Shown here: in pieces, positions 1-64,000 of the stretch
How the letters are laid out: each line of letters starts with the position of its first letter
How positions within the stretch are numbered: the first letter of the stretch is position 1
Assembly (NCBI GenBank): GCA_045802645.1
Contig: JBJMQQ010000013.1
Location: forward strand, 1,588-65,587
Length of the DNA: 64,000 bases
Direction: 5' to 3'
Source: Polyangia bacterium
GTDB taxonomy: Bacteria > Myxococcota_A > Polyangia > Fen-1088
Notes under the pieces: generated by a model
What the model was told of the DNA's origin: nothing
Database searches by the model: none
What the model saw: the letters and a program-made list of their open reading frames with translations, nothing else
Translations under genes and position numbers: made by a program

Positions 1-3000
1 CGCCTGCGAGCCGTGGGGCGCCTGCGGGCAGTGCTCGTCGTCCAACGCGGCCCAGTGCTCGGGCAGCACGCCCGTCTGCAACACCGGCGCGGGCGCCTGC
101 GTGTCCTGCACGTCGAACGCGCAGTGCGGCGGCTCGACGCCGATCTGCAACACGGCGACGCACACCTGCCGGGCCTGCGCGGGCGACAACGACTGCGGCG
201 GCGCGACGCCCGCCTGCCAGCCGGGCGGCGCCTGCGGCCAGTGCTCGGCGACGAACGCCAGCGCCTGCACGGGCGCGACCCCGGCCTGCTTCACGACGAA
301 CGGCACCTGCGTGCCGTGCACGTCGAACGCCCAGTGCGGCGGGACGACGCCCGTCTGCAACACGACCGCCCACAGCTGCCGGGCTTGCGGCTCCGATGCG
401 GAGTGCGGCGGCGCGACGCCGGCGTGCGAATCGTCGGGCGCGTGCGGCCAGTGCTCGGCCAGCAACGCGACCGCCTGCGCGGGGGCGACCCCCGTCTGCA
501 ACACGGCGACCTCGACGTGCGTGGTCTGCCTGACCAACGCGCAATGCGGCGGGTCGACGCCGGTCTGCAACACGGTGACCCACACCTGCCGGGCGTGCGC
601 GGGCGACGGCGAGTGCGGCGGCGCGACCCCGGCCTGCGAGCCGTGGGGCGCCTGCGGTCAGTGCTCGGCGACGAACGGCGCGCAGTGCTCCGGCGCCACG
701 CCCGTGTGCAACACCGGCGCCGGCAGCTGCGTGTCGTGCACGTCCAACGCGCAGTGCGGCGGCGCCACCCCTGTCTGCAACGTCTCGACGCACACCTGCC
801 GGGCGTGCGCGGGCGACAACGACTGCGGCGGCGCGACGCCGGCCTGCCAGCCGTCGGGCGCGTGCGGCGTGTGCTCGGCGACGAACGCCAGCAAGTGCAC
901 GGGCAGCACGCCGGCCTGCCTGACCACCACCGGTACCTGCGTGCCCTGCACGTCGAACGCGCAGTGCGGCGGCATCGCGCCCGTCTGCAACACGACGACG
1001 CACACCTGCCGGGCCTGCACGGGTGACACCGAGTGCGGCGGGGCGACGCCGGCCTGCCAGGCCTCGGGCGCCTGCGGCCAGTGCTCACTGGGGAACACCA
1101 GCGCCTGCGCCGGTCCGACGCCCGTCTGCTACACGCCGTCGGGAACCTGCGTTCGTTGCACCGCCGACGCCGACTGCAGCGGCGGGTCGCCCGTCTGCGA
1201 CTTCGCCTTCCACACCTGCCGCGCCTGCTCGGGCGACAACGAGTGCGGCGGCGCGACGCCGGCCTGCGAATCGTCGGGCGCGTGCGGGCAGTGCTCGGTC
1301 AACAACAGCACCCAGTGCACGGGCGCCACGCCGCTGTGCGAGACCGGCGCCGGCAAGTGCGTTCGCTGCCTGGCCAACGCCGACTGCAGCGGGACGACGC
1401 CGGTCTGCGACGGCGGCACGCACACCTGCCGCGGTTGTGGCGGCGACGTCGACTGCGGCGGCGCGACCCCCGCTTGCCAGGCCTCGGGCGCCTGCGGCAT
1501 CTGCTCGGCCACCAACACCAGCAAGTGCACCGGGACCACCCCGGCCTGCGACGTCCCGACCGGCACCTGCGTCAACTGCATGAGCAACGCCGAGTGCGGC
1601 GGGAACCGCCCGGTCTGCAACACGGCGACGCACACCTGCCGCGCGTGCGTGGCCGACACCGAGTGTGGCGGCGCGACCCCGGCCTGCCAGGCCTCCGGCG
1701 CGTGCGGGCAGTGCTCGGCGACCAACACGTCCCAGTGCACGGGCGCCACGCCGATCTGTTTGGCCGCGACGGGTAGCTGCGTTGCGTGCCTCGCGAACGC
1801 GGACTGCGGCAGCGCGACGGCGCCGGTCTGCGACGGGAACTTGCACAGCTGTCGTGGCTGCGGCGGCGACACCGAGTGTGGCGCGACGACGCCGGCTTGC
1901 CAGCCCTCGGGCGCGTGCGGGCAGTGCTCGGCCAGCAACGCCGCGGCCTGCACGGGCGCGACGCCTTACTGCAACACGGGGAGCGGAAGCTGCGTCTCCT
2001 GCGTGAACAGCAGCCAGTGCAGCGGCACCACCCCAATCTGCGACGGTGGTACGCACGTGTGCCGGTCCTGCGCGCGCGACGGCGACTGCGGCGGCGCGAC
2101 GCCGGCCTGCGAGCCGTCGGGCGCGTGCGGCCAGTGCTCGGCGACGAACGTCAGCGCCTGCGGTGGCGCGACGCCGGCCTGCGACGTCTCGGCCGGAACG
2201 TGCGTCGGCTGCACGTCGAACACCCAGTGTGGCGGCGCGACGCCCGTCTGCAACACCGCAACCCACGCCTGCCGGGCCTGCAGCGGCGACGGCGAGTGCG
2301 GCGGTGCGACGCCGGCCTGCGAATCATCGGGCGCCTGCGGCCAGTGCTCGTCGACGAACGCCACCGCGTGCACCGGCACGACGGCGCTTTGCGAGACGAC
2401 CAGCGGCACCTGCGTGGCCTGCCTCAGCGACAGCGATTGCGGCACGGCAATGGCGCCCATCTGTGACGGCGCAACCCACACCTGCCGTGGCTGCGGCACC
2501 GACAACGAGTGCGGCGGCGCGCTGCCGGCGTGCCAGCCGTCGGGCGCGTGCGGTGTCTGCTCGGCGACGAACAACACGCGTTGCAGCGCCTCCACACCCG
2601 TTTGCGACGTGCCGAACGGAACCTGCGTCGGCTGCGTGAGCAACGCCCAGTGCAGCGGCACGAGCCCCGTCTGCGACACGGCCAGCCACAGCTGCCGCCC
2701 GTGCGGTGGAACGGCGGATTGCCCGGCCGCGGCGCCCATCTGCCTGACGGCCGGTTCGCTGGCGGGCGCGTGCGCGGCCTGTACGGCGACCGACACCACG
2801 CATTGCACGCCGAAGACGCCCAAGTGCGACACGTCGGCCGGGCCGGGCGTCTGCGTCGGGTGCCTCACGGGGTCCGACTGCGGCGGCATCACGCCGCTCT
2901 GCTCCAGCGCCACCCACAGCTGCGTCGCCTGCAGCGCCGACGGCGCGCCCAGCTGCCCGAACCCCGAACGGCCGTTCTGCTTGACCACGGGGCCGCTGTC

Positions 3001-3100
3001 CGGCGCCTGCAGCGAGTGCACGGCGAGCAACACCACCCTCTGCAACCCGCTGGAGCCGCAGTGTCTGCTGGACCTGGGCATCTGCGGCTGCGCCAGCGAC
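1..3100 (+). repeat. In-frame tandem DNA repeats (~222 bp unit, ~15 copies) inside the Cys-rich protein gene
   Basis: Codon strings recur (tgcacgtcgaacgcgcagtgcggcgg..., gcctgccgggcctgcgcgggcgac..., ggcgcgtgcggccagtgctcggc...). The multiple overlapping same-strand and antisense ORFs with periodic translations reflect the repeat. Confidence 0.8.
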
Positions 3101-4075
3101 CAGAGCTGCGGGGCCGTCGACTCGGGCCTGATCTGCAGTGGCCCAGGCGGGCTGTGTCAGCCCGGCTGCGCGGCGGCGCCGCGGAACGGCTGCCCGGCGG
3201 GCCAGAGCTGCGCGGCGTCCGGCGGCGCGGGCCAGTGCACGATGCCGGCGCCCTGCGCTTCGGACAACGACTGCAGCGCGCCGCTGACCCACTGCGAGAC
3301 GGCGACCGGCCACTGCGTCGGCTGCCTGGTCGACAACGACTGCCCGGCGCCGCTGGTTTGCGACGGGACCGCCCACACCTGCCTCGAGTGCACGCCGGCC
3401 GATCGACAGAACTGCGGCGCCGACCTCGCCGGGGCGCAGTGCCTGCCGGGCGGCCGCTGCGGTTGCACGCAGGACAGCGACTGCGGCGGCACCACCTCGG
3501 GCCGCGTCTGCGACCCCGTGTCGTCGCGCTGCGTCCCCGGGTGCCGCGGCACGGGTGGCAATGCTTGCCCGGCGGGCGAGCCGTGCTCGTCGACGACCTC
3601 CGACGTGGGCCGCTGCAATACTCAGCCGGCGACGGACGGAGGCGCGGGTGGGGCTGGCGGTAACACCGGCAACGGCGCGGCGGGCGGCGCGGGCGGCAAC
3701 ACCGGCCAAGGTGGCGCCGGCACTGACGCCTCGGCGCCCGACGGGGGCGGCGGGTTCGGTGGCATGGCCGGCGCTGGTCAAGGTGCAACGGGCGGTAGCG
3801 CGGGCGCGGGGTCGGGCACGGGCGGGCAGGGCGGCGGCGCGGGCACGCTGGCCGACGGTGGCGGGACGACGGGCGCGGGCGGCAGCCCCACGGACGGACC
3901 GGGCGCGCCGCAGGACGGCAGCGCCGACGGCATCGGCGCGGTGAACCCGGGTGGCTACATCGCCGGCGGCGGTTGCGACTGCTCGACCACCGGTGACTCG
4001 GCCCCATTGCGCCTCCTGGCCTGGGCCGTCGTCGGCGCCCTCGGCTGGGTCCGCCGCCGCCGCCCGCGCCGCTAG
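1..4075 (+). CDS. Cysteine-rich tandem-repeat secreted/surface protein with C-terminal MYXO-CTERM sorting signal (5' end lies outside window)
   Basis: The frame of ORF 101..4075 stays open back to nt 2, and ACEPWGACGQCS... precedes the first Met. It has ~15 tandem ~74-aa modules CVxCxSNAQCGGxTPxCNTxTHTC-RACxGDxECGGATPAC-QxSGACGQCSxTNxSxCTGxTPxC (Myxococcus cysteine-rich repeat type). A Gly-rich low-complexity stretch spans nt 3640-3960. The terminal GGGCDCSTTG-LLAWAVVGALGWV-RRRRPRR is a Cys motif + TM helix + Arg tail, i.e. MYXO-CTERM. Confidence 0.85.
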   Translation, partial: ACEPWGACGQCSSSNAAQCSGSTPVCNTGAGACVSCTSNAQCGGSTPICNTATHTCRACAGDNDCGGATPACQPGGACGQCSATNASACTGATPACFTTNGTCVPCTSNAQCGGTTPVCNTTAHSCRACGSDAECGGATPACESSGACGQCSASNATACAGATPVCNTATSTCVVCLTNAQCGGSTPVCNTVTHTCRACAGDGECGGATPACEPWGACGQCSATNGAQCSGATPVCNTGAGSCVSCTSNAQCGGATPVCNVSTHTCRACAGDNDCGGATPACQPSGACGVCSATNASKCTGSTPACLTTTGTCVPCTSNAQCGGIAPVCNTTTHTCRACTGDTECGGATPACQASGACGQCSLGNTSACAGPTPVCYTPSGTCVRCTADADCSGGSPVCDFAFHTCRACSGDNECGGATPACESSGACGQCSVNNSTQCTGATPLCETGAGKCVRCLANADCSGTTPVCDGGTHTCRGCGGDVDCGGATPACQASGACGICSATNTSKCTGTTPACDVPTGTCVNCMSNAECGGNRPVCNTATHTCRACVADTECGGATPACQASGACGQCSATNTSQCTGATPICLAATGSCVACLANADCGSATAPVCDGNLHSCRGCGGDTECGATTPACQPSGACGQCSASNAAACTGATPYCNTGSGSCVSCVNSSQCSGTTPICDGGTHVCRSCARDGDCGGATPACEPSGACGQCSATNVSACGGATPACDVSAGTCVGCTSNTQCGGATPVCNTATHACRACSGDGECGGATPACESSGACGQCSSTNATACTGTTALCETTSGTCVACLSDSDCGTAMAPICDGATHTCRGCGTDNECGGALPACQPSGACGVCSATNNTRCSASTPVCDVPNGTCVGCVSNAQCSGTSPVCDTASHSCRPCGGTADCPAAAPICLTAGSLAGACAACTATDTTHCTPKTPKCDTSAGPGVCVGCLTGSDCGGITPLCSSATHSCVACSADGAPSCPNPERPFCLTTGPLSGACSECTASNTTLCNPLEPQCLLDLGICGCASDQSCGAVDSGLICSGPGGLCQPGCAAAPRNGCPAGQSCAASGGAGQCTMPAPCASDNDCSAPLTHCETATGHCVGCLVDNDCPAPLVCDGTAHTCLECTPADRQNCGADLAGAQCLPGGRCGCTQDSDCGGTTSGRVCDPVSSRCVPGCRGTGGNACPAGEPCSSTTSDVGRCNTQPATDGGAGGAGGNTGNGAAGGAGGNTGQGGAGTDASAPDGGGGFGGMAGAGQGATGGSAGAGSGTGGQGGGAGTLADGGGTTGAGGSPTDGPGAPQDGSADGIGAVNPGGYIAGGGCDCSTTGDSAPLRLLAWAVVGALGWVRRRRPRR

Positions 4076-4080
4076 CTCGG

Positions 4081-5529
4081 CTACCTCAAGGCCAGCGTCG
4101 AGGCGCGCCACGCCGGCGAGCTCCAGCGCTTGAAGGCGAGCAGCTTGCCGGCGTTGTTGGCCCACTTGTCCACGGATAGCGTCGGCGCGTCCAGCACCTG
4201 GAACCGGCGGCTGGGGCGACCGTCGACGTGGGCTTCGCGGACGACCAGCAGCTTCCCGCCGTCGGGCGACATCCCGGCCGCCTCGACGTAGCCGGCGCCC
4301 GCGTCTGGGTCCGCCGCCGCCGGCGTCAGTGTGTCGATGGTCCAGGCGGCGCCCGCCGGCGCGCGGCGGATGACCCACAGCTCCGTCCAGGCCGGCAGCG
4401 GCTGCACGGCGATCGTTGCGACGTTCCCAGCGGCGGCCCAGCGCAGCGCGCTCGGCCAGACGACGCCGAACGTGCAGCGCTCGCCCAGGACCGCGTGCTT
4501 GCCGCCCCCGTCCACGACGCGGAGGCAGGTCTCGCCCGGTGCTCGCGACGCGACGGAAATGGCGACAGCCCGGGGCTGGCCTGGGCTCGGCGGGGCCTCG
4601 CCCGCCCAGCGGGAGGCGGCCACGCGAACGGCGACCTCGTCGTAAACCGCGCCGTCCTCCGGCGCCAGCACGCCCCGGTCCGCCAGCGCCAGCTCGCGCA
4701 CGGCGGTCCCTTCGGCGCGCGCGGCTGCGTCCAGCTGCCCCTGGCGCGCCTGGTCGAACGCCCGCCAGGCGTACGCCTCGGCGCGCCGCAGCCGCACGCG
4801 TCCCACCAGCGCCGGTGAGATCGATCTTTCGGCGATGAAGTCGATCGAGGTCAGCGCCTGCAGGCGACGGTCGTTGAACGCCCGCGTCAACGTGGGTGGC
4901 GCCGTCACATCGGCGCAGCGGTCGACGGACAGCGCCAGCGCGGCGCGCGCCCGCTCGATGGGTGCCGCGTTCGGCGTCGCCAGCACGCGTTCCCAGGCCT
5001 CGCCGTCGTAGCAGACGCGGGTGCGTCCGGTTGGCGTCTCCGGGTCAACGACGTTGAACTTCACCCCGTAGCTGGCCGCGACCTCCAGGTGGGCAGCCAG
5101 CATCGCGTCTTTCGCGTCGAGCCGCCGCGCGGACGCCCGGCGCGCCAGCCGGTCCGCCATGCTGCCAATCGCCGCCAGCAGCTCGCTCTGGTCGGCGCCA
5201 GGCGGCGCCGTTCGCAGCGCGAGCGCGGCGTAGCCGATCCCCAGCGACTCGTACCCGCCGGCATCGCGCAGGAATCGGACGACCGCCGTCAGCTCGGTCG
5301 TGGCGGTGGCGTCCAGCGGATACTCGCGCACCTGAGAGGGACGCACGTACCCGGGGCGCTCGTGCCGGTGGTCGTACACCCGCAGGAACCCCGCCGCTTC
5401 GCCGCGCACCTCCAGCCAGTCGCCGCGCGCCAGCGTTGCCTGCGCGGGGGCGTCGTCGCGGGGGGCATTACGCAGCACCGCCGGATCCTCGGCGACCAGC
5501 GCGACCAGCAACACGGCGGCCGCGCTCAT
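4081..5529 (-). CDS. Putative secreted protein with N-terminal SH3b-like domain, function unknown
   Basis: 482-aa ORF with a hydrophobic N-terminus (MSAAAVLLVALVA). GDWLEVRGEAAGFLRVYDHRHERPGYVRPSQV resembles the bacterial SH3 fold (GxWLxV...GYV). Its start shares 1 nt with the upstream SPFH stop (TAATG). Confidence 0.6.
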   Translation of the reverse strand: MSAAAVLLVALVAEDPAVLRNAPRDDAPAQATLARGDWLEVRGEAAGFLRVYDHRHERPGYVRPSQVREYPLDATATTELTAVVRFLRDAGGYESLGIGYAALALRTAPPGADQSELLAAIGSMADRLARRASARRLDAKDAMLAAHLEVAASYGVKFNVVDPETPTGRTRVCYDGEAWERVLATPNAAPIERARAALALSVDRCADVTAPPTLTRAFNDRRLQALTSIDFIAERSISPALVGRVRLRRAEAYAWRAFDQARQGQLDAAARAEGTAVRELALADRGVLAPEDGAVYDEVAVRVAASRWAGEAPPSPGQPRAVAISVASRAPGETCLRVVDGGGKHAVLGERCTFGVVWPSALRWAAAGNVATIAVQPLPAWTELWVIRRAPAGAAWTIDTLTPAAADPDAGAGYVEAAGMSPDGGKLLVVREAHVDGRPSRRFQVLDAPTLSVDKWANNAGKLLAFKRWSSPAWRASTLALR

Positions 5530-6809
5530 TACTCGGCCTCCGCGTTGTCGTTGGCGGCGCGGGTGGTGGCCGGCGCGTTGGTGTTCGCCGCGACGGGCCC
5601 ATGCGCCTGCATGCCCAGGAGTCCGCCCGCGAAGAAGCCGCCCGCCGAGGGCGGCGCGACGATGACCTGGATCTTGTCGGACAGCTTGTCGGCCAGCGTC
5701 TTCTGGATCAGCAGCGGGTTGCGGGCGATCAGCGCCGAGTCGCGCGCCATCTGGTCGGCGTTGGCCTTGCCGGTCGCCTCGATTCGGTAGGCGTCAGCAT
5801 CCGCCAGCTTCCTGCGCGCGTCGGCCTCGGCGGCGGTCTCGATCTTGCGAGCCTCGGCGTCGCCTTCCGCGTCCTTCATGCGCTGCACCTTGCGGGCCTC
5901 CGCCTCCAGGCGCCGCTGCTCGATCTCCTTCTCCTTCAGCGGGAGCACGTGCTTCATCGCCTCTTCACGGGCCTTGGCCGCGATGATCTCCTCGGACGCG
6001 GCGGCCTCGGCGGCCTTTTCGCGCTGGACCTTCGCGGCGTCCGCGTCCAGCTCGGACTCCTTCACGCGCTTCTCCTTGAGCTGCAGCGTGTAGCGCATCT
6101 TCTCGGTGGCCAGCTCCTCGGAAAGCATCCCTTCGAGCCCCTTGCGGTACTGCTCGGGCAGGTCGACGTGCCCCAGGTAGAGCGACCGCACCGTGATGCC
6201 GTCAGGCGCCAGCAGGCCACGCAGCTCGCCCTGGATGTCGTCCTGGATTTCGACGCGTTTGTCCGTGAAGATCTCCCGCACGGTGTGCCGCGCCAGTGCC
6301 CGGTGCAAGACCCCTTCCACGACCGGCTCGATCAGATCGTGCCCCACGTTGACCGGCAGGCGCTTGGCCACGTCGCCGACCCGGTTCGGATCGATGGCGT
6401 AGCGGACCGTCACCGCCACACCGACCGACAGCCCCTCGACCGTCTGGAACGGCGCGGGCCCGTCGGCGCTCGCGCTCTCCTGCGGGCGGTAGACCTGGTC
6501 GCGAAGCGGATAGCGCCGCAGCTCGTGCACCAGCGGCACGATCACGGTCGGTCCTTCGGGGATCACGCTCAGCCCTCCTGTGAGGCGGTTCAGGCGCACG
6601 CCGACCTCGCCGGCGGGCACCACCTGCACGGGCGGGCGCAAGCCGATCAGCAGCACGGCGCCCGCGATGAAGCCGGCCGCCAGGTAACGGCGGTGGCGCG
6701 GGCTGCCGAAGGTCTCGATGCAGCCCAGCGCCACGGCGGCGCCGGCGGCCCGCACGAAGACGTACGTCTGGATGGCCACTCGTTTGAAACGTTCGCGGAA
6801 GGTCGTCAT
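5529..6809 (-). CDS. SPFH/band-7 (stomatin/prohibitin/HflK-like) membrane protein
   Basis: N-terminal TM helix, then a band-7 core (VIPEGPTVIVPLVHELRRYPLRDQVY...VGVAVTVRYAIDPNRV...). Long Ala/Glu/Lys-rich coiled-coil C-terminus. RBS AGGAGAttccATG. Confidence 0.85.
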   Translation of the reverse strand: MTTFRERFKRVAIQTYVFVRAAGAAVALGCIETFGSPRHRRYLAAGFIAGAVLLIGLRPPVQVVPAGEVGVRLNRLTGGLSVIPEGPTVIVPLVHELRRYPLRDQVYRPQESASADGPAPFQTVEGLSVGVAVTVRYAIDPNRVGDVAKRLPVNVGHDLIEPVVEGVLHRALARHTVREIFTDKRVEIQDDIQGELRGLLAPDGITVRSLYLGHVDLPEQYRKGLEGMLSEELATEKMRYTLQLKEKRVKESELDADAAKVQREKAAEAAASEEIIAAKAREEAMKHVLPLKEKEIEQRRLEAEARKVQRMKDAEGDAEARKIETAAEADARRKLADADAYRIEATGKANADQMARDSALIARNPLLIQKTLADKLSDKIQVIVAPPSAGGFFAGGLLGMQAHGPVAANTNAPATTRAANDNAEAE

Positions 6810-6833
6810 GGAATCTCCTTTGGGTCTGCAGGT

Positions 6834-7283
6834 TCACGAAACGGTGAAGGTCACGCCCGCCAGCCGCCGACCGTCTGGCCCGAACACCTCGACGGTCGTT
6901 CGGCCCGGCGGCACGCGGTGGCGTGACCAGGTCCGCCAGCAGCGGTCATCGCCGACAGGCATGTAGTGGCGGGCGATCTCGACGCCGTCGCGGGTCCAGA
7001 CGTGCTCGATGAACCCGGCGCCGTGACCCGCGATCGTCGTGTGCGCGTAGACCTGCTCGCCGGCGGCGAACGGGCGCTCGGCGGTCGGCCCGTCGATCGG
7101 GTCGCGGTTCACGATCCGACGAGCCAGGGTGAGGGTGGCGAGAGGTGCTTGCGTCGGCTCGCCCGCGAACGCCCGCGCCGACATCAGAAACTCGAGTCCG
7201 GTCATGCTGGACCTGAATTGCAGCCGGCGTGCCGTCGCCCGGAGAGGCCGATCCACCGGGACTTCGAGGTCCCAGCGGCGCAA
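6834..7283 (-). CDS. Hypothetical protein (last gene of the SH3b/SPFH operon side)
   Basis: 149-aa ORF on the same strand 24 nt upstream of the SPFH gene. I recognise no family. The true start may be an internal Met. Confidence 0.4.
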   Translation of the reverse strand: MRRWDLEVPVDRPLRATARRLQFRSSMTGLEFLMSARAFAGEPTQAPLATLTLARRIVNRDPIDGPTAERPFAAGEQVYAHTTIAGHGAGFIEHVWTRDGVEIARHYMPVGDDRCWRTWSRHRVPPGRTTVEVFGPDGRRLAGVTFTVS

Positions 7284-7285
7284 TC

Positions 7286-7321
7286 TATGTTTTACATATC
7301 CTTTTCTGTAGAATGGCTGAG
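7286..7321. promoter_or_regulatory. AT-rich divergent promoter island (tttacatatccttttctgtagaatgg)
   Basis: This is the only strongly AT-rich stretch in a ~70% GC region, lying between divergent genes. It contains TTTACA and TAGAAT hexamers, and TAGAAT overlaps ATG 7313. Confidence 0.35.
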
Positions 7322-7651
7322 ATGAACGGCGACTCCTGGTTGGCTCGCGTGCGCCACGACCTGGTCAAGCGCCTCGTCTGGCCGGCGCGCGATCGGCGCG
7401 ACGCCGGCGGGCGCGTCATCCCCGGTGAGCTGGTGGCGTCCGTGATCGACGAGGAGGGGCAACCCACGACGGCCGGGGCGTTGTGGGCCACGCTGGCCGC
7501 CGACGCGCCGACCGGGGCGGGCGTGGCGGCGTTCGGCGCGGCCGTCGCGCGCGCCGTCGACGCCGCGCGAGCCGGCGACCTGGACGGCGTCTTGGCGCTG
7601 GAGGCCGCGTTCACGGCTTTGGCGCGATCCTTGGATGGAGAGACGAGCTGA
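7313..7651 (+). CDS. Small hypothetical protein, first gene of a 4-gene signalling operon
   Basis: ATG 7313 (alternative ATG 7322) inside ORF 7229..7651. Its stop overlaps the next start (TGATG). I recognise no domain. Confidence 0.5.
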   Translation: MAEMNGDSWLARVRHDLVKRLVWPARDRRDAGGRVIPGELVASVIDEEGQPTTAGALWATLAADAPTGAGVAAFGAAVARAVDAARAGDLDGVLALEAAFTALARSLDGETS

Positions 7652-9371
7652 TGCCCCGCGTGCTCGTCGTCGACGACCGAGATCAGACCATCGACATGGT
7701 GCACCGGCAGCTGCCGCACCTGGAGACGGTGACCCGCTGCGATCGCCGCATCCCCTGCCAGGTCTGCGAAGAGCGGACGCGCGGCTGCCCGCTGCGCTGC
7801 GCGCACGACTTCGCGGAAGCGGCCGCGGTGCTGGCCCGCGCGCCAACGCTGCCGGACCTGGTCGTACTGGATCTCCACTTCGCGCTTCCGGAAGAGCGCC
7901 TCTTGCCCGAGGACAAGTCCGACTTGCCGGCGGACCCCAAGGCCCGTCGCGCCGCGCTGGAGCGGCTGCGGCGCCGCCAGGGCCTACTGATCCTGGAGCG
8001 GCTGCGCGGGCTTTATCCGGCGCTGCCCGTCGTCATGCTGACGACGACGGGCTCGGACCTGGGCGCCGAGCGCCCGGACGATCCGCTGGTCTATCTGTGC
8101 GAGAACGAGGTTGTCGACAGCCGCAGCCTGGCCGCCGAGATCTCCCGCGCGCTGGCGCTGTCACACACGGCGCAGGAGGGGCCGGTCTTCTGGGGGCGCA
8201 CGCCGGCCATGACCGAGCTGCGGCGGCAGCTGGAGGCGCTGGCCCGTTCGCCGCTGCCGCTGCTGATCGAGGGGGAGACCGGAACCGGCAAGAGCTTCCT
8301 GGCCGAGCACGTGATCCATCCTCGCTCGGGCGTGAAGGGGCCGCTGGTTGTGACCGATCTGTCGACGGTGCCGCCCTCGCTGTTGGCGGCGCACCTGTTG
8401 GCGCGCGCCGGGGGGCTTACACCGGGGCGATCGAGGACCACGCGGGGGTGTTCGAGCAGGCGCATGGCGGCACCCTGTTCGTCGACGAGATCGGCAACCT
8501 GGATCTCGACCTGCAGCGGCAGCTCCTGCTCGTGCTCGAGCGGGGGCAGGTCACGCGCCTCGGCGACACACGGCCGCGCCCGGCGGCGCCGCGGCTGGTC
8601 GCGGCGACCAACTCCGACCTGGACGCGGCGGTCCGCAGCGGCCGGTTTCGCCCCGATCTCTTCATGCGGCTCAACCCCGCCACGCGGCTGCGGCTGCCGC
8701 CGCTGCGGGAGCGGCGCGCCGATCTGCCCGAGCTGGTGCGCTTCGCGTTTCTCGAGGCGCTGCGGTCGGAGGCGCTGCAGCCGCTGGTGCGCGCCTACCT
8801 GGCCCGGTTTCCGACGCCGGACCCCTTCGACGATGCGCGGAACGAAGTCGTGTTCGGGCGGCCGCGGGCGGCGGTCGCGCGGCGCGACGCGTTCACCGTG
8901 TTCATCAGCCGCGAGGCGCTGGCGCGCCTGACGGACAGCGACTGGCCGGGAAATCAGCGGGAGCTGAAGCTGCTGGCGGCCAACGCGGTCGTGTTCGGGC
9001 TGACCCAGCATCTCGACGGCGAGGGTGTCGCCGAAGCCGCGCGTGCTCCAGCCGTGCTGGACGTCCCCGACCCGCTGATCGCGCGCCTGCTCGGCGGCGA
9101 CGTGCGCCGCAGCCCCAAGCCGCGAGCCACCGGCGCGGGGCGAGCCGGCGGCCGGCGGATCGAGGTGGAGGTCGCGGCGCACGGAAGCTTCGCGCGCGTC
9201 TCGGCGGACGTCGAGCGCCAGTACCTGCGCGCGCTTTACGAAGCCTGCGCGGGCGACCTGGCGCGGATGGCGCGCGAGCTGCTGGGTCCCGCCGGGACCG
9301 CTCGCCAGGTCCACCTGCGCATGAACCAGCTGGGGCTGCGCGTTCGCGACCTGCGGGGGGCGACGCCGTGA
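7651..9371 (+). CDS. Sigma-54-dependent transcriptional activator (NtrC-like EBP) with an atypical Cys-cluster receiver-like N-domain; apparent frameshift in G6 run at 8410-8415
   Basis: N-terminus VLVVDDRDQ...LVVLDLHF is receiver-like and carries CDRRIPCQVCEERTRGCPLRC. The AAA+ sigma-54 interaction domain (LLIEGETGTGKSFLAEH ... GAYTGA ... GGTLFVDEIG) is split between ORF 7483..8931 (frame 1) and ORF 7635..9371 (frame 2). Adding one G to the 6-G run restores ...LLARAGGAYTGAIEDH... A C-terminal Fis-type HTH is present (RQYLRALYEACAGDLARMARELL). Confidence 0.85.
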
Positions 9372-12280
9372 TCGCGGCGCTGGCGTTACTGGCGGGGCTC
9401 GCGATCGCGGACGGTGGCGTCGCCCCCGACGCGGCGGCAGTCGTCACGGCGCCGCCAGCGTCGCCGGCCAGCGTGTCGCCGCCGTCCGAGCTCGCCGCTC
9501 GCGTGCGCGCGAAGAGCGAGCACGCGCAGGGCCTGGCGGCGCTGCGGGCGGGCCGCGCCGAGGACGCCGCGCAGCTGTTCGGGCAGGCGGCGGGACACGA
9601 CCGCGGCAACGCGACGTACCTCACCGATTGGGGGTTTGCGCTCGCGAAGGTCGGCAAGCGTGCCGAGGCCGAGGCGGCCCTGCGCGACGCGATCGACAAG
9701 GAGCCGCGGCGATTCTACGCGTACGTGAACCTGGCCGATTTGCTGGCCAGCGATCCCGCGCGCTGGGAGCGGCGCGACGCGATCGTGACATTTCTCGACA
9801 AGGGGCTGGACGCGCTGAAGGAGGACCGCAAGGGGCGCTTCAACCTGGCCCTGGCGCTGGCGGGGTTCGAGCGCGCCGTCGGGCGGACCGCCGAGGCGCG
9901 GTCGCGGCTGGCGCCGTTGCTGGACGCGGCCGCGCCGCCGCTGACGCGGCTGCAGCGCAAGCGGGTGCTGGACCTGCTGGATGCGGTGGCCCTCGACGAT
10001 CGGGCGCGCTCCCTCGAGGACTGGCCGGCGCCGGCGCCCGACGTCGCGCGACGGCTGGCGCACGACGCGCGGGCCGCGGAAGAGAGCGGGCGCGTCGACG
10101 ATGCCATCCGCGACCTGGAGATCGCCGTCAACCTGGCGCCGTCGGACGGCGAATCCTGGCGGGCGCTGGGGCGCTTGCTGGCGGCGAACGGCGGCGCGCT
10201 GGAGCTCGATCGCGCCGACGACGCGCTCCGCAACGCGCTGGCGCTGGAGCCGGGCTGGGCGGATCTGCGAGAGCTGCGGGCGCAGATCGCGCGGCGCAAA
10301 CACGCGGCTGCCGCGACGACCGCGCCTTCTCGGGCGCCCGCCCCGTCGGAGAAGGCCCGCGCGCTGGTGCAGGAGGCGGAGGACTGGATCGACGTCGGCG
10401 ACCCGATCGGCCTCGGGCGCGAGATGCTGGAGCAGGCGCTGGCCGATTCGCCCGCGTTCGTTTCGGCGGCGCTGTCGCTTTACGCGCTGACGGGGACCGT
10501 GCCGGAGGCCACCGTGTCGGCGTTGCAGGACGACGGGCCGGGGCTGTGGGCCCTGGCGGCGGGTGTGCGCAAGCTGGGCGCAGGTGGCGCGCGCGGCGCT
10601 GGACGCGAGCCGGACGGCACGGTGGCGGTTGAACGGCTGGTGCGCCCCTGGATCGATCGCGCCGTCGAGCTGAATGTGCAGGACGCCCGGTTCGCGCGCG
10701 CGACGGCTCGCGCGGCCGCGGGCGATCGGGACGGGGCGCTGGCCGATCTGGTCGCCTACCTGGCGCGCGAGCCGGCACCGGAGCACCTGGCGGAAGCGCG
10801 CGCGTTGCGGGCCGGGCTGCTGGACGACGCGGGCAGCGGTGCGCGCCAGAGCCGGCTGCCGCCCCAGCTGGTCGCGCGCATTCGCCTGGTCGAGGACCGA
10901 CCGGACGCTGCGTTGCGCGCCCTGGGCGGTGCCTGCGCGGCCGGCCTTCCCGTCGAGCGGCTGCTGGCGATCGGCGTCGTTCACGAGTTCGCGGATCGCC
11001 GGGGCGCGGCCCGTGCCTGTTACGAGCTGGCCGCGCTGGGCGGTGAGGGGGCGGCGCTGATCCGGCTGGCGCGGCTGGACGCACGGCTGCCAGACGCCGA
11101 GCTGCGGGCCGCGGACCGGGCGCTGGTGGATCGGGCGGCCGCGCAGGGGGTGGGCGCCGCGCTGTGGGCGCGCGCCCGCCTGGAGCTGGCGGACGGCAAC
11201 CAGGAGGCGGCGCTGGCCGATGCGCGCGCGTCGCTCACCCGGGCGCAGGGCTCTGCCGATTCAATCGATCCCTGGATGCCAGCCGCCGCCGCGATCGAGC
11301 ACCAGCTGGCCGACAGGCGCCGCGCCAGTCAGGAGGCCCGCCGCGTGCGCCGCCAGCGACTGGCCGGTGGGATGGGCGTCGCGGTCGTGGCGGCGATGCT
11401 GGCGATGTTTCGCCGGCGCTGGCGGGGCAAGACGCTGCCGGCGGCGTTGCGCCGGCACCCCGAGCTGTTCCCGGAGCTGGCGCGGGCCGTCGCCGAGTTG
11501 CGCCACGACGTCCTCAAGCACCGCGCGGGTGTGCTGGGCGCGGTCGCGGACGAGGCCGCGCGCGACGAGGTCCGCCGCGCGATGACCGAGCCGCGGCCGA
11601 CGTCGCAGGTGGTGGCGGATCTTTACGGCAAGGTCGCGCAAGCGGGGCGGGGGGCGGGCGTCGCGCTGAAGCCAATCGAGCGTGAGCCGACGTTCGGTCC
11701 GCTGGTCGCCGACCTGGCCAAGGCCGAGCATCTGCTGGCGCGTGCGGCGACCGCGGGCACTGCGGAGTTGCTGGCCATCGACGCGCGGCTGCGCGGCGAG
11801 CACGCCGATCGCCTCAACGCTCTCCTGGAGCTGGGGCCGCGCACCCGGCTGGACGCGGCGGTGCTGTCGTCCTGGATCGGCGGCGTCGAGGCGGCGGTGC
11901 GGCGGGCGGGGCTGGCCTGGACGGCGCCCGGGCTCTCGCTGGCCGATCTGCAGGTCGACTTCCCCGTCGCCGAGCCGGCGCTGGCGGCGATCTTCGCCAA
12001 CTTGCTGCGCAACGCGCAGGCGGCCGTCGCAGGCCAGACCGACCCGCGGGTCGTCGTGAAGCTGGATCGCGCCCGCGACGTCACCGGACGCCCGCTGGTC
12101 AGCCTGTCCGTGGGTGACTCGGCGGCGGCCACGCTGACCCTGGAAGCGATCGAAGGGCGCGAGAGCGGACGCGGGCTGGCGATCGTGCGCGACGCCGTCC
12201 GGCACTGGCGCGGCCACCTGGTGGTGCGACCGGAGGCGCCCCCGGTCGCGAAGGCGATCGGGGCCGTGTTTCCGACATGA
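9368..12280 (+). CDS. Sensor histidine kinase-like protein with large periplasmic TPR-repeat domain, one TM helix and C-terminal HATPase_c domain
   Basis: GTG start overlaps the EBP stop (GTGA). Signal peptide MIAALALLAGLAIA. ~650 aa of TPR-like Ala/Leu/Arg-rich repeats. TM helix GMGVAVVAAMLAMF. Possible H-box ELRHDVLKH. C-terminal HATPase_c (IFANLLRNAQAAV ... GRGLAIVRDAV). Confidence 0.75.
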   Translation: MIAALALLAGLAIADGGVAPDAAAVVTAPPASPASVSPPSELAARVRAKSEHAQGLAALRAGRAEDAAQLFGQAAGHDRGNATYLTDWGFALAKVGKRAEAEAALRDAIDKEPRRFYAYVNLADLLASDPARWERRDAIVTFLDKGLDALKEDRKGRFNLALALAGFERAVGRTAEARSRLAPLLDAAAPPLTRLQRKRVLDLLDAVALDDRARSLEDWPAPAPDVARRLAHDARAAEESGRVDDAIRDLEIAVNLAPSDGESWRALGRLLAANGGALELDRADDALRNALALEPGWADLRELRAQIARRKHAAAATTAPSRAPAPSEKARALVQEAEDWIDVGDPIGLGREMLEQALADSPAFVSAALSLYALTGTVPEATVSALQDDGPGLWALAAGVRKLGAGGARGAGREPDGTVAVERLVRPWIDRAVELNVQDARFARATARAAAGDRDGALADLVAYLAREPAPEHLAEARALRAGLLDDAGSGARQSRLPPQLVARIRLVEDRPDAALRALGGACAAGLPVERLLAIGVVHEFADRRGAARACYELAALGGEGAALIRLARLDARLPDAELRAADRALVDRAAAQGVGAALWARARLELADGNQEAALADARASLTRAQGSADSIDPWMPAAAAIEHQLADRRRASQEARRVRRQRLAGGMGVAVVAAMLAMFRRRWRGKTLPAALRRHPELFPELARAVAELRHDVLKHRAGVLGAVADEAARDEVRRAMTEPRPTSQVVADLYGKVAQAGRGAGVALKPIEREPTFGPLVADLAKAEHLLARAATAGTAELLAIDARLRGEHADRLNALLELGPRTRLDAAVLSSWIGGVEAAVRRAGLAWTAPGLSLADLQVDFPVAEPALAAIFANLLRNAQAAVAGQTDPRVVVKLDRARDVTGRPLVSLSVGDSAAATLTLEAIEGRESGRGLAIVRDAVRHWRGHLVVRPEAPPVAKAIGAVFPT

Positions 12281-12723
12281 CGGCTGCTGGCGTCGCGCGC
12301 CGGGTGTTCGTCGTGTGCGAGGACGGCACCGAGTACATCGATCGATTTCGCCGGTTCCTGGGCCAGTCGTTCGACTTCGTGGCTGCGCCCGATTTCGCGG
12401 CCGCGCGCGGTCTGGTCGCTGAAACCGACGGCCTGCTGCTGGACCTGGATTTCCGCCGGACGCCGCCCGAAAGGTTGGTCGACGAGCAAGGCCAGTCCGC
12501 CGCCGGGGTCGACGCGGGCACGCGCGCACGATTGGCGGAGACTCAGGGCATCCTGATCCTCCGCCGTCTGCGCGCCGAGGGGATCGTCACGCCAGCCGTT
12601 CTCTTCGCCGACCTCGACGACGACGCGCAGGCGGAGTTCCTGCGCCGAACGCTGGCCCCCCTGACGCTGGCGCCGAGCCGCCTGGGCCTGCGCGAGCTGG
12701 CCGCTCTGTTGCGGGGCTACTGA
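12277..12723 (+). CDS. Stand-alone atypical receiver-like domain protein, paralogous to the N-domain of the adjacent sigma-54 activator
   Basis: ATGA overlap with the upstream gene. VFVVCEDGTEY...LLLDLDFRRTPPERL...QGILILRRLRAEG aligns with the EBP N-domain VLVVDDRDQT...LVVLDLHFALPEERL...QGLLILERLRGLY, including the same insertion after the putative phospho-Asp. Confidence 0.65.
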   Translation: MTAAGVARRVFVVCEDGTEYIDRFRRFLGQSFDFVAAPDFAAARGLVAETDGLLLDLDFRRTPPERLVDEQGQSAAGVDAGTRARLAETQGILILRRLRAEGIVTPAVLFADLDDDAQAEFLRRTLAPLTLAPSRLGLRELAALLRGY

Positions 12724-13724
12724 CAGCCGATCTGGTTGTCGTCGATCGCGAGGTCGTCGATCCACATCGTGAACGGGCCCGTGAGCGTGTCCGTTTGATA
12801 GTACGTGGCGCCGAGGATGAGGTCGGTGTAGCTGGCCGGCATCTCGGCGTTCGAGCGATTCGCGAACGCGATCTCGGTGACCTCTTTCGAATCCGAGAAG
12901 AACCGATAGCTCTTCGTCGTGAGGTCGACGTACCACTCGGCGCAGTGCCACGCGTCGTCGAACGTCCAGTTGTAGGGGGAGCTGGTGCAGCAGGCGTCGT
13001 CCGGCGTGTTGAACAGCCACTGATGCGTGTGGGCGCCCTGGGTCTCGACGGTGTCGACGACGCGATCCTCGGTGGACCCGCCCATCAGGCTGAGGAAGGT
13101 GGTGTGCAGGACGTGCGTGTTGTCGACGGCCGACGGGCTCTGCACCTTGTAGAACATGCGCCCCCAGGGTTTGTTGGCGGTCGCGCCCAGGCTGCTCAGC
13201 GCCTTCTGCACGCGGCCGGTCCCTTGCGACGCCGCGATGCTCTTCAGCGCCTTCGAGCCGGAGTGGGCCGCGTCCGTCGCGACCGCCTGGTCGGTGGCGT
13301 TGGTCTTGCCGTTGTATCCCTTGAACACTGTCCAGCCGGTGGGGATCGCGCCTGCCGTGCTCGACTCGAAGTCCTCGCACAGCTTGTACGTCTTGCCCGC
13401 GCAGCCGCCGGCGACAGCGCCCCCGGCGCCACCCGTGCCGGGAGCTCCCGCGGCGCCACCCCCGGCGCCTCCCGTGCCCGGAGCGCCCGCCGTTCCGCCC
13501 GTGCCGCCCGTCGACACGACCGAGCCGCCCGTCCCCGGCGAGCCGCCCGCGCTGGTACCGCCCGTGGCCGCGCCGCCGGTTGCGTTCGTGGTGCCGCCGG
13601 TGCCCGGACTTCCGCCCGCGCCCGTCGTGTTCGGCGCCGAGGAGGAGCAGGCCCCGGTCAGGGCCAGCAGCGCCGCCAGCGCCAGGCGCGGCGAGACGAT
13701 GTTGAGTCGCGTCGGGTGTTGCAT
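12717..13724 (-). CDS. Secreted lipoprotein with Gly/Thr-rich linker and C-terminal jelly-roll-like (lectin / polysaccharide-lyase-like) domain
   Basis: Lipobox LALTGAC. Long GGT/GGS linker. The ~230-aa Cys-containing C-domain (KLCEDFESSTAGAIPTGWTV...WIDDLAIDD) is not a confident family match. RBS AAAGAGG. Confidence 0.7.
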   Translation of the reverse strand: MQHPTRLNIVSPRLALAALLALTGACSSSAPNTTGAGGSPGTGGTTNATGGAATGGTSAGGSPGTGGSVVSTGGTGGTAGAPGTGGAGGGAAGAPGTGGAGGAVAGGCAGKTYKLCEDFESSTAGAIPTGWTVFKGYNGKTNATDQAVATDAAHSGSKALKSIAASQGTGRVQKALSSLGATANKPWGRMFYKVQSPSAVDNTHVLHTTFLSLMGGSTEDRVVDTVETQGAHTHQWLFNTPDDACCTSSPYNWTFDDAWHCAEWYVDLTTKSYRFFSDSKEVTEIAFANRSNAEMPASYTDLILGATYYQTDTLTGPFTMWIDDLAIDDNQIGCQ

Positions 13725-13758
13725 GGTCGATCAGCCTCTTTCTATTAGATGATGCTCA

Positions 13759-14892
13759 TCAAAGGTGCACGCCCGGCACTGGCGCCGGCGTTGCGTGGTC
13801 CGCCTCGGTGCCGTCTCCAAGTTGCCCCGAATCGTTGGAACCCCAGCACAGCACCGCGCCGTCGCGGGTCGCCGCGCACGCATGAAAGCCGCCGCCCGCC
13901 AGCGCGGTGACGCCGCTCAGGCCGGCGACGGGCGCAGGCGTTGCGCGGCTGGCGGTCGTGCCGTCGCCGAGCTGTCCGGACGCGTTCCATCCCCAGCATC
14001 GCGCGGTGCGGTCCTGCAGCACGGCGCAGCTGTGGTTGTAGCCGGTCGCGATCGCGACCGCCGCCGGCATCCCCGCCACAGCGACCGGCGTTGCGCGATC
14101 GGTCGTCGTGCCGTCGCCCAGCTGACCGTAGGCGTTGGCACCCCAGCACCAGACCGTGCCGCCCGCGTCCAGCGCGCAGAGGTGGTCGAAGCCCGACCCG
14201 ACGGCGACGATCGCTGACAGCCCGAGCACGGGCTCGGGGAAGGCGTGGGCGGTCGTCGTGCCGTCCCCCAGCTCGCCGTTGTCGTTGCCGCCCCAGCACT
14301 GGACGGTCCCGTCGCGCAGCAGCGCGCAGGTGTGCCGGCCGCCCGCCGCCAGCGCCGCGGCCGGCGGCAGCGAGAACACCGCTACCGGTGACCCACTGTT
14401 CAGGGAGGAGCCGTCGCCCAGCTGCCCGGCGTCGTTCTGCCCCCAGCAGCGCGCGACGCCGTCCGCGTCCAGCGCGCAACTGTGATAGCTGCCGGCGGCG
14501 ACGCTGGTGGTGAGCGGCAGTCCGGGGACCGCGAACGCGCTCAGCCGGTTGGTGTTCGAGTGATCGCCGATCTGCCCGCCCACGTTCCACCCCCAGCAGA
14601 AGACCGCGCCGTCCACGTCCAGCGCGCAGCTGTGGTAGCTGCCGTCCGCCAGCTCCCGCGCGTGCGCCGGGCCGGGGACGCGCCCGGGCACGGGTGAGTC
14701 GATCTCGGTGCCGTCGCCCAGCTGGCCGTCGACGTTCGAGCCCCAGCACCACACGTCGCCCGCCATGTCGACGGAGCAGGTGTGGCCGGCGCCGGCGCCC
14801 AGCGGGCGCGCCGTGACGGCGACGGCCGGCGCAGCGCCGGTGCCCCCGCAACCGATCGCCGACGAGATCACCAAGACGATCGCCAATCGCAC
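13759..14892 (-). CDS. RCC1-repeat (alpha-tubulin suppressor/ATS1-like) beta-propeller protein, secreted
   Basis: Seven repeats of the form HxCALxxDGxVxCWGxNxxGQLGDG. Signal peptide MRLAIVLVISSAIGC. Confidence 0.85.
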   Translation of the reverse strand: MRLAIVLVISSAIGCGGTGAAPAVAVTARPLGAGAGHTCSVDMAGDVWCWGSNVDGQLGDGTEIDSPVPGRVPGPAHARELADGSYHSCALDVDGAVFCWGWNVGGQIGDHSNTNRLSAFAVPGLPLTTSVAAGSYHSCALDADGVARCWGQNDAGQLGDGSSLNSGSPVAVFSLPPAAALAAGGRHTCALLRDGTVQCWGGNDNGELGDGTTTAHAFPEPVLGLSAIVAVGSGFDHLCALDAGGTVWCWGANAYGQLGDGTTTDRATPVAVAGMPAAVAIATGYNHSCAVLQDRTARCWGWNASGQLGDGTTASRATPAPVAGLSGVTALAGGGFHACAATRDGAVLCWGSNDSGQLGDGTEADHATPAPVPGVHL

Positions 14893-14895
14893 GCG

Positions 14896-16275
14896 TCAGG
14901 TCGTGAGCGCGCTGTCGATGTCGCCGCTGTACTTGGGGTCGCCCACGCCCGTCACGCTGGTCATTCCCATTGCGTGCAGCACGGACGTCAGCAGCTTGTT
15001 GTTCGGCACCTGGCTGGGGAAGGTCACCGTGCGCCCCGTCTTGAAGAACCCCCCGCCGCTGCCGACGATCATGTAGGGGATGCGGCCGACGTAGTGCTCG
15101 GACCCCTCGCTCATGTCGCTGAACACCAGGATGACGGTGTTGTCGAGCACGGTGCCGCTGCCCTCGGGCGCGGCGGCCAGCTTGGCGCACAGCTCGGCCA
15201 CGCACTGCTGGTAGAACCACTGATCGATCTGGGCCTTCTGCGTGTAGTTCGCCTTCCCCAGGTGCGCGATGGCGTGCATGTCGGGGCTGGGGATGCTGAT
15301 CCACGGGAACGTCAGGCTGTTCCCGCCGCCGTTGTCGATCAGATCGATCGTCACGGCCCGCGCTTTCCCGCAAATGACGGCCGCCGCGGCGAGGTCGCTG
15401 ATGAACGTGACGTGGGTCGGGTAGTTCGTGACCGTGCTGAAGTTGAGGCCGGTTGGCGTGACCGTCGGCGCCGTGCAGGTGGTGCCGTTCGACGACATGG
15501 TCGTCAGCTGGTTCTCCAGCGACTGGATCGCCTGGAGGTGGCTCTGCACCTTCACCTTGTCGTCGGTGCCCAGGTTGCCCGCGAACTTGTTCAGCTGGCC
15601 GCCCACGAAGTCCAGCACGCTCTTGCGGCGCGCCATCAGCGCGTTCATCTGCATCGCCGTCATGCTGCTGCCGGCGAAGAGGTTGTTGAACAGCTTGTAG
15701 GGATCGGTCTGAGGCGTGGTCTTGACGCCGTTCGCCGCCCAGCTGGTCGAGCTGCCGTACGGGCGGCAGCCGACGTTCAGCAGCGCGTTGTTCACGCCCG
15801 CGTTCTGCGCCAGCCAGGTCGCGTACAGCTGATCGATCGACGGCTGCGTCGCGGTGATGGTGGGCACCGAATCGGATCCGTTCGGCGACGTCACCGCGCC
15901 AGTCAACAGCGCCGGGTACGTGAAGTGGCCGCCGTACTTGGCGCCGACGTCCATGACGACGTTGCAATCGATCGGGCTGCCCTGGCTGTTGGCCTGCCGC
16001 AAGAGCAGCAGCTTCGAGCTCCAGGCGGAAAGCGGCTGCAGCGTCGAGGGCAACGGGTCTGGCAGGGCGCCGCCCGCGCTGGTGTAGAAGTTCGGCGGGC
16101 AGATCCCGTCCGTCACGGCGACGGTGATCAGCCGCTTGGGGAAGCCCGTCGCCGCCGTCGCCCCGCGCGCCCGCTCGGTCGACAGCAGCGGCAGGAATCC
16201 GGCGCCCAGACCCAGCGCCTTCAGCGTGGCGCGCCGCGAGAACTTGAGCTGGGTCTTGCTGGTGCGGATCGTCAT
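14896..16275 (-). CDS. DUF1552-family protein with Tat signal peptide
   Basis: Twin-arginine motif FSRRATLKALGLGAG. Similar to the DUF1552 family that pairs with DUF1592/DUF1585/DUF1588 proteins. Start ATG 16275 overlaps the upstream stop (ATGA). Confidence 0.8.
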   Translation of the reverse strand: MTIRTSKTQLKFSRRATLKALGLGAGFLPLLSTERARGATAATGFPKRLITVAVTDGICPPNFYTSAGGALPDPLPSTLQPLSAWSSKLLLLRQANSQGSPIDCNVVMDVGAKYGGHFTYPALLTGAVTSPNGSDSVPTITATQPSIDQLYATWLAQNAGVNNALLNVGCRPYGSSTSWAANGVKTTPQTDPYKLFNNLFAGSSMTAMQMNALMARRKSVLDFVGGQLNKFAGNLGTDDKVKVQSHLQAIQSLENQLTTMSSNGTTCTAPTVTPTGLNFSTVTNYPTHVTFISDLAAAAVICGKARAVTIDLIDNGGGNSLTFPWISIPSPDMHAIAHLGKANYTQKAQIDQWFYQQCVAELCAKLAAAPEGSGTVLDNTVILVFSDMSEGSEHYVGRIPYMIVGSGGGFFKTGRTVTFPSQVPNNKLLTSVLHAMGMTSVTGVGDPKYSGDIDSALTT

Positions 16276-17948
16276 GGCAGCACCTCCCCGGCGGCCGGCG
16301 CCCGGTAGCGGAAGGTTCGCGACGTCGCCACCGCGGCGATGAGATCGCGGATGTTGCCGGTGGATTGAAAAGCCTTCGCGGCGCCCTGCACCGACGCCAG
16401 GTCCGCGCTGGTGTCCCAGCGGTTGAGCGCGTAGCGCGTCCACTGGCGCGCGAAGCAGCTCTGAACGTCCGGGCTGCTGGCCAGCATCGTGGTCAGCGCG
16501 ACCGCGTTCGGGAACGTCTGCATCTCACCGTTGAGCGGGATCTGGCCGTTGGCGTCGACCGGCAGGCTCTGGTCCGTCGTGCGGTACTGGCCGATGCCGT
16601 CGTAGTTCTCGAACCCGTAGCCGATGGGGTCCATCGCGTTGTGACAGCTCCCCGTGCAGCTGTTCTGATCGTGCTGCAGGAACCGGTCGCGCGTCGTGAG
16701 CCCGGGGGTGGGTGGTTGCGGCGGCGGCACGTTGTTGGGCGGATTGGGCAGCACGTTGCACAGAAGCCGCGTGTAGATGGCGTGCCCGCGCCGAACCGGC
16801 GACGATCCGTCGCTGGCGCCGGTCACCGTGAGGAACCCGGCCAACGTCAGCAACCCCGAGCGCTGCGTTCCGTCCAGGGTCACCGGCTTGGGCGTCGTCC
16901 CCGTGACGCCCGTGACCTTGTACACCGCCGCAAGGGCCTGGTTCGCGGACGTCGACGTGCCGGTGAGGAGATCGGTGAACGAGCCGCTGCCCGTCAGCAC
17001 GGAGCTCCCGAACGCGCGGAACTCGTTCTCCATGGCGCTGGCCAGGTCCTGGTTCCACATCGGGTAGAGGGTCGCGTCCTTGGGTCGCGACGGCAGCACA
17101 TTGACGTCCAGCCAGTCGTCGAAGAAGTCCGCCGCCATGTCGGCCGCCTTCGGATCCGCCAGCATGCGCTGGATCTGTGTCTGCAGACCGTCTGTGGTGG
17201 TCAGCTCTCCGGCCGCGGCCGCCGCGAACAGCGCCTGATCCGGCATCGTCCCCCACACGAAGTACGACAGCCGGTTGGCGATCTGGTAGTTGCCCAGCTG
17301 CACGACGTTGCCGTCCTTCACCGCGTGGCCGGGATCCATCTCCCAGTGGTAGACGAACTGCGGCGACTGCAGCATCGTCTCGATCAGCAGGTCGATCGCG
17401 CCGTTGAAATCCAGCCCCAGCGTCGTGCGCCCGGTCTGGTACATCGCCGTCAGGTCGGTGACCTCGGTCGGGCTCAGCGGGCGGCGGAAGACCTTGGCGC
17501 CGAACGTCGTGATGAATTGATTCGCGCAGCCGGCCTCCGCGCCGCTGTTGGCGGGCGTGCAGGGGAGCACCGACGACAGCTTCGTGGCGAGGTGGGTAGC
17601 CAGCGTCTCGGCGGCGGACTGCAGGTTGCCGGCCTCGAAGTTCCCGATCGCGCCCGGCTGCCGGAACGGAAAGGCGTTGTTGCTGAGGTCGTCGGATTCG
17701 CTGGGGACGTCGCCGCTGTCCAGGGTCGTGTCGGCCAGCAAATCGCGCGCGGTGTTCAGGTATTCGCGCGCCGTCAGGCGTCGCAGCGGCAACACCCCCG
17801 CGGCCTTCGGGTCGCCGGGCGCGCTGCCGGTACCGCCGGTCGCGCCCGCGCCGCCACCGCTGGCGTCGATCTCTCCGCGGCAACCCCCCAACAGGAGGGC
17901 AGCGATCAGGGCACCGGGGCGTATGAATCGTGTCCAGTGATCGATCAC
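16272..17948 (-). CDS. DUF1592/DUF1585/DUF1588-family lipoprotein (partner of DUF1552)
   Basis: Lipobox LLGGC. DUF1585-type motif SCTGSCHNAMDPIGYGFENYDGIGQYR. GTG start with GGGAGG RBS. Confidence 0.8.
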   Translation of the reverse strand: MIDHWTRFIRPGALIAALLLGGCRGEIDASGGGAGATGGTGSAPGDPKAAGVLPLRRLTAREYLNTARDLLADTTLDSGDVPSESDDLSNNAFPFRQPGAIGNFEAGNLQSAAETLATHLATKLSSVLPCTPANSGAEAGCANQFITTFGAKVFRRPLSPTEVTDLTAMYQTGRTTLGLDFNGAIDLLIETMLQSPQFVYHWEMDPGHAVKDGNVVQLGNYQIANRLSYFVWGTMPDQALFAAAAAGELTTTDGLQTQIQRMLADPKAADMAADFFDDWLDVNVLPSRPKDATLYPMWNQDLASAMENEFRAFGSSVLTGSGSFTDLLTGTSTSANQALAAVYKVTGVTGTTPKPVTLDGTQRSGLLTLAGFLTVTGASDGSSPVRRGHAIYTRLLCNVLPNPPNNVPPPQPPTPGLTTRDRFLQHDQNSCTGSCHNAMDPIGYGFENYDGIGQYRTTDQSLPVDANGQIPLNGEMQTFPNAVALTTMLASSPDVQSCFARQWTRYALNRWDTSADLASVQGAAKAFQSTGNIRDLIAAVATSRTFRYRAPAAGEVLP

Positions 17949-18132
17949 GCAAACCTCCCGCGCTGCAGTCGGGGGGCACCGGCAACCACCCGGGGCGCCG
18001 GCACCGACGGATCCTGGCGAACCCGCATTATCTTCGATTTCGCTTCGGGACGCGCCAAAAAAGAGAGACTGAACGTGTCCTCAATTCAAAGGGCAGCGCC
18101 CCTTCCGGACCTTCATTGGACCTCCACGGCGG

Positions 18133-18161
18133 TTGACATTCGCCGCGCGGCGCGGCAATTC
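18133..18161 (+). promoter_or_regulatory. Putative sigma-70-type promoter for the metE riboswitch leader (TTGACA-N17-CAATTC)
   Basis: Perfect TTGACA at 18133-18138 and a weak -10 CAATTC 17 nt downstream, immediately 5' of the riboswitch P1 region. The architecture is shared with the nrdAB riboswitch promoter. Confidence 0.35.
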
Positions 18162-18365
18162 TGGCGTCCTGCTGGTGTCCCGGGGTTGATCCCTCGGGAC
18201 TGAAAAGGGAACCCGGTGAGAATCCGGGGCTGCCCCGCAGCGGTAAACGAGAACGACGTCCGCCACATGCACTGGTCCACCCGGACCGGGAAGCGGCGGG
18301 CCAAGGGACCCGGCGAAAGCCGGCAAGCTCGCGAGCCCGAAGACCTGCCAGCGGCTGACGTAGGG
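18162..18365 (+). ncRNA. Cobalamin (B12) riboswitch in metE 5' leader
   Basis: Contains tgAAAAGGGAAcccGGTGAGAATCCggGGCTGCCCCGCAGCGGTAAAcg (conserved cobalamin-riboswitch core) and the B12-box GCGAGCCCGAAGACCTGCCAGC, ~150 nt upstream of metE. Confidence 0.8.
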
Positions 18366-18507
18366 ACAAATCCTACGGCTGCAGATCCGTCGCCTCGCGG
18401 GAGGCCGGTGGGTCGATGGCCGGCGGTCTCCGTTCGTGCCTTTCGGCTCTCCGTGTCACCCGCGTGGCGGCTTCACGCCCGGGGGGGCGAGACCCAAGGA
18501 GAGATCG

Positions 18508-20868
18508 ATGCTGTCGAATCAAGGCGTACTGGCAACGTGTTTGGGCCATCCACGAATCGGTGCCCAGCGTGAGCTGAAGGCAACCCTGGAGGCGTACTGG
18601 GCGGGGCGCGCGTCGCGCGAGGAGCTGGAGGAGACGGGCCGGGAGCTGCGGCGGCGACACTGGCTCGCCATGCGCGCCGCGGGCATGGACCACGTCCCGT
18701 GCAACGACTTCTCTTTCTACGATCACGTTCTGGATGCGGCGATCGCGACCGGGATCGTCCCGCCCCGCTATCGCGTCGTCGCCGATCCCCTGGCGCGGAT
18801 GTTCGCGATGGCGCGTGGCCTGCAGGATCGCGCGACGGGCGCGGACCTGCCGGCGCTGGAGATGACCAAGTGGTTCGACACCAACTACCACTACCTGGTC
18901 CCGGAGCTGGAGCCGGACCAGGTGTTCCGGCTGGACCCGACGAAGATCCTCGGTGAGGTGAGGGAGGCGCGCGCGCTGGGGATCCCGGTGCGCCCCGTGC
19001 TGCTGGGGCCGGTGACGTTGCTGCGGCTGTCGAAGACGGCCGCAGGGGCGCCGGCGTCGACGCTGGTCGGCGTGCTGGATCGGCTGGTTGGCGTCTACGA
19101 AGAGCTGCTGGCGACGCTGGCCGGCGAACAGGTTGCATGGGTGCAGCTGGACGAACCGGTGCTGGCTTTGGATCTCGACAGCGCGACGCGCGAGGCTTAC
19201 CGGCGCGCGCTGGGGCGCCTCTCGTTCCTGAAGAAGCGGCCCCGGTTGATGCTGACGACCTACTTCGAGGGGATCGGCGACAATCTGGCTCTGGCCGTGC
19301 AGTCCGGCTGCGAGGCGATCCACGTCGACCTCGTGCGCGCGCCCGAGCAGCTGGACGCAGTCCTGGCCGCGCTGCCACCGGACACCGTGCTGTCCGCGGG
19401 CGTCGTCGACGGGCGCAACGTCTGGCGGGCCGACCTGGACGCCGCCCACGCGCGCGTGCGCCGCGCCGTGCGCGCGCTGGGGCCAGAGCGGGTCTGGGTG
19501 GCGCCGTCGTGTTCGCTGCTGCACGTGCCCGTCGACATCACGGGTGAAGAGGCGCTGGACCCACAGCTGAAGTCGTGGCTGGCGTTCGCGCGGCAGAAGC
19601 TGGAAGAGCTCCGCGTGCTGGCCGACGCCGCCGGAGACGACGCGCCGGCGTCTGCGGCGTTCGCCATCTCGCGCGCGGTGCGCGAGGGGCGCCGCGCGTC
19701 CGAGCAGGTGCGCAACCCCGCGGTCCGCGCGCGGGTGCAGGGAGTCGACGACCGGATGCTGCACCGGCGCAGTCCCTATTCGCAGCGCGCCGTCCGGCAA
19801 CGCGCGCGGTTCGCGCTGCCGCTGCTCCCGACGACGACGATCGGCTCGTTCCCGCAGACGGGGGACGTCCGGGCGGCGCGCGCGGCCTGGCGGGCGCGTC
19901 GTCTGATGGACGCCGACTACGTGCGCTTCTTGAAAGAGGAGACAGCCCGCTGCATCGCCAAGCAAGAGGAGCTGGGCCTGGACGTGCTGGTGCACGGCGA
20001 GTTCGAGCGCACCGACATGGTCGAGTACTTCGGCGAGCAGTTGCAGGGGTTCGCGTTCACCCACAATGGCTGGGTGCAGAGTTACGGGTCGCGCTGCGTG
20101 AAGCCGCCCGTGCTCTACGGCGACGTCGCGCGGCCGCGTCCGATGACGGTTGACTGGAGCCAGTACGCGCAGTCGCTGACGTCGCGCCCGGTGAAGGGGA
20201 TGCTGACGGGGCCCGTCACGATCCTGCAGTGGTCATTCGTTCGCGACGACGAGCCGCGCGCAGCGGTGTGCGCCCAGGTGGCGCTTGCGCTGCGTGACGA
20301 GGTCGCCGATCTGGAAGCGGCGGGCATTGGCATGATCCAGGTCGACGAGCCGGCGATCCGCGAGGGGCTGCCGCTGCGGCGCCGCAAGTGGGGCGACTAC
20401 CTGCGCTGGGCCGTCGACGGATTCCGGCTGGCCACCGCCGGCGTTCGCGACGACACGCAGATCCATACGCACATGTGCTACGCGGAATTTGGCGACATCC
20501 TTGCGGCCGTCGCCGAGATGGACGCGGACGTGCTGTCGATCGAGACGTCGCGCTCGCGCATGGAGCTGCTGGGTGACTTTGGCCGCTTCGCTTACCCGAA
20601 CGAGGTGGGGCCCGGCGTCTACGACATCCACTCGCCGCGCGTGCCCTCGGTCGAGGACATGCTGCAGCTGCTGCGGCGCGCAGCGAGGGTGCTACCGCGC
20701 GAGCGGTTGTGGGTGAACCCCGACTGCGGCCTCAAGACCCGCGGCTGGCCGGAGGTCGAGGCGGCGCTCCGCAACCTGGTGGAAGCAGCGCGCCGCCTTC
20801 GAGAGGAGCAGGGACGCGACGATCAGAAGCTGGCGTCCAGCACGACGTCGCCCGTGACGCCGACCTGA
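18508..20868 (+). CDS. metE: Cobalamin-independent methionine synthase (5-methyltetrahydropteroyltriglutamate-homocysteine S-methyltransferase)
   Basis: ATG 18508 with AAGGAGAG RBS. Translation aligns to MetE over two domains (HRIGAQRELK...; C-terminal NPDCGLKTRGWPE). Confidence 0.92.
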   Translation: MLSNQGVLATCLGHPRIGAQRELKATLEAYWAGRASREELEETGRELRRRHWLAMRAAGMDHVPCNDFSFYDHVLDAAIATGIVPPRYRVVADPLARMFAMARGLQDRATGADLPALEMTKWFDTNYHYLVPELEPDQVFRLDPTKILGEVREARALGIPVRPVLLGPVTLLRLSKTAAGAPASTLVGVLDRLVGVYEELLATLAGEQVAWVQLDEPVLALDLDSATREAYRRALGRLSFLKKRPRLMLTTYFEGIGDNLALAVQSGCEAIHVDLVRAPEQLDAVLAALPPDTVLSAGVVDGRNVWRADLDAAHARVRRAVRALGPERVWVAPSCSLLHVPVDITGEEALDPQLKSWLAFARQKLEELRVLADAAGDDAPASAAFAISRAVREGRRASEQVRNPAVRARVQGVDDRMLHRRSPYSQRAVRQRARFALPLLPTTTIGSFPQTGDVRAARAAWRARRLMDADYVRFLKEETARCIAKQEELGLDVLVHGEFERTDMVEYFGEQLQGFAFTHNGWVQSYGSRCVKPPVLYGDVARPRPMTVDWSQYAQSLTSRPVKGMLTGPVTILQWSFVRDDEPRAAVCAQVALALRDEVADLEAAGIGMIQVDEPAIREGLPLRRRKWGDYLRWAVDGFRLATAGVRDDTQIHTHMCYAEFGDILAAVAEMDADVLSIETSRSRMELLGDFGRFAYPNEVGPGVYDIHSPRVPSVEDMLQLLRRAARVLPRERLWVNPDCGLKTRGWPEVEAALRNLVEAARRLREEQGRDDQKLASSTTSPVTPT

Positions 20869-21848
20869 TAGGCCGAGACCCGCCGCTCGAAGAAGTTCGT
20901 GACCTCCTGGACGTCCTGCAGATCCATGAAGGGCAGCGGGTTGGCGGTCACGCCGTAGCGGCGGGGCATCCCCAGCGTCGCCAGGCGCCGGTCGGCGCAA
21001 TGTTCCAGATAGCGGCGGACGTCACCGACCGACAGGCCGGCGACGCCGCCGCCCAGCAGGTCCTCCGCGAACTGGGTCTCGCACTCGACGGCCTCGTCCA
21101 TCATGGCCGCCACCGCCCGCCCCAGCTCGGCGTCGAACAGCGCCGGCTCCTCGCGGCGGATGGTGGCGATCACCTCGAACGCGAACGCCATGTGCGCGCT
21201 CTCGTCGCGGAACACCCAGTTGGTGCCCGCGGCGAGGCCGTGCAAGAGGCCGCGTGACCGCAGGAAGTACACGTAGGCGAACGCGCCGAAGAAGAACAGC
21301 CCCTCCACGCAGGCCGCGAACGCGATCACGTTCAGCAGGAACTGTCGCCGATCCGCCTGGGTATCCAGGCGGGTGAGCGACTGGATCGAGTCCAGCCAGC
21401 GCATGCAGAACGCCGCCTTTTGCCGGATGGACGGGATGTTGTCGACGGCCGCGAAGGCGCGCGCCCGCTGTTCGGGGTCCGGCACGTAGGTGTCGAGCAG
21501 CGTCAGATAGAACTGCACGTGCAGCGCCTCCTCGTAGAGCTGCCGCGACAGGTACATCCGCGCCTCGGGCGCGTTGATGTGGCGATACAGGTTCAGCACC
21601 AGGTTGTTCGCCACGATGGAGTCGCCGGTCGCGAAGAACGCCACAAGCCGCTGGACCAGGTGGCGCTCGGCGTCGGTCATCTTGACGCCGAGGTCGCGCA
21701 CGTCCGTCGAGAAGTCGACCTCCTCGACCGTCCAGGTGTTCTTGATGGCGCCCCGGTACATGTCGAAGAACGCGGGGTAGGCCATGGGCCGCAACGTCAG
21801 GCAGAGCCCCGGATCCAGCAGCCGGGCAGGGCGCGCGCTGGCGTTCAT
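20823..21848 (-). CDS. nrdB: Ribonucleoside-diphosphate reductase beta subunit (class Ia)
   Basis: Last 341 codons of the artefactual ORF 20823..24110 give an R2-like ferritin fold (AFFATGDSIV..., EEALHVQFY, FRDESAHMAFAF). Start overlaps the nrdA stop (ATGA). Confidence 0.9.
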   Translation of the reverse strand: MNASARPARLLDPGLCLTLRPMAYPAFFDMYRGAIKNTWTVEEVDFSTDVRDLGVKMTDAERHLVQRLVAFFATGDSIVANNLVLNLYRHINAPEARMYLSRQLYEEALHVQFYLTLLDTYVPDPEQRARAFAAVDNIPSIRQKAAFCMRWLDSIQSLTRLDTQADRRQFLLNVIAFAACVEGLFFFGAFAYVYFLRSRGLLHGLAAGTNWVFRDESAHMAFAFEVIATIRREEPALFDAELGRAVAAMMDEAVECETQFAEDLLGGGVAGLSVGDVRRYLEHCADRRLATLGMPRRYGVTANPLPFMDLQDVQEVTNFFERRVSAYQVGVTGDVVLDASF

Positions 21849-24229
21849 TGGCAAGCCTCGCAAGACTCGGGGTTCTCCAGCGAGCAGGCGACGGCGTCGG
21901 CGTCCGCATTCACGTTCGCGACCGGCGCGTCCACCGTCGCCTTCGCGATCTTCGTGGCGGGACGCGAGCGCAGGTAGTACGTCGTCTTCAGCCCTCTTTG
22001 CCAGGCGTAGAAGTACATCGACGAGAGCTGGCCGATGTTCGGGCTCTCGATGAACAGGTTCAGCGACTGGCTCTGGTCGATGAACGCGCCACGGTCGGCG
22101 GCCATGTCGATGAGCGACCGCATCGGGAGCTCCCAGGCGGTCCGGTAGATCGCCCGCAGCGACTCCGGGAGCTCGGAGAGCCCCTGGACCGACCCCTCGG
22201 CCAGCTTCAGCCGGTTCCGCGTCGCGTCCGTCCAGAGGCCCAGCGCCTTCAGCTCCGCGACGAGGTACCGGTTGACCTGCAGGAAGTCGCCGGACAGCGT
22301 CTCGCGCTTGAACAGGTTCGAGACCTGCGGCTCGATGCACTCGCCGCAGCCCGCGATCGAGGCGATGGTGGCCGTCGGCGCGATGGCGATCAGCAACGAG
22401 TTGCGCAGGCCGACCTCCTGAATGCGAGTCCGCAGCGCCTCCCAGCGGGTCGGAGCGTCCGGGGTGACGCCCCAGGCCTGGAACTGCAGCTCGCCCCGGG
22501 CGGCGCGCGTCTCGGCGAACGACGGGTGCGCCCCTTTTTCCGCCGCCAGGTCGGCCGACGTGGTCAGCGCGTGAAAGTAGATCTCCTCGGCGATGCGGCG
22601 CGACAGCGCGCGCGCCTCGGGCGCGTCGAACGGCAGCCGGAGCTGGAAGAAGAGGTCCTGCAAGTCCATCACGCCCAGCCCGACAGGCCGCCAGCGCAGG
22701 TTCGAGGCCTGCGTACTGGGGATCGGATAGAAGTTGAGGTCGATCACCCGATCGAGCTGGCGCACGGCGATCTGCACCGTCCTGGCCAACTTGTCGAAGT
22801 CGAACACCACCGCGCCGTCGTCGGTGCGGCGGCTGTGGCGGGCCAGGTTGATCGACCCGAGGTTGCAGACGGCGGTCTCGTCCCCGGACGTTACCTCCAG
22901 GATCTCCGTGCACAGGTTCGACAGGTGCACGGTGCGCCCCGGCAGCGCCGTCTGGTTGCACGCGCGGTTGGACTTGTCCTTGAACGTCATCCAGCCGTTC
23001 CCGGTCTGCGCCAGCGTGCGCATCATCCGCGCGTAGAGGTCGCGCGCCTTCACGGTCCGGGCCGCCAGCCCCGCCGTCTCGGCGGATGCATAGGCGCGCT
23101 CGAACTCTTCGCCGTAAAGGTCGGGCAGCTCGGGCACCACCTTGGGATCGAACAGGCTCCAGTCCCCGTCGGACTCGACCCGCCGCATGAACAGGTCCGG
23201 CACCCAGTTCGCCAGGTTCAGGTTGTGCGTGCGGCTGGCGTCGTCGCCCGTGTTCTCGCGAAGGGACAGGAACTCCTCGATGTCGGCGTGCCAGGTCTCG
23301 AGATACACGCAGCAGGCGCCCTTGCGCTTGCCCCCCTGGTTCACGGCGGCGACCGAGGCGTCCAGCGTCTTCAGCCACGGGACGATGCCGTTCGAGTGGC
23401 CGTTCGTGCTCTCGATCAGCGACCCGCGCGAACGAACGCGGTGATACGCGAGCCCAATGCCGCCCGAGAACTTCGACAGCAGCGCCGCGTCCGTGTAGCG
23501 CTGGTAGATGCCGGCCAGGTGATCCGGCGGTGAGTCGAGCAGGAAGCAGCTGGACAGCTGCTCGTGCCGGGTGCCGGCGTTGAACATCGTCGGTGAGCTG
23601 GGCAGGTACTCCAGCGTCGAGAACAGCGCATAGAGGTCCAGCGCGCCCGCGACGGTGTCGGACAGCGCGCAGGCGATTCGCAGGAAGAAGTGCTGCGGCG
23701 TCTCGATCACGAGCCGCGTCTGCGGGTGCCGCAGCAGGTAGCGGTCGTAGAGCGTGCGTAGCCCGAAGTACTCGAACTCGTTGCTGCGCGCCGCGACGAC
23801 CGCGTCGTTCAGCTTGCGCGCGTGGGCCGTGACGAATGCGCTCAGTCGCTCGTTGGCCAGCCCGAGCCGGTGCGCGGTCACCACCGACTGAGAGAAGGCG
23901 TGAATCTCCTGACCGCGGACTTCCTTGTCGACGGTGGTCGCCAGCAGCCGCGCGGCCAGCTTCGCGTACTGCGGCTCCTCGACGATCAAGGCCGCGGCGG
24001 TCTGGATCGACAACTGATCCAGCTCGCGCGTGGTCGCCCCGTCGTAAAGGCCGCTGATCGTCTTGGTCGCGACGCGCATGGCGTCGACGTCGGGCAACCC
24101 GGCGCAGCACCGGTTCACCGCGCGGACGATCTTGTTGACGTCGACGGGTTCCCAGGCGCCGTTGCGCTTGCGGACCCGCATGGTCGTGTGCGGCACCATC
24201 GCCGCCTCGGTCTTCGTGGCTGTCAGCAT
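21845..24229 (-). CDS. nrdA: Ribonucleoside-diphosphate reductase alpha subunit (class Ia, with ATP-cone)
   Basis: ATP-cone MRVRKRNGAWEPVDVNKIVRAVN. Catalytic core (...CNLGSINL...). ATG 24229 is preceded by AGGAGGggacgc. Confidence 0.9.
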   Translation of the reverse strand: MLTATKTEAAMVPHTTMRVRKRNGAWEPVDVNKIVRAVNRCCAGLPDVDAMRVATKTISGLYDGATTRELDQLSIQTAAALIVEEPQYAKLAARLLATTVDKEVRGQEIHAFSQSVVTAHRLGLANERLSAFVTAHARKLNDAVVAARSNEFEYFGLRTLYDRYLLRHPQTRLVIETPQHFFLRIACALSDTVAGALDLYALFSTLEYLPSSPTMFNAGTRHEQLSSCFLLDSPPDHLAGIYQRYTDAALLSKFSGGIGLAYHRVRSRGSLIESTNGHSNGIVPWLKTLDASVAAVNQGGKRKGACCVYLETWHADIEEFLSLRENTGDDASRTHNLNLANWVPDLFMRRVESDGDWSLFDPKVVPELPDLYGEEFERAYASAETAGLAARTVKARDLYARMMRTLAQTGNGWMTFKDKSNRACNQTALPGRTVHLSNLCTEILEVTSGDETAVCNLGSINLARHSRRTDDGAVVFDFDKLARTVQIAVRQLDRVIDLNFYPIPSTQASNLRWRPVGLGVMDLQDLFFQLRLPFDAPEARALSRRIAEEIYFHALTTSADLAAEKGAHPSFAETRAARGELQFQAWGVTPDAPTRWEALRTRIQEVGLRNSLLIAIAPTATIASIAGCGECIEPQVSNLFKRETLSGDFLQVNRYLVAELKALGLWTDATRNRLKLAEGSVQGLSELPESLRAIYRTAWELPMRSLIDMAADRGAFIDQSQSLNLFIESPNIGQLSSMYFYAWQRGLKTTYYLRSRPATKIAKATVDAPVANVNADADAVACSLENPESCEACQ

Positions 24230-24287
24230 GCGTCCCCTCCTGCCTCCCGCGAGGCTCAGGTCATTGCCGGCGCGCATTTCGCGCGCG

Positions 24288-24499
24288 GGTGCTGGCAGGT
24301 CTTCGGGCTCGCGAGCGTGTCGGCCGTTTGGCCGCGTGCCTACCGTCCCCGGCTTCCCAACCCCGAAAGGGGATCAGTGCCGGCTCGGCTCGTCGCCAAG
24401 CTGGGGACTTCGTTCTCGCCTACCGCTGCGGGGCAGCCCCGGATTCCGACCGGGTTCCCTTTTGGCCCGCGAGACCATCCCCGCGGGTCACCAGCACAG
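24288..24499 (-). ncRNA. Cobalamin (B12) riboswitch in nrdAB 5' leader (minus strand)
   Basis: The reverse complement contains CAAAAGGGAAcccGGTcgGAATCCggGGCTGCCCCGCAGCGGTAgg and a B12-box GCTCGCGAGCCCGAAGACCTGCCAGC identical to the metE copy. A GCCTCGCGGGAGGC hairpin abuts the AGGAGG RBS. Confidence 0.75.
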
Positions 24500-24505
24500 G
24501 ACGCA

Positions 24506-24534
24506 ACGTAACGCACTGTATGGTCATGCGTCAA
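24506..24534 (-). promoter_or_regulatory. Putative promoter for nrdAB riboswitch leader (TTGACG-N17-TTACGT on minus strand)
   Basis: It has the same spacing and the same downstream GCGTCCTG(C/T)TGGTG start as the metE leader promoter. It lies in the 75-nt gap after the upstream gene stop. Confidence 0.3.
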
Positions 24535-24579
24535 CTGAATATCGTGGGTCGATCGCTGTCGCACCACTGCATACAGTGG

Positions 24580-26796
24580 TCAGCGCCGCCGCCGCGAGAC
24601 CAGGAGCGCCATCAGCAGGGCTGTCGCTGTGAGCCACGACCACCGGTTGGGGAGCCTGCTTGCGGTGCACCCGCAGCCGGATGCCGGCGGCGTGTGCGGG
24701 ACGACGGAGACGCCGACGATCGGGTCGGCGCCGTCAACGGCGGCATCGGCGGTCCCCATGGGCGGCGGGGTGGCGTCCGTGTGACCAGCGCCTCCGTCCG
24801 GTTGCTTGATCGCGCCGGCGTCCGCGGTGGCGATCGGAGGCGGGCTGGCGTCCGTGCGCGGCGGCGGCGCAGCACCCGCGTCGGCCGGTACCACCATCCC
24901 CGGATTGCAGCTGCCGGCCGGGACGGTGACGTCGGCGGCGGGCGTGACGGCGACGTAAGAGATCGAGTCGCCGGCGTAGTTCTCGGCGCCCGTTGCGCAG
25001 AGGCCGGTCACGGGGACGGTCGCCGCGTTCGTCGCGACGTGGACGGTCACGGTGCCGTCGGCCGCGATCGTCGCCGACGCGCCGGACGTATCGAACGGCG
25101 CGCGCGCCGCCACGCGCGCGCCCAGCACGTCCATCGTCGGGCTGACGATGGGCACCGTCATCAGCGCCGCGTATTTGTCGAACGCGGCGTCCAGCAGATC
25201 CGACAGCAGGCTGTGACCGCCGCCGTTGTCGCGCGTATCGGCCTGGTGGAACATCCAGGGGTCGTTCTCGCCGCGCAGCAGGTAGCCGAGCAGCGTGGTG
25301 CTGACCTTGTCGATCAGCGCGGGGTAGTCCAGGTTGGTGCTGTTGCGCGTGTTGTACTCGGCGACCCATTGGGCCGGCGTCGAGACGCTGTAGTAGAGGT
25401 CCGTCGGGCGCCGCGGGATCAGCAGGAGTCCTGCCTGCAGCGTGCTGGGGATCCCCTGGTTGAAGCTGGGATTGTTGTAGCCGGGCTGGGATGTGTCGCT
25501 GACCAGGTAGCGAATGCCTGTGGCGGCCGCCGCGGCGAGCACGTTCGCGTTGGCCAGACCGCTGACGTCCGGCGTGACGGCCGCGGCGACGCTGTACGGC
25601 GTGAGCCCCAGTTGCGCGACGCGATCATCGTTGCGCGTGAACTCGGACAGCGCGGTCGCGTAGTCCATCGAGGTCATGTCCAGGTGATCCCAGGTGTGGT
25701 TGATCCACGCGAACCCGGCGCCGATCGCCTGCGCCTTGGCTGTCAGGGGGTCTCCGTCGACGGCTTTCGCGGTGTTCACGCAGAAGGCGGCCCGGAAGTC
25801 GGCGGTCACCGGCTTTTGACGGCGGGCCGTCTGCCAGGCGAAGAAGGACTGCAGATCGGCGTCCGTGATCCGCACCGCCGCAGAGCCGTCGTACATGCGG
25901 CTGGCCAGGAACAGGTCGTCGATCTGCACGCCTGCGTAGGTGTGACGCTCGCCGATGAAGACGCCGTGCGATGCCCAGCGAATCACGCCGAACATCAGCT
26001 GCATCGTGTGGGCCGCGCCGTCCGCCTGCGAAAACGTGAGCGCCAGCGTTTCGCGTCCGTCGGCATTTCGCCGCGTCGCCGCCAGTGCGTGCCCCGCGTC
26101 GTCGGTCAAGAGCGGGGTCGTCGACGCATCCGCCGGGGCCGCGGTGTAGACGACGGCGTTCGCGATCGCGATCGGGTTCGTGCAGTTCGCCCCGACGAAA
26201 ACCTTCGCCCCGTCGGACGTGCAGTGCGCAGCGACGGTGCCGGCGGCGGTCGTGGTGGTCGCAACGAAGCCGTAGCCGGCGTCCGGCAGCGTGTAGAGCG
26301 CGGCGCGACGCACGCCGAAGGTCGCTTCGTAGGCGGCCAGCGCTTGCCACTCGGCGTCGGTGAATGCGCTGGTCCCGCTCCCCGTCAGCAGCGCGCCGCG
26401 ATCGAGAAGAATCGCGTTGTAGCGGCCGTGCGTGCCGGCCGCCAGTTGATCGGCCGTGAGTCGTTGTCCGTGTGTCGCGTCGTGGACGTCGAACGGCGTG
26501 CCCAGCCGTTTCAACGCGGCCTGTACCGCATTTGCCGCGGGATCCGTGCCGTCGGCCGTGATCACCAGGACGCGTGCGTCCACGGTCGCACCGGCGATCC
26601 GGGTTGCGCCGGTGGCGGGAGCGTCCGGCACGGGGCTCTTCGGCGCCGGCTGCGCAACGGCCGCGGCGGAGATTGACACCGCGGAGATCTCTGGCGCCGC
26701 GGTCGGCTCGCCGGGCACGGGCGTGCGCTCTGGCGTACAAGCCCAGCCGGTCGACAAAGCCAGCCCGGCCGCCAGCGCTCTAAGAGTGAATCGCAT
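24580..26796 (-). CDS. Secreted lipoprotein with MYXO-CTERM anchor; possible polysaccharide deacetylase-like (CE4/Agd3-like) domain
   Basis: Lipobox ALSTGWAC after MRFTLRALAAGLA. Central NHTWDHLDM resembles CE4 motif H-S/T-x-x-H. C-terminal GCGCTASRLPNRWSWLTATALLMALLVSRRRR is a canonical MYXO-CTERM. The domain call is tentative. Confidence 0.7.
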   Translation of the reverse strand: MRFTLRALAAGLALSTGWACTPERTPVPGEPTAAPEISAVSISAAAVAQPAPKSPVPDAPATGATRIAGATVDARVLVITADGTDPAANAVQAALKRLGTPFDVHDATHGQRLTADQLAAGTHGRYNAILLDRGALLTGSGTSAFTDAEWQALAAYEATFGVRRAALYTLPDAGYGFVATTTTAAGTVAAHCTSDGAKVFVGANCTNPIAIANAVVYTAAPADASTTPLLTDDAGHALAATRRNADGRETLALTFSQADGAAHTMQLMFGVIRWASHGVFIGERHTYAGVQIDDLFLASRMYDGSAAVRITDADLQSFFAWQTARRQKPVTADFRAAFCVNTAKAVDGDPLTAKAQAIGAGFAWINHTWDHLDMTSMDYATALSEFTRNDDRVAQLGLTPYSVAAAVTPDVSGLANANVLAAAAATGIRYLVSDTSQPGYNNPSFNQGIPSTLQAGLLLIPRRPTDLYYSVSTPAQWVAEYNTRNSTNLDYPALIDKVSTTLLGYLLRGENDPWMFHQADTRDNGGGHSLLSDLLDAAFDKYAALMTVPIVSPTMDVLGARVAARAPFDTSGASATIAADGTVTVHVATNAATVPVTGLCATGAENYAGDSISYVAVTPAADVTVPAGSCNPGMVVPADAGAAPPPRTDASPPPIATADAGAIKQPDGGAGHTDATPPPMGTADAAVDGADPIVGVSVVPHTPPASGCGCTASRLPNRWSWLTATALLMALLVSRRRR

Positions 26797-27111
26797 ATCT
26801 GCCTCCCACGGCCCCGTCGATCTGCAAGCACCGCTTGTGCCCAATGCAACGTCATCCGCAAGTGACCGTAACCGCGGCGTCCTTGCGCGGCGCTCGTTGC
26901 CGGCCCGTCACGCTGCGGTAACCAAACTTCACCGCGCTTCGCAGCGGCGAAACGGCCGCATCCCGCGACGGCTCATCGCCGGCTGCCATCGACGATGTGG
27001 GATTCTCGGGCGACTCGCGACCCGTCCGTCGGGGTTGTACGTACGTGTGGGAAAGCAGGCGTCGCGCGATTTTCGCCGGCCGCGTGAGCCGTTTCGCCGG
27101 GCTGGTGGCTC

Positions 27112-28140
27112 TTGCCCGGTATGACACACCTCTCGCCCCATTTTCGCCGACGGTTCCGGCTCGGTCTGGTCTGCGCCACGACGCTGGCGCTGCTGGGCTG
27201 CGGGGGCAGCCCGGCGGGATCTCCGACGGGGGCGGGTGGGGCAGCGGCTGCGGGCGGGTCGGGCGTGGGCGGGTCGGGCGGCGTCAAACCTGGGTCGGGC
27301 GGTTCGACGACGGCGGGAATGGCGGGTCGCGGCGCCGGGGGAACCGGCGCGGGCGCCGGCGGGGCGGGTACGGGCGGAACCGGCGCCGCGATGGGCGGGG
27401 GGACCGGCGGCAGCGCCGGCGGGGGCGTGATCAGCAAGGTCGGCATCACCCAGTGCAACGACGGCATCGACAACGACGGTGACGGCAAGATCGATCTCGC
27501 CGATCCCGAGTGCACGGGACCCTACGACAACGACGAGGGTTCGTTCGCGACCGGCATTCCGGGCGACAACATGGACGCCTGCAAGCAGGACTGCTTCTTC
27601 GACGGCAACTCGGGGATGGGCGACGACGGCTGTCTGTGGCAGCTACAATGCGACCCGCTCAGCAACGAGCCAAAGTGCGCCTACGATCCCAGCTTCGTCT
27701 CGCACCATTCGGCCGAGTGTTCGATCTCGGACTCCCAGTCGCAGCACTGCATCGACAAGTGCCGGCCGGTGACGCCGAACGGCTGCGACTGTTTTGGTTG
27801 CTGCCAGGTTCCAGGCGTGGGGCACCCGATTCGCCTCGACTCGACCTGCAAGACCACCGCGGACTTCGGCGATCCCAACAAGTGCCCGGCCTGCACGCAG
27901 GTCACGCAATGCATGAACACCTGCGGGCATTGCCAGCTTTGCCTCGGCAAGACGACGCTGCCCCCCGACTGCGCGACGGGCGGCGGCGGCGGCGGTGCGG
28001 GGACCGACGGAGGTGCCGGCACCGACGCTGGCCCGCCGGTGCCGCAGTGCGATCCCGGCGTCCAGCCGTGCGGCCCGGATCTGCCGGGCTGCCCCGAGAG
28101 CGCCGCCTGCATCACGGGCTGCTGCATCCCGCTGCCCTGA
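27112..28140 (+). CDS. Gly-rich-linker lipoprotein with Cys-rich domain containing a MopE-like putative metal-binding motif
   Basis: Lipobox LALLGCGG. A ~70-aa Gly-rich linker. CNDGIDNDGDGKIDLADPEC (DxDGDG Ca/metal-binding-like motif) followed by a >20-Cys domain. Confidence 0.7.
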   Translation: MPGMTHLSPHFRRRFRLGLVCATTLALLGCGGSPAGSPTGAGGAAAAGGSGVGGSGGVKPGSGGSTTAGMAGRGAGGTGAGAGGAGTGGTGAAMGGGTGGSAGGGVISKVGITQCNDGIDNDGDGKIDLADPECTGPYDNDEGSFATGIPGDNMDACKQDCFFDGNSGMGDDGCLWQLQCDPLSNEPKCAYDPSFVSHHSAECSISDSQSQHCIDKCRPVTPNGCDCFGCCQVPGVGHPIRLDSTCKTTADFGDPNKCPACTQVTQCMNTCGHCQLCLGKTTLPPDCATGGGGGGAGTDGGAGTDAGPPVPQCDPGVQPCGPDLPGCPESAACITGCCIPLP

Positions 28141-28206
28141 GCTGAAGCGCTCGCCGAATGAGGCTTGCGTAAGCCAGCGGCGGATCGCAGGTTCCATGAG
28201 CACCAG

Positions 28207-30051
28207 ATGGGGGCTCGGATCGAAGACTATGCGCTGGTCGGCGACACGCAGACGGCGGCGCTGATCAGCCGGGACGGGTCCCTGGACTGGGCCTGCTTCC
28301 CGCGCTTCGATTCGGGCGCCTGCTTCGCCGCGTTGATCGGGCAGCGCGAAAACGGCCGCTGGCGCATCGCGCCCGACGTCCCCGTGCGCGCCATCCGCCG
28401 GCGCTACCGCCCGGGCACGCTGATCCTCGAGACCGAGATGGACACCGATGGGGGCACCTGCCGCCTCATCGATTTCATGCCTGTTCGCGGTCACGCGCCG
28501 GACATCGTCCGGATCGTGGAAGGCGTGCGCGGCACGGTCCCGATGCGCTCGGACCTGGTGATCCGCTTCGACACGGGGCGGGTGGTGCCCTGGGTGCGCC
28601 GCCACCACGACGCGCTGGTGGCGATCGCCGGGCCGGACGCGCTGTGCATCCGCGGCGACGTCGCCATGCACGGCGAGGGACTGGCGACGGTCGGGACGTT
28701 CGACCTGAAGGCGGGGCAGCGTCGATCGGTCGTCATGACCTGGTTCGCGTCGCACGATCCCAAGCCCAAGCCCGTCGATCCCGCCCAGGCGCTGGCGGAG
28801 ACCGAGCAGTGGTGGGTCGGGTGGTGCGGCCGGCTCACCTATGAGGGCCCGCACCGCGACATCGTCGCGCGGTCGATGATGGTGCTGAAGGCGCTGACCT
28901 ACCAGCCGACGGGCGGGATCGTGGCTGCCCCGACGACGTCGCTGCCGGAATGGCCCGGCGGCGTGCGGAACTGGGACTACCGCTACTGCTGGCTGCGCGA
29001 CGCCACGCTGACGCTGTATGCGCTGATGCAGGGGGGCTACCAGCACGAAGCGCGCGCCTGGCGCGAGTGGCTGCTGCGCGCCGCCGCCGGTGATCCGTCG
29101 GAGCTGCAGATCATGTACGGCCTCGCGGGCGAGCGGCGCCTGCCCGAGTACGAGGCGCCCTGGCTTTGTGGTTACGAAGGGTCGAAGCCGGTTCACATCG
29201 GCAACGCCGCGCACGAGCAGCTGCAGCTCGACGTCTACGGCGAGCTCATCGAGGCCCTCTACGAGTCGCGGCGGTTCGGCATCCCGCCCGATCGCTGGGC
29301 CTGGGCGCTGGAAAAGGCGCTGCTGGATTCGCTGGAGACGAAGTGGCACCAGCCCGACGAAGGGATCTGGGAGATCCGCGGCGAGCGGCGGCACTTTACC
29401 TATTCGAAGGTGATGGCCTGGGTCGCGTTCGATCGGGCCGTGAAGTCGGCCGAGCAGATCCCGCTGGATGGCCCCGTCGAGAAATGGCGGCGAATTCGGG
29501 ACGAGATCCACGCGGAGGTGTGCGCGCGTGGCTTCGACGCGTCGGCGAACACCTTCACCCAGTCGTACGGCAGCCCGGAGCTCGACGCCAGCCTGCTGAT
29601 GATCCCGCTGGTCGGATTCCTGCCGTGCCAGGACGAACGCGTGCTGGGGACGCTGCGCGCCGTCGAGCGCGACCTGATGAAGGACGGGTTCCTGCTGCGC
29701 TACAAGACCGACCCGAAGCGCTCGCCCGACGGTCTGCCGCCCGGCGAAGGGGTGTTCCTGCCGTGCTCCTTCTGGTTGGCCGACACGTATCTACAGATGG
29801 GCCGGCGTGAGGAGGCCCAAGCGCTGTTCGATCGTCTGTGCGCGGTGGCCAACGATCTGGGACTGCTATCCGAGGAGTACGACCCGCAGGCGAAGCGGCT
29901 GCTGGGGAACTTTCCGCAGGCGTTCACGCACCTGGCGCTGATCAACACCGCCTTCAACCTGGCCGGTCACCCGGGCAGCGCGGCCCGGCACCGCCAGAAC
30001 GGGCACGGGCGGTCGCCGGATGAAGCTTCCGATCAGTCGCGCCAGGCGTAG
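28207..30051 (+). CDS. Glycoside hydrolase family 15 (glucoamylase/trehalase-related) protein
   Basis: Typical bacterial GH15-like N- and catalytic domains (IEDYALVGDTQTAALISRDGSLDWACFPRFDS ... WDYRYCWLRDATLTLYAL ... FLPCSFWLAD). ATG 28207 (alternative TTG 28165). Confidence 0.85.
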   Translation: MGARIEDYALVGDTQTAALISRDGSLDWACFPRFDSGACFAALIGQRENGRWRIAPDVPVRAIRRRYRPGTLILETEMDTDGGTCRLIDFMPVRGHAPDIVRIVEGVRGTVPMRSDLVIRFDTGRVVPWVRRHHDALVAIAGPDALCIRGDVAMHGEGLATVGTFDLKAGQRRSVVMTWFASHDPKPKPVDPAQALAETEQWWVGWCGRLTYEGPHRDIVARSMMVLKALTYQPTGGIVAAPTTSLPEWPGGVRNWDYRYCWLRDATLTLYALMQGGYQHEARAWREWLLRAAAGDPSELQIMYGLAGERRLPEYEAPWLCGYEGSKPVHIGNAAHEQLQLDVYGELIEALYESRRFGIPPDRWAWALEKALLDSLETKWHQPDEGIWEIRGERRHFTYSKVMAWVAFDRAVKSAEQIPLDGPVEKWRRIRDEIHAEVCARGFDASANTFTQSYGSPELDASLLMIPLVGFLPCQDERVLGTLRAVERDLMKDGFLLRYKTDPKRSPDGLPPGEGVFLPCSFWLADTYLQMGRREEAQALFDRLCAVANDLGLLSEEYDPQAKRLLGNFPQAFTHLALINTAFNLAGHPGSAARHRQNGHGRSPDEASDQSRQA

Positions 30052-32135
30052 GGCGGGGCGGGGGTGACGTCGGCGCCGGCGCAGTTGCTGCCGACGGTGT
30101 TGTCGACGAAGCCGCAGAAGCTCCCGCTGCTCTCGGTCATGCTCGCGCCGCGATACTCGATGTCGCCCAGCAGTTGCGCCGTGCCCGAGATCGATTGCGG
30201 CCGCTCGAACCACCCAGGCGCGTAGGGCCACGACACGTTCTCGGTCCCGCCGTTGACCGTCATGCCCGTGCCGACGATCGAAAGTCCGGTGACGGTGCCG
30301 GCCGTCACCGTGCCACCCAAGATCACGGCGTGGCCGTCGATGCGGGCGCCCGCGCCGACGGTGCCGCTGAGGACGGCCGCCAGCGGACCCACGTACGCCC
30401 CGGTGGCGACGCTGGCGCCGGACGCGACCCAACCCCCGCCGTTCGACCAACGCGCGCCCGCCGGCGACGGGTTGGGGGCGTTCGGCTGGTAGCCGTCCGG
30501 CTGCCCGTTGCCGACCTGGATCATGTACGGGTAGCGGGCGACGGTCGGGTAGAGTTGGTCCCAGTTGATCTGCTGCTGCACGGACGGCGTGGCCATCACG
30601 ACCAGCCACACCGATTCGCCCGCGTTCACGCAGAAGGTCAGCGCGCCGTCGGTGCCGCTCTGAATCTTGCTGTAGCGCGGCTTCGTGACGGCCACGTCGG
30701 TGGCGACGATCCCCCACCGAAAATCGGCGTGGGCGGCGGCCTGCAGCACGCCGCGGAAGGTGATGGTCACCGACGTGGCGCCAGCGTCGGGGAACAGGCG
30801 CACGACGTCGTAGCCCCAGCGCTGCGGCGCCTGCAGTGGATGCACGGCGTAGCGCCGGTTCGCGGCGTCCGTCTGTTCCAGGCGCGTGAGTCGCAGCCGC
30901 CGCTCGGGCTTGGACGTGTCCGTCGGCAGGCCGTAGTTCGACCGAAAGACGCTCCCCAGGTTCGTTCCGGCCGTGGCTTCGGGCGCCGGGTCGACGTAGT
31001 CCCAGGTGATGTTGTGCATCGCCCACTCGGCGAAAAAGTCGTTCAGCTGCGCGACCGACCAGCCGCGTGTCGACATGATGTTGGTGAACGGATCGTTGCT
31101 GGGCGGCGCCGCCGTCCAGATCGCGTTGACCGCCGAATAGCAGAAGCGATCCTTCAGGTACTCCATGAACTGCCAGTTGCAGTAACGATCGCGCGTCGAG
31201 CCCAGATACAGGTGCGGCGCGTTGTCCAGGTACTCCGAGCAGTGGACATTCGTCGTGTGGTACTCGGGCAGCTGGAACGCTCGCCAGTTGGCGTGGCTCT
31301 CGTAGATCCATCCGCAGAAGTTGCTGTTGGCGTTGCCGCCGCACGACAGCCCGCGCGTCGTGGATTGGACCGCGTGCATGAACTCGTGCGCGAGCCCCCA
31401 ATGGTCGGCCGTGGCGCCCGGGCCGACCCACATGCCCATGTAGCCGGTTCCCCAGCCGCCGCCGGTCAGGCCGTAGTCGCTGTGGATGACGATGCTGGCC
31501 TTGTACTTCGTCGCGGAGCTGCAGTAGGGCTCGGGGAAGTAGATCGGGCTGCCGAAGAGATTCGGCCAGATGACGTTCTCCAGCTGGTCGGTCGCCTGCG
31601 TGCACTGCGCGGCGGTGATGGTGCCCGACGGCGCGTGCACGGCGAAGTGCGCGCTCTGGCAGACGACGGGATCGTTGGTCGTCGAGCCCGGATCCGTCCA
31701 GGTCCCGGAGACGCAGGTCGTCGCCGGCGCCGCCTGACAGCTGGTTGCCCAGGCGGTGGTCGTGGTCCCCATGTCGCAGCTGCCGGGCGTCCCGCCGGTT
31801 GCCACCGGGCCGCCCGTGCCGATCGTGCCGCCGGTGGCGGTCATCCCACCATTGCCCGGCGCCCCACCGGTGGCCGTCGCGCCGCCTCTGCCGGTACCGC
31901 CACTGCCGGTCGCTCTGCCGCCGCTGCCCGGCGTGACGCCGCCGCTGCCTGCGGACGTGCCGCCCGTGTTGCCGCCGCTACCCGCCGTCGGTCCCGGGGA
32001 GCCGCCTGTCTGGGCTGGCGCCGTACCCCCCGAGCCAGCGGCCGTCGTCGAACCCCCACCGCCGCCGCATCCCAGCAAAGTCGCAAACATGACGATCGCG
32101 GGCCGACCCGCTGCCGGGGCAAAGCAGCGCTTCAT
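30033..32135 (-). CDS. Secreted lipoprotein, putative zinc metalloprotease (HExxH) with C-terminal Gly-rich beta-helix-like region
   Basis: Lipobox ATLLGCGG. Gly-rich linker. HEFMHAVQ with a downstream Glu (GWIYESHANW) suggests a gluzincin-like site. The C-terminal GxVxAG repeats are tentative. Confidence 0.65.
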   Translation of the reverse strand: MKRCFAPAAGRPAIVMFATLLGCGGGGGSTTAAGSGGTAPAQTGGSPGPTAGSGGNTGGTSAGSGGVTPGSGGRATGSGGTGRGGATATGGAPGNGGMTATGGTIGTGGPVATGGTPGSCDMGTTTTAWATSCQAAPATTCVSGTWTDPGSTTNDPVVCQSAHFAVHAPSGTITAAQCTQATDQLENVIWPNLFGSPIYFPEPYCSSATKYKASIVIHSDYGLTGGGWGTGYMGMWVGPGATADHWGLAHEFMHAVQSTTRGLSCGGNANSNFCGWIYESHANWRAFQLPEYHTTNVHCSEYLDNAPHLYLGSTRDRYCNWQFMEYLKDRFCYSAVNAIWTAAPPSNDPFTNIMSTRGWSVAQLNDFFAEWAMHNITWDYVDPAPEATAGTNLGSVFRSNYGLPTDTSKPERRLRLTRLEQTDAANRRYAVHPLQAPQRWGYDVVRLFPDAGATSVTITFRGVLQAAAHADFRWGIVATDVAVTKPRYSKIQSGTDGALTFCVNAGESVWLVVMATPSVQQQINWDQLYPTVARYPYMIQVGNGQPDGYQPNAPNPSPAGARWSNGGGWVASGASVATGAYVGPLAAVLSGTVGAGARIDGHAVILGGTVTAGTVTGLSIVGTGMTVNGGTENVSWPYAPGWFERPQSISGTAQLLGDIEYRGASMTESSGSFCGFVDNTVGSNCAGADVTPAPPYAWRD

Positions 32136-32176
32136 GGTCAGGAGGTGCCGTCACCTTTCGACGGGGGGTCAACCAA

Positions 32177-32689
32177 ATGAAATGGTCTGGTATCGTCATC
32201 CCGATGCGCGCCTTCACGACCGCGGCCTGCCTGCTCTTCTCGGTCGCCGTTGGGTGCGGGTCGAGCTTACCGTCGGGCGCTGGCGGAATCGGGGGGATGG
32301 CGACCGGCGGGTCGTTCGGGACCGGCGGGGCCTCGGGCGGCACCGGGGGCGCGGACGCGGGTGCGCTGGCGGCGGTGTGCCGGTCCTTCGCACAGGCCTA
32401 CGCCGCGGCGCTGCCGGCGGCGGAGCGGTGTTCGGTCGGCGCGAGCGACCCCTGTGCCACCCTCGTTCCACAAGCCGTGTCGGGCGACGTCTGCGTGACG
32501 GGCTGCCAAGTCTACGTCAGCGACGCGACTGCGCTGAACGCGATCATGCAGGGCATGGAGCAGGCCGGTTGCTCCACCTTGACGGCGTGCTTTCTGGCGA
32601 TTGCCTGCGCGACCCCCGCGGCGGGCTTTTGCATGCCGGGTGACGGCGGCGACGGCCGTTGCCAGAACCTCTACAACGTCGCGCGCTAA
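32177..32689 (+). CDS. Small Cys-rich lipoprotein, hypothetical
   Basis: Lipobox SVAVGCGS, Gly-rich linker, 10 Cys in the mature part. Confidence 0.5.
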   Translation: MKWSGIVIPMRAFTTAACLLFSVAVGCGSSLPSGAGGIGGMATGGSFGTGGASGGTGGADAGALAAVCRSFAQAYAAALPAAERCSVGASDPCATLVPQAVSGDVCVTGCQVYVSDATALNAIMQGMEQAGCSTLTACFLAIACATPAAGFCMPGDGGDGRCQNLYNVAR

Positions 32690-32722
32690 TCACCTGGACG
32701 CGCCGAGGCGCGCTCGTCTAGG

Positions 32723-33778
32723 CTAGGGCGCGGCGCGGGCCGCGGTGGCCAGGCTGGTTTGCACCGCCGATTCCAGCGCCCCCAGGTGATCGATCTGCGC
32801 GCTGACGGCGCGGAACCAATCGGTGGGGTCGACGCCGAAGCCGCCGCGGCGGTGGGCAATGGCGATCTGCTCCATCCGTTGCACGGCGGTGGCCACGTCC
32901 GAGGTCAGCTGCTCGTTCAGAAGGTCACGCGCGGGCGCCGGGGCCGCGTCCGTGAACAGATGCAAATAGCTGTCGCGCGCCGCGATGAGGCCCAGCAACG
33001 CCTGGTACTGGCCCTCGACGTAGCGGTCTCGCTCGAACGCGCTCACGAGCTGCGCGCGCTCGATCCCCGTCTTCTCTTTCGCGTTCAGCAGCGCGATCCA
33101 GGCCAGCGCCGTCGGCCGCTGCGCCGGGTCGGTGACCATCACCAGCAGCGCGTCGATGACCTGCAAGAACTCGCGGTTGAGCTGGCTGTAGGCTTCGATC
33201 AGCTCGGTCGGCCGCATCTTCAGCTTCTCGACGGCGGCGCGCGACGCGATGACGTCGGCCAGACGTTCGTCCGCGGCCGCCAGACGGCTCGCGATCCCGG
33301 GTGGCAGCCGCGCGCCGAACCGTTCGCGAAAAGCCGCGAAGTCGGCGCGGCATCGCTCGGTCGTGCGCCACTGCCGTGCCAGCTCCTCGCGGAACAGCCG
33401 CCCGCCCGACGCCGCGTACAGTGAAGAGACACCGCGCTCGCGCTGCGTCTCGTGGATGAGCGCGCTCAGGACACCGGTGGCTTCGTGGAACCGGGCCGGC
33501 TCCGTCGGTTCGATCAGCCGGCCCGGTCGGGGCGAGGTGCGCTGGAGGAACGCGATCTGTCTTTCGACTGCCGCGCCCTTCAGCACACCCGCCTCGACCG
33601 CCGCCTGCAACGCCGCCTCGAACGTCTCCCCCTCGAACTCGTGCATCTGCGTCCGGTCGGCGGCGTGGACGACCAGATTGATCGTGCGGACGTCGCCCTC
33701 GTACAACGCCTTCCCCCAGCCGTCCCCCGCCAGGCAGAACTGGACGATCCGTGTTGCTTCGTCGACCGTCAGTGCCAT
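32723..33778 (-). CDS. Stand-alone NIT (nitrate/nitrite-sensing) domain protein without recognisable output domain
   Basis: LIHETQRERGVSSLYAASGGRLFREELARQWRTTE matches the NIT-domain signature (HELQKERGxSAxYL). There is no ANTAR, HTH or kinase module. The ~80-aa N-terminal region is unknown. It is the last gene of the nirBD-narK operon side. Confidence 0.75.
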   Translation of the reverse strand: MALTVDEATRIVQFCLAGDGWGKALYEGDVRTINLVVHAADRTQMHEFEGETFEAALQAAVEAGVLKGAAVERQIAFLQRTSPRPGRLIEPTEPARFHEATGVLSALIHETQRERGVSSLYAASGGRLFREELARQWRTTERCRADFAAFRERFGARLPPGIASRLAAADERLADVIASRAAVEKLKMRPTELIEAYSQLNREFLQVIDALLVMVTDPAQRPTALAWIALLNAKEKTGIERAQLVSAFERDRYVEGQYQALLGLIAARDSYLHLFTDAAPAPARDLLNEQLTSDVATAVQRMEQIAIAHRRGGFGVDPTDWFRAVSAQIDHLGALESAVQTSLATAARAAP

Positions 33779-33841
33779 CCCGTCTAGCTTGTACCCGATG
33801 CGGTTAAGAGGTGGTTTCGGACCGGTACAATGTAAGTAACC

Positions 33842-35233
33842 TTAAATCCCGACCTGCGCCTCCGCCAGGTTGCGGACAGGCGCGGCGGCGGAGGCCGTCT
33901 TGCGGGCGTAGAACCACCACGTCAGCGCCACGCACGTGACGTAGAAGCCCAGGAACCCGCGCAGCGCCAGCTCGACGCCGCCCGTCGCGTGGATCGACGC
34001 GCCGAACGAGCGCGGGATCAGGTAGCCGCCGCAGGCGCCGATGGCGGACGTGAAGCCCAGGACGGCCGCGCTCTCGCGGCGGGCGACGGCCAGCGCCTGA
34101 CGCTCGGCCTCGGGGCCCTGGCCCTCGACGGCGCGCAGCTTCTCGCGACGGAAGATCACCGGGATCATGCGGAATGTCGAGCCGTTCCCGACGCCGGTCG
34201 TCACGAACAGCAGCAGGAACACCCCCAGGAATCCGCCGAACGAATGCTGGTGAACGAAGTGCGTCACCCCCAGCGTCGCCAGCCCCATGAGGACGAAGTT
34301 CCACATGGTCACGCGGGTGCCGCCGATCCGGTCGGCCAGCTTGCCGCCCAGCGGCCGCGCAATGGACCCGACCAGCGCGCCAAGGAAGGCGAGGTTCATC
34401 GTCACCTGCGGAAACTGCGTCTTCAGCAGCAGCGGAAACGCCGCCGAGTACCCGATGAACGAGCCGAACGTGCCGATGTAAAGCCACGACATCACCCAGG
34501 TGTGCTTGCTGCGCGTGACGGTGATCTGGTCGCGGAACGTCGAGCGCGCCGAGGCGAGATTGTTCATGAAGCGCGCCGCACCCAGCGCCGCGATCGCGAT
34601 GAGCGGCATCCAGAAGAGGCCCGCGTTCTCGAGGTGCAGCTTCGTCGTGGCGGCCAGGATGGGCACGGTCATGACCAGCGGGATCAATAGCTGGACCGTG
34701 CTGACGCCGATGTTGCCGCCCGCCGCGTTGAGCCCCAGCGCGAACCCCTTGGCGCGGTCCGGGTAGAAGAACGAGATGTTGGCCATGCTGGAGGCGAAGT
34801 TTCCGCCGCCCAGTCCGGCCGTCGCCGCCGCCATCGCCATCAACCAGAACGGGGTCGACGGATCACGAACCAGCAGCACCAGCGCCGTCGTCGGGATGAA
34901 CAGCAGCAGCGCGCTGACGATCGTCCAGTTTCGGCCGCCGAAGCGCGGGACCGCGAACGTGTACGGGAACCGCATCAACGACCCGATGAGCCCGGGCAAC
35001 GCCACCAGCGAGAAGAGCTGCTCCGTCGTGTAGTGGAATCCGACCTTGTTGAGGCGGGGCGCCACGACGCTCCAGATCAGCCACACCGAGAACCCGATGT
35101 TCTCGGCCAGGATCGACCAGATCAGGTTGCGGCGCGCCACGCGCCGGCCCGTCTGGCGCCAGAACGTCTCGTCTTCGGGGTTCCACTCGCTGATCCAGTG
35201 CGGACCCGTGTGAGCTTCTTTCGCGGTCTTCAT
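33842..35233 (-). CDS. narK: Nitrate/nitrite transporter, MFS NNP family
   Basis: 12-TM MFS protein with NNP-like GLNAAGGNIGVS signature. ATGA coupling to nirD. Confidence 0.88.
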   Translation of the reverse strand: MKTAKEAHTGPHWISEWNPEDETFWRQTGRRVARRNLIWSILAENIGFSVWLIWSVVAPRLNKVGFHYTTEQLFSLVALPGLIGSLMRFPYTFAVPRFGGRNWTIVSALLLFIPTTALVLLVRDPSTPFWLMAMAAATAGLGGGNFASSMANISFFYPDRAKGFALGLNAAGGNIGVSTVQLLIPLVMTVPILAATTKLHLENAGLFWMPLIAIAALGAARFMNNLASARSTFRDQITVTRSKHTWVMSWLYIGTFGSFIGYSAAFPLLLKTQFPQVTMNLAFLGALVGSIARPLGGKLADRIGGTRVTMWNFVLMGLATLGVTHFVHQHSFGGFLGVFLLLFVTTGVGNGSTFRMIPVIFRREKLRAVEGQGPEAERQALAVARRESAAVLGFTSAIGACGGYLIPRSFGASIHATGGVELALRGFLGFYVTCVALTWWFYARKTASAAAPVRNLAEAQVGI

Positions 35234-35625
35234 TGTCGGACTCCGTTTCGCGGCGCGATGCCGATTGCGACCCGGCCGTCGCGCACACGGACCGGGTAGA
35301 CGGGGAGCTTCACCAAGGGGTCGTCGAAGCAGGCGCCCGTCTCCAGGTCGAACGTCTGCTTGTAGATGGGGGAGGCGATCTTGGGGCGGCCGCCGCGGTC
35401 GCCCACGATGCCGCGGGCGATCACGAAGGCCTGACTGAACGGGTCGTAGTTCGACAGCGCGTAAACGCGGTCGCCCTCGTCGGGGCGAACCAGCGCGATC
35501 TGGCGGTCGCCGACCAGCGCAGCGACCCCGCTGGCGGGCGGGATGTCGTCCAGCGCGCAGGTGTCGATCCAGATGACGTCGGGCTCGGGCGCGGCCAGCG
35601 CTTCGACGTGGATGGCGACGCTCAT
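35230..35625 (-). CDS. nirD: Nitrite reductase [NAD(P)H] small subunit (Rieske-like)
   Basis: 131-aa C-terminal part of the shadow ORF 35230..37347 (MSVAIHVEALAAPEPDVIWIDTCALDDIPP...). Flanked by ATGA overlaps with nirB and narK. Confidence 0.85.
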   Translation of the reverse strand: MSVAIHVEALAAPEPDVIWIDTCALDDIPPASGVAALVGDRQIALVRPDEGDRVYALSNYDPFSQAFVIARGIVGDRGGRPKIASPIYKQTFDLETGACFDDPLVKLPVYPVRVRDGRVAIGIAPRNGVRQ

Positions 35626-38180
35626 GCCGCCTCCTTCTTGGCCGCGTGGGCTGGATCGGCGAGGCGGTCCAGCAGGTCGCGCTTTTCGTCGGGGTGGGCC
35701 GGGCGCGGTTGCCCGCGCTCGCGGATGAAGACCAGGCTGGGATCGGCGGCGGGGCTGTTCACGAACCCGCGGAACTGGGCCAGCTTCTGCGGGTCCTCCA
35801 GCGCGTCCTTCCACTCGCACTTGTACGTGCCGACCACGTGAGCCATCTCGGCTTCCAGCTCGGCGCCGATGCCCAGCTTGTCGTCGACGACCACCTCGCG
35901 CAGATACGCGATGCCCCCCTCGAGGTTGTTGAGCCAGCCGGCGGTCCGCTGCAGCCGGTCGGCCGTGCGGATGTAGAACATCAGGAAGCGGTCGATGTAC
36001 TGGACCAGCGTCGCCTCGTCGAGGTCGGTCGCCAGGAGCTGCGCGTGCTGCGGCTTCATGCCGCCGTTGCCGCAGACGTAGAGGTTCCACCCCTTCTCCG
36101 TCGCGATGATCCCGAAGTCCTTCCCCTGCGCCTCGGCGCACTCGCGCGCGCACCCGGACACGGCCGACTTCAGCTTGTGGGGGCTGCGGAGCCCCTTGTA
36201 GCGGTTCTCGATCCGCACGGCCAGGCCGACGGAGTCCTGCACGCCGTAGCGGCACCAGGTGTCGCCGACGCAGGACTTCACGGTCCGCAGCGACTTGCCG
36301 TAGGCGTGGCCGGACTCGAACCCGGCCGCGACCAGGTCGCGCCAGATCAGCGGAAGCTGGTCGACGCGCGCCCCCAGCATGTCGATGCGCTGGGCGCCCG
36401 TGATCTTGGTGTAGAGGCCGTACTTCTTGGCGATCTCGCCGATCGTGACCAGCTGGTCGGGCGTGATCTCGCCGGCCGCGACGCGCGGGATCACCGAGTA
36501 GGTTCCGTCGCGCTGGATGTTGGCCAAAAATCGATCGTTGGTGTCCTGCAGCGGGCGGTGCTTGCGTTCCAGCACCGGCTCGTTCCAGGCGGACGCCAGG
36601 ATGGACGCCACCGCCGGCTTGCAGATCTCGCAGCCGCGCCCGCGCCCGTGCCGCGCGATCAGCTCGTCGAACGTCTTCAGCTTGTGGACGCGCACGAGCT
36701 GATAAAGGTCCTGGCGCGAGCAGGGGAAGTGCTCGCAGAGCGCGTTGTTGACGGCGACGCCGGCCTTCTTCAGCTCGATCTTCAGGAGGTCGTTCAGCAA
36801 CGGCACGCAGGAGCCGCAGCTGGTGCCGGCGCGCGTGCAGCTCTTGAGGGCGCCGACGGCCTGCGCGCCCCCCGCGATCGCCTGGCAGATGGCCCCCTTG
36901 TCGACGTTGTTGCAGCTGCAGATGGTGGCCGACGCGGGCAGGCTGTCGACGCCCATTCCGGCGGGCGCCTCGCCGGGCGGCAGCAGCAGCGCCTCGACCT
37001 TCACGGGCAGCGCCGCCTTGCTCTGGACCATCGCGACCAGCTGCGCGTACTGCGACGCGTCCCCGACCAGGATGCCGCCCAGCAGGCGCTGGCGGTCGGC
37101 CGAGACGACCAGCTGCTTGTAGACGCCCGCCACGTTGTCGATGAGGCGCAGCGTGTGGGCGCCGCCCTCCAGGCCGAACGCGTCGCCGAAGCTGGCGACG
37201 TCCACGCCCAGCAGCTTCAGCTTGGTGCTCATGTCGAAGTGACCGAGGTGCCGGCCCGCCGTCTCGGCCAGCTCGTCGGCGGCGACCTGCGCCATCGTGT
37301 AGCCGGGCGCGACCAGGCCGTAGCAGCGGCCGTCCCAGGCCGCGCACTCGCCGATGGCCAGGATGTCGGGGTCGGAGGTGCGGCAGCGGGCGTCGATCTC
37401 GATGCCGCCGCGCTGCCCCACCGCCAGGCCGGCGGCGCGCGCCAGCTCGTCGCGCGGGCGCACGCCGGCGGAAAAGACGATCAGCGACGCGTCCAGCGCG
37501 CCACCGTCGGAGAGCTGCAACCCCATCGCGCGTCCCGTCTCGTCCGTCAGCACGCGCTTGGCGGAGACGCCGGTGTGGACGGCCACGCCCAGCGTCTCGA
37601 TGTGGCGGCGCAGGATGGCGCCGCCGGCGTCGTCGATCTGCAGCGCCATCAGCCGGGGCGCGATCTCGATGACGTGGGTCTCGAGGCCCAGGTTACGCAG
37701 CGCGTTCGCCGCTTCCAGCCCCAGCAAGCCGCCCCCGATGACCACGCCCACGCCGGCCGAAGCGACCGATGCGGCCGCGGCGATGGCCTCCAGGTCTTCG
37801 ATCGTGCGGTAGACGAAGCAGCCGGGGGCGTCGCGCCCCTCGACGGGGGGGACGAACGGCGACGACCCGGTGGCCAGCACCAGCTTGTCGTAAGGGAGCG
37901 TCACGCCGGCCGCGGTGCGGACCACCTTGGCGGCGCGATCGATCGAGGCGACCGCGTCACTCAGGACCAGGCGGATGCCCGCCGTTTCGTAAGCTTCGCG
38001 TGAGGTCAGCGCCAGCGGCTCGGCGCCGCCGTCGAAGAACTTCGTGAGGTTGACGCGATCGTAGGCGGGCCGGGGCTCTTCGCCGACCACCGTGATGTCG
38101 AAGTGGCCGGCGTCGCGGCACAGCTCGACCAGCCGGTGTCCGACCATTCCGTTTCCGACGATGACCAGTTGGGGTGCCAT
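35622..38180 (-). CDS. nirB: Nitrite reductase [NAD(P)H] large subunit (FAD/NAD, BFD-like 2Fe-2S, sirohaem-4Fe4S domains)
   Basis: MAPQLVIVGNGMVGHRL... Rossmann fold, CSCNNVDKGAICQAI BFD-like motif, sulfite/nitrite reductase haem-binding region CVGDTWCRYG...SGCARECAEA. Confidence 0.92.
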   Translation of the reverse strand: MAPQLVIVGNGMVGHRLVELCRDAGHFDITVVGEEPRPAYDRVNLTKFFDGGAEPLALTSREAYETAGIRLVLSDAVASIDRAAKVVRTAAGVTLPYDKLVLATGSSPFVPPVEGRDAPGCFVYRTIEDLEAIAAAASVASAGVGVVIGGGLLGLEAANALRNLGLETHVIEIAPRLMALQIDDAGGAILRRHIETLGVAVHTGVSAKRVLTDETGRAMGLQLSDGGALDASLIVFSAGVRPRDELARAAGLAVGQRGGIEIDARCRTSDPDILAIGECAAWDGRCYGLVAPGYTMAQVAADELAETAGRHLGHFDMSTKLKLLGVDVASFGDAFGLEGGAHTLRLIDNVAGVYKQLVVSADRQRLLGGILVGDASQYAQLVAMVQSKAALPVKVEALLLPPGEAPAGMGVDSLPASATICSCNNVDKGAICQAIAGGAQAVGALKSCTRAGTSCGSCVPLLNDLLKIELKKAGVAVNNALCEHFPCSRQDLYQLVRVHKLKTFDELIARHGRGRGCEICKPAVASILASAWNEPVLERKHRPLQDTNDRFLANIQRDGTYSVIPRVAAGEITPDQLVTIGEIAKKYGLYTKITGAQRIDMLGARVDQLPLIWRDLVAAGFESGHAYGKSLRTVKSCVGDTWCRYGVQDSVGLAVRIENRYKGLRSPHKLKSAVSGCARECAEAQGKDFGIIATEKGWNLYVCGNGGMKPQHAQLLATDLDEATLVQYIDRFLMFYIRTADRLQRTAGWLNNLEGGIAYLREVVVDDKLGIGAELEAEMAHVVGTYKCEWKDALEDPQKLAQFRGFVNSPAADPSLVFIRERGQPRPAHPDEKRDLLDRLADPAHAAKKEAA

Positions 38181-38216
38181 CGAGATTCACGGTAGGGGAG
38201 TCCACGTTTCTCGATG
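38176..38216 (-). promoter_or_regulatory. 9-bp perfect inverted repeat enclosing nirB start codon (CCATCGAGA-N23-TCTCGATGG)
   Basis: Read from the sequence. The 3' arm on the mRNA contains ATG 38178-38180. Confidence 0.35.
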
Positions 38217-38332
38217 GTCAAGACACGGTCAAAGGTCGTTAATTCTGCCGCCGCAGCGTCGGCTGCGTTGTTTACGGCTGTTGGCCGAATCTTGACGCCG
38301 ACGAAACGTGCGCCAGCGGATGCTGATCATCG

Positions 38333-40432
38333 ATGGATCCCACGCCCGCGACGAGCACCGCGACGCGCACGCACTGCCCTTACTGCGCGTTCCAGTGCGG
38401 GATGCTGGTCAGCCCCGGTGAGGTGAAAGGCGATCCCGACTTTCCCGTCAACCGCGGTCAGATGTGTGTCAAAGGATTCACCGCCGGCGAGCTCCTGGCG
38501 CACCCGGCGCGGCTGACGACGCCGCGCTTGCGCGGGCGCGACGGGCGCCTCGTCGACGCGAGCTGGGACGCCGCCCTGGACTTCGTCGCCGAGCGACTGC
38601 TGGCGCTGCGCGCCGCGCACGGGCCGGCGTCGCTGGCCGCGTTCGGAAGCGGCGCCCTCACCAACGAGAAGGCGTATCTGCTGGGAAAGTTCGTGCGGGT
38701 CGCGCTGGGTTCGCCGAACATCGACTACAACGGGCGCTACTGCATGGCGTCCGCGGCGGCCGGTCAGAACCGGGCGTTCGGGATCGATCGCGGCTTGCCG
38801 TTCCCCGTTGCCGACATCGCGCGCACGAAGACGTTGCTGCTGTGGGGCGCCAACTCGGTCGACACGATGCCGCCGCTGGCGCAGTGGATCGGCGAGCAGC
38901 AGGCGCAGGGACAGCTGATCGTCGTCGACCCGCGCCGGTCCGAGACCGCGCGGCGCGCAGACCTGCACCTGCAGCTCACGCCGGGCACCGACCTCGCGCT
39001 GGCCAACGGCCTCCTGCACCTGGCGATTGACGAGCGGCTGATCGACACCGCGTACATCGCCGCCCGGACCGTCGGGTTCGAGGCGGTGCGGCGGACGGTG
39101 ATGGAGGTTCACCCGGCGCACGTCGAGCGTCTGACCGGCGTGTCGATCGACGACCAGCTGCGGACGGTGCGGCGACTGGCCGTCGAGGACAGCGCCATGC
39201 TGCTGTCGGGGCGCGGTCCCGAGCAGCAGGCCAAGGGCTCGGAGACGGTGCTGGCGTTCACCAACTTGATGCTGGCGCTGGGCAAGGTGGGGCGCCCCTA
39301 CAGCGGCTACGGCTGCCTGACCGGGCAGGGCAACGGGCAGGGCGGGCGCGAGCACGGCCAGAAGGCGGACCAGTTGCCGGGCTACCGATCGATCGAAGAC
39401 GCGTCCGACCGGGCGGCTGTCGCGCGCGTGTGGGGCGTCGACCCGGCGACGTTGCCGCCGAAGGGCAAGAGCGCCTACGAGCTGCTGGACAGCCTGGGGC
39501 CGGAGGGCGGCATCCGCGGCCTGCTGGTCTTCGGGTCGAACGTGGCGGTCGCTTCGCCGAACGCGCGAAACATCGTGCGCAAGCTGGCGGCGCTGGACCT
39601 GCTGGTCGTCTGCGACGCCTTCGACAACGAGACCGCGGCGGACGCGCACGTGCTGCTGCCGACGCTTCAGTGGGCCGAGGAAGAGGGGACCATGACCAAT
39701 CTGGAAGGGCGCGTGCTCTTGCGTGAGCGAGCCGTGCCGCCGCCCGTCGGGCCGCGCAGCGATCTCGAAATCTTGTCCCAGCTGGCCGCGCGGCTGGGGC
39801 ACGGCGACAAGTTCCAGTTCGCCTCGGCCGAAGCGGTGTTCGACGAGCTGCGCGCCGCGACGGCCGGCGCGCGCGCCGATTACAGCGGGATCAGCCACGC
39901 CCGCATCCGGCGCGAGCAAGGGGTGTTCTGGCCATGCCCGGCCGAGGATCACCCGGGCACGCCGCGCCTCTTCGCCGAGAAGTTCGCGTTTGCCGACGGG
40001 CGCGCCCGGTTCCACGCCGTCCGGCACCGGCCGTCGGCCGAGGTGCCCGACGGCGAGTACCCGCTCTACTTCACGACCGGGCGGTACCGGGAACATTACA
40101 ACTCGGGGGCGCAGACCCGCCGCGTGCCGGCGCTGGTGCGCGCGCGGCCCGAAGCGCGCCTGCAGGTTCACCCACGGCTGGCGGCGCGGCTGGGCGTGGC
40201 GGACGGCGAGGCGCTGCTGCTGGAGAGCCGGCGCGGCACGGCCACGTTCACCGTCGAGCTCACCGCCGACGTTCGCCCCGACACGCTGTTCGCGCCGTTT
40301 CACTGGGGCGGTTCGTCTTGCGCAAATCTACTGACGAACCCGGCGCTGGACCCGCTGAGCCGGATGCCGGAGTTCAAGGTCTGCGCCGTGCGCGCCCGGG
40401 CGGCGGGCGCCGGCGAAAGGGCGGCGTCGTGA
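38333..40432 (+). CDS. nasA: Assimilatory nitrate reductase catalytic subunit (molybdopterin oxidoreductase, N-terminal 4Fe-4S)
   Basis: N-terminal CPYCAFQCGM...C Fe-S motif. Molybdopterin oxidoreductase and MopB C-terminal domains. Confidence 0.9.
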   Translation: MDPTPATSTATRTHCPYCAFQCGMLVSPGEVKGDPDFPVNRGQMCVKGFTAGELLAHPARLTTPRLRGRDGRLVDASWDAALDFVAERLLALRAAHGPASLAAFGSGALTNEKAYLLGKFVRVALGSPNIDYNGRYCMASAAAGQNRAFGIDRGLPFPVADIARTKTLLLWGANSVDTMPPLAQWIGEQQAQGQLIVVDPRRSETARRADLHLQLTPGTDLALANGLLHLAIDERLIDTAYIAARTVGFEAVRRTVMEVHPAHVERLTGVSIDDQLRTVRRLAVEDSAMLLSGRGPEQQAKGSETVLAFTNLMLALGKVGRPYSGYGCLTGQGNGQGGREHGQKADQLPGYRSIEDASDRAAVARVWGVDPATLPPKGKSAYELLDSLGPEGGIRGLLVFGSNVAVASPNARNIVRKLAALDLLVVCDAFDNETAADAHVLLPTLQWAEEEGTMTNLEGRVLLRERAVPPPVGPRSDLEILSQLAARLGHGDKFQFASAEAVFDELRAATAGARADYSGISHARIRREQGVFWPCPAEDHPGTPRLFAEKFAFADGRARFHAVRHRPSAEVPDGEYPLYFTTGRYREHYNSGAQTRRVPALVRARPEARLQVHPRLAARLGVADGEALLLESRRGTATFTVELTADVRPDTLFAPFHWGGSSCANLLTNPALDPLSRMPEFKVCAVRARAAGAGERAAS

Positions 40433-41877
40433 GCGCGCGCAAGCGGCGGCTGGTGATCGTCGGCAACGGGATGGCGACCTGCCGCCTCCTCGACGAGCTC
40501 GAGCGCCGCGGCGGCTTCGATCGGTACGAGGTGAGCGTCTTCGGCGACGAGCGCGGCGGCGCGTACAACCGCGTGCTGCTCAGCAAGGTGCTGGCCGGCG
40601 ACGAGCCGGACGCGATCGTCACCAAGCCGCCGGGTTGGTTCGCGGATCGGGGCGTTCGGTTGCACGACGGCGTCGCCGTGCGGCGCCTCGACACGGAGGC
40701 CAAGCAGGTCGAGACCACCGACGGCGCGACCCACCGCTACGACGTCGCGGTGCTGGCCACGGGCAGTCAGCCGCGGGTGCCGCCGCTCGACGGCATGACG
40801 GGCGACGACGGCGATCTGCGCCCCGGCGTCTTCGTCTACAGGACCATGGACGACTGCGTGCGGATGCGGGCCCACGCGCGCTCGGGCGACGCGGCCGTCG
40901 TGCTGGGCGGCGGCCTGCTGGGACTCGAAGCGGCGAAGGTGCTGAGCGACGCGGGGCTGCACGTCACCGTCGTGCACGCGGCGCGCACGCTGATGAACGC
41001 CCAGCTCGACGAGCTGGGGGGCGAAATGCTCGAACGCCAGATCGAATCCCACGGCATCTTCGTGCGCACGGGCCGCACCATCGAGGCGGTGGTCGGCGAG
41101 GCGACCGTCGAGGGCGTGCGCCTGGACGACGGCAAGGTGCTGGCGGCGGAGCTGCTGGTGCTGGCCTGCGGCGTGCGGCCGCGCATCGACGTCGCGCGCG
41201 CCTCGGGGCTGCCCATCAACAACGGCGTCATCGTGAACGACACGCTGGCCACGGAGGCGGCCGGTGTGTACGCGATTGGCGACTGCGCCGAGCACGCCGG
41301 GCGCACCTACGGCATCGTCGCCCCGGCCTGGGAGCAGGCCGCGGTGCTGGCCGACGTGTTGACCGGCGCCAACCCGCAGGCGCGCTATCGCGGCTCGAAG
41401 ACGTACACGCGCCTCAAGGTGGCCGGCGTCGACGTCGCCTCGATGGGGCGCATCGATCCAGAGCTGGAACGGGACGAGGTGATCCAGGTCGTCGAGACGC
41501 GCCGCGGGTCGTACCGAAAGCTGATCGTGCGCGGCAACGAGCTCATCGGCGCGATGCTGGTCGGCAACACGGCCGCCGCGCCCGCGCTGGTGCAGGCGCT
41601 GGACCGGGGCGATCCGCTGCCCGACGATCCGCTGGAGGCGCTCTGCCCGAACGCCGGCGCCGCCGCTCCGGCCTGCGCCGACCGCCTGGTGTGCAACTGC
41701 AACGCCGTCCCGGAGTCGCGCCTGCGCGAGGCCATTGCTGCCGGCGCGAACACCGTCGAGGAGCTGGCCCTGGCCACCCGCGCCGGCACCGGCTGCGGCT
41801 CCTGCAAGACCGAGCTGGCGCAGATCCTGAGACGCGAAGCGGCGGTGCGGCTCCCGACGCTCGCGGCGGCGGGCTAG
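40429..41877 (+). CDS. Assimilatory nitrate reductase electron-transfer subunit (FAD-dependent pyridine nucleotide-disulfide oxidoreductase with C-terminal BFD-like 2Fe-2S domain)
   Basis: GTG start overlapping the nasA stop (GTGA). LVIVGNGMATCRLLDEL Rossmann fold. C-terminal CNCNAVPESRLREA...TGCGSCKTE BFD-like motif. Confidence 0.8.
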   Translation: MSARKRRLVIVGNGMATCRLLDELERRGGFDRYEVSVFGDERGGAYNRVLLSKVLAGDEPDAIVTKPPGWFADRGVRLHDGVAVRRLDTEAKQVETTDGATHRYDVAVLATGSQPRVPPLDGMTGDDGDLRPGVFVYRTMDDCVRMRAHARSGDAAVVLGGGLLGLEAAKVLSDAGLHVTVVHAARTLMNAQLDELGGEMLERQIESHGIFVRTGRTIEAVVGEATVEGVRLDDGKVLAAELLVLACGVRPRIDVARASGLPINNGVIVNDTLATEAAGVYAIGDCAEHAGRTYGIVAPAWEQAAVLADVLTGANPQARYRGSKTYTRLKVAGVDVASMGRIDPELERDEVIQVVETRRGSYRKLIVRGNELIGAMLVGNTAAAPALVQALDRGDPLPDDPLEALCPNAGAAAPACADRLVCNCNAVPESRLREAIAAGANTVEELALATRAGTGCGSCKTELAQILRREAAVRLPTLAAAG

Positions 41878-41937
41878 AGCCGCCGCCGCGGGGAGGATGA
41901 AACGCCAGGACGCCGGGACGCCAGGGACCGGAGCCGT

Positions 41938-42945
41938 TCAGAACACCAGCGGCACGTCGACCTGCACCATGTTGTACGACGAGTTGCTGAGCGGCGCGTC
42001 CAGGGCGCGGGCGTAGGAGATCCCGGGGCGCAGGAACATTCCACGGCCGACCGCGAAGTGCGCGCGCGGGCCGATGGCGACGGTGGTGGTGTCCTTGTTG
42101 GCGGAGGGGATGTCGCTCTTCGTGCCCATCACCACCCGCGTCGGCGTGCTCAGCCACCGCTGGTAGCGGAGCTCGGCGCCGACCGACAGAAACGGCAGCA
42201 GGAAGTACCCGGCGTGCAGACCCATCGTCGAGTTCGTGCGCGCCGCGTCGCTGCTCTGGCCGCCGGCGTCGTCTCCGTGCACGCGCAGGAGCTGGAACAG
42301 GGTCGCTTCGGCCTGCACGGTCAAGCGGTGGTCGACGTACGCCACGTCGGCGCCCACGATCCCGGTGAAGTAGTTGACCGCGAACATCGCGTTGTCCATG
42401 CCCGATCGGGCCTGAAGGCCCGCCGTGTTGGCCGCCGCGACGCCTGCATCCGGGTGGTCGCCGCTGCCTGCGCCGATGGGGATCGTGCCGCCCGCGAACG
42501 CCGCCCAGCGGACGCTCCCGGCGCGCCGCGCGTAGGTCAGGCCCACGATCGGGTTGATGAACGACGAGCCGTCCGGCGCCGCGCCCGGTGCCTGGTTCTG
42601 AACGAATCCCAGACGCAGGAGCGGCGCCAGGTGCGACGTCACCGCGTAGCTGCCCAGCAGCATCGTGGCCACCGTGGACCCACTGGCGCCGGCCGTGTCG
42701 TAGAACGCGACCGAGCTGTCCGACCGCACGACGCTGGCCGCCGCCGCCGGTCGGAGCTGCCAGGGGATCGAATAGGGTGGCGGCGGCGTGGGGGCCGTGG
42801 CGCTGGGCGGCGCGACGGCGACGGCCGTCGCTTCGGGCGCAACACTGTCTGCGCCGCGTGCGACGCCGCCCAGAACGCCGGCCGCACAGGCCGCCGCCAA
42901 GGCCGTGGAATTTCGGAACCAGCGGTGAAATTTCAGTTCGGTCAT
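41938..42945 (-). CDS. Outer-membrane beta-barrel protein (C-terminal Phe), function unknown
   Basis: Signal peptide. Alternating amphipathic beta-strand pattern. Terminal ...VQVDVPLVF. Confidence 0.55.
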   Translation of the reverse strand: MTELKFHRWFRNSTALAAACAAGVLGGVARGADSVAPEATAVAVAPPSATAPTPPPPYSIPWQLRPAAAASVVRSDSSVAFYDTAGASGSTVATMLLGSYAVTSHLAPLLRLGFVQNQAPGAAPDGSSFINPIVGLTYARRAGSVRWAAFAGGTIPIGAGSGDHPDAGVAAANTAGLQARSGMDNAMFAVNYFTGIVGADVAYVDHRLTVQAEATLFQLLRVHGDDAGGQSSDAARTNSTMGLHAGYFLLPFLSVGAELRYQRWLSTPTRVVMGTKSDIPSANKDTTTVAIGPRAHFAVGRGMFLRPGISYARALDAPLSNSSYNMVQVDVPLVF

Positions 42946-43079
42946 GTGTCCCTCCGAACGCGACGGTAGGAGGGGCACCGTTTCTCAGCGGTCAATTGTC
43001 AGTCAGAGATCGATGACGAGTCAGCCAATGCCCTCGTTGACAGATCGGGTCGGCGGCTCCTGGTTTCCTGACTGCAGCC

Positions 43080-43095
43080 TGGTGCCAGGTTTGCA
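43080..43095 (+). promoter_or_regulatory. Sigma-54 promoter-like element TGGTGCCAGGTTTGCA (GG-N10-GC spacing exact)
   Basis: -24 GG at 43081-82 and -12 TTGCA at 43091-95. The predicted transcription start site at ~43106 lies just upstream of ATG 43110 of the PAP2 gene. Confidence 0.45.
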
Positions 43096-43109
43096 ATTGC
43101 GCGGAGACC

Positions 43110-44153
43110 ATGACGCCACCAACGCTGCCCGCCGTATCCGGGCCTGCCCCCTCGTACCCGGCCGTCGTCAGACCGACAGCGGGTGTCGCGCTTCCGACAC
43201 GCGTCCTGGCGTTCCTGGGCCCGGACTTCGGCCTGACCCTGGCGTTCCTGACGGCGCTGGCCACGCTGGTGGCCGCCTTCGGCACCTCGTTCGTCTGGGG
43301 GAAGGGCCCGATCCTCTGGGCTGGTGGAATCTTGACGGCGCTGGTGGTGATTGCGCTGCTCTCCCGGTTGCCGGCCATCCTCGGCGGCCAACCCGGCGCC
43401 TGGCGCGAGGTCGGCGCTGCCGCCCGCGTCGCGGCGCGCGACTGGGGGCCGTTCACCATCATCATGTGGGCGTTCGAGAGCATGGAGACGTACACGGGGG
43501 CGATCCGGAAGACGGGGATCGACGACGCGCTCTACCGCCTGGACCTGAGACTCTTCGGCATCGAGCCGACCGTCTGGGCCGGCGGCTTCCATCACCCCCT
43601 GCTCACCGACTGGATGTCGCTGTGTTATGGGCTCTACTTCGTGCTGCCGATGGCCGTGGCCGCCGCCCTGTCGCTACGCGGCCGGCGGCGCGACCTGCGC
43701 GAGCTCTCGACCGCCGTCATCCTTCAGATGGGGCTCGGTTTCCTGCTGTTCCTGCTGTTCCCCGCCGGACCGCCCCGCTTTTACCCGCCGCTGCTCGCCG
43801 GCGTGTTCCAGCCGGTCCACCTTCGGTCCTGGACCGGCCTTTATGAAATGCAGCAGACCGTCTTCGACGCGGTCGATCCGCTGCGGGTGCGCTCGGCCTT
43901 CCCGTCGCTGCACTGCTCGATCGGCTTGCTGACCCTGTTCTATTCCTGGCGCTTCGGGGACGCGCTGTTCCCGCGGCACCGCCGCCTGTATTTCTGGATC
44001 TGCTTACCGCTGGTCGTCAGCCTGTGGCTCTCGACCGTCTACCTGCGCCACCACTGGATCCCCGACATTGCCGCCGGGCTGCTGCTGGGGCTGGTCTCGG
44101 CGACGCTGGCGCCTCGCCTGCGCCGCGCCTGGCCGGTGCTCCCCTCTGCCTGA
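43110..44153 (+). CDS. PAP2-superfamily integral membrane protein (lipid phosphatase or inositol-phosphotransferase-like)
   Basis: Multi-TM protein. PAP2 C2/C3-like motifs SAFPSLHCS and YLRHHWIPD. Confidence 0.8.
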   Translation: MTPPTLPAVSGPAPSYPAVVRPTAGVALPTRVLAFLGPDFGLTLAFLTALATLVAAFGTSFVWGKGPILWAGGILTALVVIALLSRLPAILGGQPGAWREVGAAARVAARDWGPFTIIMWAFESMETYTGAIRKTGIDDALYRLDLRLFGIEPTVWAGGFHHPLLTDWMSLCYGLYFVLPMAVAAALSLRGRRRDLRELSTAVILQMGLGFLLFLLFPAGPPRFYPPLLAGVFQPVHLRSWTGLYEMQQTVFDAVDPLRVRSAFPSLHCSIGLLTLFYSWRFGDALFPRHRRLYFWICLPLVVSLWLSTVYLRHHWIPDIAAGLLLGLVSATLAPRLRRAWPVLPSA

Positions 44154-46556
44154 CGACAGCGCCGGCGCGACCAGCAGGGCGGCGGCGAGGCAGGTGATCT
44201 CACCGAGCATCGCCGCGACGCCGAAGCTGCGGATCCCGCGGTTCGCCGAGAACCACAGCGACCCGTACCCGACGACCGTCGTGTAGGAGCAGAGCGCCAC
44301 GGCGGATGCCGTGTGGACGCCCTCGCTCCGCGCACCGCGCACGGCGGCGTCGGCGCGCGCGCGGCTGATGATGTTCACCGCGTAGTCGACGCCGATCCCG
44401 ATCGTGATCGGCAGGGCCACGAAATCCAGGAAGTTCACCTTCAGGTGGAGCACCGAGGCGATCAGCAGCAGGGCCAGGGTGCCCAGCGCGCAGCAGAACA
44501 GCGTGGACATCGCCGCCGCCGTCGGTCCCAGCAGCAGCAGCACCACGATGACGGCCCCGACCGCCGCCACCGCCGTCGCGCGCGGGCCGTCGCGCTCCAT
44601 CGCGTCCAGCATGTCGCTGAACACGAAGGCGGTGCCGCCGATGAGGACGTCGCCCGGCAGCCCCAGGCCGCGGACGGCGTGGGCGAACCGGCGCAGGTCG
44701 TTCGTGTTCCAGGAATTGATGCCGAGGCCGTTGTTGGCCAGCACGATCCGCCCGCGGCTGCCGTCGCGCTCGACGTACGGCCAGGCCAGGTCCGCCGGGA
44801 CGTCCGCGTCACCCAGCGCGCGCAAGCCCTCGGGCGGGCGCGCGTCTTCCAGCTGTTTCCGCTCGTCCGCGGTCAGCGCGTCTGGGTGGCGGAGCTGGCG
44901 GTCGACCAGGTGTCGGATCTCGGACAGCACCTGGAGCTTCTCGTCCTGGTCGGCGGGCAGGCGGTCGTCGATCGAGCTGATGCGGCTGAAGAGGCGCGCC
45001 CGCTCCGGCTTGCCCGCGTCCGTCGCGCGTAGCCGGGCGACCAGCGGCTCGACCTCGGCGCGGCGCGCGACCGCCAGCGCGAACCCGCCGGAGATCCCGT
45101 GGCCGAACGCGTGGTCGAACTTGTCCATCCAGGCGCCCGAGCGGTCCATCTCGGCGCTGGTGCTCGCCAGGTTCTGCAGGTTTGTCTCCAGCGGGTCATG
45201 CGCCAGGTAGCGCCAGGCGCCTGCCGCGCAGACCACGAAAAGGACGGCCGCCACCGGGACGATGACCCGGCGGTTGCGCGGCAGCAGCCGCTCGAAGCGC
45301 GCCACGGCGGCCGGCGCCGGCCGGACCTTCACCCAGCCGCGGCGTTCGAGCAGGGCCAGGGCCGCCGGCAGCACGGTGTAGGCGGAGATCCAGCAGCACA
45401 GCATTCCGACGCCACCGATGATCCCGAAGTCGCGAAACCCGCGAAACGGGGTGACGGCCAGGGACAGGTATGCCGTGCCGGCCGTGGCCGCCGCGGCGGC
45501 GGTGGGACGAAGCGTGCCGGCGACCGCCAGCGCGCGCGCCGCGACCGGGCTGTGTCCGGCCCGCCGCTCTTCCAGGTACCGGCCAAGCAGGATGATTCCG
45601 AAGTTGATGCCGTTGCCGACGACGATCGACGACAGGAACGCGCTGGCGATGTTGAGATGGCCGATCGTGAGGTCCGTGACGGCAAAGGCGACCAGCGCGC
45701 CCACGGTCAGTGACCAGCCGAGCGCCAGGACCGCCGCGCCCGAGCGGAAGTAGAGCAGCATGCCGACCAGCACCGCCACGACCGTCAGCAGCGTCGCGAT
45801 GGCCATGCCGCGGACCAGGCCGTTCTGCTCGGCCAGCGCCCGGACGACGTCACCAGCGACGCCGAACCGGACCGACGGCCCCGATTCGTGCGCGGTCGCG
45901 TCGACGGCGCCGCCCAGCGCCGCCGCCAGCCGGCCGCCGCGGTCCAGATCGCCGCCGTTGAAGTCGGCCCGCACGATGATCAGCTGCAACCGGCCGTCGG
46001 CCGAGACCAGCGGCTGGGGGTGACCCGCCTTGGCGCGCGCCTCGTCGAGGCGCCGCCGGAGCGCGTCCAGCGAATCGCCGTTGGCACGGTCGTCGCTGCC
46101 CTTGGCCGGTTCGTCCAGCGGCACGTAGAGCGGGTTCTCTTTCATCGCCCGCTCGTGCAGGGCGTCTCGCGCCGCCGTCAGGTCATCCAGCGACGCGAAC
46201 AGGAACCGGTTGTCCCAGGTGTACTGGCGCAGGACGCCGTCGTCCGCGGTGATGCCGGCTATCCCCAGCGCTCGCGCGTCCAGCGCCCGGATTCGCCGCA
46301 ACAGCGCCTCCCCGGCCCGGTTGCGCGCGGCGGGGTCGGCGCTCTCGACGCCAATCATGAAGGTGGCCGCCACGCGCGCCCGCTTCTCGATCGCGCGTAG
46401 CTGCTGGACGGAGGGCGTCGACTCCGGCAGCAGGTACGACAGATCGCTCTTGATCGGCAGCCGGCTGGTGAGGGCGGCCGCCACGATCGCCACCAGCGCC
46501 GCCGCGACCAGAACGGCTCGATCGCGCCCGGCCTGGCTCATGGATGAAGATTTCAT
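44004..46556 (-). CDS. MMPL-family RND-type membrane transporter (putative lipid exporter)
   Basis: Two 6-TM bundles with periplasmic loops typical of MMPL/HpnN-like transporters. Start ATGA-coupled to the upstream GT4. The low-complexity C-terminal tail overlaps the PAP2 gene antisense. Confidence 0.85.
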   Translation of the reverse strand: MKSSSMSQAGRDRAVLVAAALVAIVAAALTSRLPIKSDLSYLLPESTPSVQQLRAIEKRARVAATFMIGVESADPAARNRAGEALLRRIRALDARALGIAGITADDGVLRQYTWDNRFLFASLDDLTAARDALHERAMKENPLYVPLDEPAKGSDDRANGDSLDALRRRLDEARAKAGHPQPLVSADGRLQLIIVRADFNGGDLDRGGRLAAALGGAVDATAHESGPSVRFGVAGDVVRALAEQNGLVRGMAIATLLTVVAVLVGMLLYFRSGAAVLALGWSLTVGALVAFAVTDLTIGHLNIASAFLSSIVVGNGINFGIILLGRYLEERRAGHSPVAARALAVAGTLRPTAAAAATAGTAYLSLAVTPFRGFRDFGIIGGVGMLCCWISAYTVLPAALALLERRGWVKVRPAPAAVARFERLLPRNRRVIVPVAAVLFVVCAAGAWRYLAHDPLETNLQNLASTSAEMDRSGAWMDKFDHAFGHGISGGFALAVARRAEVEPLVARLRATDAGKPERARLFSRISSIDDRLPADQDEKLQVLSEIRHLVDRQLRHPDALTADERKQLEDARPPEGLRALGDADVPADLAWPYVERDGSRGRIVLANNGLGINSWNTNDLRRFAHAVRGLGLPGDVLIGGTAFVFSDMLDAMERDGPRATAVAAVGAVIVVLLLLGPTAAAMSTLFCCALGTLALLLIASVLHLKVNFLDFVALPITIGIGVDYAVNIISRARADAAVRGARSEGVHTASAVALCSYTTVVGYGSLWFSANRGIRSFGVAAMLGEITCLAAALLVAPALSSGRGEHRPGAAQARRQRRRDQPQQQPGGNVGDPVVAQVDGREPQADDQR

Positions 46557-47752
46557 GCGTGCTGGCGGAGCGGCGCTTCACCCAGCGGAGTCGTCGCCGG
46601 TGCCCCCAGCCGAACGTAAAGGTCCAGGACCTGCTGCGCGACGGCGGGCCAGTCGAACTGCGCGGCGGTGGCACGCCCCGCAGCGGCGCACCGACGCCGC
46701 AGTGTGGCGTCCTGCAGCAGGCGAGTCGTTTGCGCGGCCAGCGTCGCGCAGTCCGGGTCCGCCGCGACGTCCACCATGAACCCCTGCTGGCCGTCCCGCA
46801 TGACGGTCCGAAAACCCGGCGTGTCCGCCGCCACGATCGCGCAGCCGGCCGCCATCGCCTCCAGCAAGATGATCCCGAAGGTGCCGCCGAGGGCCGGACA
46901 CAAGAGGACGTCCGCCGACGCGTAGTACGACGGCCGCTCGGGCCCCGGCACGAACCCCACGAAGTGCGCGTCCGCGCGGAGATCCGCCGGGATGAGGCTC
47001 TCGTACGCCGGGCGCAGCGGGCCGTCGCCGACCAGGACCAGGCGCGCGTCAGTCCCGCCCCGTCGTACGCGCACCCAGGCCCGAATGACGCGGTCGACGC
47101 CGTTCCGCGGATCGAAGCGCCCGACGTGCAGGACGTTCAGGCGGCCGTCGTCCAGCTCGGGTCGGCGGCGGCCCGCCGCGAACTCCGCGACGTCCACGCC
47201 GTTCGGGATGACATGCCAGGGCGCCCGGAAGGTGCGTTTGAGGTCGACCAGCGCCGTCTCCGAAACACCAATCGCCGCGTCCAGCCGGTCGGCGTAGCGC
47301 TGCAGCGACCCGCGCAGCGCCCCATAAAGGATGCTGCGACCGACGACGCTGTGAAACGTCCCGACCGTCAGCGCGGACGACTGCCGCAAGAACAGCAGCG
47401 GCAGCGTGGGCATCAGCGGCGAGTGCAGGTGGACCACGTCGAACTGCTCGCTGCGCAGGAGCTTGGCGACCTGCGCCGACAGCCCTGGCCCAGACGATAC
47501 CCGCGCGACCGACCCGCCCGAGAACACCGGGATCGAGCGCCCCAGCCGGATCACCCCGTTCTCCCGATCGAGGCGCGCCGCGGCGGCTTCGGTCGCCGCG
47601 CCGTCCAGGGAGGCCAGCGTGTCGCTCACGACCGGCGTGATGATGCGGACGTCGTGACCCAGCAGCCGGGCAGCCCGCACGAAGTGGTGCACGTGCTCCT
47701 GAATGCCGCCCAGGGTGGGGTAGTAGTACTCAGTGACGATCCCGATCTTCAT
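46553..47752 (-). CDS. GT4 glycosyltransferase, PimA-like
   Basis: MKIGIVTEYYYPTLGGIQEHVHHF (PimA-like N-terminus), FDVVHLHSP, C-terminal EAMAAGCAIVAADTPGF. Confidence 0.85.
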   Translation of the reverse strand: MKIGIVTEYYYPTLGGIQEHVHHFVRAARLLGHDVRIITPVVSDTLASLDGAATEAAAARLDRENGVIRLGRSIPVFSGGSVARVSSGPGLSAQVAKLLRSEQFDVVHLHSPLMPTLPLLFLRQSSALTVGTFHSVVGRSILYGALRGSLQRYADRLDAAIGVSETALVDLKRTFRAPWHVIPNGVDVAEFAAGRRRPELDDGRLNVLHVGRFDPRNGVDRVIRAWVRVRRGGTDARLVLVGDGPLRPAYESLIPADLRADAHFVGFVPGPERPSYYASADVLLCPALGGTFGIILLEAMAAGCAIVAADTPGFRTVMRDGQQGFMVDVAADPDCATLAAQTTRLLQDATLRRRCAAAGRATAAQFDWPAVAQQVLDLYVRLGAPATTPLGEAPLRQHA

Positions 47753-47923
47753 GTTTGGCGTGTACCTCGATAGACACTGGAACGTAGGTGCGAACCGCAT
47801 GCCGTCGAGGCCAGCCCATGGATGACCGGCCATTTGGTGTCCGCACCTGTCGGACTTTCGGCAGGGTGACGAACTTCCGGCAGGGCCGTGACGACTCGGG
47901 GGTAAGTCGCGGTCTGCGGCTTT

Positions 47924-47935
47924 GGGCAATTGCCC
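47924..47935. promoter_or_regulatory. Perfect 12-bp palindrome GGGCAATTGCCC plus downstream GGCAATT half-site repeat
   Basis: It lies in the 442-nt divergent intergenic region between the GT4 and CDP-alcohol phosphatidyltransferase genes. GGCAATT recurs at 47945-47951. Confidence 0.4.
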
Positions 47936-47991
47936 GCTGCTTGCGGCAATTCCTGACTTGCCCGGCGTGAGGCGCTCCTCAGATTGCTGGA

Positions 47992-48007
47992 TGGCCTCGG
48001 CGTTGCA
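47992..48007 (+). promoter_or_regulatory. Sigma-54 promoter-like element TGGCCTCGGCGTTGCA
   Basis: -24 TGGC at 47992-95 and -12 TTGCA at 48003-07 with exact spacing. Oriented toward the small ORF and the CDP-alcohol phosphatidyltransferase gene. Confidence 0.45.
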
Positions 48008-48033
48008 CTTGGATGGCTGGCAGGCGGGCAGGC

Positions 48034-48198
48034 ATGAACAACGACGGCCACAAAAACTTCTTCCAGCAGGTGCGCATGATCGTAGGTATCGGGCGTGTCA
48101 ACGCGCGCGCTTACGCAGCGGTGCTCGGCACCATCTTGCGCGAGCGCCTGTGGCGGGTTCCCGTGCGCGGCACCCGCGCGGCAGGGAGCACCCGATGA
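48034..48198 (+). CDS. Possible small upstream ORF (54 aa) translationally coupled (ATGA) to the CDP-alcohol phosphatidyltransferase gene
   Basis: ATG 48034, high GC3 consistent with the host. Its stop overlaps ATG 48195. No homology assessable. Confidence 0.3.
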   Translation: MNNDGHKNFFQQVRMIVGIGRVNARAYAAVLGTILRERLWRVPVRGTRAAGSTR

Positions 48199-48995
48199 CT
48201 CCCGCGGCGGGCGCGGCGCGCGATCTGCCGTTCCTCATCACGATGTTCGCGCTGTTCGCGGTGCCGTTCCTGGTGCACGCGGTTCGGGTGTGGCGCGGCA
48301 CCGTGCGGTTGCCGGCGGCCGGCCCGGCGGGCGCCGGCGGACGGCTCTTCGGGCCGCTGTTCATCAGCTACTACTACTGGATGATGCGGCCCGTCATCCG
48401 CGGCCTGGCCCGCACGCGGGTGACGCCCAACCAGGTGACGATGCTGACGCTGGTCATCGCGGCCGGCGCGGCCGTCGCGATCGCGACCGGGCACTTCGCG
48501 TGGGGTTCCGCGCTGGTGATCGGCGGCGGCACGCTGGACATCGTCGACGGGCACCTCGCGCGCACGAAGAACATGGCGACGGCGGAGGGGGCCTTCCTCG
48601 ATTCGACGATCGACCGCATCTGTGACGGGCTCATCTTCGGCGGTTGCGTGGTCTATTACGCGGGCACGCCGTTCATGTACGTGGCGCTGGCCGTCCTGGT
48701 CCTGTCGTTCACCGTCAGCTACGCCCGCACCCGCGGCGAGCTGTTCGGTGTCACGGGCACACAAGGGCTGATGCAGCGGGCGGACCGGATCGCGGTGCTG
48801 GGCATCTCGATGGCGCTGTCGTCGTTCTTCGCGCATCGCGCCGAAGGGCTGGTGCCGCACCCGATCTACGCGGTGACCGCGGGCGGGCTGTGCCTGATGG
48901 CGGTGTTGAACGCCGTCACGGCGTGCCGCCGGATCGTCTGGACCGTCCAGCAACTCCGGCGCCGCGGCGCCGCCCCGGTGCGGGCCCGGGGATGA
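48195..48995 (+). CDS. CDP-alcohol phosphatidyltransferase family protein (phosphatidylinositol-phosphate synthase-like)
   Basis: Signature DG-x2-AR-x8-G-x3-D-x3-D present as DIVDGHLARTKNMATAEGAFLDSTIDRICD. Six predicted TM helices. Confidence 0.88.
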   Translation: MTPAAGAARDLPFLITMFALFAVPFLVHAVRVWRGTVRLPAAGPAGAGGRLFGPLFISYYYWMMRPVIRGLARTRVTPNQVTMLTLVIAAGAAVAIATGHFAWGSALVIGGGTLDIVDGHLARTKNMATAEGAFLDSTIDRICDGLIFGGCVVYYAGTPFMYVALAVLVLSFTVSYARTRGELFGVTGTQGLMQRADRIAVLGISMALSSFFAHRAEGLVPHPIYAVTAGGLCLMAVLNAVTACRRIVWTVQQLRRRGAAPVRARG

Positions 48996-50092
48996 GGGCG
49001 ACGACCCGGCGCGCCGCCTCGCTGGCGGCGCGCATTGCCGTGGTCGTGGGGGCGCTCTGGTTCGTCCTGCGGGGTGTCAACGGCGCCGTCGTCGGCGCGA
49101 CCCTGCGCCACGCGCGCCCGTGGCCGCTGGTCGCCGTGGTGGCGCTGAACGCGCTGGTGATGGGCGTGCGAGCCGTGCGCCTGCGCCTGCTGCTGGGCGG
49201 GGCGGCCGGGCTGCTGGCGTGCTGGCTGGCGAAGCTGACGGCCTCGGCCATGAACAACGTCATTCCGCTGCGCGGCGGCGACATGGCTCGCCTCTGGATG
49301 CTGCAGCGGCACGCGCACATCTCGAAGACCGGGGCCGCCGCCATCGCCGTCGTCGAGGGGCTGTTCGACATGGCGACGCTGGGCGCGCTGGCGCTGGTTG
49401 CCGCCGCCGGGCTGCGGACGCAGCACTGGGCCGTGGGGGTGGCGGTGGTGGTCGGCCCGGGCGCGGCCGTGCTGATCGGGCTTTCGCGCCGGCTGGCCCG
49501 GCGGCCCCGCACCAGCGCCCAGCAGACCGGCCGCTGGCGGCGGGCGTTCGTCCGGGTGGCGGCGCGCATCGAGCCGGGCGTCCGCGCGTTGCGGCAGCCC
49601 GGCGTCATTCCCCGGGTCGCGGCGACGTCCCTGCTGTCGTGGGCGGTGGAGCTCTGCATGGTCGTCGTGTGCGCCCGCGCGGTCCACCTGCCGATCGGCC
49701 CGCGCCTGGCGGCCGTCGTCTTGCTGGCGATCAACGTCGCGATGGCGGTGCCGTCGTCACCGGCGGGCGCGGGCGCCTTCGAGGGCGCCGTCGTCGTGGT
49801 GCTGACCCTGGCGGGCATCGGGAAGTCGCCGGCGCTCGCCTTCGCGCTGCTCTATCACCTGGCTCAGGTCGTGCCGGTGACCATCGCCGGGACGCTGGTC
49901 GTCTGGCGTGCCGGCCTCACGCTGGACCGGCTGCCCGCCGATCCAGGCGATCGCGTTGACGGAGCTGGGCTTTGCCTAGCGGAGTCGTCGCGGGAGGTCC
50001 AAGGAACCCTCCCAGGGTTCCTGCCTGATCGAGATCAGCCGGTGACCAGCGCCATGGCCAGGCCGTCCCAGCCCTTGAGGCCGACGGTTTGA
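48992..50092 (+). CDS. UPF0104 / lysyl-phosphatidylglycerol-synthase-TM-like (flippase-like) membrane protein
   Basis: ATGA-coupled to the upstream gene. 8 predicted TM helices with an MprF-N-terminal-like pattern. The tail overlaps the convergent O-methyltransferase gene. Confidence 0.7.
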   Translation: MRATTRRAASLAARIAVVVGALWFVLRGVNGAVVGATLRHARPWPLVAVVALNALVMGVRAVRLRLLLGGAAGLLACWLAKLTASAMNNVIPLRGGDMARLWMLQRHAHISKTGAAAIAVVEGLFDMATLGALALVAAAGLRTQHWAVGVAVVVGPGAAVLIGLSRRLARRPRTSAQQTGRWRRAFVRVAARIEPGVRALRQPGVIPRVAATSLLSWAVELCMVVVCARAVHLPIGPRLAAVVLLAINVAMAVPSSPAGAGAFEGAVVVVLTLAGIGKSPALAFALLYHLAQVVPVTIAGTLVVWRAGLTLDRLPADPGDRVDGAGLCLAESSREVQGTLPGFLPDRDQPVTSAMARPSQPLRPTV

Positions 50093-50703
50093 ATCGCCGT
50101 CGCGTCGACGCGGGGCTCGTCGTGGAGGCGGTCGAACAGCTTGCGCGTGCCGACGATGGCGGGATCGCTGCTGCGCCCGTCCGTGATCGCGCCGTGGCGG
50201 ACGACGTTGTCGATCAGGATCAGGCTGCCGGGGCGCGACAGGGCCAGCGCCGCGTCGAAGTAGGCGGCGTTGTTCTGCTTGTCCGCGTCGATGAACGTCA
50301 GGTCGAACGGGGGCTGCTTCTCGGCGGCCAGCCGGGCCAGCGTGTCCAGCGCGGGCCCGATGCGGATCTCGACCCTGTCGCGGAGTCCGGCGCGGGCGAG
50401 ATTCTTCTCAGCGACCTGCGCGTGCTTCGGGTCGACCTCCAGCGTCACCAGGCGGCCGTCGGGCGGCAGCGCACGGCCCAGCCAGATGGCGCTGTACCCA
50501 CCCAGGGTCCCGACCTCCAGAATCCGGCGCGCCCCGCGCACACGCGCCAGGAGGTTCAGCAGCTTGCCCTGATTGGGGGCGACCGCGATGGCCGGCAGCC
50601 CGGCCGCCGCGCTGTCGGCCAGGGCCGCCTGCAGCGCCGGATCGCGCTCGACCAGCCGTTCGTTCAGGTACTCGTCGACGGAATTCCAGGCGTGTTCGCT
50701 CAT
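50035..50703 (-). CDS. Class I SAM-dependent O-methyltransferase (caffeoyl-CoA OMT family)
   Basis: WNSVDEYL start typical of the family. SAM motif ILEVGTLGGYSAIW. Likely true start is ATG 50703. Confidence 0.85.
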   Translation of the reverse strand: MSEHAWNSVDEYLNERLVERDPALQAALADSAAAGLPAIAVAPNQGKLLNLLARVRGARRILEVGTLGGYSAIWLGRALPPDGRLVTLEVDPKHAQVAEKNLARAGLRDRVEIRIGPALDTLARLAAEKQPPFDLTFIDADKQNNAAYFDAALALSRPGSLILIDNVVRHGAITDGRSSDPAIVGTRKLFDRLHDEPRVDATAIQTVGLKGWDGLAMALVTG

Positions 50704-50795
50704 GGTCGGGGCGAAATATACCGCCGCGTCAAGGACCTGCCGGAAGAACCTCCCCAACTTCGCAAGTAAAATTCCCTCCGCCGACGCGATTGTGA

Positions 50796-50811
50796 CCAAG
50801 TCATGACTTGG
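50796..50811. promoter_or_regulatory. Perfect 16-bp palindrome CCAAGTCATGACTTGG upstream of desaturase gene
   Basis: 30 nt upstream of ATG 50841 in a 137-nt divergent intergenic region. Flanked by GTGAC...GTCAC and two GGCCTG repeats. Confidence 0.5.
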
Positions 50812-50840
50812 CCTGACACGAGGCCTGTCACCTTGGAAAC

Positions 50841-51773
50841 ATGCATGTCGTCCCTGCGCCCGCTGCGACGGTCACGTCGCCCGCGCCCGCAACCGAAACC
50901 GCAGCCTCCCCATCCCGATTCGCCAAGCTTGCCGGCTACGTGCGCGTCACGTCCCTGGCTTTTTGGGGCGTCCACGTGGCCGCCGTCGTCGGCATCATCG
51001 TCGGCGGATGGTCCTGGTCGGGCGTCGCGCTGGCCCTGGGCACCTACTACGTCCGTATGATCGTGGTGACCGCCGGGTACCACCGCTACTTCGCCCATCG
51101 CGCCTTCAAGACCTCGCGCTGGTTCCAGTTCGTGCTGGCCGTCGCCGCACAGACCGCCGCCCAGAAGGGCGTGCTCTGGTGGTCGAGCCACCACCGCTGG
51201 CACCACAAGTATTCGGACACGCCGAAGGACATCCACTCGGCGAAGCTGCGCGGGTTTTGGTACTCGCACATCGGGTGGGTCATGGCGCCCAACTGGGAAG
51301 AGACCGACCAGAGCCTGGTCGGCGACCTGGCGAAGTTCCCGGAGCTCCGGCTCCTCGACCGCGCGGGCTGGAACATTCTTCCGACCGTGCTGCTGGCCCT
51401 CGGCCTCTTGATCTTCGGCGGCGGCCACCTGCTGGTCTGGGGATATTTCGTCCCGACGGTTCTGCTGTGGCACGGGTCGTTCTCGATCAACTCGCTGGCG
51501 CACCTCATCGGCCGGCGCCGCTACGCCACGTCGGATGACTCACGCAACAGCTTCATGCTGGCGCTGCTGACGACCGGCGAAGGCTGGCACAACAATCACC
51601 ACCACTATCAGAGCTCGGCCAACCAGGGCTTCCGGTGGTGGGAGGTCGACGTGACCTTCTATGTCCTGCGCCTGCTCTCGATGACGGGCCTCATCTGGGA
51701 CCTGCGCCGCCCGCCGGCGCACGTGATGGCCGCCGACGGCTCAGCCGACGACGGCGCCCGCGCCGCGGCGTAA
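50841..51773 (+). CDS. Acyl-CoA (delta-9-type) fatty-acid desaturase, membrane-bound
   Basis: Three His boxes HRYFAH, HRWHH, HNNHHHY. Confidence 0.9.
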   Translation: MHVVPAPAATVTSPAPATETAASPSRFAKLAGYVRVTSLAFWGVHVAAVVGIIVGGWSWSGVALALGTYYVRMIVVTAGYHRYFAHRAFKTSRWFQFVLAVAAQTAAQKGVLWWSSHHRWHHKYSDTPKDIHSAKLRGFWYSHIGWVMAPNWEETDQSLVGDLAKFPELRLLDRAGWNILPTVLLALGLLIFGGGHLLVWGYFVPTVLLWHGSFSINSLAHLIGRRRYATSDDSRNSFMLALLTTGEGWHNNHHHYQSSANQGFRWWEVDVTFYVLRLLSMTGLIWDLRRPPAHVMAADGSADDGARAAA

Positions 51774-51801
51774 CGGCCCGGACTTCTGGCAAAATAGGGG
51801 C

Positions 51802-52731
51802 GTGAAGGTCCACGCCCCGACCAGCGTCGTCCTGTACCGCGCCCGACTCATCTTCGTCCTCACGGCCCTCATCCCGACCGTGCTCATCACCGTGCTGGGC
51901 GTGCTGTTCGTCGCGACGGGTGGATCCCATTCCATGGCGGTGGTGGGAGGGATCCTGATGCTCGCGTTTTGCGCGACCGCCCTGGCCGGCTGGGCGCTGG
52001 GGACGATCTTCGTGACCCGGGGCGCCAGCCTGGCGGCGCTGCAGAACGAGTTCCTCTCGTCGGTCTCGCACGAGCTGCGCACGCCGCTGACGTCGATCCG
52101 GCTGTTCATCGACACCCTCAGCGAGGGGCGGGTCGCCGACCCCGTCGCCGAGCAGCGTTGCTTTTCGATCATCAACCAGGAGCTGGTGCGGCTGGACGGC
52201 CTGGTCGGCCGCCTCATCGAGCTGTCGAAGATCGAATCGCGACGGGACGTGTTCGAACGGCGCCCCGTGACGGTGTCCGACATCGTCGAGGACGCGCTGG
52301 CGACGTTGAAGACAGTGGACCTCTCGGACGACGTCGAGGTCGACGTGAAGGTCGACCGCAGCTTGGTGGTGCGCGGCGATCGGGCTGCGCTGGTGCAAGC
52401 GGTCGGCAACCTGCTGAGCAATGCCTGGAAGTACACCCGCCCCGGCAACCGGCGCATCCAGGTGATCGCCACCGCTGACGTCAAGCACGTCTACATCTCC
52501 GTGACGGACAACGGGTTCGGCATCTCCGCCGAGGAGCAGCGGGTCATCTTCGACAAGTTCCAGCGGGGCGCCGCCGCCATCGAGCAGCGGAGCCCCGGGT
52601 CCGGGTTGGGACTGGCGATCGTGCGCGCGATCGTGACCGCCCACGCCGGCCGCATCGACGTCAATTCGCAGATCGACCGCGGGGCGACCTTCCGCATCAC
52701 CCTGCCGCGCGGCGTTCCGGAACCGGCGTGA
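51802..52731 (+). CDS. Sensor histidine kinase (HisKA + HATPase_c) with two TM helices and no periplasmic domain (intramembrane-sensing type)
   Basis: GTG start. TM1/TM2 separated by ~5 residues. H-box SHELRTPLTSI. N/G boxes. Confidence 0.88.
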   Translation: MKVHAPTSVVLYRARLIFVLTALIPTVLITVLGVLFVATGGSHSMAVVGGILMLAFCATALAGWALGTIFVTRGASLAALQNEFLSSVSHELRTPLTSIRLFIDTLSEGRVADPVAEQRCFSIINQELVRLDGLVGRLIELSKIESRRDVFERRPVTVSDIVEDALATLKTVDLSDDVEVDVKVDRSLVVRGDRAALVQAVGNLLSNAWKYTRPGNRRIQVIATADVKHVYISVTDNGFGISAEEQRVIFDKFQRGAAAIEQRSPGSGLGLAIVRAIVTAHAGRIDVNSQIDRGATFRITLPRGVPEPA

Positions 52732-53456
52732 GCGAGCCAGGGACACCCCGTCTGGTCGTCATCGTCGAAGACGACGGGGCGATCGCGGAAGGGCTGGCGC
52801 TGAATCTCAAGTTGCAGGGCTATCGCACGGAGATCGTCGGAGACGCCGAGACCGCCGTCGAGGTGATCGCGGCGACGCGACCGGCCCTAGTGCTGCTCGA
52901 CATCTCGCTCCCCAAGCGCAGCGGTCTGTGGGTCCTGGAAACGCTGCGCGGCGAGGGCGATTCGGTGCCGATCATCGTGCTCTCGGCGCGGCAGGACGAA
53001 TTCGACAAGGTGGCGGCGCTGCGCCTGGGGGCCGACGACTACGTGACCAAGCCGTTCGCGCTGGCCGAGCTGCTGGCGCGCGTCGCCGCCGTGCTTCGCC
53101 GCGCGCCGCCGGACCGTGAAGCCGCCCCCGCGCCGGCGCCACCGTCGTCATCCCGGTTCGGCGACGTCGTCGTCGATCTCTCGGCGCGAACCGTGACCAA
53201 GGCCGGCAAGCCCGTGAAGTTGACGCACCTCGAATTCGAGCTGCTGGCCTTTTTCTGCTGCAACGACGAGCGGGTCTTCTCGCGCGAAGAGCTGCTGCGT
53301 GAAGTGTGGGGCCTTCGCCAGGCGACCCCGGCGCGCACCGTCGACAACTTCGTCGCCCAGCTCCGCGCCAAGCTGGAAGACGACCCCGACCGTCCGACCT
53401 ACCTGCTCACCGTCCGCGGCTCCGGCTACCGCTTCGCCCGCGGCGCGCGCGTCTAG
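52728..53456 (+). CDS. OmpR/PhoB-family response regulator
   Basis: Receiver LVVIVEDD...LDISLP...GADDYVTKPF. Winged-helix LTHLEFELLAFF...TVRGSGYRF. ATGA-type overlap with the kinase gene. Confidence 0.9.
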   Translation: MSEPGTPRLVVIVEDDGAIAEGLALNLKLQGYRTEIVGDAETAVEVIAATRPALVLLDISLPKRSGLWVLETLRGEGDSVPIIVLSARQDEFDKVAALRLGADDYVTKPFALAELLARVAAVLRRAPPDREAAPAPAPPSSSRFGDVVVDLSARTVTKAGKPVKLTHLEFELLAFFCCNDERVFSREELLREVWGLRQATPARTVDNFVAQLRAKLEDDPDRPTYLLTVRGSGYRFARGARV

Positions 53457-53695
53457 CTTCGCTGCCGTTCGGCTTCGGCGTGGGGCGGTCGGTCTGTGGG
53501 GTTCCCTCCCGTGCTCAAACAGGTCCTCGCGGGTCGACCCCGGATCTGCTCGGCTCGCGCCGTAGACCGCTGCGGAACTGCGCGCGGAGGGGACACTCAC
53601 TCCGACGTCTCCTCAACCAAAGCGAGCGGAACCCCAAGAACGCCCGCACTGACAGTCACGAAGGCGCCTGCGGCGTCCTGGCGCTTCATTCAGGC

Positions 53696-54322
53696 TCAGA
53701 GGTTGTTGACGATCGGCTGGCCGATGCCGACGAAGGACGGGCGGGCCTCGCAGCGGGTCGCGTGCGCGGTCAGGCGCGGGTAGCGGGCTTCGTCGAAGAG
53801 GGTCGGGTGCGCCTCGCGCACGAACCGCAGCATGCAGGCGACGGCGATGTCGGCGTGCGAGAGGGTTCCGCCCAGCCACCAGCCCGTCGCGCGGCGCGCG
53901 CGGTCGTCCTCGAGGGCGTGCAGCCCCTTTTCAATCTGCAGCCGGCAGCGGGCCATCCAGCGCTCGGACGGGTGGTCGTGCTGCAGCGTTTCGTAAAGAA
54001 GGCTGACGGCCTTGTCGGCGGTACCGGTGGCCAGCGCGACGACGCGCAGCCCGTCGCGGCGAGGCGCGCCAGCGCGCGGCAAGAGGGCGCGTTCGGGCCC
54101 GGCCATCTCGTCGACGGCGTCCAGGATTGCGCCGCTTTCGATGAGCGCGCTCCCGTCATCCAGCAGCAGGGTGGGGACCCGGCCAAGCGGGTTGTACGCG
54201 GCGATCTTTTCGGCGTCGCCCCACACCGACCAGGGGCGGTGCTCGAACGGCATGCCAAGCTCGCTCAGCGCAATGCCCACCCGCCTCACAAACGGCGAAT
54301 CGTATTGACCAATCAGAATCAT
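53696..54322 (-). CDS. Glutathione S-transferase
   Basis: GST N-terminal fold (MILIGQYDSPFVRRVGIAL, VPTLLLDDGSALIESGAIL) and C-terminal helical domain. Confidence 0.85.
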   Translation of the reverse strand: MILIGQYDSPFVRRVGIALSELGMPFEHRPWSVWGDAEKIAAYNPLGRVPTLLLDDGSALIESGAILDAVDEMAGPERALLPRAGAPRRDGLRVVALATGTADKAVSLLYETLQHDHPSERWMARCRLQIEKGLHALEDDRARRATGWWLGGTLSHADIAVACMLRFVREAHPTLFDEARYPRLTAHATRCEARPSFVGIGQPIVNNL

Positions 54323-54385
54323 TTCGTCACCTGATTCTCAAGGTATCAGGTTGCGGTTGACCTTCGAACGCGTAAGTACTCTTCC

Positions 54386-56746
54386 ATGCCCGACGCCACG
54401 CTGACGGATGACGAGCTCGAGGCCACGGACGCCTACTGGCGCGCCGCGAACTACCTGACCGTCGGGCAGATCTATTTGAAGGACAACCCGCTCTTGCGCG
54501 AGCCGCTGCGCGCCGAGCACGTCAAGCCACGCCTCCTTGGTCACTGGGGCACGTCGCCGGGGTTGAACCTGGTGTACGTCCACATGAACCGGGCCATCCG
54601 CACCCGCGGGCTGAACGCGATCTTCCTGGCCGGCCCCGGTCACGGCGGCCCGGCGGTGCTGGCCAACGTTTACCTCGAGGGGACGTATTCGGAGACTTAC
54701 CCGGCGATCACGACGGACGTCGCGGGGCTGCGCGCGCTGTTCCGGCAGTTCTCGACCCCGGGCGGTGTCCCCAGCCACGTCAGCCCGCCCACCCCCGGGT
54801 CGATTCACGAAGGCGGCGAGCTGGGCTATGTGCTGAGCCACGCGTTCGGCGCGGTGTTCGACAACCCGGATCTCGTCGCCGTGGCGGTGGTCGGCGACGG
54901 TGAGGCGGAGACCGGGCCGCTGGAAGGGTCCTGGAAGGGAATCAGCTTCCTCGATCCGCGCCGTGACGGCGCGGTGCTGCCGATCCTGCACCTCAACGGC
55001 TACAAGATCTCGGGGCCGACGGTGCTCGGACGCTCGACGGACGAAGAGGTCGCCGCGTTGCTGCGCGGGCACGGCTACGACCCGCGGTTCGTGGCCGGGG
55101 ACGATCCGCCCGTCGTGCACCGCGCGTTCGCGGCGGCGCTGGCCGGCGCGCTGGACACGATCGCCGACATTCAGAAGACCAGCCGGACGTCCGGGGTGGG
55201 CGTCCGGCCGCAGTGGCCGGTCCTGGTCTTGCGCACGCCCAAGGGGTGGACGGGGCCGAAGACCGTCGACGGCGTGCCCGTCGAAGGCACGTTCCGCGCG
55301 CACCAGGTGCCGCTGGCGGAGGTCCGCAGCAACCCGGCGCACCTGGCGATGCTCGAGTCCTGGATGCGCAGCTACCACCCCGAGGCGCTGTTCGACGACC
55401 AGGGGCGTTTGATCGAGCGGCTGCGCGCGCTGGCGCCGTCCGCGGATCGGCGCATGAGCGCCAACCCTCACGCGAACGGCGGCCCCCTGTCGCGCCCGCT
55501 GGACCGGCCGGACTACGCGGCCCACGCGATCCGCGTCGAACGTCCGGGCGCCGAGCGGCACGAATCGACCCGCCAGCTGGGGCTGTGGCTGCGCGACATC
55601 TACGCGCGCAACCCCGACAACTTCCGGCTGTTCTGTCCGGACGAGACCAACTCGAACCGCCTGGGCGCGGTGTTCGATCAGCAGAGCCGCTGCCTGGTCG
55701 AGCGACTGGAGCCCGGCGACGACCACGTCGCCACCGACGGGCGCGTGATGGAGGTGCTGAGCGAGCACAACTGCGAAGGCTGGCTGGAAGGTTACGTTCT
55801 CACCGGCCGCCACGGGATCTTCGCGACGTACGAGGCGTTCGCCTTGATCGTCGCGTCGATGGCGACCCAGCACGCGAAGTGGCTGGAGGCCTGCCTGGAT
55901 TTGCCGTGGCGCGCCCCGGTGCCGTCGCTGAACATCCTGCTGACGTCGACGTGCTGGCGGAACGACCACAACGGCTTTTCGCATCAGGGGCCGGGCTTCA
56001 TGGACACGATCCTGTCCAAGAAGGGCGCCATCTCGCGCATCTACCTGCCGCCCGACGCGAACTGCCTGCTGTCGATGGCCGACCACGCGCTGGCCAGCCG
56101 AAACTACGTCAACCTGCTGATCATCGACAAGCAGCCCGAGCTGCAGTGGCTGAACCTGGAGGCCGCGCGCGAGCACTGCGCGCGCGGCGCCTCGATCTGG
56201 GAGTGGGCCGGGACCGCGGGCGGTGACGCGCCGGACGTCGTGCTGGCGTGCGCCGGTGACGTCCCAACGCTGGAGACGATGGCTGCCGCCGCCTGGCTGC
56301 GGCAGCGCGCGCCCGGCCTGAAGACCCGCGTCGTCAACGTCGTCGATCTCATGGGTCTCTATTCGCCGGACGAGCACCCGCACGGGATGACCGACGACCG
56401 CTTTGCCGGCCTGTTCACGCACGACACCGACGTCGTGTTCGCGTTCCACGGATACGCGGGCGCGGTGCACCAGGTCTTGCACGGCCGCCCCAACCCCACC
56501 CGCTTTCACGTGCGCGGCTACCGTGAAGAGGGGACCACCACGACCCCGTTCGACATGGTGGTCCTGAACGGGATGAGCCGCTTTCACCTAGCGGCGGAGG
56601 CGCTGAAGCGCGCCCGCCGCCCGCCCGCTGACGCCGACCTGCTGATCGACGAATGCACGGCGATCCTGAAACGGCACCGCGCCTACGTTCGCGAGCACCT
56701 GGAGGACCTGCCCGAGATCCGGGACTGGACCTGGCCGGCCGCGTGA
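54386..56746 (+). CDS. xfp: Phosphoketolase (xylulose-5-P/fructose-6-P phosphoketolase)
   Basis: [30 protein letters not shown]-binding regions. Full-length 786 aa. Confidence 0.92.
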
Positions 56747-57873
56747 GCACGCCAGGCGCGCCACGCTCGATCGTCTGCCTCAATTGTGGCTCCTCGTCGG
56801 TCAAGGCCGCCTGGCTCGAGCCGGCTGACGGCGAGCGGCCCGGCGCCGAGCGCCACGTGCGCTCGGCGAACGTCGAGGGGACGGGGGCGGGCGCGATCAC
56901 GGCGGCGCTGGAGCAGGTCGCGCCGCCCGGGACGGCTCCGGCCGCGGTCGCGCACCGGCTGGTGCACGGCGGCAGCCACTACACGGCGCCGACGCGCGTC
57001 GACGCGCGCGTGGCGGCCGACCTGCGCGCGCTGGTCCCGCTGGCGCCGCTGCATCTGCCCAGCGCGGTGGCCGGCATCGACGCCGCCCGTGCGCGCTGGC
57101 CCGACCTGCCCCAGGTCGCCTGCTTCGACACCGCTTTTCACGCGACGCTGCCGGAGGTCGCACGGCGGCTGCCGCTGCCCGCCGCCGTGCTGGGCGGCGA
57201 AGTCCGCCGCTACGGCTTCCATGGATTGTCGTACGCGCACGTGATGTGGACGCTGGGGGCTGACGCGCCGGCGCGGCTCGTCATCGCGCACCTGGGCAGC
57301 GGCGCCAGCCTGGTCGCCGTCGCGGGCGGGCGCGCCGTCGACACGACGATGGGGTTCACCCCCGCCGGCGGCATCCCGATGGGGACGCGAACCGGTGACC
57401 TGGACCCGGGCGCGCTCTTCTACCTGGCGCGCGCGCGCGGTCTGTCGCTGGACGCGCTGGAACAGATCTGCGAGCACGAATCAGGGCTGCGCGGGATCGG
57501 CGGCAGCGCCGATGTCCGCGCTCTGGAGGCGCGGGCCGCGCAAGACAGCGACGCCGCGCTGGCGCTGGCGATGTTCGGCTACGGGGTCCGCAAAGCGATT
57601 GGCGCCTTCGCGGCCGTGCTGGGCGGCCTGGACCTGCTGGTGTTCACGGGCGGCATCGGTGAGCACGCGCCAGCGGTGCGCGCGGAGGCGTGCCGCGGAT
57701 TGGAGGCGCTGGGCGTGCGGCTGGATCCGGCCCGCAACGGCCGCAACGCCGACCGGATCAGCAGCGACCAGAGCCCCTGCGCCGTCCGCGTCGTCCCCGC
57801 CGACGAGGAGGGGACGATGGCGCGCGAGGCCCGTGCGTTGCTGGCCGGGCCCCTTCAGTCGCGGGCCGGGTGA
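56743..57873 (+). CDS. ackA: Acetate kinase
   Basis: GTG start overlapping the xfp stop. [14 protein letters not shown] and HRLVHGG motifs. Confidence 0.88.
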
Positions 57874-58904
57874 TCGGCGGCAACGGCGCGCTCGACGCCG
57901 TCGAAGAGCGCGTGACCCAGCCAGGCCACCCCGGCGCCGAGCAACGTGCACACGGCGCGGTGGACGACTACGGTCCGTTCCGCGGCGCCGGCCAGCGCCA
58001 GAAGGAAAACGACGTAGGCGGTCAGCGTCGCCACGAACGCGGCGTAGTTCACGAACACCAACACGTAGCTGGCCGCGGCGAACAGCAGCACCAGCCCTGA
58101 CACTGCCAGCGGGTTGGGGTGGATGGCCCACGCCGCCAGCGTCGCGAGCGCGGCGCCGGCCAGCGTGCCGGCCGTCCGGGCGACCCCGCGCTCGAGCGTC
58201 TGCCGGAACGCCGGCCGGGTGACGATCGCCGCGGTCATCGGGATCCAGTAGCTGTTGGCGAGACCGACGACCCGGGCCAGCCCCATCGACACAGCCAGGA
58301 CGATCCCGGCATGGGCGGCGCGCCAGGCCCGCGCCCGGTTGGTGTTCCCGGCCGGCGCCGCCACAGGGGAGGCGGGGCCCGGAATCCGGCCCGCCACCCG
58401 CCACGCGGTCGAGACCACCAGCATCTGCAAGAGCCCGCCGGCCAGCGCGCAGGATCCGCGCACCAGCGCCAGGGTTCCGTGCGCGGGGTAGGCCGTCGAG
58501 ATCACCAGCCAGATGAGACACTGCAGCGCCAGCCACGACGCGCCGGGGCTGGACGCCCAGGCGAGGCCACAGGCAGCCCCCCACAGGCCGGTCAGCGCGA
58601 TCGTCAGTGCCGGCGACAGACCGGCCAGCGTGCCGATCCAGCTGGAAAGGCAGATCCCGACCGCCGCCACCAGCATCGGCAACCGGCGCGACCCGCGGAT
58701 CTGCTGGAACGACCCCAGCCCGACGGAGAACGCGCCGGCCGCCGCCATGATGCCGACCCGGGGGCGGCCGACGGCGGCGCCCGCCGCCAGCGACAGCGCC
58801 ACGGCCGGCAGGCACAGCAGCGCGGCTCCCGGCTGCGCGCGCGACCAATCGAACGCCAGCGTTCGCTTGACCAGCGGTTCGATTCGGCGCGTGCCCGCCC
58901 GCAT
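57855..58904 (-). CDS. FUSC-family (fusaric-acid-resistance/aromatic-acid-exporter-like) integral membrane protein
   Basis: ~10 TM helices with a pattern typical of the YccS/FUSC family. Convergent 19-nt overlap with ackA. Confidence 0.65.
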   Translation of the reverse strand: MRAGTRRIEPLVKRTLAFDWSRAQPGAALLCLPAVALSLAAGAAVGRPRVGIMAAAGAFSVGLGSFQQIRGSRRLPMLVAAVGICLSSWIGTLAGLSPALTIALTGLWGAACGLAWASSPGASWLALQCLIWLVISTAYPAHGTLALVRGSCALAGGLLQMLVVSTAWRVAGRIPGPASPVAAPAGNTNRARAWRAAHAGIVLAVSMGLARVVGLANSYWIPMTAAIVTRPAFRQTLERGVARTAGTLAGAALATLAAWAIHPNPLAVSGLVLLFAAASYVLVFVNYAAFVATLTAYVVFLLALAGAAERTVVVHRAVCTLLGAGVAWLGHALFDGVERAVAADHPARD

Positions 58905-59105
58905 GCCCGAGAGTCTACGTGATCAGGGTTTGGTCACACCGACCTGGGCGCCAATGCGATACTCGGGCGTGCCGATCACGCCGCCGGAACCAGGTTCCCA
59001 GCGCCGCAATGCGGTCGTTCGGCCGGCACGCGCAGTTCCTGCCGGCGGGCTGGCGGCGCCGCGAAGCAATTGCGGGACAACCGGGCGCGCGACGCGGCGT
59101 TCAGC

Positions 59106-59121
59106 GGGAACGCCGGTTGCA
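59106..59121 (+). promoter_or_regulatory. Sigma-54 promoter-like element GGGAACGCCGGTTGCA upstream of small-ORF/mgtA operon
   Basis: -24 GG 59107-08, -12 TTGCA 59117-21, exact spacing. Predicted transcription start site ~59132, followed by SD AAAGGAGG 59141-48 and ATG 59155. Confidence 0.5.
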
Positions 59122-59154
59122 GAAGCACTGAGGGTCTTCAAAAGGAGGCTCACG

Positions 59155-59526
59155 ATGCTCACCCGCTTTCTGGCGATCCTTCTCGCTCCCTGCTTGCCGC
59201 TGGCCGCCCTGATCGTTCCCTTGTCCACGGCGCATCACGTTTCGGCCCTGCTGGCAGGGACAGCCGCCACGGTGCTGGCGGCGTTCGCCTTCAGCAGCGA
59301 CCGCGCGCGCTTCGCGGCGGCCGCCGTTGCCGCCTGGGTCGCGCTGACGGCGTTGCTGTTCCCCTCGACGCTGCTGGAAGAGGTGATCGTGCTTTCCTGG
59401 GGCGTTCCGATGTTCGCGTGCCTGGCGGGGCCGTTCAGCGCGCCACCGGTGGTCACGCGTACCGCCGCGCCCGCCGCGGCCGCCGCGCCACCGCGCGCCG
59501 CTGAGCATCTGCCGATGGCCGCATGA
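59155..59526 (+). CDS. Small (124 aa) membrane protein with Pro/Ala-rich C-terminus, translationally coupled to mgtA
   Basis: Strong SD. Three hydrophobic helices. Tail PPVVTRTAAPAAAAAPPRAAEHLP. Stop overlaps the mgtA ATG (ATGA). Confidence 0.55.
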   Translation: MLTRFLAILLAPCLPLAALIVPLSTAHHVSALLAGTAATVLAAFAFSSDRARFAAAAVAAWVALTALLFPSTLLEEVIVLSWGVPMFACLAGPFSAPPVVTRTAAPAAAAAPPRAAEHLPMAA

Positions 59527-62084
59527 GCACGACGGCCGCCGGCCACGCCACCGGGGAGCCGGACGCCTTCTGGGCGGCGGAGCCCGGCGACCTGTACGGG
59601 CGGCTGCAGAGCACCGCGCTCGGCCTCGCTGCTGACGAGGCCGCCGCGCGCCGCAAGTCCGTCGGCCCCAACGCGCTGGCGCAGGGGCGGCGCACCGACT
59701 TGCCGGCGCTGATCGCCGGCCAGCTTGGCAACCCGATCGTCCTCATCCTGCTGGTGGCGACGGTGCTGGCAGCGCTTTTGGGCGACGCCGCCGACGCGGC
59801 GATCGTGCTGGCGATCGTCGTGTTGTCGGCGGCCGTCGGTGTCTGGCAAGAGCACGGCGCTTCGCGCGCGGTGAAGCAGTTGATGGCGCAGGTCGCGACG
59901 CGCGCCCGCGTGCTGCGCGACGGCGCGGTCTGTGAAATCCCGATCGCCGACGTGGTCCCCGGCGATGTCGCGCTGCTGGACGCCGGCCGCAGCGTACCCG
60001 GCGACGGCCGTTTGCTGGAGGCCCGCGATCTCTTCGTGTCAGAGGCGCCGCTGACCGGCGAGAGTGAGCCCGCGGAGAAGGGCGCGGCTGCCAGCCCCGC
60101 CGATGCGCCGCTGGCCCGGCGAACCAGCGCCGTGTTCCTGGGGACGCACGTGGTCAGCGGCGCAGCGCGCGTGCTGATCGTGCGCACGGGGCCGCGCACG
60201 GAGCTGGGGCGGGTCGCCGCGCGCGTGGCGGCGCGTCCGCCCGAGACGGACTTCGAGCACGGCCTGCGCCGCTTTGGCTACCTGCTGATGGAGCTGACGC
60301 TGCTGCTGGTGCTGGGGATCTTCGCCGTGAACGTCTACTTCGCGCGCCCGGTCCTGGAGTCGTTGATGTTCTCGCTGGCGCTGGCGATCGGGCTGACGCC
60401 GCAGTTGTTACCGGCGATCGTGGCGGTCAACCTGGCCCGCGGCGCGTCCCGCATGGCGGCCCAGAAGGTGATCGTGCGGCGACTGGCGTCGATCGAGAAC
60501 CTGGGGAGCATGACGCTGCTGTGCTCCGACAAGACGGGCACGCTGACGGAAGGGCGGCTGACGTTCGAGGGAGCCGTCGACGGCGATGGTCAGCCAAGCG
60601 AGCGCGTGCGGCGGCTGGCGTTCTTGAATGCGGCTCACGAGACCGGCTACGCCAGCCCGCTGGATCAGACGTTGCGCGACCTGGCGGTCACGGCCGTGGA
60701 CCCGGCTGACAAGCGTGACGAGATCCCCTTCGACTTCGTGCGGCGGCGCCTGTCGGTGCTGCTGGCGACCGACGGGGGCCTCCTCATCACGAAGGGCGCC
60801 GTGGGCGCGGTCCTGGATGCGTGCGACACGGTGGCGACGGCCGCTGGCGTCGTGCCGCTGGACGGGCGCCGCGCGGCGATCGAGGCGGGCTTCACCGGCG
60901 CGTGCGACGACGGGCTGCGCGTCATCGCCGTCGCGACGCGCGCGCTGCCCGGGCGTGTCGCCGTCACGCGCGACGACGAGCGCGGCATGACCTTCGCGGG
61001 GCTGGTTCGCTTTCACGATCCACCCAAGGCCGACGTGCGCGCCGCGCTGGACGAGCTGGCGGGCCTGGGTGTGGCCGTCAAGGTGGTCACCGGCGACAAC
61101 GCGGCGGCGGCGCGCGCGCTGGCGCGGCGGTTGGGGATCGCGGCGCCGGTCGTCGTCACCGGGACCGAGCTGCGCCACGCCGCCGCCGCGGCGCTGCCCG
61201 CGCTGGCCCGCACCGTCGACATCTTCGCGGAGGTCGAGCCGACCCAGAAGGAACAGATCGTCACCGCGCTGCGCCGGTCGGGCCACGTGGTGGGATTCCT
61301 GGGCGACGGCATCAACGACGCGCCGGCCCTGCACGCGGCCGACGTCGGCATCTCCGTCGCGGGCGCCGCCGACGTCGCGCGCGAAGCGGCCGACCTGGTG
61401 CTGCTGGAAAAAGAGCTGAGCGTGGTCGCCCGCGGCCTGCGCGAGGGGCGCCGCACCTTCGCGAACACGCTGAAGTACGTGTTCATGGCGACCAGCGCCA
61501 ACTTCGGAAACATGTTCAGCATGGCCGGCGCCTCGCTGTTCCTGCCGTTCCTGCCGCTGGTCCCGAAGCAGGTGCTGCTGACGAACATGCTGACCGACAT
61601 GCCCGAGATGGCGATCGCCTCCGACACCGTCGACGACGCGGACGTCGCGCGGCCGCGCCGCTGGGACCTGGGGCTGGTCCGCCGCTTCATGATCGTGTTC
61701 GGCCTGGTCAGCTCGGTGTTCGACTACCTGACGTTCGGGGCTTTGTTGTGGCTGGTCGGCCCGCAGCCGGCTGCGTTCCGGACGGGCTGGTTCGTCGAAT
61801 CGGTCGTCTCGGCCGCCAGCGTCGTGCTGGTCATCCGCAGCCGGCGGCCGCTGGGCCGCAGCCGGCCCGGCCGGGCGCTGGTGAAGGCGACGGGGCTCTG
61901 CGTCGCGGCGACCGTGGCGCTGCCTTTCTCCCCGCTGGCCCGGCCGCTGGGACTGGTGCACCCGCGCCCGGCCGTGCTGGCGCTGATCGGCGTCATCGTC
62001 GTCAGCTATGTGGCCGTCGCCGAGCTGGTGAAGCGGTGGTTCTTTGCCCGATTCGTACCCGAGATCGTAGACCCGCGGGCGTAA
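59523..62084 (+). CDS. mgtA: Magnesium-translocating P-type ATPase
   Basis: DKTGTLT, GDGINDAPAL, TGES motifs. MgtA-like N-terminal region and 10 TM helices. Confidence 0.88.
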   Translation: MSTTAAGHATGEPDAFWAAEPGDLYGRLQSTALGLAADEAAARRKSVGPNALAQGRRTDLPALIAGQLGNPIVLILLVATVLAALLGDAADAAIVLAIVVLSAAVGVWQEHGASRAVKQLMAQVATRARVLRDGAVCEIPIADVVPGDVALLDAGRSVPGDGRLLEARDLFVSEAPLTGESEPAEKGAAASPADAPLARRTSAVFLGTHVVSGAARVLIVRTGPRTELGRVAARVAARPPETDFEHGLRRFGYLLMELTLLLVLGIFAVNVYFARPVLESLMFSLALAIGLTPQLLPAIVAVNLARGASRMAAQKVIVRRLASIENLGSMTLLCSDKTGTLTEGRLTFEGAVDGDGQPSERVRRLAFLNAAHETGYASPLDQTLRDLAVTAVDPADKRDEIPFDFVRRRLSVLLATDGGLLITKGAVGAVLDACDTVATAAGVVPLDGRRAAIEAGFTGACDDGLRVIAVATRALPGRVAVTRDDERGMTFAGLVRFHDPPKADVRAALDELAGLGVAVKVVTGDNAAAARALARRLGIAAPVVVTGTELRHAAAAALPALARTVDIFAEVEPTQKEQIVTALRRSGHVVGFLGDGINDAPALHAADVGISVAGAADVAREAADLVLLEKELSVVARGLREGRRTFANTLKYVFMATSANFGNMFSMAGASLFLPFLPLVPKQVLLTNMLTDMPEMAIASDTVDDADVARPRRWDLGLVRRFMIVFGLVSSVFDYLTFGALLWLVGPQPAAFRTGWFVESVVSAASVVLVIRSRRPLGRSRPGRALVKATGLCVAATVALPFSPLARPLGLVHPRPAVLALIGVIVVSYVAVAELVKRWFFARFVPEIVDPRA

Positions 62085-62170
62085 GGCGCGCAGATTATGC
62101 GCGAGCGTGCGGGCCGGCGCAGGAATTGCGGCGGCCTGGAAAAACAGCCGCGCTGGACAGGACTTCCCGG

Positions 62171-62186
62171 TGGCGCGGCGGTTGCA
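62171..62186 (+). promoter_or_regulatory. Sigma-54 promoter-like element TGGCGCGGCGGTTGCA upstream of sigma-54 activator gene
   Basis: -24 TGGCGC, -12 TTGCA, exact spacing. Followed by AGGAG 62201-05 and GTG 62217. Confidence 0.5.
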
Positions 62187-62216
62187 ATCCCGACCATCCA
62201 AGGAGCTGTGCGCACC

Positions 62217-63599
62217 GTGGAAAGCAAAGGACGGATTCTGATCGTCGACGACGAGGTCAATGCCCGCACCGCGCTCGTCGAGCTGCTGCGCGACGAGGGC
62301 TACGCTGCCGAGTCGGCGGCCGACGCGTTCAAGGCGCTGGGCAAGGTGGCGGACTTCGCGCCCGACCTGGTGGTCACTGATCTCAAGATGCCCGGGATGG
62401 ACGGGCTGCAGCTGCTCGCCAAGCTGCGCGAGGGCGACCCCGACCTGCCGATCATCGTGATGACCGCGTTCGGCGAGGTCGAGACGGCAGTGAAGGCGAT
62501 GCGCTCGGGCGCGCGCGACTACCTGTCCAAGCCCGTCAACGTCGGCGAGCTGTCCGTGGTCGTCGCGCGGGAGCTGGAACAGCGGCGGCTGCGCGCCGAG
62601 ACCGGCCTCTTGCGCCAGCGCCTGTCGGAGAAGTACAGCTTCTCGAACATCATCGGCAGCGCGGCGCCCATGCAGGCGGTGTTCAAGACGGTCGCCCAGG
62701 TCGCGTCGTCGCGAGCCACCGTCCTCATCACCGGCGAGTCGGGGACGGGCAAGGAGCTCATCGCGGCGGCCATTCATCAGCGCAGCACGCGCGCGAGCGG
62801 ACCGTTCGTGAAGCTGCACTGCGCGGCCCTTGCCGAATCGATCCTGGAGAGCGAGCTCTTCGGGCACGAGCGCGGCTCGTTCACCGGCGCGCAGGCGCGC
62901 CGCGACGGGCGCTTCTTCCAGGCCCACAACGGCACGCTGTTCCTGGACGAGATCGGCGAGATCTCGCCGGCCGTCCAGGTGAAGCTGCTGCGGTTCCTGC
63001 AGGAGCGCGAGTTCGAGCGGGTCGGGGGCAACGACACCATCAGCGTCGACGTGCGCCTGCTGGCCGCCACGAACCGCAACCTGCAACAGATGGTCGCCGA
63101 CGGAAAGTTCCGCGAGGACCTCTTTTATCGCCTGAACGTCATCACCGTCGAAATGCCGGCGTTGCGCGCTCGGCTCAGCGACGTGCCGCTGCTGGCGTCG
63201 TTTTTCCTGCGCAAGTACGCCGCCGAGAACGGCAAGGACGTCCGCGGCTTTTCGGGCGAGGCCCTGGATCTGCTGAGCGGATATGCCTGGCCAGGGAACG
63301 TGCGCGAGCTAGAGAACGTCGTCGAGCGCGCCGTGGTGCTGGCGCAATCCGCCGAGGTGACGCCGGCGGATTTGCCCGCCCATCTCGGCGCCGGCAAGGG
63401 GCGCGCCGGCGTGCAGATCCCCGGCGCGACGATGGACGACATCGAGCGCTACGCGATCACCAAGACGCTGGAGGCGACGGGCGGCTCGACGAGCCGGGCC
63501 GCCGAGATGCTGAACATCAGCGTCCGCAAGATCCAGTACAAGCTGCACGAGTACGAGAGCGCCCCCAAGTCCGCCCGTTCCGCGATCAGTCAGGCGTAG
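62217..63599 (+). CDS. Sigma-54-dependent response regulator (NtrC family: receiver + AAA+ + Fis HTH)
   Basis: ILIVDDE...VVTDLKMPGMDG receiver. GESGTGKE Walker A. GAFTGA-equivalent GSFTGA. C-terminal HTH AAEMLNISVRKIQYKL. Confidence 0.88.
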   Translation: MESKGRILIVDDEVNARTALVELLRDEGYAAESAADAFKALGKVADFAPDLVVTDLKMPGMDGLQLLAKLREGDPDLPIIVMTAFGEVETAVKAMRSGARDYLSKPVNVGELSVVVARELEQRRLRAETGLLRQRLSEKYSFSNIIGSAAPMQAVFKTVAQVASSRATVLITGESGTGKELIAAAIHQRSTRASGPFVKLHCAALAESILESELFGHERGSFTGAQARRDGRFFQAHNGTLFLDEIGEISPAVQVKLLRFLQEREFERVGGNDTISVDVRLLAATNRNLQQMVADGKFREDLFYRLNVITVEMPALRARLSDVPLLASFFLRKYAAENGKDVRGFSGEALDLLSGYAWPGNVRELENVVERAVVLAQSAEVTPADLPAHLGAGKGRAGVQIPGATMDDIERYAITKTLEATGGSTSRAAEMLNISVRKIQYKLHEYESAPKSARSAISQA

Positions 63600-63600
63600 G

Positions 63601-64000
63601 TCAGCCGGCGACGGGCAGCGTGAAGGTGAAGCAGGTGCGGCCCGGCCGCGAGGCCACCCGGATCGTGCCGCCGTGGTCGGCGACGATCCGGTGCGCCAGC
63701 GACAGCCCCAGCCCGGTCCCCTGATCCTTGGTCGTGAAGAAGGCGTCGAAGACCGGCAGGTCGTTCGGGAACCCGGGCCCGTCGTCCTCGACGTCGATCT
63801 CCAAGGTCTCTCCGTCGCGCCGCGCCCGTAGCGTGAGAAGGCCGCCCCGGCCCTGCATCGCCTCCACCGCGTTGCGGATCAGATTGAGCAGCACCTGGCG
63901 CAGGCGCTCGGCGTCGCCGGTCGCCGCCGGCAGTTCGGCCGGGACATCGAGGGCCAGCGTGACGCGCGCCGCTTCGGCCTCCGGCCCGACCAGCCCGGCG
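63601..64000 (-). CDS. Sensor histidine kinase, C-terminal HATPase_c domain (N-terminus beyond window end)
   Basis: NLIRNAVEAM...DDGPGFP...GTGLGLSL... G1/G2 boxes. The frame is open to the window edge. Confidence 0.8.
   Translation of the reverse strand, partial: AGLVGPEAEAARVTLALDVPAELPAATGDAERLRQVLLNLIRNAVEAMQGRGGLLTLRARRDGETLEIDVEDDGPGFPNDLPVFDAFFTTKDQGTGLGLSLAHRIVADHGGTIRVASRPGRTCFTFTLPVAG

Follow-up and report, generated by a model that had tools for sequence, protein, structure and literature searches.

Nitrate-specific control of nitrate assimilation has been established along two lines, one being antitermination (NasR and NasS/NasT) and the other DNA-binding co-activators (NnaR and NtcB). 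In the NasS-NasT systems of Paracoccus and Pseudomonas, a nitrate-binding protein releases an ANTAR regulator, while in actinomycetes nirB, narK, and nasA are under the control of GlnR and NnaR, the latter being a pathway-specific co-activator working together with GlnR. Direct repeats that are 11 bp apart and end 11 nt from the -10 element represent the classic promoter geometry of OmpR/PhoB/GlnR-type regulators. The actinobacterial GlnR box takes the form gTnAc-n6-GaAAc with 11-bp phasing (PMC10704036). NasR of Klebsiella oxytoca, a NIT-ANTAR one-component antiterminator (PDB 4AKK), is the precedent for coupling of the NIT sensor domain to RNA binding (PMC7496416), and its two arginines, R50 and R176, are essential for the nitrate response (PMC9581486, PMC7496416).

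The window, that is the whole stretch of 64,000 nucleotides analysed (70% GC), includes a nitrate/nitrite assimilation (nas) cluster as annotated by Pfam, NCBIfam, and translation. The operon for assimilatory nitrite reductase and the nitrate/nitrite transporter (33842..38180, minus strand) consists of nirB (35622-38180), nirD (35230-35625), and narK (33842-35233; NarK-type MFS transporter), and both the nirB-nirD and the nirD-narK pairs overlap. On the plus strand, divergent from nirB, are located the genes for a nasC-like molybdopterin nitrate reductase (38333-40432) and a NasB-like FAD/BFD flavoprotein (40429-41877), the start of the latter being fixed by its 482-aa orthologue in a related locus (L001). 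A porin-like secreted protein with the C-terminus ...VPLVF is encoded on the minus strand (41938-42945). The ORF list and its translation gave, at 32723..33778 on the minus strand, a gene for a two-domain protein of 351 aa (hereafter the NIT gene), with ATG at 33778 and the stop codon at 32723-32725. Its ATG start, its homologues, and a GC3 of 0.87, as in real genes of the window, confirm this open reading frame as proposed in an earlier note on this DNA, and the 63-nt gap given there between narK (stop codon at 33842-33844) and the NIT gene in the same orientation is also correct. The protein is predicted to be soluble and cytoplasmic with neither signal peptide nor transmembrane segment, and the idea of a periplasm-independent nitrate-binding protein thus applies only in this cytoplasmic sense. 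Convergent with the NIT gene is an ORF of 170 aa (32177-32689) for a Cys-rich lipoprotein.

Residues 97-351 (32726..33490, minus strand) form a complete NIT domain as judged by Pfam, PDB profile search, and Foldseek. When the domain boundaries were checked by HMM, nearly the entire Pfam NIT model (PF08376; positions 1-238 of 239) was found within residues 106-343, with E 6.7e-44 and a score of 151.5 bits against the cut-off of 24.9. The only PDB relative detected by profile search was NasR (4AKK; E 1.9e-27), and the AlphaFold2 model of this part (pLDDT 94) shows the same all-helical double four-helix-bundle fold, matching 4AKK in Foldseek with E 6e-8 and an rmsd of 2.2 A over 255 columns, while the sequence identity to NasR is 24%. 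The nitrate pocket of NasR includes E49-R50 and E175-R176, to which E114-R115-G116 and E240-R241, respectively, correspond in the alignment, and both R115 and R241 are invariant in the alignment of 77 homologues. By analogy with NasR, this part of the protein would bind nitrate or nitrite. A degenerate ANTAR or HTH domain at the C-terminus, which the earlier note had named as the finding that would speak against its proposal, was not detected and is ruled out, because the NIT match and the final predicted helix extend to residues 343-349 of the total of 351, leaving no space for a cryptic C-terminal domain.

The protein had been described as a stand-alone NIT protein carrying an N-region of about 80 aa without assignment. 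Pfam and NCBIfam searches (E<=0.1) indeed gave no known output domain, including kinase, GGDEF, MCP, HTH, and ANTAR modules, and the N-region is real and unannotated, but alignments and AlphaFold2 modelling indicate that residues 1-82 (33533..33778, minus strand) constitute a conserved and independently folding domain, and the NIT domain does not, therefore, stand alone. The two domains are connected by a variable and disordered linker (residues 83-96; 33491..33532, minus strand), with pLDDT below 50 at residues 87-90 and, in the alignment of homologues, insertions of up to about 45 aa. The N-terminal domain, modelled alone with pLDDT of about 92, has the order alpha-beta-beta-beta-alpha-alpha (a1, 5-15; b1, 20-27; b2, 30-38; b3, 43-50; a2, 53-62; a3, 68-81). 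Mean column identity across this domain is 64% in the family alignment; the invariant residues include F14, C15, G22, F48, E54, A60, G64, L66, Q74, and F77, and conservation in helix a3 (C/V-E-K/R-Q-I-A-F) extends to both faces. The domain is acidic, with a mean net charge of -1.9 and pI of about 5.5.

No Pfam family was found at E<=10 with each of 35 N-terminal-domain sequences, no relative was found by PDB profile search with residues 1-84 at E<=10, and a search of 1.84 billion representative proteins gave only 39 matches. Foldseek gave no significant relative (best E 0.026, TM 0.41-0.53), and a recognisable DNA-binding domain, as expected of a one-component transcription factor, was not found by Pfam, PDB, or Foldseek, the structural matches including no DNA-binding fold. 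The top Foldseek matches, all weak, were dsRBDs and HPF/YfiA; the assignment as a dsRBD was rejected, since the topology is shared but the structural similarity is not significant and the acidic domain lacks the basic motifs. Free-standing proteins of this domain were also considered, but the short matches turned out to be contig-end fragments or frameshifts, and a second copy was found neither in the window nor in any locus examined. The sole other architecture of the N-terminal domain is a fusion to bona fide MarR winged-helix regulators. Among the seven gene contexts examined for these fusions, two are nitrogen-assimilation operons and five are unrelated to nitrogen, indicating that the domain is not nitrate-specific. 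The MarR fusions point to a role in transcription, and as a folded and conserved domain that is also used on MarR regulators, it is the obvious candidate for the output module of the 351-aa protein.

About 80 full-length homologues of the 351-aa protein were identified (84 within 340-385 aa), all from uncultured Polyangia/Myxococcota, and down to about 42% identity they retain the two-domain architecture, the protein length, and the residues at the surface of the N-terminal domain. No published description of this architecture was found in the literature. Where the flanking sequences allow, nirBD, nasC, or narK adjoin the homologues nearly always, and this linkage to nas genes is retained down to 44% identity, with the gene in tandem with them, convergent, in the lead, or last in the operon. 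In most close homologues, narK is directly adjacent to the NIT gene; it is missing from the neighbourhood in two loci of a distant subclade (L004 and L005), and the position relative to each nas enzyme gene differs between loci. The conserved neighbours were examined as possible regulator partners and rejected, being a secreted protein, a porin-like protein, and the Cys-rich lipoprotein: the conserved divergent gene of about 190 aa in the distant subclade (L004, L005, and L022-L024) encodes a secreted protein, while the conserved neighbour of 335-348 aa encodes a porin-like outer-membrane protein and accompanies the NIT gene and narK in five loci (L016, L017, L019, L022, and L138).

The nirB, nasC, porin-like, and NIT genes share a promoter architecture in which 11-bp-phased TTGAC/GAAAC boxes are followed after 11 nt by a -10 element. 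The promoter-like region of nirB (38189..38242, minus strand) consists of TTAAC-n5-TTGAC-n6-TTGAC-n6-GAAAC, followed after 11 nt by TACCGT and after a further 8 nt by ATG, and is kept in four related loci (L001, L013, L015, and L018), which differ from one another in the middle of the intergenic region. The corresponding region of nasC (38281..38324, plus strand), identified by motif match, is TTGGC-n6-TTGAC-n6-GAAAC, 11 nt, GATGCT, 8 nt, ATG, and that of the porin-like gene (42995-42963, minus strand), likewise by motif match, is TTGAC-n6-GAAAC-n11-TACCGT. Within the narK/NIT spacer, the region 33786..33840 (minus strand) carries GTTAC-n6-TGTAC-n6-GAAAC-n6-TTAAC (33840-33803), 11 nt, CAAGCT (33791-33786), and 7 nt to ATG; it was identified by motif match and is conserved upstream of homologues. 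The arrangement TTRAC-N6-GAAAC was found three times in the 64 kb, before nirB, nasC, and the porin-like gene, against 0.02 expected, and the reversed arrangement GAAAC-N6-TTRAC once, before the NIT gene, against 0.01 expected.

Upstream of the NIT-gene homologue, GAAAC-N6-(TTRAC/GAAAY/TCGAC) was detected in all of the 14 distinct loci. A box pair also precedes the MarR-fusion gene in four loci, as the sole match per about 20 kb, and box promoters on both the NIT-type and the MarR-fusion genes look like a regulatory loop. In high-GC metagenome contigs, the motif was found mostly before nirB, nirD, narK-like, and porin-like genes, and no other nitrogen-assimilation gene (glnA, amtB, or urease) was found behind it, the search being biased towards promoters of nirB and porin orthologues, since their -10 sequence was part of the pattern; all three long nirB contigs recovered by the motif alone carry the NIT gene. 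Readings of the motif as a sigma-54 or ECF-sigma promoter, judged by eye, were rejected on account of spacings that do not match. The boxes have the GlnR-box form in 11-bp phase, as a resemblance only, the consensus being that of actinomycetes, and the motif suggests GlnR-like promoter logic outside Actinobacteria. The boxes could also serve a general nitrogen regulator, for which the NIT gene would be merely one target. The earlier note had the NIT gene appended to the nirB-nirD-narK operon. It does follow narK by 63 nt in the window, but it is not simply appended, because the spacer holds boxes of the nirB/nasC type and because gene orders vary in other genomes, where the NIT gene may converge on the nas genes, precede them, or close a larger operon.

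The -10-like hexamers of nirB and nasC are located 8 nt before ATG, and the spacing suggests that these genes have essentially no leader. A leader RNA of the NasR type, with its hairpins and terminator, was not found before nirB and nasC of the window as judged from the -10 spacing and Rfam, and the sole terminator-like hairpin of the 152-bp nirB-nasC intergenic region is upstream of both promoters and not conserved. Rfam detected no RNA element in the nas cluster; elsewhere in the window, two cobalamin riboswitches were detected. Except for the NIT protein, no regulator was found in or beside the nas cluster of the window. Among about 40 window ORFs scanned (all but five ORFs at 56.6-64.0 kb), no ANTAR or REC protein, NasT, or other regulator was found, the only signalling protein being an unrelated histidine kinase at a distance of 18 kb; no OmpR-family GlnR gene is present within the 64-kb window, and the gene tables of related loci include no ANTAR/REC protein.

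Taken together, the lack of a known output module and the location in the nas cluster indicate that the 351-aa protein is probably a nitrate-specific regulator of this cluster, and its way of working is probably one that is not yet described. The best explanation, to which we give about an even chance, is that it regulates the nas regulon in response to nitrate/nitrite, with the N-terminal domain as the effector at the box promoters. Within a clade of uncultured Polyangia, the protein would then be the nitrate/nitrite-specific signal input of this regulon. Binding of nitrate or nitrite to NIT would alter the availability of the tethered N-terminal domain, in a manner that may resemble the nitrate-relieved autoinhibition of ANTAR in NasR, and the freed domain would influence transcription initiation at the box promoters. 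Its contact would most likely be an OmpR/GlnR-like activator occupying the boxes, or RNA polymerase, and the 351-aa protein would thus act as a co-activator, by analogy with NnaR for GlnR in actinomycetes; direct binding of the domain to the boxes would be less likely, and antitermination on leader RNA would not be the mechanism.

A broader form of this explanation, put forward tentatively, takes the N-terminal domain as an unrecognised effector module for promoters in which the phased TTGAC/GAAAC boxes replace the -35 element, paired in evolution with NIT and with MarR, and being either a novel DNA-binding fold or a dedicated adaptor to a box-bound activator. If true, the protein would represent a novel type of one-component transcription regulator that responds to nitrate and controls leaderless nirB and nasC in Myxococcota.

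The more specific possibility that the protein is a one-component transcription factor, in which the N-terminal domain binds the phased boxes under control of nitrate on NIT, appears rather doubtful. It is the sole regulator-like protein consistently encoded in nas clusters with the NIT gene, its N-terminal domain is the only element common to the NIT-type and MarR-type proteins, and the genes for both have box pairs at an equal promoter position; in the model, a2 and a3 with the invariant A60 and G64 may loosely recall a helix-turn-helix. The acidity of the domain and the structural search described above, however, argue against DNA binding, the box geometry is that of OmpR/PhoB/GlnR-type regulators, and the MarR fusions would hold two DNA-binding domains. 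Equally doubtful is a purely post-translational role, in which the protein responds to nitrate or nitrite in the cytoplasm and binds NarK, NirBD, or NasC through its N-terminal domain, tuning uptake or reduction (for instance against nitrite build-up) without control of transcription. The adjacency to narK in most close homologues, the lack of a recognisable DNA- or RNA-binding domain, and the acidic, flexibly tethered N-terminal domain, which suits protein-protein contact, are consistent with this role, but its fusion to MarR transcription factors, the box promoters on both kinds of gene, and the varied gene order relative to each enzyme are not, and NarK is not favoured as the specific contact because L004 and L005 lack narK in the vicinity of the gene.

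It is very unlikely that the protein has no signalling output, being a cytoplasmic nitrate/nitrite-binding or buffering protein, or what is left of a larger receptor, and simply co-expressed with the pathway, as the absence of a known output domain might suggest, since architecture, length, and N-terminal surface residues are conserved in about 80 proteins, helix a3 is conserved on both faces, and the domain is reused on MarR regulators. A NasR-like antiterminator, in which a dsRBD-like N-terminal domain binds leader RNA and nitrate relieves termination, finds some support in the alpha-beta-beta-beta-alpha topology and the top Foldseek matches, but is extremely improbable given the insignificance of these matches, the acidic domain without basic dsRBD motifs, the nearly leaderless nirB and nasC, the overlaps of nirB-nirD and nirD-narK, and the lack of an Rfam match in the cluster, where the only hairpin is the unconserved one upstream of both promoters.

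The 351-aa family joins NIT to neither of the established mechanisms of nitrate-specific control but to a small domain without known relatives, which is found on MarR regulators as well and goes together with a distinctive type of promoter. The target of this domain, once known, would define a new signalling output and would explain the switching of nitrate use in abundant uncultured soil myxobacteria, and the protein could supply a compact soluble nitrate-responsive biosensor module alongside the NasR-based sensors.

In comparison with known systems, the protein belongs to the same sensor family (PF08376) as the membrane receptors NIT-HAMP-MCP, NIT-histidine kinase, and NIT-GGDEF, but these periplasmic-NIT receptors are membrane-bound and send the signal out through the helix leaving the NIT C-terminus, whereas the protein described here has no transmembrane segment and ends at the last NIT helix. 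As in NasS-NasT, the concept would be that of a nitrate sensor of the nas cluster without its own nucleic-acid-binding domain, working through a protein partner, although NasS has the NrtA-like periplasmic-binding-protein fold instead of NIT, and no ANTAR partner was found in the scanned window ORFs or related loci. With GlnR/NnaR, it shares a cis-element of GlnR-box form and the precedent of a co-activator on nitrate/nitrite genes; the host is here a member of Myxococcota, and NnaR consists of a HemD-like part and a DNA-binding domain, not NIT. NasR differs in having ANTAR, a helical domain on the C-terminal side of NIT, whereas the extra domain of the present protein is alpha/beta and N-terminal to NIT; in addition, the target genes of the window are essentially without leader RNA, and antitermination of the NasR type is therefore unlikely. 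With NasR, nevertheless, the protein has in common its soluble and cytoplasmic nature, the homologous NIT domain with both critical arginines, a second domain on a partly disordered linker, and a gene encoded among those for nitrate/nitrite assimilation.

The gene for the NIT protein was identified on the minus strand of the window at 32723..33778 (ATG start, 351 aa), and its third-position G+C of 0.87 is usual for genuine genes in this DNA of about 70% G+C. Upstream on the same strand are located nirB (35622-38180; TIGR02374, E 0), nirD (35230-35625; its ATG overlaps the nirB stop), and a narK-type MFS transporter gene (33842-35233), the narK stop lying 63 nt from the NIT-gene ATG, while the genes for a NasC-like molybdopterin nitrate reductase (38333-40432) and a NasB-like flavoprotein (40429-41877) are divergent from nirB. 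The earlier note had placed a NIT gene after narK in a nirB-nirD-narK cluster, and the ORF, the gap, and the Pfam NIT match were all found as claimed. Convergent with the NIT gene is a gene for a 170-aa lipoprotein (32177-32689, plus strand) with a Gly-rich linker and a Cys-rich C-terminal domain, for which no Pfam match was found. Elsewhere in the window, cobalamin riboswitches are located ahead of the genes for cobalamin-independent methionine synthase MetE (riboswitch 18156-18366, plus strand; gene 18364-20868) and the large subunit of a class I-type ribonucleotide reductase (riboswitch 24277-24510, minus strand; gene 21845-24277).

The sole Pfam match of the window protein was NIT (PF08376; residues 106-343, model positions 1-238/239, E 6.7e-44, 151.5 bits against a cut-off of 24.9 bits), and NCBIfam gave none. 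A PDB profile search with the family identified NasR (4AKK) alone (E 1.9e-27, query positions 96-351), and superposition of the structure model gave 2.2 A over 255 columns (24% identity) for the NasR NIT domain and nothing else that was significant. Two NasR pairs, E49-R50 (in the "ERG" motif) and E175-R176 ("QERA"), have counterparts in the profile alignment: E114-R115-G116 and E240-R241, respectively, in the window protein, which are invariant or almost so across the family. The less important NasR R236 is not conserved (aligned residue E303). Substitution of R50 and R176 abolishes the nitrate response of NasR-based sensors, and the literature describes them as the two invariant arginines on which the response critically depends (PMC9581486; PMC7496416). 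The expectation, from sequence, that the window protein binds nitrate or nitrite is well founded.

The protein had been described as a stand-alone NIT domain, a description that did not hold: it consists of two domains, a conserved folded N-terminal domain (residues 1-82) and NIT, joined by a variable linker. A search of 5.8 billion proteins gave 84 relatives with identity down to about 42%, nearly all of 340-385 aa and with query coverage of 97-100%; the named relatives belong to Polyangia metagenome-assembled genomes, with "nitrate- and nitrite sensing domain-containing protein" as the sole annotation. In alignments of 27 and 77 sequences, the N-terminal block was strongly conserved (consensus MxLGxxEATRIVRFCLAGDGWG...RFEGxTFExAL..AGVLK..CVEKQIAFL) and was followed by a linker of highly variable length and sequence. 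The AlphaFold2 model based on the 77-sequence alignment (mean pLDDT 94.3, whole-protein pTM 0.74) predicted a compact N-terminal domain (a1 5-16, b1 20-27, b2 30-38, b3 43-50, a2 53-62, a3 68-81), a disordered linker (pLDDT <50 at residues 87-90), and helices within residues 97-349, and the N-terminal domain modelled alone folded as well (pLDDT 92.1, pTM 0.82). The pTM of 0.74 despite a pLDDT of 94 suggests that the relative orientation of the two domains is not rigid. Since no hydrophobic segment is present (Kyte-Doolittle maximum over 19 residues, 1.07), the protein is cytoplasmic.

For the N-terminal domain, no meaningful Pfam E-value was obtained with any of 35 members, and no match was detected in the PDB by sequence (E<=0.1) or by Foldseek (E<=0.001). 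The best weak Foldseek matches were dsRBDs and HPF/YfiA (E 0.03-0.1, TM 0.41-0.53), which share its alpha-beta-beta-beta-alpha topology, but the basic motifs of dsRBDs are missing and the domain of the NIT family is acidic (mean net charge -1.9, pI 5.5). Searching 1.84 billion representative proteins with a profile of the domain gave just 39 matches, mostly the NIT-type family itself or contig-end fragments thereof. A collection of 185,579 species genomes contained no more than 14 loci with the domain, every one from an uncultured Myxococcota/Polyangia MAG and some of them labelled "Proteobacteria".

Three of the 39 matches (P0110, P0112, and P0113; E 7e-11 to 2e-9) carry the domain at the N-terminus of 255-272-aa proteins, and a follow-up search extended this group to about 40 proteins of 237-294 aa (including P0120-P0155). 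The C-terminal half of these proteins is a true MarR winged-helix domain, recognised by PF01047 and PF12802 and sharing 45-50% identity with ordinary 140-170-aa MarR proteins. Common to both architectures are R-R/T-I-L/V-x-F-C in helix a1, F-E-x-x-T/S-x-E-x-x-L...G...C/V-I/V-E-K/R-Q-I-A-F in b3-a2-a3, and a Pro/Ala-rich or otherwise variable linker after the domain. Cys15 is invariant in both. Helix a3 carries another Cys at its start (C-V/I-E-K/R-Q) in all three full-length MarR fusions read and in many NIT-type members, the window protein having Ala at this position (residue 70); for some members of the family, this could be a redox or ligand site. Nitrogen-assimilation operons account for two of seven MarR-fusion contexts, the P0113 gene being located downstream of nirB-nirD-nasC-nasB and ahead of a CLC channel gene, and the P0139 gene convergent with cynS and an NrtA-like ABC transporter; in one context a gamma-glutamyltranspeptidase gene follows the fusion, and the remaining four show no relation to nitrogen. 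A pair of adjoining genes, DUF1552 (HXXSHH) and DUF1592/1588/1595/1585 (PSD/PSCyt), best known from Planctomycetes, is found near MarR-fusion genes in two loci (L009, L026) and also in the window (14896-18080, minus strand).

The arrangement of the window is identical in loci with 70-91% protein identity (L001, L013, L015, L046). At about 60% (L016-L019, L138), the NIT gene is convergent with narK-nirDB, often with a porin-like gene in between; it is first in an MFS-nasC-nirBD row in L003 (58%), last in a nirB...narK-nasC-nasB row in L125 (63%), and convergent with nirBD or nasC, with narK absent nearby, in L004 and L005 (44-50%). No second regulator was consistently present near the NIT gene across the loci compared; recurring neighbours are a secreted protein of about 190 aa and a porin-like protein. 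The former is always encoded divergently and directly upstream of the NIT gene in a distant subclade (L004 3385-3948; L005 3022-3609; also L022, L023, and L024). The latter, in the window a secreted 335-aa protein (41938-42945, minus strand) ending in ...VQVDVPLVF and without Pfam match, looks like an outer-membrane beta-barrel and may be a nitrate/nitrite-specific channel; its gene has a box promoter as for nirB.

Alignment of the nirB-nasC intergenic regions of five loci gave conserved outer blocks and a variable centre, the blocks being 5-nt boxes (TTGAC/GAAAC/TTAAC) in 11-bp phase. Within 38189-38324, the nirB promoter reads TTAAC-n5-TTGAC-n6-TTGAC-n6-GAAAC, 11 nt, -10-like TACCGT, and 8 nt to the ATG, and the nasC promoter TTGGC-n6-TTGAC-n6-GAAAC, 11 nt, -10-like GATGCT, and 8 nt to the ATG. 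With only these 8 nt after the -10-like hexamer, the nirB and nasC mRNAs are probably leaderless. The porin-like promoter (42963-42995) is TTGAC-n6-GAAAC, 11 nt, TACCGT, and 17 nt to the ATG with a GGAGGG ribosome-binding site, and that of the NIT gene (33786-33840), in the 63-nt spacer, is GTTAC-n6-TGTAC-n6-GAAAC-n6-TTAAC, 11 nt, CAAGCT, and 7 nt to the ATG. This promoter class is also present in L001, L013, L015, L018, L046, L125, and L138. In the 64-kb window, TTRAC-N6-GAAAC occurs three times (0.02 expected), exactly at the nirB, nasC, and porin-like sites, and GAAAC-N6-TTRAC once (0.01 expected), in the NIT-gene array. In each of the 14 distinct loci, even where the NIT gene stands alone, a GAAAC-n6-(TTRAC/GAAAY/TCGAC) pair occupies the corresponding position ahead of this gene. 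Among the MarR-fusion loci (L007 6290-7057; L025-L028), L025-L028 carry GAAAC-n6-GAAAC, 11-12 nt, and TATACC, located 45-65 nt before the fusion gene, as the sole match within each locus of about 20 kb.

A metagenome scan used TTGAC-n6-GAAAC-n11-TACCGT, which contained the nirB -10 sequence and was thereby biased toward orthologous promoters; the matches listed were mostly chance hits in low-GC DNA. Among them, at least 26 instances were on contigs with G+C of 0.60 or higher, and the downstream gene was readable for 20: NirB (8), porin-like (4), NarK-like (1), NirD (1), BtpA-like (3, on very high-GC contigs), and unclear (3). Beyond these 20, L081 and L104 have flanks resembling nirB promoters and no readable downstream ORF. 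All three long nirB contigs among the matches listed carry the NIT gene. On three very large metagenome contigs of G+C 0.72 (L040, L059, L060), probably of another phylum, the motif with an upstream GAAAT box lies 6 nt before a gene for a BtpA-like 259-aa protein; this could be either a true GlnR-type site or a coincidence.

Since the NIT gene is itself preceded by a copy of the regulon promoter, it shares a regulatory circuit with the genes that it presumably controls. The chances are about even that the window protein responds to nitrate/nitrite and regulates transcription initiation at the box promoters, its N-terminal domain being the effector; the domain is tied to these promoters because it alone is shared by the NIT-type and MarR-type proteins and the genes for both stand behind boxes. 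NIT would be coupled to it after the manner of NasR, in which nitrate relieves NIT-ANTAR autoinhibition (PMC7496416). A serious rival is that the window protein controls NarK, NirBD, or NasC post-translationally. The linkage to nitrite and nitrate reductase genes, kept despite changes in gene order and transcriptional arrangement, is a pattern commonly seen with dedicated regulators or accessory factors. As a regulator of initiation, the protein could act through its N-terminal domain either by DNA binding or by contacting a box-binding factor. The favoured contact is a DNA-bound activator of OmpR/GlnR-like type, or RNA polymerase, because the domain is acidic, no DNA-binding fold was seen in it, the boxes are arranged in the classic manner for winged-helix response regulators, and the cooperation of NnaR and GlnR at the nirB, narK, and nasA promoters provides a precedent (PMC10704036); direct binding of the boxes by the domain is less likely. 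Antitermination of the NasR or NasT type is improbable for want of a substrate, since nirB and nasC are essentially without 5' leader and genes within the operon overlap. The sole terminator-like hairpin, located at 38252-38267 between the divergent box arrays, lacks conservation, and Rfam gave no match within the nas cluster.

Already known are the NIT sensor domain and, as a general concept, cytoplasmic nitrate receptors encoded in nas clusters. The N-terminal domain itself, the architecture with an extra domain of no known output N-terminal to NIT, the reuse of this domain on MarR regulators, and its link to a class of near-leaderless Myxococcota promoters with GlnR-like boxes are new, no paper on any of these four having been found in the literature. 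In OmpR/PhoB-type activation, direct repeats substitute for a -35 element and stop about 11 nt short of the -10, and the box geometry of the nas cluster matches that of these activators. The form of the boxes equals the actinomycete GlnR box, gTnAc-n6-GaAAc (PMC10704036), and such GlnR-like boxes are unexpected in Myxococcota.

Follow-up and report, generated by a model that had tools for sequence, protein, structure and literature searches.

The making, flipping and export of inositol glycolipids is a chemistry hitherto described chiefly in tuberculosis-type bacteria and in Bacteroides of the gut. In the actinobacterial PI/PIM operon (pgsA1–acyltransferase–pimA; Rv2612c–Rv2610c in Mycobacterium tuberculosis) the gene for a phosphatidylinositol phosphate (PIP) synthase adjoins that of PimA, a GT4-type glycosyltransferase. 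Functional data mark R94, Y133, R137, R155 and R195 as important residues of the inositol-phosphate pocket of MtPgsA1 (MtPIPS) (PMC4634129, PMC6506517), while the mycobacterial PIP phosphatase had not yet been identified as of 2019 (PMC6506517). The second system is the BT_1521–BT_1526 cluster of Bacteroides thetaiotaomicron, in which BT_1521 is annotated as a lysyl-PG synthase, BT_1522 is AUR1-like, BT_1523 is a PIP synthase (PIPS) and BT_1525, of the PgpA family, is the sole PIP phosphatase to have been identified in bacteria (Heaver et al. 2022, PMC9246714). Ceramide phosphoinositol has been reported from Myxococcus xanthus, as cited in PMC9246714. For the movement of lipids, the proteins to compare are the flippase domain of MprF, which concerns lysyl-phosphatidylglycerol, and the RND-type protein HpnN of Burkholderia, which ferries a lipid out of the inner membrane and into the outer one. 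Hopanoid loci also have a PF03706-type gene, hpnL.

Here we describe a gene cluster from soil Polyangia, lying in a stretch of 64,000 nucleotides (hereafter the window), which we think, with moderate confidence, makes, flips and exports an inositol-phospholipid-based (glyco)lipid to the cell surface. The relatives that share its core are about 20 genomes, all uncultured metagenome-assembled genomes of Polyangia; literature searches found no myxobacterial cluster of such composition, in agreement with the preliminary description of this DNA. Genes in 43080–53456 were called from third-codon GC together with Pfam and NCBIfam profiles, and these searches bore out all six membrane-lipid domain calls made earlier. 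The features are as follows.

41938–42978, minus strand: weakly linked gene, possibly for an accessory beta-barrel protein of the outer membrane
43080–43095, plus strand: sigma-54-like string TGGTGCCAGGTTTGCA, ending 15 nt 5' of the PAP2_3 ATG
43110–44153, plus strand: PAP2_3 protein (PF14378, 81 bits; PF01569, 47 bits)
44004–46556, minus strand: MMPL protein (PF03176, 125 bits)
46553–47752, minus strand: GT4 glycosyltransferase (PF13692, PF00534, PF13439)
47789–47804, minus strand: sigma-54-like element CGGCATGCGGTTCGCA, about 37 nt 5' of the GT4 ATG
47848–47863, unstranded: candidate enhancer (UAS) TGTCGGACTTTCGGCA, an imperfect TGT-N10-ACA-type palindrome
47992–48007, plus strand: predicted sigma-54 -24/-12 promoter TGGCCTCGGCGTTGCA, 27 nt 5' of the small-ORF ATG
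48034–48198, plus strand: small ORF, conserved and 54 aa long, with ATGA coupling to the transferase
48195–48995, plus strand: CDP-alcohol phosphatidyltransferase of 266 aa, counted from its ATG at 48195 (PF01066, 50.9 bits)
48992–50092, plus strand: LPG_synthase_TM protein (PF03706, 161 bits)
50035–50799, minus strand: O-methyltransferase (Methyltransf_3, 140 bits)
50841–51773, plus strand: desaturase (FA_desaturase)
51802–52731, plus strand: histidine kinase (HisKA/HATPase_c)
52728–53456, plus strand: OmpR-type response regulator

The genes flanking the cluster are unrelated to it (nitrate assimilation, phosphoketolase). The protein at 41938–42978 has a signal-peptide-like N-terminus and the C-terminal residues VPLVF, has no match in Pfam and NCBIfam searches, and has an 80% identical homologue adjoining the GT4 gene in locus L003.

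Core enzymes and the proposed pathway

By sequence, the transferase is a member of the PIP-synthase clade and not of PgsA or PssA. It scores highest against the NCBIfam models for archaetidylinositol-phosphate synthase and PIPSynth (125 and 120 bits, below the equivalog cut-offs of 180 and 170), compared with 22 bits for pgsA and 19 for pssA, and among solved structures the nearest to it is M. tuberculosis PgsA1 (6h5a; E 5e-27, 36% identity over 177 aa), as against only E 0.007 for the PgsA structure. These values favour PIPS over the PgsA/PssA assignment which the preliminary description had named as its own refutation. The CDP-alcohol signature, D115-x2-D118-G119-x2-A122-R123-x8-G132-x3-D136-x3-D140, is invariant in 22 relatives, as are R141, Y176, R180, R198 and R246, which correspond to the mycobacterial R94, Y133, R137, R155 and R195; all inositol-phosphate-pocket residues tested are kept save MtPgsA1 P153, which is alanine here.

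The GT4 protein was rightly called PimA-like, since its best solved relative, over the full length, is M. smegmatis PimA (2gej/4n9w, E 5e-47), better by some 30 orders of magnitude than the runner-up BshA (4e-16). Members of its clade, 66–90% identical across the Polyangia loci, are labelled 'phosphatidylinositol alpha-mannosyltransferase' by JGI pipelines. Y9, G15, G16, Q18, R68, H118, R196, R201 and E282 of PimA are kept, but E274 is lost across the clade, K202 is replaced by asparagine and D252/D253 are not kept, all of them residues to which a critical or donor-binding part is ascribed in PimA; Y62 and N63, on the acceptor side, also differ. With the donor site remodelled throughout the clade, the earlier reading of a 'mannosylated' PI lacks support, and we describe the protein as a putative PimA-like glycosyltransferase with a remodelled donor site.

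An ATGA at 46553–46556 couples the GT4 gene to that of the MMPL protein, which from its sequence is an HpnN-like MMPL/RND lipid transporter (best solved relative HpnN 5khn, E 7e-24; 230 bits against TIGR03480 HpnN, below the cut-off of 752). The exporter had been placed in the MMPL family, which holds, but also within an actinobacterial MmpL logic, which does not, as it is no orthologue of mycobacterial MmpL. On the opposite strand, the flippase-like gene is ATGA-coupled to the transferase as had been described, through an overlap at 48992–48995. Its product matches PF03706 at model positions 2–302 of 302 (160.8 bits) and TIGR00374 above the cut-off (58.3 against 43.2 bits), and at the level of sequence matched none of the solved structures. 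The gene follows the transferase in 15 of 19 Polyangia loci by tblastn, is called immediately 3' of it in L001, L003, L085 and L086, and accompanies the PIPS-like gene in L062. In 17 of the 20 loci examined the transferase is preceded by the small ORF, which is 45–100 aa long and bears the motif ARAYAAxLxxxxxERLWRxP; it is called as a gene of 50–67 aa in L001, L004, L085 and L086 (about 50–70 aa overall) and matches eight representative clusters (55–81 aa) among 1.84 billion proteins.

Homology and the conserved substrate pocket suggest that the transferase would convert CDP-diacylglycerol and inositol phosphate to PIP, from which a phosphatase encoded elsewhere in the genome would yield PI. 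The GT4 enzyme, whose acceptor side resembles that of PimA, would then glycosylate the inositol head group at the cytoplasmic face, and the PF03706 protein would flip the lipid, a role suggested by its analogy to the flippase domain of MprF. Flipping is supported by a periplasm-type enzyme in most relatives, a PMT_2-like GT-C protein encoded directly after GT4 in twelve of the Polyangia core loci. The HpnN-like transporter would, like HpnN, pass the lipid towards the outer membrane. In this lineage PAP2_3, always paired with an MMPL orthologue, probably takes the phospho-head group of a phospholipid and passes it to another lipid, for example ceramide; the donor would be PI if the enzyme works like AUR1 or BT_1522. 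Neither a synthase of myo-inositol phosphate (MIPS) nor a PgpA-type PIP phosphatase was found in the window and roughly 10 annotated neighbourhoods.

That MIPS gap would also fit a glycosylated non-inositol phospholipid, for which the transferase would use, for example, glycerol-3-phosphate or a sugar phosphate and GT4 would decorate the product before the same flipping and export; we hold this to be possible but not probable. It draws on the transferase scores below the PIPS and archaetidylinositol-phosphate synthase cut-offs, on the arginine pair, which binds a phosphate present in other phospho-alcohols too, on the altered donor site and Y62 and N63 of GT4, and on the existence of a PG-glycosylating GT4 family which our protein matches weakly (NF053787, 49.6 bits). 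The PgsA and PssA models reach only about 20 bits, however, all five pocket residues are kept, PimA is by far the nearest of the solved GT4s, and AUR1-like and PF03706 partners stand beside PIPS as they do in the inositol cluster of Bacteroides, which has been verified by experiment.

The PAP2_3 protein

The preliminary description took the CDP-alcohol transferase and the PAP2 protein for the established route to PI, which is wrong, as the known bacterial PIP phosphatase is of the PgpA family and the PAP2_3 protein bears no mark of a PIP phosphatase, being AUR1-like in profile and fold. The best solved match of its family profile is yeast AUR1 (9vj3, E 7.6e-8; PgpB, 0.013), and the sole Foldseek matches of its AlphaFold model (pLDDT 80.8) at E <= 1e-3 are Aur1 9ivc/9vj4. 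Together with the conserved motifs FPAGPPRF, FPSLHC and STVYLRHHWIPD, sequence and model indicate that it is probably an AUR1/IPC-synthase-like transferase of phospho-headgroups. The MMPL protein is orthologous to those paired with PAP2_3 in L088 (72%), L089 (48%) and L090 (47%); L088 and L090 have no nearby PIPS gene, so PAP2_3 may draw on a donor other than PI. In L062 the operon runs PAP2_3, PF03706, PIPS-like, and in L089 GT4, PAP2_3 and PF03706 form one operon. PAP2_3 is missing from the clusters of most relatives.

It is conceivable, though unlikely, that the main product is instead an inositol (or other) phosphoceramide, with PI as donor to the AUR1-like enzyme, GT4 glycosylating the product (MIPC-like) and MMPL exporting it. 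The profile and fold of PAP2_3, its conserved pairing with MMPL, the L089 operon and the M. xanthus ceramide phosphoinositol speak for such a product, as does a match (E 3.5e-9) to NF052609, the model for the PI-dihydroceramide synthase of Bacteroides; at 36.5 bits that match is nevertheless weak against a cut-off of 480. Against it, the GT4 of L089 is not the one described here (27% identity), the window showed no gene for serine palmitoyltransferase or for ceramide synthesis, and most Polyangia loci with GT4, MMPL, PIPS and PF03706 have no PAP2_3.

Synteny and promoters

Five genes, encoding the PimA-like GT4, the HpnN-like MMPL protein, the small ORF, the PIP-synthase-like transferase and the PF03706 protein, are kept together in nearly all of the ~20 Polyangia loci. 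Conserved synteny, by which the preliminary description had proposed to be judged, is thus present, and since transferase identity between loci is only 50–60% and the flanks differ, the grouping goes beyond chance. The island as first drawn was too wide, however: the O-methyltransferase occurs in the nearest clade only and the desaturase/two-component unit in two near relatives only, which makes them lineage-specific neighbours and not components. That unrelated genes for membrane proteins came to lie here by chance, sharing no pathway, might be suggested by these restricted genes and the unrelated flanks, but is very improbable and already contradicted for the core, which is syntenic, often translationally coupled and conserved in its promoters at 50–60% protein identity.

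TGG-N8-TTGCW has five occurrences in the window, where 1.71 would be expected, and 3 of 100 shuffles reach five. Two sigma-54-like elements had been proposed, and both strings exist. That at 47992 is conserved: the strict TGG-N8-TTGC is found at the equivalent place in 12 of 20 loci (0.024 expected per locus), and GG-N10-GC with TTGCA in all 20, from which we predict a promoter for the operon of small ORF, transferase and PF03706. That at 43080 is doubtful as a promoter, lying too near the ATG; a GGAG ribosome-binding match would fall upstream of the predicted start site, and the string is kept only in the near-identical L005 and not 5' of more distant PAP2_3 genes. The element at 47789–47804, absent from the earlier account, has equivalents preceding GT4 in L001 (TGGCAAAAGTCTTGCT), L003, L005, L008 and L009. 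Between the two divergent promoters, the palindrome at 47848–47863 might act as an enhancer; related 16-mers lie 70–163 nt 5' of the -24 element in L001, L005, L006, L008 (TGTCGAAGGTTCGACA), L009, L013 and L016. The enhancer-like palindrome and the sigma-54 promoters thus appear to serve both divergent operons, whose expression should then need an enhancer-binding protein. A sigma-54 activator gene is present in the window at 62097–63599.

Comparison with known systems

Yeast AUR1 (PDB 9ivc, 9vj3) is the best profile and fold match of PAP2_3 and shares its FPAxPP, FPSLH and STxYLxHHxxxD motifs, but identity is about 20% and the TM-score 0.47–0.59, and no Kei1-like partner was identified for PAP2_3. 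HpnN (PDB 5khn) is the nearest relative of the MMPL protein among both solved structures and NCBIfam models, yet the match stays well below the model's cut-off and the window has no hopanoid synthesis genes. The MprF flippase domain shares PF03706, over the full model, with the Polyangia protein, which matches the MprF N-terminal half weakly (22 bits); the Polyangia protein differs in having no aminoacyl-PG synthase domain and in being coupled to a PIPS-like gene instead.

The B. thetaiotaomicron cluster likewise brings together PIPS, a PI-dihydroceramide synthase resembling AUR1 and, next to them, a gene whose annotation is lysyl-PG synthase. BT_1521–BT_1523 are mirrored by the operon in L062, and the same three kinds of gene lie within 6 kb in our cluster, BT_1521 being matched by annotation. 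The cluster described here has no MIPS, PgpA-type PIP phosphatase or GtrA protein, and has the PimA-like GT4 and MMPL instead; against the BT_1522 model its PAP2_3 remains far under the cut-off.

In the actinobacterial PI/PIM operon a PimA-type GT4 adjoins a PIP synthase that belongs to the clade of our transferase, with 36% identity (MtPgsA1) and a conserved pocket. In actinobacterial loci the nearest PIPS relatives have a PimA-type GT4 2–5 kb downstream, an order also seen in Acidimicrobiia loci found with the same query, and the pairing of PIPS with GT4 is therefore the classical one. The Polyangia host is Gram-negative, its PIPS and GT4 genes are transcribed away from each other, the conserved genes showed no acyltransferase, and GT4 is without E274, K202 and D253. 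The window's PF03706 and MMPL proteins were not found by tblastn in 63 non-myxobacterial, mainly actinobacterial, loci; to the classical pair the Polyangia add these two, the latter an HpnN-like RND transporter, along with the small ORF and the predicted sigma-54 promoters.

Gene content and conservation of the cluster

A preliminary description of this region proposed an island for the synthesis and export of inositol-type lipids at 43080-53456. Coding frames in the window, where GC content is 68-77%, were chosen by third-position GC, and their products were scanned against the Pfam and NCBIfam collections. Every domain call of that description was borne out by these scans, which gave the following genes.

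Genes of the region and their Pfam/NCBIfam assignments (window coordinates, strand, product)
43110-44153, +, PAP2_3/PAP2 protein
44004-46556, -, MMPL protein
46553-47752, -, GT4 glycosyltransferase
48195-48995, +, CDP-alcohol enzyme (CDP-OH_P_transf), here called the transferase
48992-50092, +, LPG_synthase_TM protein (PF03706)
50035-50799, -, O-methyltransferase (Methyltransf_3)
50841-51773, +, fatty acid desaturase (FA_desaturase)
51802-52731, +, HisKA histidine kinase
52728-53456, +, OmpR-type response regulator

The ATGA overlap already reported between the transferase and PF03706 genes is present, the GT4/MMPL pair is coupled in the same way, and the start of the transferase is ATGA-coupled to a 54-residue ORF that had not been listed. 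This small ORF is conserved, with a length of 50-70 residues and the motif ARAYAAxLxxxxxERLWRxP, and lies just 5' of the PIP synthase (PIPS)-like transferase gene, whose start it often overlaps (window 48034-48198; in related loci L001 9822-10004, L085 9801-10004 and L086 9834-10004). It belongs to no Pfam family and is matched by only 8 representative clusters among 1.84 billion proteins.

Conservation was assessed from gene tables for several loci, mostly from uncultured Polyangia metagenome-assembled genomes (MAGs) and numbered L001 onwards, together with a tblastn matrix. Homologues of the transferase come nearly all from uncultured Polyangia or 'Myxococcales' MAGs; when one genome per species was scanned, identity was 49-94% in 16 myxobacterial loci, below which it falls sharply to 33-41%, mostly in Acidimicrobiia. 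The proposed neighbourhood is conserved in its core: the genes for GT4, MMPL, the small ORF, the transferase and PF03706 are syntenic across Polyangia loci, staying together despite transferase identities of 50-60% and differing flanks. The distant loci carry one co-directional operon in the order GT4, PMT_2-like GT-C, MMPL, small ORF, transferase and PF03706. The PMT_2-like GT-C membrane protein, of about 515 residues, is encoded directly 3' of GT4 in 12 Polyangia loci (within L008-L020 and L085-L087; for example L086 3907-5448 and L085 5281-6858) and is missing in the clade to which the window belongs. In L014, L018 and L020 the operon starts with a classical PAP2 gene (PF01569).

The further genes that had been counted as island members are restricted to the nearest relatives in the gene tables and tblastn comparison. 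Among the relatives the desaturase and kinase genes occur in L005 and L006 only, and PAP2_3 adjoins the cluster in L005 only. A lipid-modifying role for the O-methyltransferase within the cluster was rejected, as its gene moves with a GST/FUSC block and is found in the nearest clade only. The methyltransferase, desaturase/kinase and PAP2_3 genes are neighbours of the cluster and not components of it. At 50841-53456 the first gene encodes a desaturase of delta-9 type, whose His boxes are HRYFAH, HHRWHH and HNNHHH; next come the genes of a histidine kinase that has two transmembrane helices at its N-terminus and nearly no external loop, and of the OmpR-type regulator. This looks like a unit for the control of membrane fluidity, a putative analogue of Des/DesK/DesR assembled from different families; assignment to the DesK/DesR family itself was rejected because the kinase is of HisKA type and the regulator of OmpR type.

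The flanks are unrelated to the cluster, with nitrate assimilation genes upstream and, downstream, genes for a GST, phosphoketolase/acetate kinase, a FUSC protein, a P-type ATPase and an NtrC-type sigma-54 activator. The nitrate/nitrite assimilation block at 32723-41877 (NIT-domain protein, MFS transporter, NirB, molybdopterin nitrate reductase and flavoprotein) adjoins the cluster, a synteny shared by L001 and L003. Compared with L001, L003 and L005, the phosphoketolase (XFP) and acetate kinase genes (54386-57873) are an insertion that separates GST from FUSC. A 346-residue protein at 41938-42978 (-) matches no family, has a signal-peptide-like start and ends in a C-terminal Phe as in outer-membrane beta-barrels; a homologue with 80% identity adjoins GT4 in L003 (L003 7414-8418). 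The window also holds two cobalamin riboswitches, at 18156-18366 (+) and 24277-24510 (-), scoring 113.7 and 86.2 bits, one 5' of the B12-independent methionine synthase MetE (18436-20868) and the other 5' of the ribonucleotide reductase large subunit (21845-24277, minus strand); the Rfam scan gave no match inside the region of the cluster. Recent acquisition as a horizontal-transfer island was rejected, as GC is flat at 0.68-0.73 throughout the region. Literature searches gave no report of a cluster of this kind, in agreement with the initial remark that none of this composition had been described in myxobacteria, and returned nothing relevant on PIMs, PimA, PI synthase or IPC synthase in myxobacteria beyond Heaver et al.

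The PIPS-like transferase and the PimA-like glycosyltransferase

The CDP-alcohol signature first recognised in the transferase (D-x2-DG-x2-AR-x8-G-x3-D-x3-D) is present, with no variation at D115, D118, G119, A122, R123, G132, D136 or D140 among 22 sequences. Placement in the PgsA/PssA clade, the alternative raised at the outset, is disfavoured, as models and structures of PIPS type rank first. The best NCBIfam matches are archaetidylinositol-phosphate synthase (NF040950, 125.1 bits) and PIPSynth (NF045883, 120.1 bits), both below their equivalog cut-offs of 180 and 170 bits respectively, and these lead the pgsA and pssA models, at about 20 bits, by about 100 bits. Among solved structures the family profile ranks M. 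tuberculosis PgsA1 (E 5e-27) and further PIP synthases first, with PgsA at E 0.007; direct alignment to MtPgsA1 gives 36% identity over 177 residues.

The pocket of the M. tuberculosis enzyme includes R94, Y133 and R137 (PMC6506517). R198 and R246 of the transferase, which are pocket residues by alignment to MtPgsA1, are invariant in the 22 sequences. A further pocket set known from mutagenesis was tested, in which Mt R94, Y133 and R137 correspond to R141, Y176 and R180, again invariant in all 22, and Mt P153 corresponds to Ala196, a position held by Ala in 20 sequences and Gly in two. Together, the ranking of solved relatives and the conserved pocket residues argue that the transferase probably works like a PIP synthase. 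We call it PIPS-like, as it falls short of the equivalog cut-offs and strict membership of the family is putative. Domain scans of the window and the annotated neighbourhoods revealed neither a myo-inositol-phosphate synthase nor a PgpA-type PIP phosphatase.

The GT4 gene is syntenic with PIPS in Polyangia and its product has PimA as best solved relative, over the full length (residues 1-382, E 5e-47), followed by BshA (E 4e-16) and PimB' (1e-14); members of this clade are labelled 'phosphatidylinositol alpha-mannosyltransferase' by JGI pipelines. Actinobacterial loci found with the transferase as query have a PimA-type GT4 2-5 kb 3' of PIPS, which is the classical pairing of these enzymes. 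Residues critical for PimA, taken from PMC9202250, were checked in 55 GT4 sequences, and the Polyangia clade retains Y9, G15, G16, Q18, R68, H118, R196, R201 and E282. On the acceptor side Y9, Q18, R68 and H118 occur in all members of the clade, with Y62 replaced by Ser or Ala and N63 mostly by Gly, in a few cases by Ala or Arg. On the donor (GDP-mannose) side every Polyangia member has E274 deleted (GG-TFG versus GGESFG), Asn in place of K202 and the guanine-binding D252/D253 lost; E274 and K202 are retained in the actinobacterial GT4s that neighbour PIPS. At 66-90% identity the Polyangia GT4 clade is more conserved than the transferase, which argues that it is under strong constraint. From these substitutions the enzyme is read as a putative PimA-like acceptor half combined with a different donor. 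The 'mannosylated' PI of the preliminary description is left unsupported by the absence of E274, K202 and D252/D253 from this clade.

Transport and regulation

The MMPL protein matches PF03176 with 125 bits and TIGR03480 with 230 bits against an HpnN cut-off of 752, and its best solved relative is HpnN (E 7e-24). Since it is HpnN-like by both NCBIfam and solved relative, orthology with mycobacterial MmpL was rejected. PAP2_3 and MMPL are convergent, and their frames share 150 nt at 44004-44153; the shared stretch is 42 nt long in L005 and 4 nt long in the myxobacterial locus L088. The C-terminus of MMPL may be extended or its stop misplaced.

The PF03706 protein covers model positions 2-302 of 302 with 160.8 bits and scores 58.3 bits with TIGR00374 (cut-off 43.2). 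Searched singly and as a profile, it has no sequence-level match among solved structures, its single-sequence AlphaFold model has a pLDDT of 48.8, too low for use, and a literature search on 'PF03706' came back empty. A flippase role is suggested by analogy with MprF. The tight ATGA coupling of its gene to that of the transferase, and the GT-C enzyme that most relatives encode, make this role more plausible. Enzymes of GT-C type, of which PimE and ArnT are examples, work at the external side of the membrane. For (acylated) PIMs in mycobacteria, the flippase was described as 'currently uncharacterized' in 2025 (PMC12041525).

Two sigma-54 elements, at 43080 and 47992, had been proposed to direct transcription into the island. 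That at 47992 (TGGCCTCGGCGTTGCA) lies 27 nt 5' of the small ORF and is conserved in relatives: 12 of 20 loci have the strict pattern TGG-N8-TTGC in the equivalent position, with 0.024 expected per locus, and GG-N10-GC with TTGCA is present in every one of the 20. A further sigma-54-like element at 47804 (minus strand; 47789-47804), about 37 nt 5' of GT4, is directed into GT4-MMPL, with equivalents in six of six loci of divergent arrangement, the window included. Between these divergent promoters lies a TGT-N10-ACA-like palindrome (TGTCGGACTTTCGGCA, 47848-47863) that has relatives in other loci. The string at 43080 fits the sigma-54 pattern but ends 15 nt before the ATG, is kept only in the near-identical L005 and is absent 5' of PAP2_3 in L062, from a deltaproteobacterial MAG, and in the myxobacterial loci L088, L089 and L090. 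An NtrC-type sigma-54 activator gene at 62097-63599, inside the window, is a candidate regulator of the cluster. A sigma-70 scan of 41800-54400 gave 0 sites, and terminator-like sites were not enriched. Two motifs are common to the PAP2_3 and small-ORF upstream regions, TTCCTGAC (at 43065, 43245 and 47950) and GCAATTGC (at 43093, 47926 and 59066), each with three occurrences in the window where about 0.8 would be expected, which may reflect co-regulation or chance.

The AUR1-like neighbour and comparison with known systems

PAP2_3 had been taken for the established PIP phosphatase that follows PIPS, which is wrong, as the known bacterial enzyme, BT_1525, is of the PgpA family (PMC9246714); the mycobacterial PIP phosphatase was 'yet-unidentified' in 2019 (PMC6506517). 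The protein scores 81 bits with PF14378 (gathering score 27). When the AUR1 motifs C2 (PSLH) and C3 (S-x6-H-x3-D) were checked, its FPSLHC and STVYLRHHWIPD aligned with FPSLH and STMYLTHHYFVD of AUR1. As a single sequence it gave only a weak match to PgpB among solved structures (E 0.45), and a family profile was used instead; built from 24 relatives, this matched yeast AUR1, the inositol phosphorylceramide synthase, at E 7.6e-8 with the catalytic motifs aligned, compared with 0.013 for a PgpB-type phosphatase. In Foldseek searches with an AlphaFold model (pLDDT 80.8), Aur1 provided the sole matches at E <= 1e-3 (3e-4 and 5e-4), with phosphatases at 0.12 or worse. A role as PIP phosphatase was rejected, as the protein is AUR1-like, lacks the Lys of the phosphatase C1 motif, carries Thr where the C3 motif has Arg and does not consistently accompany PIPS. 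Its score with the bacterial PI-dihydroceramide synthase model NF052609 is 36.5 bits (cut-off 480), and no ceramide (sphingolipid) synthesis genes were seen in the window.

Judged from the profile and the predicted fold, the likeliest role of PAP2_3 would be head-group transfer to a second lipid. Its homologues adjoin an orthologue of MMPL in L088 (72% MMPL identity), L089 (48%) and L090 (47%), where MMPL identity tracks that of PAP2_3; as such pairs occur without PIPS nearby, the donor need not be PI.

The preliminary description therefore stands in outline, as regards an inositol-type lipid synthesis and export unit, sigma-54 control and synteny, and fails on the role of PAP2, the membership of the additional genes and the mannose donor. 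We put forward tentatively, as a reading that is possible but on balance doubtful, that the PF03706 proteins are inositol-lipid translocases acting with a non-mannose GT4 to make a novel outer-membrane PI-glycolipid or lipoglycan, carried by the HpnN-like protein and controlled by sigma-54. PF03706 proteins would then be the class missing for PIM flipping in mycobacteria, the Polyangia PimA-like clade would attach a sugar other than mannose derived from GDP-mannose, and the PI-anchored molecule so made, delivered to a Gram-negative outer membrane by an HpnN-like carrier, would be one not seen before.

Inositol phospholipids, and the glycosides derived from them, typify eukaryotes, Actinobacteria and some Bacteroidetes. 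A conserved cluster with shared promoters in uncultured Polyangia from soil would add the envelope of a Gram-negative predatory lineage to the range of PI-glycolipid chemistry. It names candidates for three steps in transport or assembly, unsolved or little understood in other systems, namely a PF03706 inositol-lipid flippase, an HpnN-like MMPL carrying lipid from inner to outer membrane, and an AUR1-type transferase. In keeping much of PimA's acceptor side and losing the canonical Glu/Lys donor contacts, the GT4 clade offers a natural experiment on the specificity of retaining GT4 enzymes. Heterologous expression offers a test of all of these points, since E. coli, to our knowledge, is without inositol lipids.

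PAP2_3 is a candidate bacterial AUR1-type head-group transferase outside Bacteroidetes. In L062 the gene order is PAP2_3, PF03706 and PIPS-like, a trio of the same gene kinds as Bacteroides BT_1521 (annotated as a lysyl-PG synthase), BT_1522 (AUR1-like) and BT_1523 (PIPS) (PMC9246714).

Follow-up and report, generated by a model that had tools for sequence, protein, structure and literature searches.

The locus described here lies in a 64-kb stretch of DNA (the window) from an uncultured Polyangia (Myxococcota) bacterium. A gene for a small membrane protein is followed by a gene for an MgtA-type P-type ATPase, and downstream of these are a gene for a sigma-54 activator and part of a histidine kinase gene. 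Two sigma-54 promoters, designated P1 and P2, are each preceded by a pair of sites resembling those of NmpR, the activator of NmpRSTU, which is an oxygen-sensing phosphorelay of Myxococcus xanthus (Bretl et al. 2018, PMC6211767; McAllister et al. 2025, PMC11841059). The features are listed by their positions in the window.

59030 to 59044, + strand: distal NmpR-type site (S1) of P1, GCGCAgttccTGCCG; one mismatch to GCGCA-N5-TGCGC
59061 to 59075, + strand: proximal NmpR-type site (S2) of P1, GCGAAgcaatTGCGG; one mismatch, separated from S1 by 16 nt and from the -24 GG by 31 nt
59106 to 59121, + strand: sigma-54 promoter P1, -24/-12 element GGGAACGccggTTGCA; assigned from sequence and conservation across homologous loci
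59142 to 59148, + strand: Shine-Dalgarno sequence AAGGAGG, 6 nt ahead of the small-ORF ATG
59155 to 59526, + strand: 123-aa small membrane protein, encoded by the leading gene of the operon; assigned from 55 homologues, their alignment, and dN/dS
59523 to 62084, + strand: MgtA-type (type IIIB) P-type ATPase, 853 aa (TIGR01524); its ATG overlaps the small-ORF stop (ATGA)
62088 to 62102, + strand: distal NmpR-type site (S1) of P2, GCGCAgattaTGCGC; perfect match, starting 4 nt past the ATPase stop codon
62117 to 62131, + strand: proximal NmpR-type site (S2) of P2, GCGCAggaatTGCGG; one mismatch, 14 nt after S1
62171 to 62186, + strand: sigma-54 promoter P2, TGGCGCGgcggTTGCA, ahead of the activator gene; one mismatch to consensus (11/12 specified positions)
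62217 to 63599, + strand: NmpR-like NtrC-family enhancer-binding response regulator, 460 aa, GTG start (Pfam REC, Sigma54_activat [AAA+], and HTH_8)
63601 to 64000, - strand: C-terminal region (HATPase_c) of an NmpS-like hybrid histidine kinase; the gene converges on the activator gene and is truncated by the window end

Promoters P1 and P2 and their upstream sites

The GG (59107-8) and GC (59119-20) doublets of the P1 motif, GGGAACGCCGGTTGCA, are exactly 10 nt apart, and P1 matches the sigma-54 consensus at 10 of the 12 specified positions (TGGCAC and TTGCW flanks). Transcription is predicted to start near 59132, which would give a short mRNA leader of about 23 nt. The Shine-Dalgarno sequence, AAAGGAGG, is kept across loci homologous to the small-ORF locus. 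An earlier note on this DNA had reported a sigma-54 motif with exact -24/-12 spacing and a Shine-Dalgarno sequence ahead of the small ORF. Both were confirmed, the motif at the same coordinates.

Judged on its own, the P1 motif is not rarer than would be expected by chance in the window, which has a GC content of 71%. TGGCACG-N4-TTGCA with up to two mismatches was observed 9 times versus 7.3 expected, and GG-N10-GCA was observed 280 times versus 271 expected. Such window-only statistics, without enrichment, neither prove nor disprove that P1 is a promoter. The significance of P1 comes from its position and conservation rather than from the motif alone. GG(A/C)A-N6-TTGC(A/T) is present in 39 of the 40 small-ORF loci of uncultured Polyangia, ending 24 to 36 nt before the ATG; L006 is the one homologous locus without a sigma-54 motif at the expected spacing. 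At the unanchored positions of 37 non-redundant sequences, the first T of TTGC was found in all 37 and A at position 4 in 35, and the last base was A in 30 and T in 7. The spacer and flanks were at background level. Synonymous divergence in the adjoining ORF is 0.3 to 1.6, which was called saturated. P1 is thus, by its phylogenetic footprint, a genuine sigma-54 (-24/-12) promoter. No rpoN gene was found within the 64-kb window.

The upstream regions of the homologous loci also share an inverted repeat. The consensus CGCA-N5-TGCG was derived from the loci independently, ahead of comparison with the literature, and it equals the published M. xanthus NmpR site GCGCA-N5-TGCGC, which was demonstrated with EMSA and reporter assays (PMC11841059). 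With up to one mismatch and within 130 nt upstream, CGCA-N5-TGCG was found in 33 of 34 non-redundant loci versus 12.3% of control segments, and two or more sites were found in 25 of the 34 versus 1.8% of control segments. There are only seven exact copies on the + strand of the whole window, three of which are upstream of P1 or P2. The 13-mer cores of the two P1 sites start at -76 (S1) and -45 (S2) relative to the GG, which are the modal enhancer-core positions across the 34 loci.

P2, about 3 kb downstream of P1, is the better sigma-54 match and has the same type of upstream sites, with a predicted transcription start near 62197. It is kept as TGG(C/T)(C/G)CG-N4-TTGCA in loci L001, L009, L012, L014, L016, and L040, and all of these except L001 have sites homologous to its S1. 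A window-wide search for further NmpR-type promoters gave only P1 and P2. The adjacent phosphoketolase, acetate kinase, and FUSC_2 genes are without an NmpR-type promoter, and no divergent sigma-54 promoter facing FUSC_2 was found. Scanning of 58800 to 64000 revealed no terminator between the ATPase and activator genes, and no sigma-70-like promoter there by the Escherichia coli consensus, which captures myxobacterial sigma-70 promoters poorly.

The small membrane protein and the MgtA-type ATPase

The small ORF extends from an ATG at 59155 to a TGA at 59524-59526 and encodes 123 aa (124 if the stop is counted). Its product is mainly Ala-rich and hydrophobic, with about four hydrophobic helices. 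The earlier description of a Pro-rich membrane protein therefore holds for the membrane protein, but the Pro richness is weak: 12 of 123 residues are Pro, 7 of them within the last 33, and the tail Pro residues are mostly not conserved in the alignment of homologues. The C-terminus has a conserved LP(L/M)AA. The 55 homologues and their dN/dS of 0.2 to 0.4, a sign of purifying selection, support a small ORF that is real and translated. The family is very narrow, with 44 representatives among 1.84 billion proteins.

The function of the SPW-repeat family (PF03779) is unknown. The small protein of the window had no match in Pfam or NCBIfam, and none to PF03779 at E <= 1; weak PF03779 matches were obtained for 14 of 22 members of its family (best E, 6e-06). 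Like SPW-repeat proteins, it is about 120 to 130 aa long and consists of a twice-repeated pair of hydrophobic helices. An (A/S)PW-like motif lies near the start of helix 1 and an SW(G) motif in helix 3; in the window protein, APC replaces APW. The weak matches make its family a divergent SPW-repeat relative at most. With a mean pLDDT of 62, the AlphaFold model was not reliable enough to make a fold search meaningful.

The ATPase scored 711.7 bits against TIGR01524 (magnesium-translocating P-type ATPase; cutoff, 610.75) and 666 against the PRK15122 subfamily model, below its cutoff of 975. The catalytic motifs TGES178, DKTGT336, and GDGIND594 are intact, and the closest solved structures are those of MgtA (E, 8.7e-178). 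This homology points to Mg2+ as the substrate. The junctions between the small ORF and the ATPase gene are tight or overlapping. As the earlier note had stated, the small-ORF stop at 59524-59526 overlaps the ATPase ATG at 59523, and the ATGA may provide translational coupling.

The small ORF is the first gene of the operon at every locus. An ATPase gene comes next at about 21 of the 38 informative loci only. At least 17 loci keep the promoter and the small ORF without an ATPase gene behind them; the next gene there encodes an ECF-type sigma factor, an AAA_33 protein, or the activator itself. Loci L014 and L012 are nearly identical upstream and differ in the presence of the ATPase and ECF-type sigma factor genes. 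Because the ATPase gene is so often missing, the small protein does not serve mgtA specifically, either as a partner or as a leader. Thus, the small ORF is conserved, but not specifically upstream of mgtA homologues, and the proposed specific coupling to mgtA is not supported. The ATPase is an optional passenger of the small-ORF operon, and P1 is not a magnesium-specific control device.

Known enterobacterial controls of mgtA include PhoPQ, the mgtL leader, and the M-box riboswitch, and the small partners include MgtS, MgtR, and MgtU. The earlier note had contrasted the locus with M-box and mgtL-type leaders. This contrast was upheld, as no M-box or other Rfam leader RNA was matched in 58850 to 59650 at E <= 1, and control by a leader RNA was rejected. 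A role for the small ORF as an mgtL-like Pro-sensing leader was also rejected because the tail Pro residues are mostly unconserved and the ORF occurs without mgtA. Thus, unlike enterobacterial mgtA, the locus is without a leader RNA or leader peptide. It resembles MgtS (mentioned in PMC10925321), MgtR, and MgtU in that a small membrane protein is genetically associated with an MgtA-family pump. However, the MgtS/MgtR type is a single-helix peptide of 50 aa or fewer, whereas the protein here has 123 aa and about four helices, is encoded upstream in the pump's own operon, and often occurs without the pump.

The activator, the kinases, and NmpRSTU

The activator gene begins 2.7 kb downstream of P1. 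The protein is 100% identical to a 460-aa protein of an NCBI Polyangia metagenome-assembled genome (MAG), shares 79 to 95% identity with the activators of homologous loci, and contains D55, Walker A and Walker B motifs, and GSFTGA instead of the canonical GAFTGA. Its D55 and V88 are equivalent to the D54 and V87 described for NmpR, with an offset of one residue. M. xanthus NmpR was not among the best 120 homologue matches, all of which are metagenomic or MAG proteins. The architecture, synteny, and binding motif suggest that the activator is the counterpart of NmpR (Mxan_4240). The small ORF and the activator gene are syntenic in essentially every locus long enough for both.

The kinase fragment shares 83% identity with the C-terminal end of the REC-PAS-HisKA-HATPase (NmpS-like) protein of L009. 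Genes beside the activator gene in relatives encode this type of kinase, a Protoglobin-HisKA-HATPase (NmpU-like) kinase, a REC-REC (NmpT-like) protein, and CBS proteins; where a CBS gene is present, it has its own divergent sigma-54 promoter, in agreement with the NmpR-dependent CBS gene mxan_4236 of M. xanthus (PMC11841059). No NmpU-, NmpT-, or CBS-type genes were found within the window, which ends inside the kinase gene. Other neighbor genes in relatives encode Usp proteins, cytochrome bd oxidase, hemerythrin, phosphoketolase, and acetate kinase, which fit a low-oxygen response. The earlier note had named a downstream activator and histidine kinase as candidate regulators. Both genes were located, and the same paired sites upstream of P1 and P2 support the activator as the regulator.

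Both here and in NmpRSTU there is an NtrC-like activator with REC, AAA+, and HTH domains, and paired GCGCA-N5-TGCGC sites lie shortly ahead of a sigma-54 promoter that points toward the gene. The linkage in Polyangia relatives to a REC-PAS kinase, a protoglobin kinase, a REC-REC protein, and a CBS gene with its own sigma-54 promoter is also shared, as are low-oxygen-type neighbor genes. M. xanthus NmpR acts at two sites 14 to 15 nt apart, the proximal of which is essential, and requires the sigma-54 site; it prefers spacing of 14 nt or 14 to 15 nt and binds best with at least one perfect site (PMC11841059). The P2 pair, with one perfect and one single-mismatch site 14 nt apart, falls within this spacing, but the P1 sites both have one mismatch and are 16 nt apart. 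NmpR is autoregulated and is induced 6.5-fold by hypoxia (PMC11841059), and the sites ahead of the activator's own gene match this autoregulatory layout.

There are also differences. The host here belongs to an uncultured Polyangia lineage, and the operon is headed by the small SPW-like protein gene rather than by the CBS gene. In Polyangia relatives the CBS gene is divergent, and it is absent from the window. MgtA-type ATPase, ECF-type sigma factor, and AAA_33 genes are not among the regulon genes discussed in the text of PMC11841059; the P-type ATPase in that regulon is a copper pump associated with cbb3.

At glnAp2-type NtrC promoters, two dimer-binding inverted repeats upstream of a GG-N10-GC promoter are bound by an oligomer that activates in an ATP-dependent manner. 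The sites here are likewise upstream of such a promoter and about three helical turns apart (29 to 31 bp center to center), but they are much closer to it, with the proximal site ending 31 to 40 nt before the -24 GG, and their recognition sequence and signal differ. The DosR (DevR) hypoxia regulon of Mycobacterium tuberculosis, which includes the P-type ATPase CtpF (PMC6879984), is similar in its hypoxia induction under the control of heme kinases and in its Usp proteins, CBS protein, and P2/P3-type cation ATPase. However, DosR, a regulator of the NarL type, works at sigma-70-type promoters and is not homologous to the system here, and CtpF is a SERCA-like Ca2+ pump rather than an MgtA-type pump.

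Proposed mechanism, alternatives, and significance

The locus is probably an NmpR-dependent, sigma-54-transcribed operon that works as NmpRSTU does in M. xanthus. From the sequence elements, conservation, protein families, and synteny established here, we infer the identity of the site-binding protein, O2 as the signal, and the transcription starts. When O2 is plentiful, an NmpU-type heme (protoglobin) kinase would phosphorylate the hybrid kinase NmpS at its receiver domain and keep NmpS off. As O2 falls, NmpS would phosphorylate the activator encoded at 62217-63599, which would bind the paired sites ahead of P1 (59030-59075) and P2 (62088-62131), oligomerize, and use ATP to open sigma-54 RNA polymerase at 59106-59121 and 62171-62186. 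The P1 mRNA would yield the four-helix small membrane protein and then, through the overlapping stop and start, the ATPase. P2, together with read-through from P1, which is proposed because no terminator was found, would raise the level of activator and provide positive feedback.

It is extremely unlikely that the GG-N10-GC match is fortuitous and that the operon is read from an unrecognized sigma-70 or ECF promoter. The chance rate of matches in the GC-rich window and the poor capture of myxobacterial sigma-70 promoters by the consensus scan would allow it, but in 39 of 40 loci the core stays unchanged at a constant distance from the ATG, although synonymous sites have diverged to saturation. 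In addition, the paired enhancer sites are conserved, and P2, 3 kb farther on, is a better sigma-54 promoter preceded by the same sites. Myxobacteria encode dozens of enhancer-binding proteins, and P1 could be real but served by another of them, with the neighboring activator only coincidentally adjacent. The binding assignment is inferential, both P1 sites have a mismatch, and their 16-nt spacing falls outside the 14 to 15 nt that M. xanthus NmpR prefers. This alternative is nevertheless quite improbable in view of the same site type, one copy perfect, ahead of the activator's own gene, and of the near-universal synteny of the small ORF and the activator.

The earlier note had favored a new, Mg2+-directed regulatory solution. 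In this version, the adjacent two-component system might sense Mg2+ or envelope status and turn on mgtA via sigma-54, with the small protein as an mgtA-specific accessory subunit or leader. The ATPase does belong to the MgtA family, the ATGA overlap suggests cotranslation, the lack of an M-box or mgtL-type leader means that some other control is needed, and a literature search turned up no previous report connecting sigma-54 with an mgtA-type gene. However, the activator-linked kinases in relatives are cytoplasmic protoglobin/PAS kinases of the NmpU/NmpS type rather than Mg2+ sensors, the binding site equals that of the hypoxia-responsive NmpR, and both the 17 or more loci without the ATPase behind the small ORF and the L014/L012 pair speak against Mg2+ control, making it very improbable. 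Because the binding sites, activator, and kinases match the published NmpRSTU system (PMC11841059), the signal is likely to be O2 limitation (hypoxia), not Mg2+, and the proposed Mg2+-directed solution is not sustained.

The role of the small protein is more speculative. Although we consider it unlikely, the SPW-like protein might be a hypoxia-induced regulatory partner of the MgtA-type pump where the pump is present, or of the ECF-type sigma factor or another membrane target, with its level set by proteolysis via the ssrA-like C-terminus LP(L/M)AA-COOH. If true, this would represent a new class of multihelix accessory subunit for P-type ATPases and a first function for the SPW family, and it would link O2 limitation to Mg2+ homeostasis.

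The NmpRSTU oxygen-limitation system has already been described in myxobacteria, and the locus adds no new regulatory principle. The NmpR-type sites and the synteny with Nmp-like genes indicate that the locus is probably a new target operon of the NmpRSTU regulon. This would extend the regulon from Myxococcus to uncultured soil Polyangia, with the recognition sequence and two-site layout conserved across the phylum, and would add new cargo: an MgtA-type pump, an SPW-like membrane protein, an ECF-type sigma factor, and an AAA_33 protein. As far as the literature search goes, the P1 operon would be the first predicted case of an mgtA-type gene under sigma-54 control. It hints that cells may pump cations when responding to low oxygen, for which CtpF in the mycobacterial DosR regulon offers a parallel, and the SPW family would gain its first regulatory context.

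Operon layout and other features of the window

The earlier note had placed a -24/-12 motif, a Shine-Dalgarno sequence, and a small membrane-protein gene ahead of mgtA, with the small gene's stop overlapping the mgtA start and with a sigma-54 activator and a histidine kinase downstream. Motif position, spacing, and overlap all held, and domain matches agreed with both downstream assignments. The small gene described as encoding a 124-aa Pro-rich protein is also present, but its product is 123 aa long and more Ala-rich than Pro-rich. The features of the operon, in a window with a G+C content of 71%, are as follows.

59106-59121, + strand: GGGAACGCCGGTTGCA, sigma-54 motif, here called P1 (GG at 59107-8 and GC at 59119-20, exact GG-N10-GC)
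59142-59148, + strand: AAGGAGG, Shine-Dalgarno sequence
59155-59526, + strand: small ORF, 123 codons (ATG at 59155, TGA at 59524-59526)
59523-62084, + strand: MgtA-type P-type ATPase, 853 aa (TIGR01524; stop codon 62082-62084)
62217-63599, + strand: activator with a GTG start and REC, Sigma54_activat, and HTH_8 domains
63601-64000, - strand: histidine kinase, HATPase_c end (domain match)

The ATPase ATG at 59523 overlaps the small-ORF stop as ATGA. The ATPase scored 711.7 bits against TIGR01524 (magnesium-translocating P-type ATPase), passing the curated cutoff of 610.75, and it has the TGES, DKTGT, and GDGIND motifs. Its nearest solved structures are those of MgtA (8uy7, E 8.7e-178). The activator has GSFTGA in place of GAFTGA. 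The kinase fragment shares 83% identity with the REC-PAS kinase of L009, one of the related loci from uncultured Polyangia (designated L001, L003, and so on) that carry a homologue of the small ORF.

Several features lie elsewhere in the window. A cobalamin riboswitch (RF00174, 113.7 bits, 18156-18366, + strand) immediately precedes the gene for a cobalamin-independent methionine synthase (metE-type, 18364-20865), and another (RF00174, 86.2 bits, 24277-24510, - strand) lies upstream of the gene for a class I-type ribonucleotide reductase large subunit (21848-24373, - strand). Both fit the classic arrangement in which B12 represses an isozyme that does not need it. The gene at 101-4075 (+ strand), whose start may lie ahead of the window, encodes a very long repeat protein rich in Cys (1324 aa or more). 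Its repeat units, each about 60 aa, follow the pattern C..C..CGG.TP.C......C..C, and beyond them come a Gly-rich tail and a C terminus (GGCDCS...hydrophobic...RRRRPRR) resembling a MYXO-CTERM sorting signal. The antisense frame of this gene, with a GC3 of 0.92-0.98, has the appearance of an ORF chain, which is artefactual. In a nitrate/nitrite assimilation cluster (32726-40429), the - strand carries genes for a NIT-domain sensor, an MFS transporter, and a NirB-type nitrite reductase, and the + strand carries one for a molybdopterin oxidoreductase.

A conserved sigma-54 promoter ahead of the small ORF

Judged on the window by itself, the P1 motif is not beyond chance: TGGCACG-N4-TTGCA with up to two mismatches occurred 9 times, compared with 7.3 expected. 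Relatives were therefore sought. GG-N10-GC with TTGC(A/T) ends 24-36 nt ahead of the ATG in 39 of 40 loci, with two loci that had tied matches counted as carrying the element. The sole exception, L006 (7840-8000), carries TGGGCATCGACCGCCCATTGCT, in which GG and GC are 17 nt apart rather than 12 nt; this could reflect an indel introduced in assembly or a promoter of a truly different kind.

When 37 nonredundant sequences were aligned, anchored on GG and TGC alone, positions outside the anchors were also conserved: the first T of TTGC in all 37 and the A at motif position 4 in 35, with the last motif base being A in 30 and T in 7. Composition was at background in the 4-nt spacer and on either flank. 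The lineage consensus is GGAAC(G)-N4-TTGCA. This pattern is a clear -24/-12 footprint at the sequence level, because the core is nearly invariant although adjacent synonymous divergence is saturated. The promoter was found both in loci with the ATPase gene behind the small ORF and in loci without it. Conservation thus upholds the sigma-54 promoter proposed from the window.

The suggestion that this arrangement differs from known mgtA control is also correct, because no M-box or other leader RNA was found in the region upstream of the operon and a literature search found no paper linking sigma-54 to mgtA.

The small protein and its optional pump

The small ORF is, on comparative grounds, a real gene. 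Comparison with 16 homologues gave dN/dS values of 0.2-0.4 (0.64 for the most distant) at dS of 0.3-1.6, and GC3 is 0.85. There were 55 homologues of the protein in a large protein collection, all of them, where named, from 'Polyangia bacterium'. Species-representative genomes supplied seven of the loci, every one from a Myxococcota or Polyangia MAG, and metagenomes of soil and rhizosphere supplied 33. The family is narrow, since only 44 members were recovered when 1.84 billion representatives were searched with a profile.

The window's protein had no Pfam match, and 14 of 22 relatives weakly matched the SPW repeat domain PF03779. An AlphaFold model (pLDDT 62, low confidence) has four to five helices. 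In the alignment, the hydrophobic helices are conserved, as is a C-terminal LP(L/M)AA. This C terminus (59506-59523 in the window, and in all homologues) is kept with or without an overlapping start codon and is therefore a feature of the protein. We take it to resemble the LAA end of the ssrA degradation tag, which is recognised by ClpXP and FtsH. By this analogy, LP(L/M)AA may be a built-in degron.

The earlier note had proposed, as a check, conservation of the small ORF upstream of mgtA homologues. Twenty-one loci have the ATPase gene behind the small ORF, among them the window and its nearest relatives, L044 and L045. For at least 17 others the next gene is an ECF-type sigma factor, AAA_33, activator, or other gene. 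L012 and L014 (and L017) have nearly the same small ORFs and small-ORF promoters. L012 continues from the small ORF with the ATPase, ECF-type sigma, and activator genes in that order, whereas in L014 the activator gene follows the small ORF directly. This difference looks like recent gain or loss of a ca. 3.3-kb cassette within the operon. With near-identical promoters and the ATPase and ECF-type sigma genes either present or absent, the pump is therefore optional cargo. An accessory role of the small protein for the pump is possible, though it cannot be the sole role. Where the pump gene is present, six loci have a 4-nt overlap at its junction with the small ORF; the two genes are 3-9 nt apart in four others and 26-37 nt apart in eight. 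Co-transcription is predicted to be general, and stop/start coupling to be specific to the window's clade.

NmpR-type sites, gene neighbours, and the predicted signal

The 130 nt upstream were scanned for CGCA-N5-TGCG with up to one mismatch, with random 115-nt segments of the same loci as controls. At least one site was present in 33 of 34 nonredundant loci (controls, 12.3%) and at least two in 25 of 34 (controls, 1.8%). Relative to the GG, the sites keep fixed places near -76 and -45, with 31 bp between their centres. The + strand of the window has only seven exact copies of the core pattern, three of them upstream of two sigma-54 motifs. The second motif, P2, precedes the activator gene and is the window's best sigma-54 match. 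The candidate elements are listed here.

59030-59044, + strand: GCGCAgttccTGCCG, distal site of P1 (CGCA-N5-TGCG scan)
59061-59075, + strand: GCGAAgcaatTGCGG, proximal site of P1 (CGCA-N5-TGCG scan)
62088-62102, + strand: GCGCAgattaTGCGC, upstream site of P2, a perfect match
62117-62131, + strand: GCGCAggaatTGCGG, second site of P2, 14 nt from GCGCAgattaTGCGC
62171-62186, + strand: TGGCGCGgcggTTGCA, P2, between the ATPase stop and the activator GTG

Each P1 site has one mismatch to the consensus. L001, L009, L012, L014, L016, and L040 have a P2-like arrangement ahead of the activator gene; other loci instead have a Usp gene directly next to it. In L012, L014, and L016, P2 is only 12-15 nt from the activator GTG. 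A scan between the ATPase and activator genes found no terminator-like or sigma-70-like site.

These sites correspond to a described system. In Myxococcus xanthus, NmpR is an NtrC-like activator, NmpS a hybrid REC kinase, NmpT a REC-REC protein, and NmpU a protoglobin kinase that is active when haem and O2 are present; the first gene of the nmpR operon is the CBS gene mxan_4236 (PMC6211767, PMC11841059). EMSA and lacZ reporters served to define the NmpR site, GCGCA-N5-TGCGC. It occurs as a pair, as a rule 14-15 nt apart, with the proximal copy essential, ahead of a sigma-54 site on which expression depends. The promoter is autoregulated, with 6.5-fold, NmpR-dependent induction under hypoxia (PMC11841059). 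The motif extracted independently here is the published site, although the P1 sites are 16 nt apart.

Mapping six proteins onto all loci gave a conserved order: optional REC-REC and CBS genes on the - strand, the small ORF, optional MgtA-type ATPase, ECF-type sigma-70 r2/r4, and AAA_33 genes, and the NtrC-type activator gene, with REC-PAS-HisKA-HATPase and Protoglobin-HisKA-HATPase kinase genes facing them. Activator identity across loci is 79-95%. No nmpU, nmpT, or CBS gene was found within the 64-kb window.

A divergent consensus sigma-54 promoter (TGGCAC-N5-TTGCG, - strand) precedes the CBS gene, 150-230 nt upstream of the small ORF, in L001, L003, L007-L011, L018, L025-L029, and L034, and it agrees with the CBS promoter that NmpR controls in M. 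xanthus. It lies on the far side of both NmpR-type sites, which may serve both promoters. The CBS start is 12-13 nt after the -12 element, and the CBS mRNA is therefore predicted to be leaderless or nearly so.

Upstream, the window and L001 share genes for a CDP-alcohol phosphatidyltransferase, an O-methyltransferase, a desaturase, an HK/RR pair, and a GST. Where L001 has nmpT-like REC-REC and CBS genes, the window has phosphoketolase (XFP_N/XFP/XFP_C) and acetate kinase genes (54386-57873, + strand), directly upstream, and then a divergent FUSC_2 membrane-protein gene (57855-58904, - strand), a layout also seen in L044 and L045. A search of the window found no NmpR-type promoter for these three genes.

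The earlier note had treated the operon as a different form of Mg2+ transporter control. Control directed at Mg2+ is not supported, as the activator, kinases, and sites match NmpRSTU, the oxygen-limitation phosphorelay of M. xanthus. By homology, the signal is likely to be O2 limitation and not Mg2+. Gene neighbourhoods agree: relatives carry genes for Usp, cytochrome bd oxidase, hemerythrin, YceI, and BON proteins, and the window has its phosphoketolase and acetate kinase genes just upstream. A functional parallel to the hypoxia control predicted here is DosR of mycobacteria, whose regulon likewise includes Usp proteins, a CBS protein, and a P-type ATPase, CtpF (PMC6879984). Judged by comparison with M. 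xanthus, the regulatory device is the known NmpR regulon, with an activator that is NmpR-like by motif and synteny, carrying new cargo in a new lineage.
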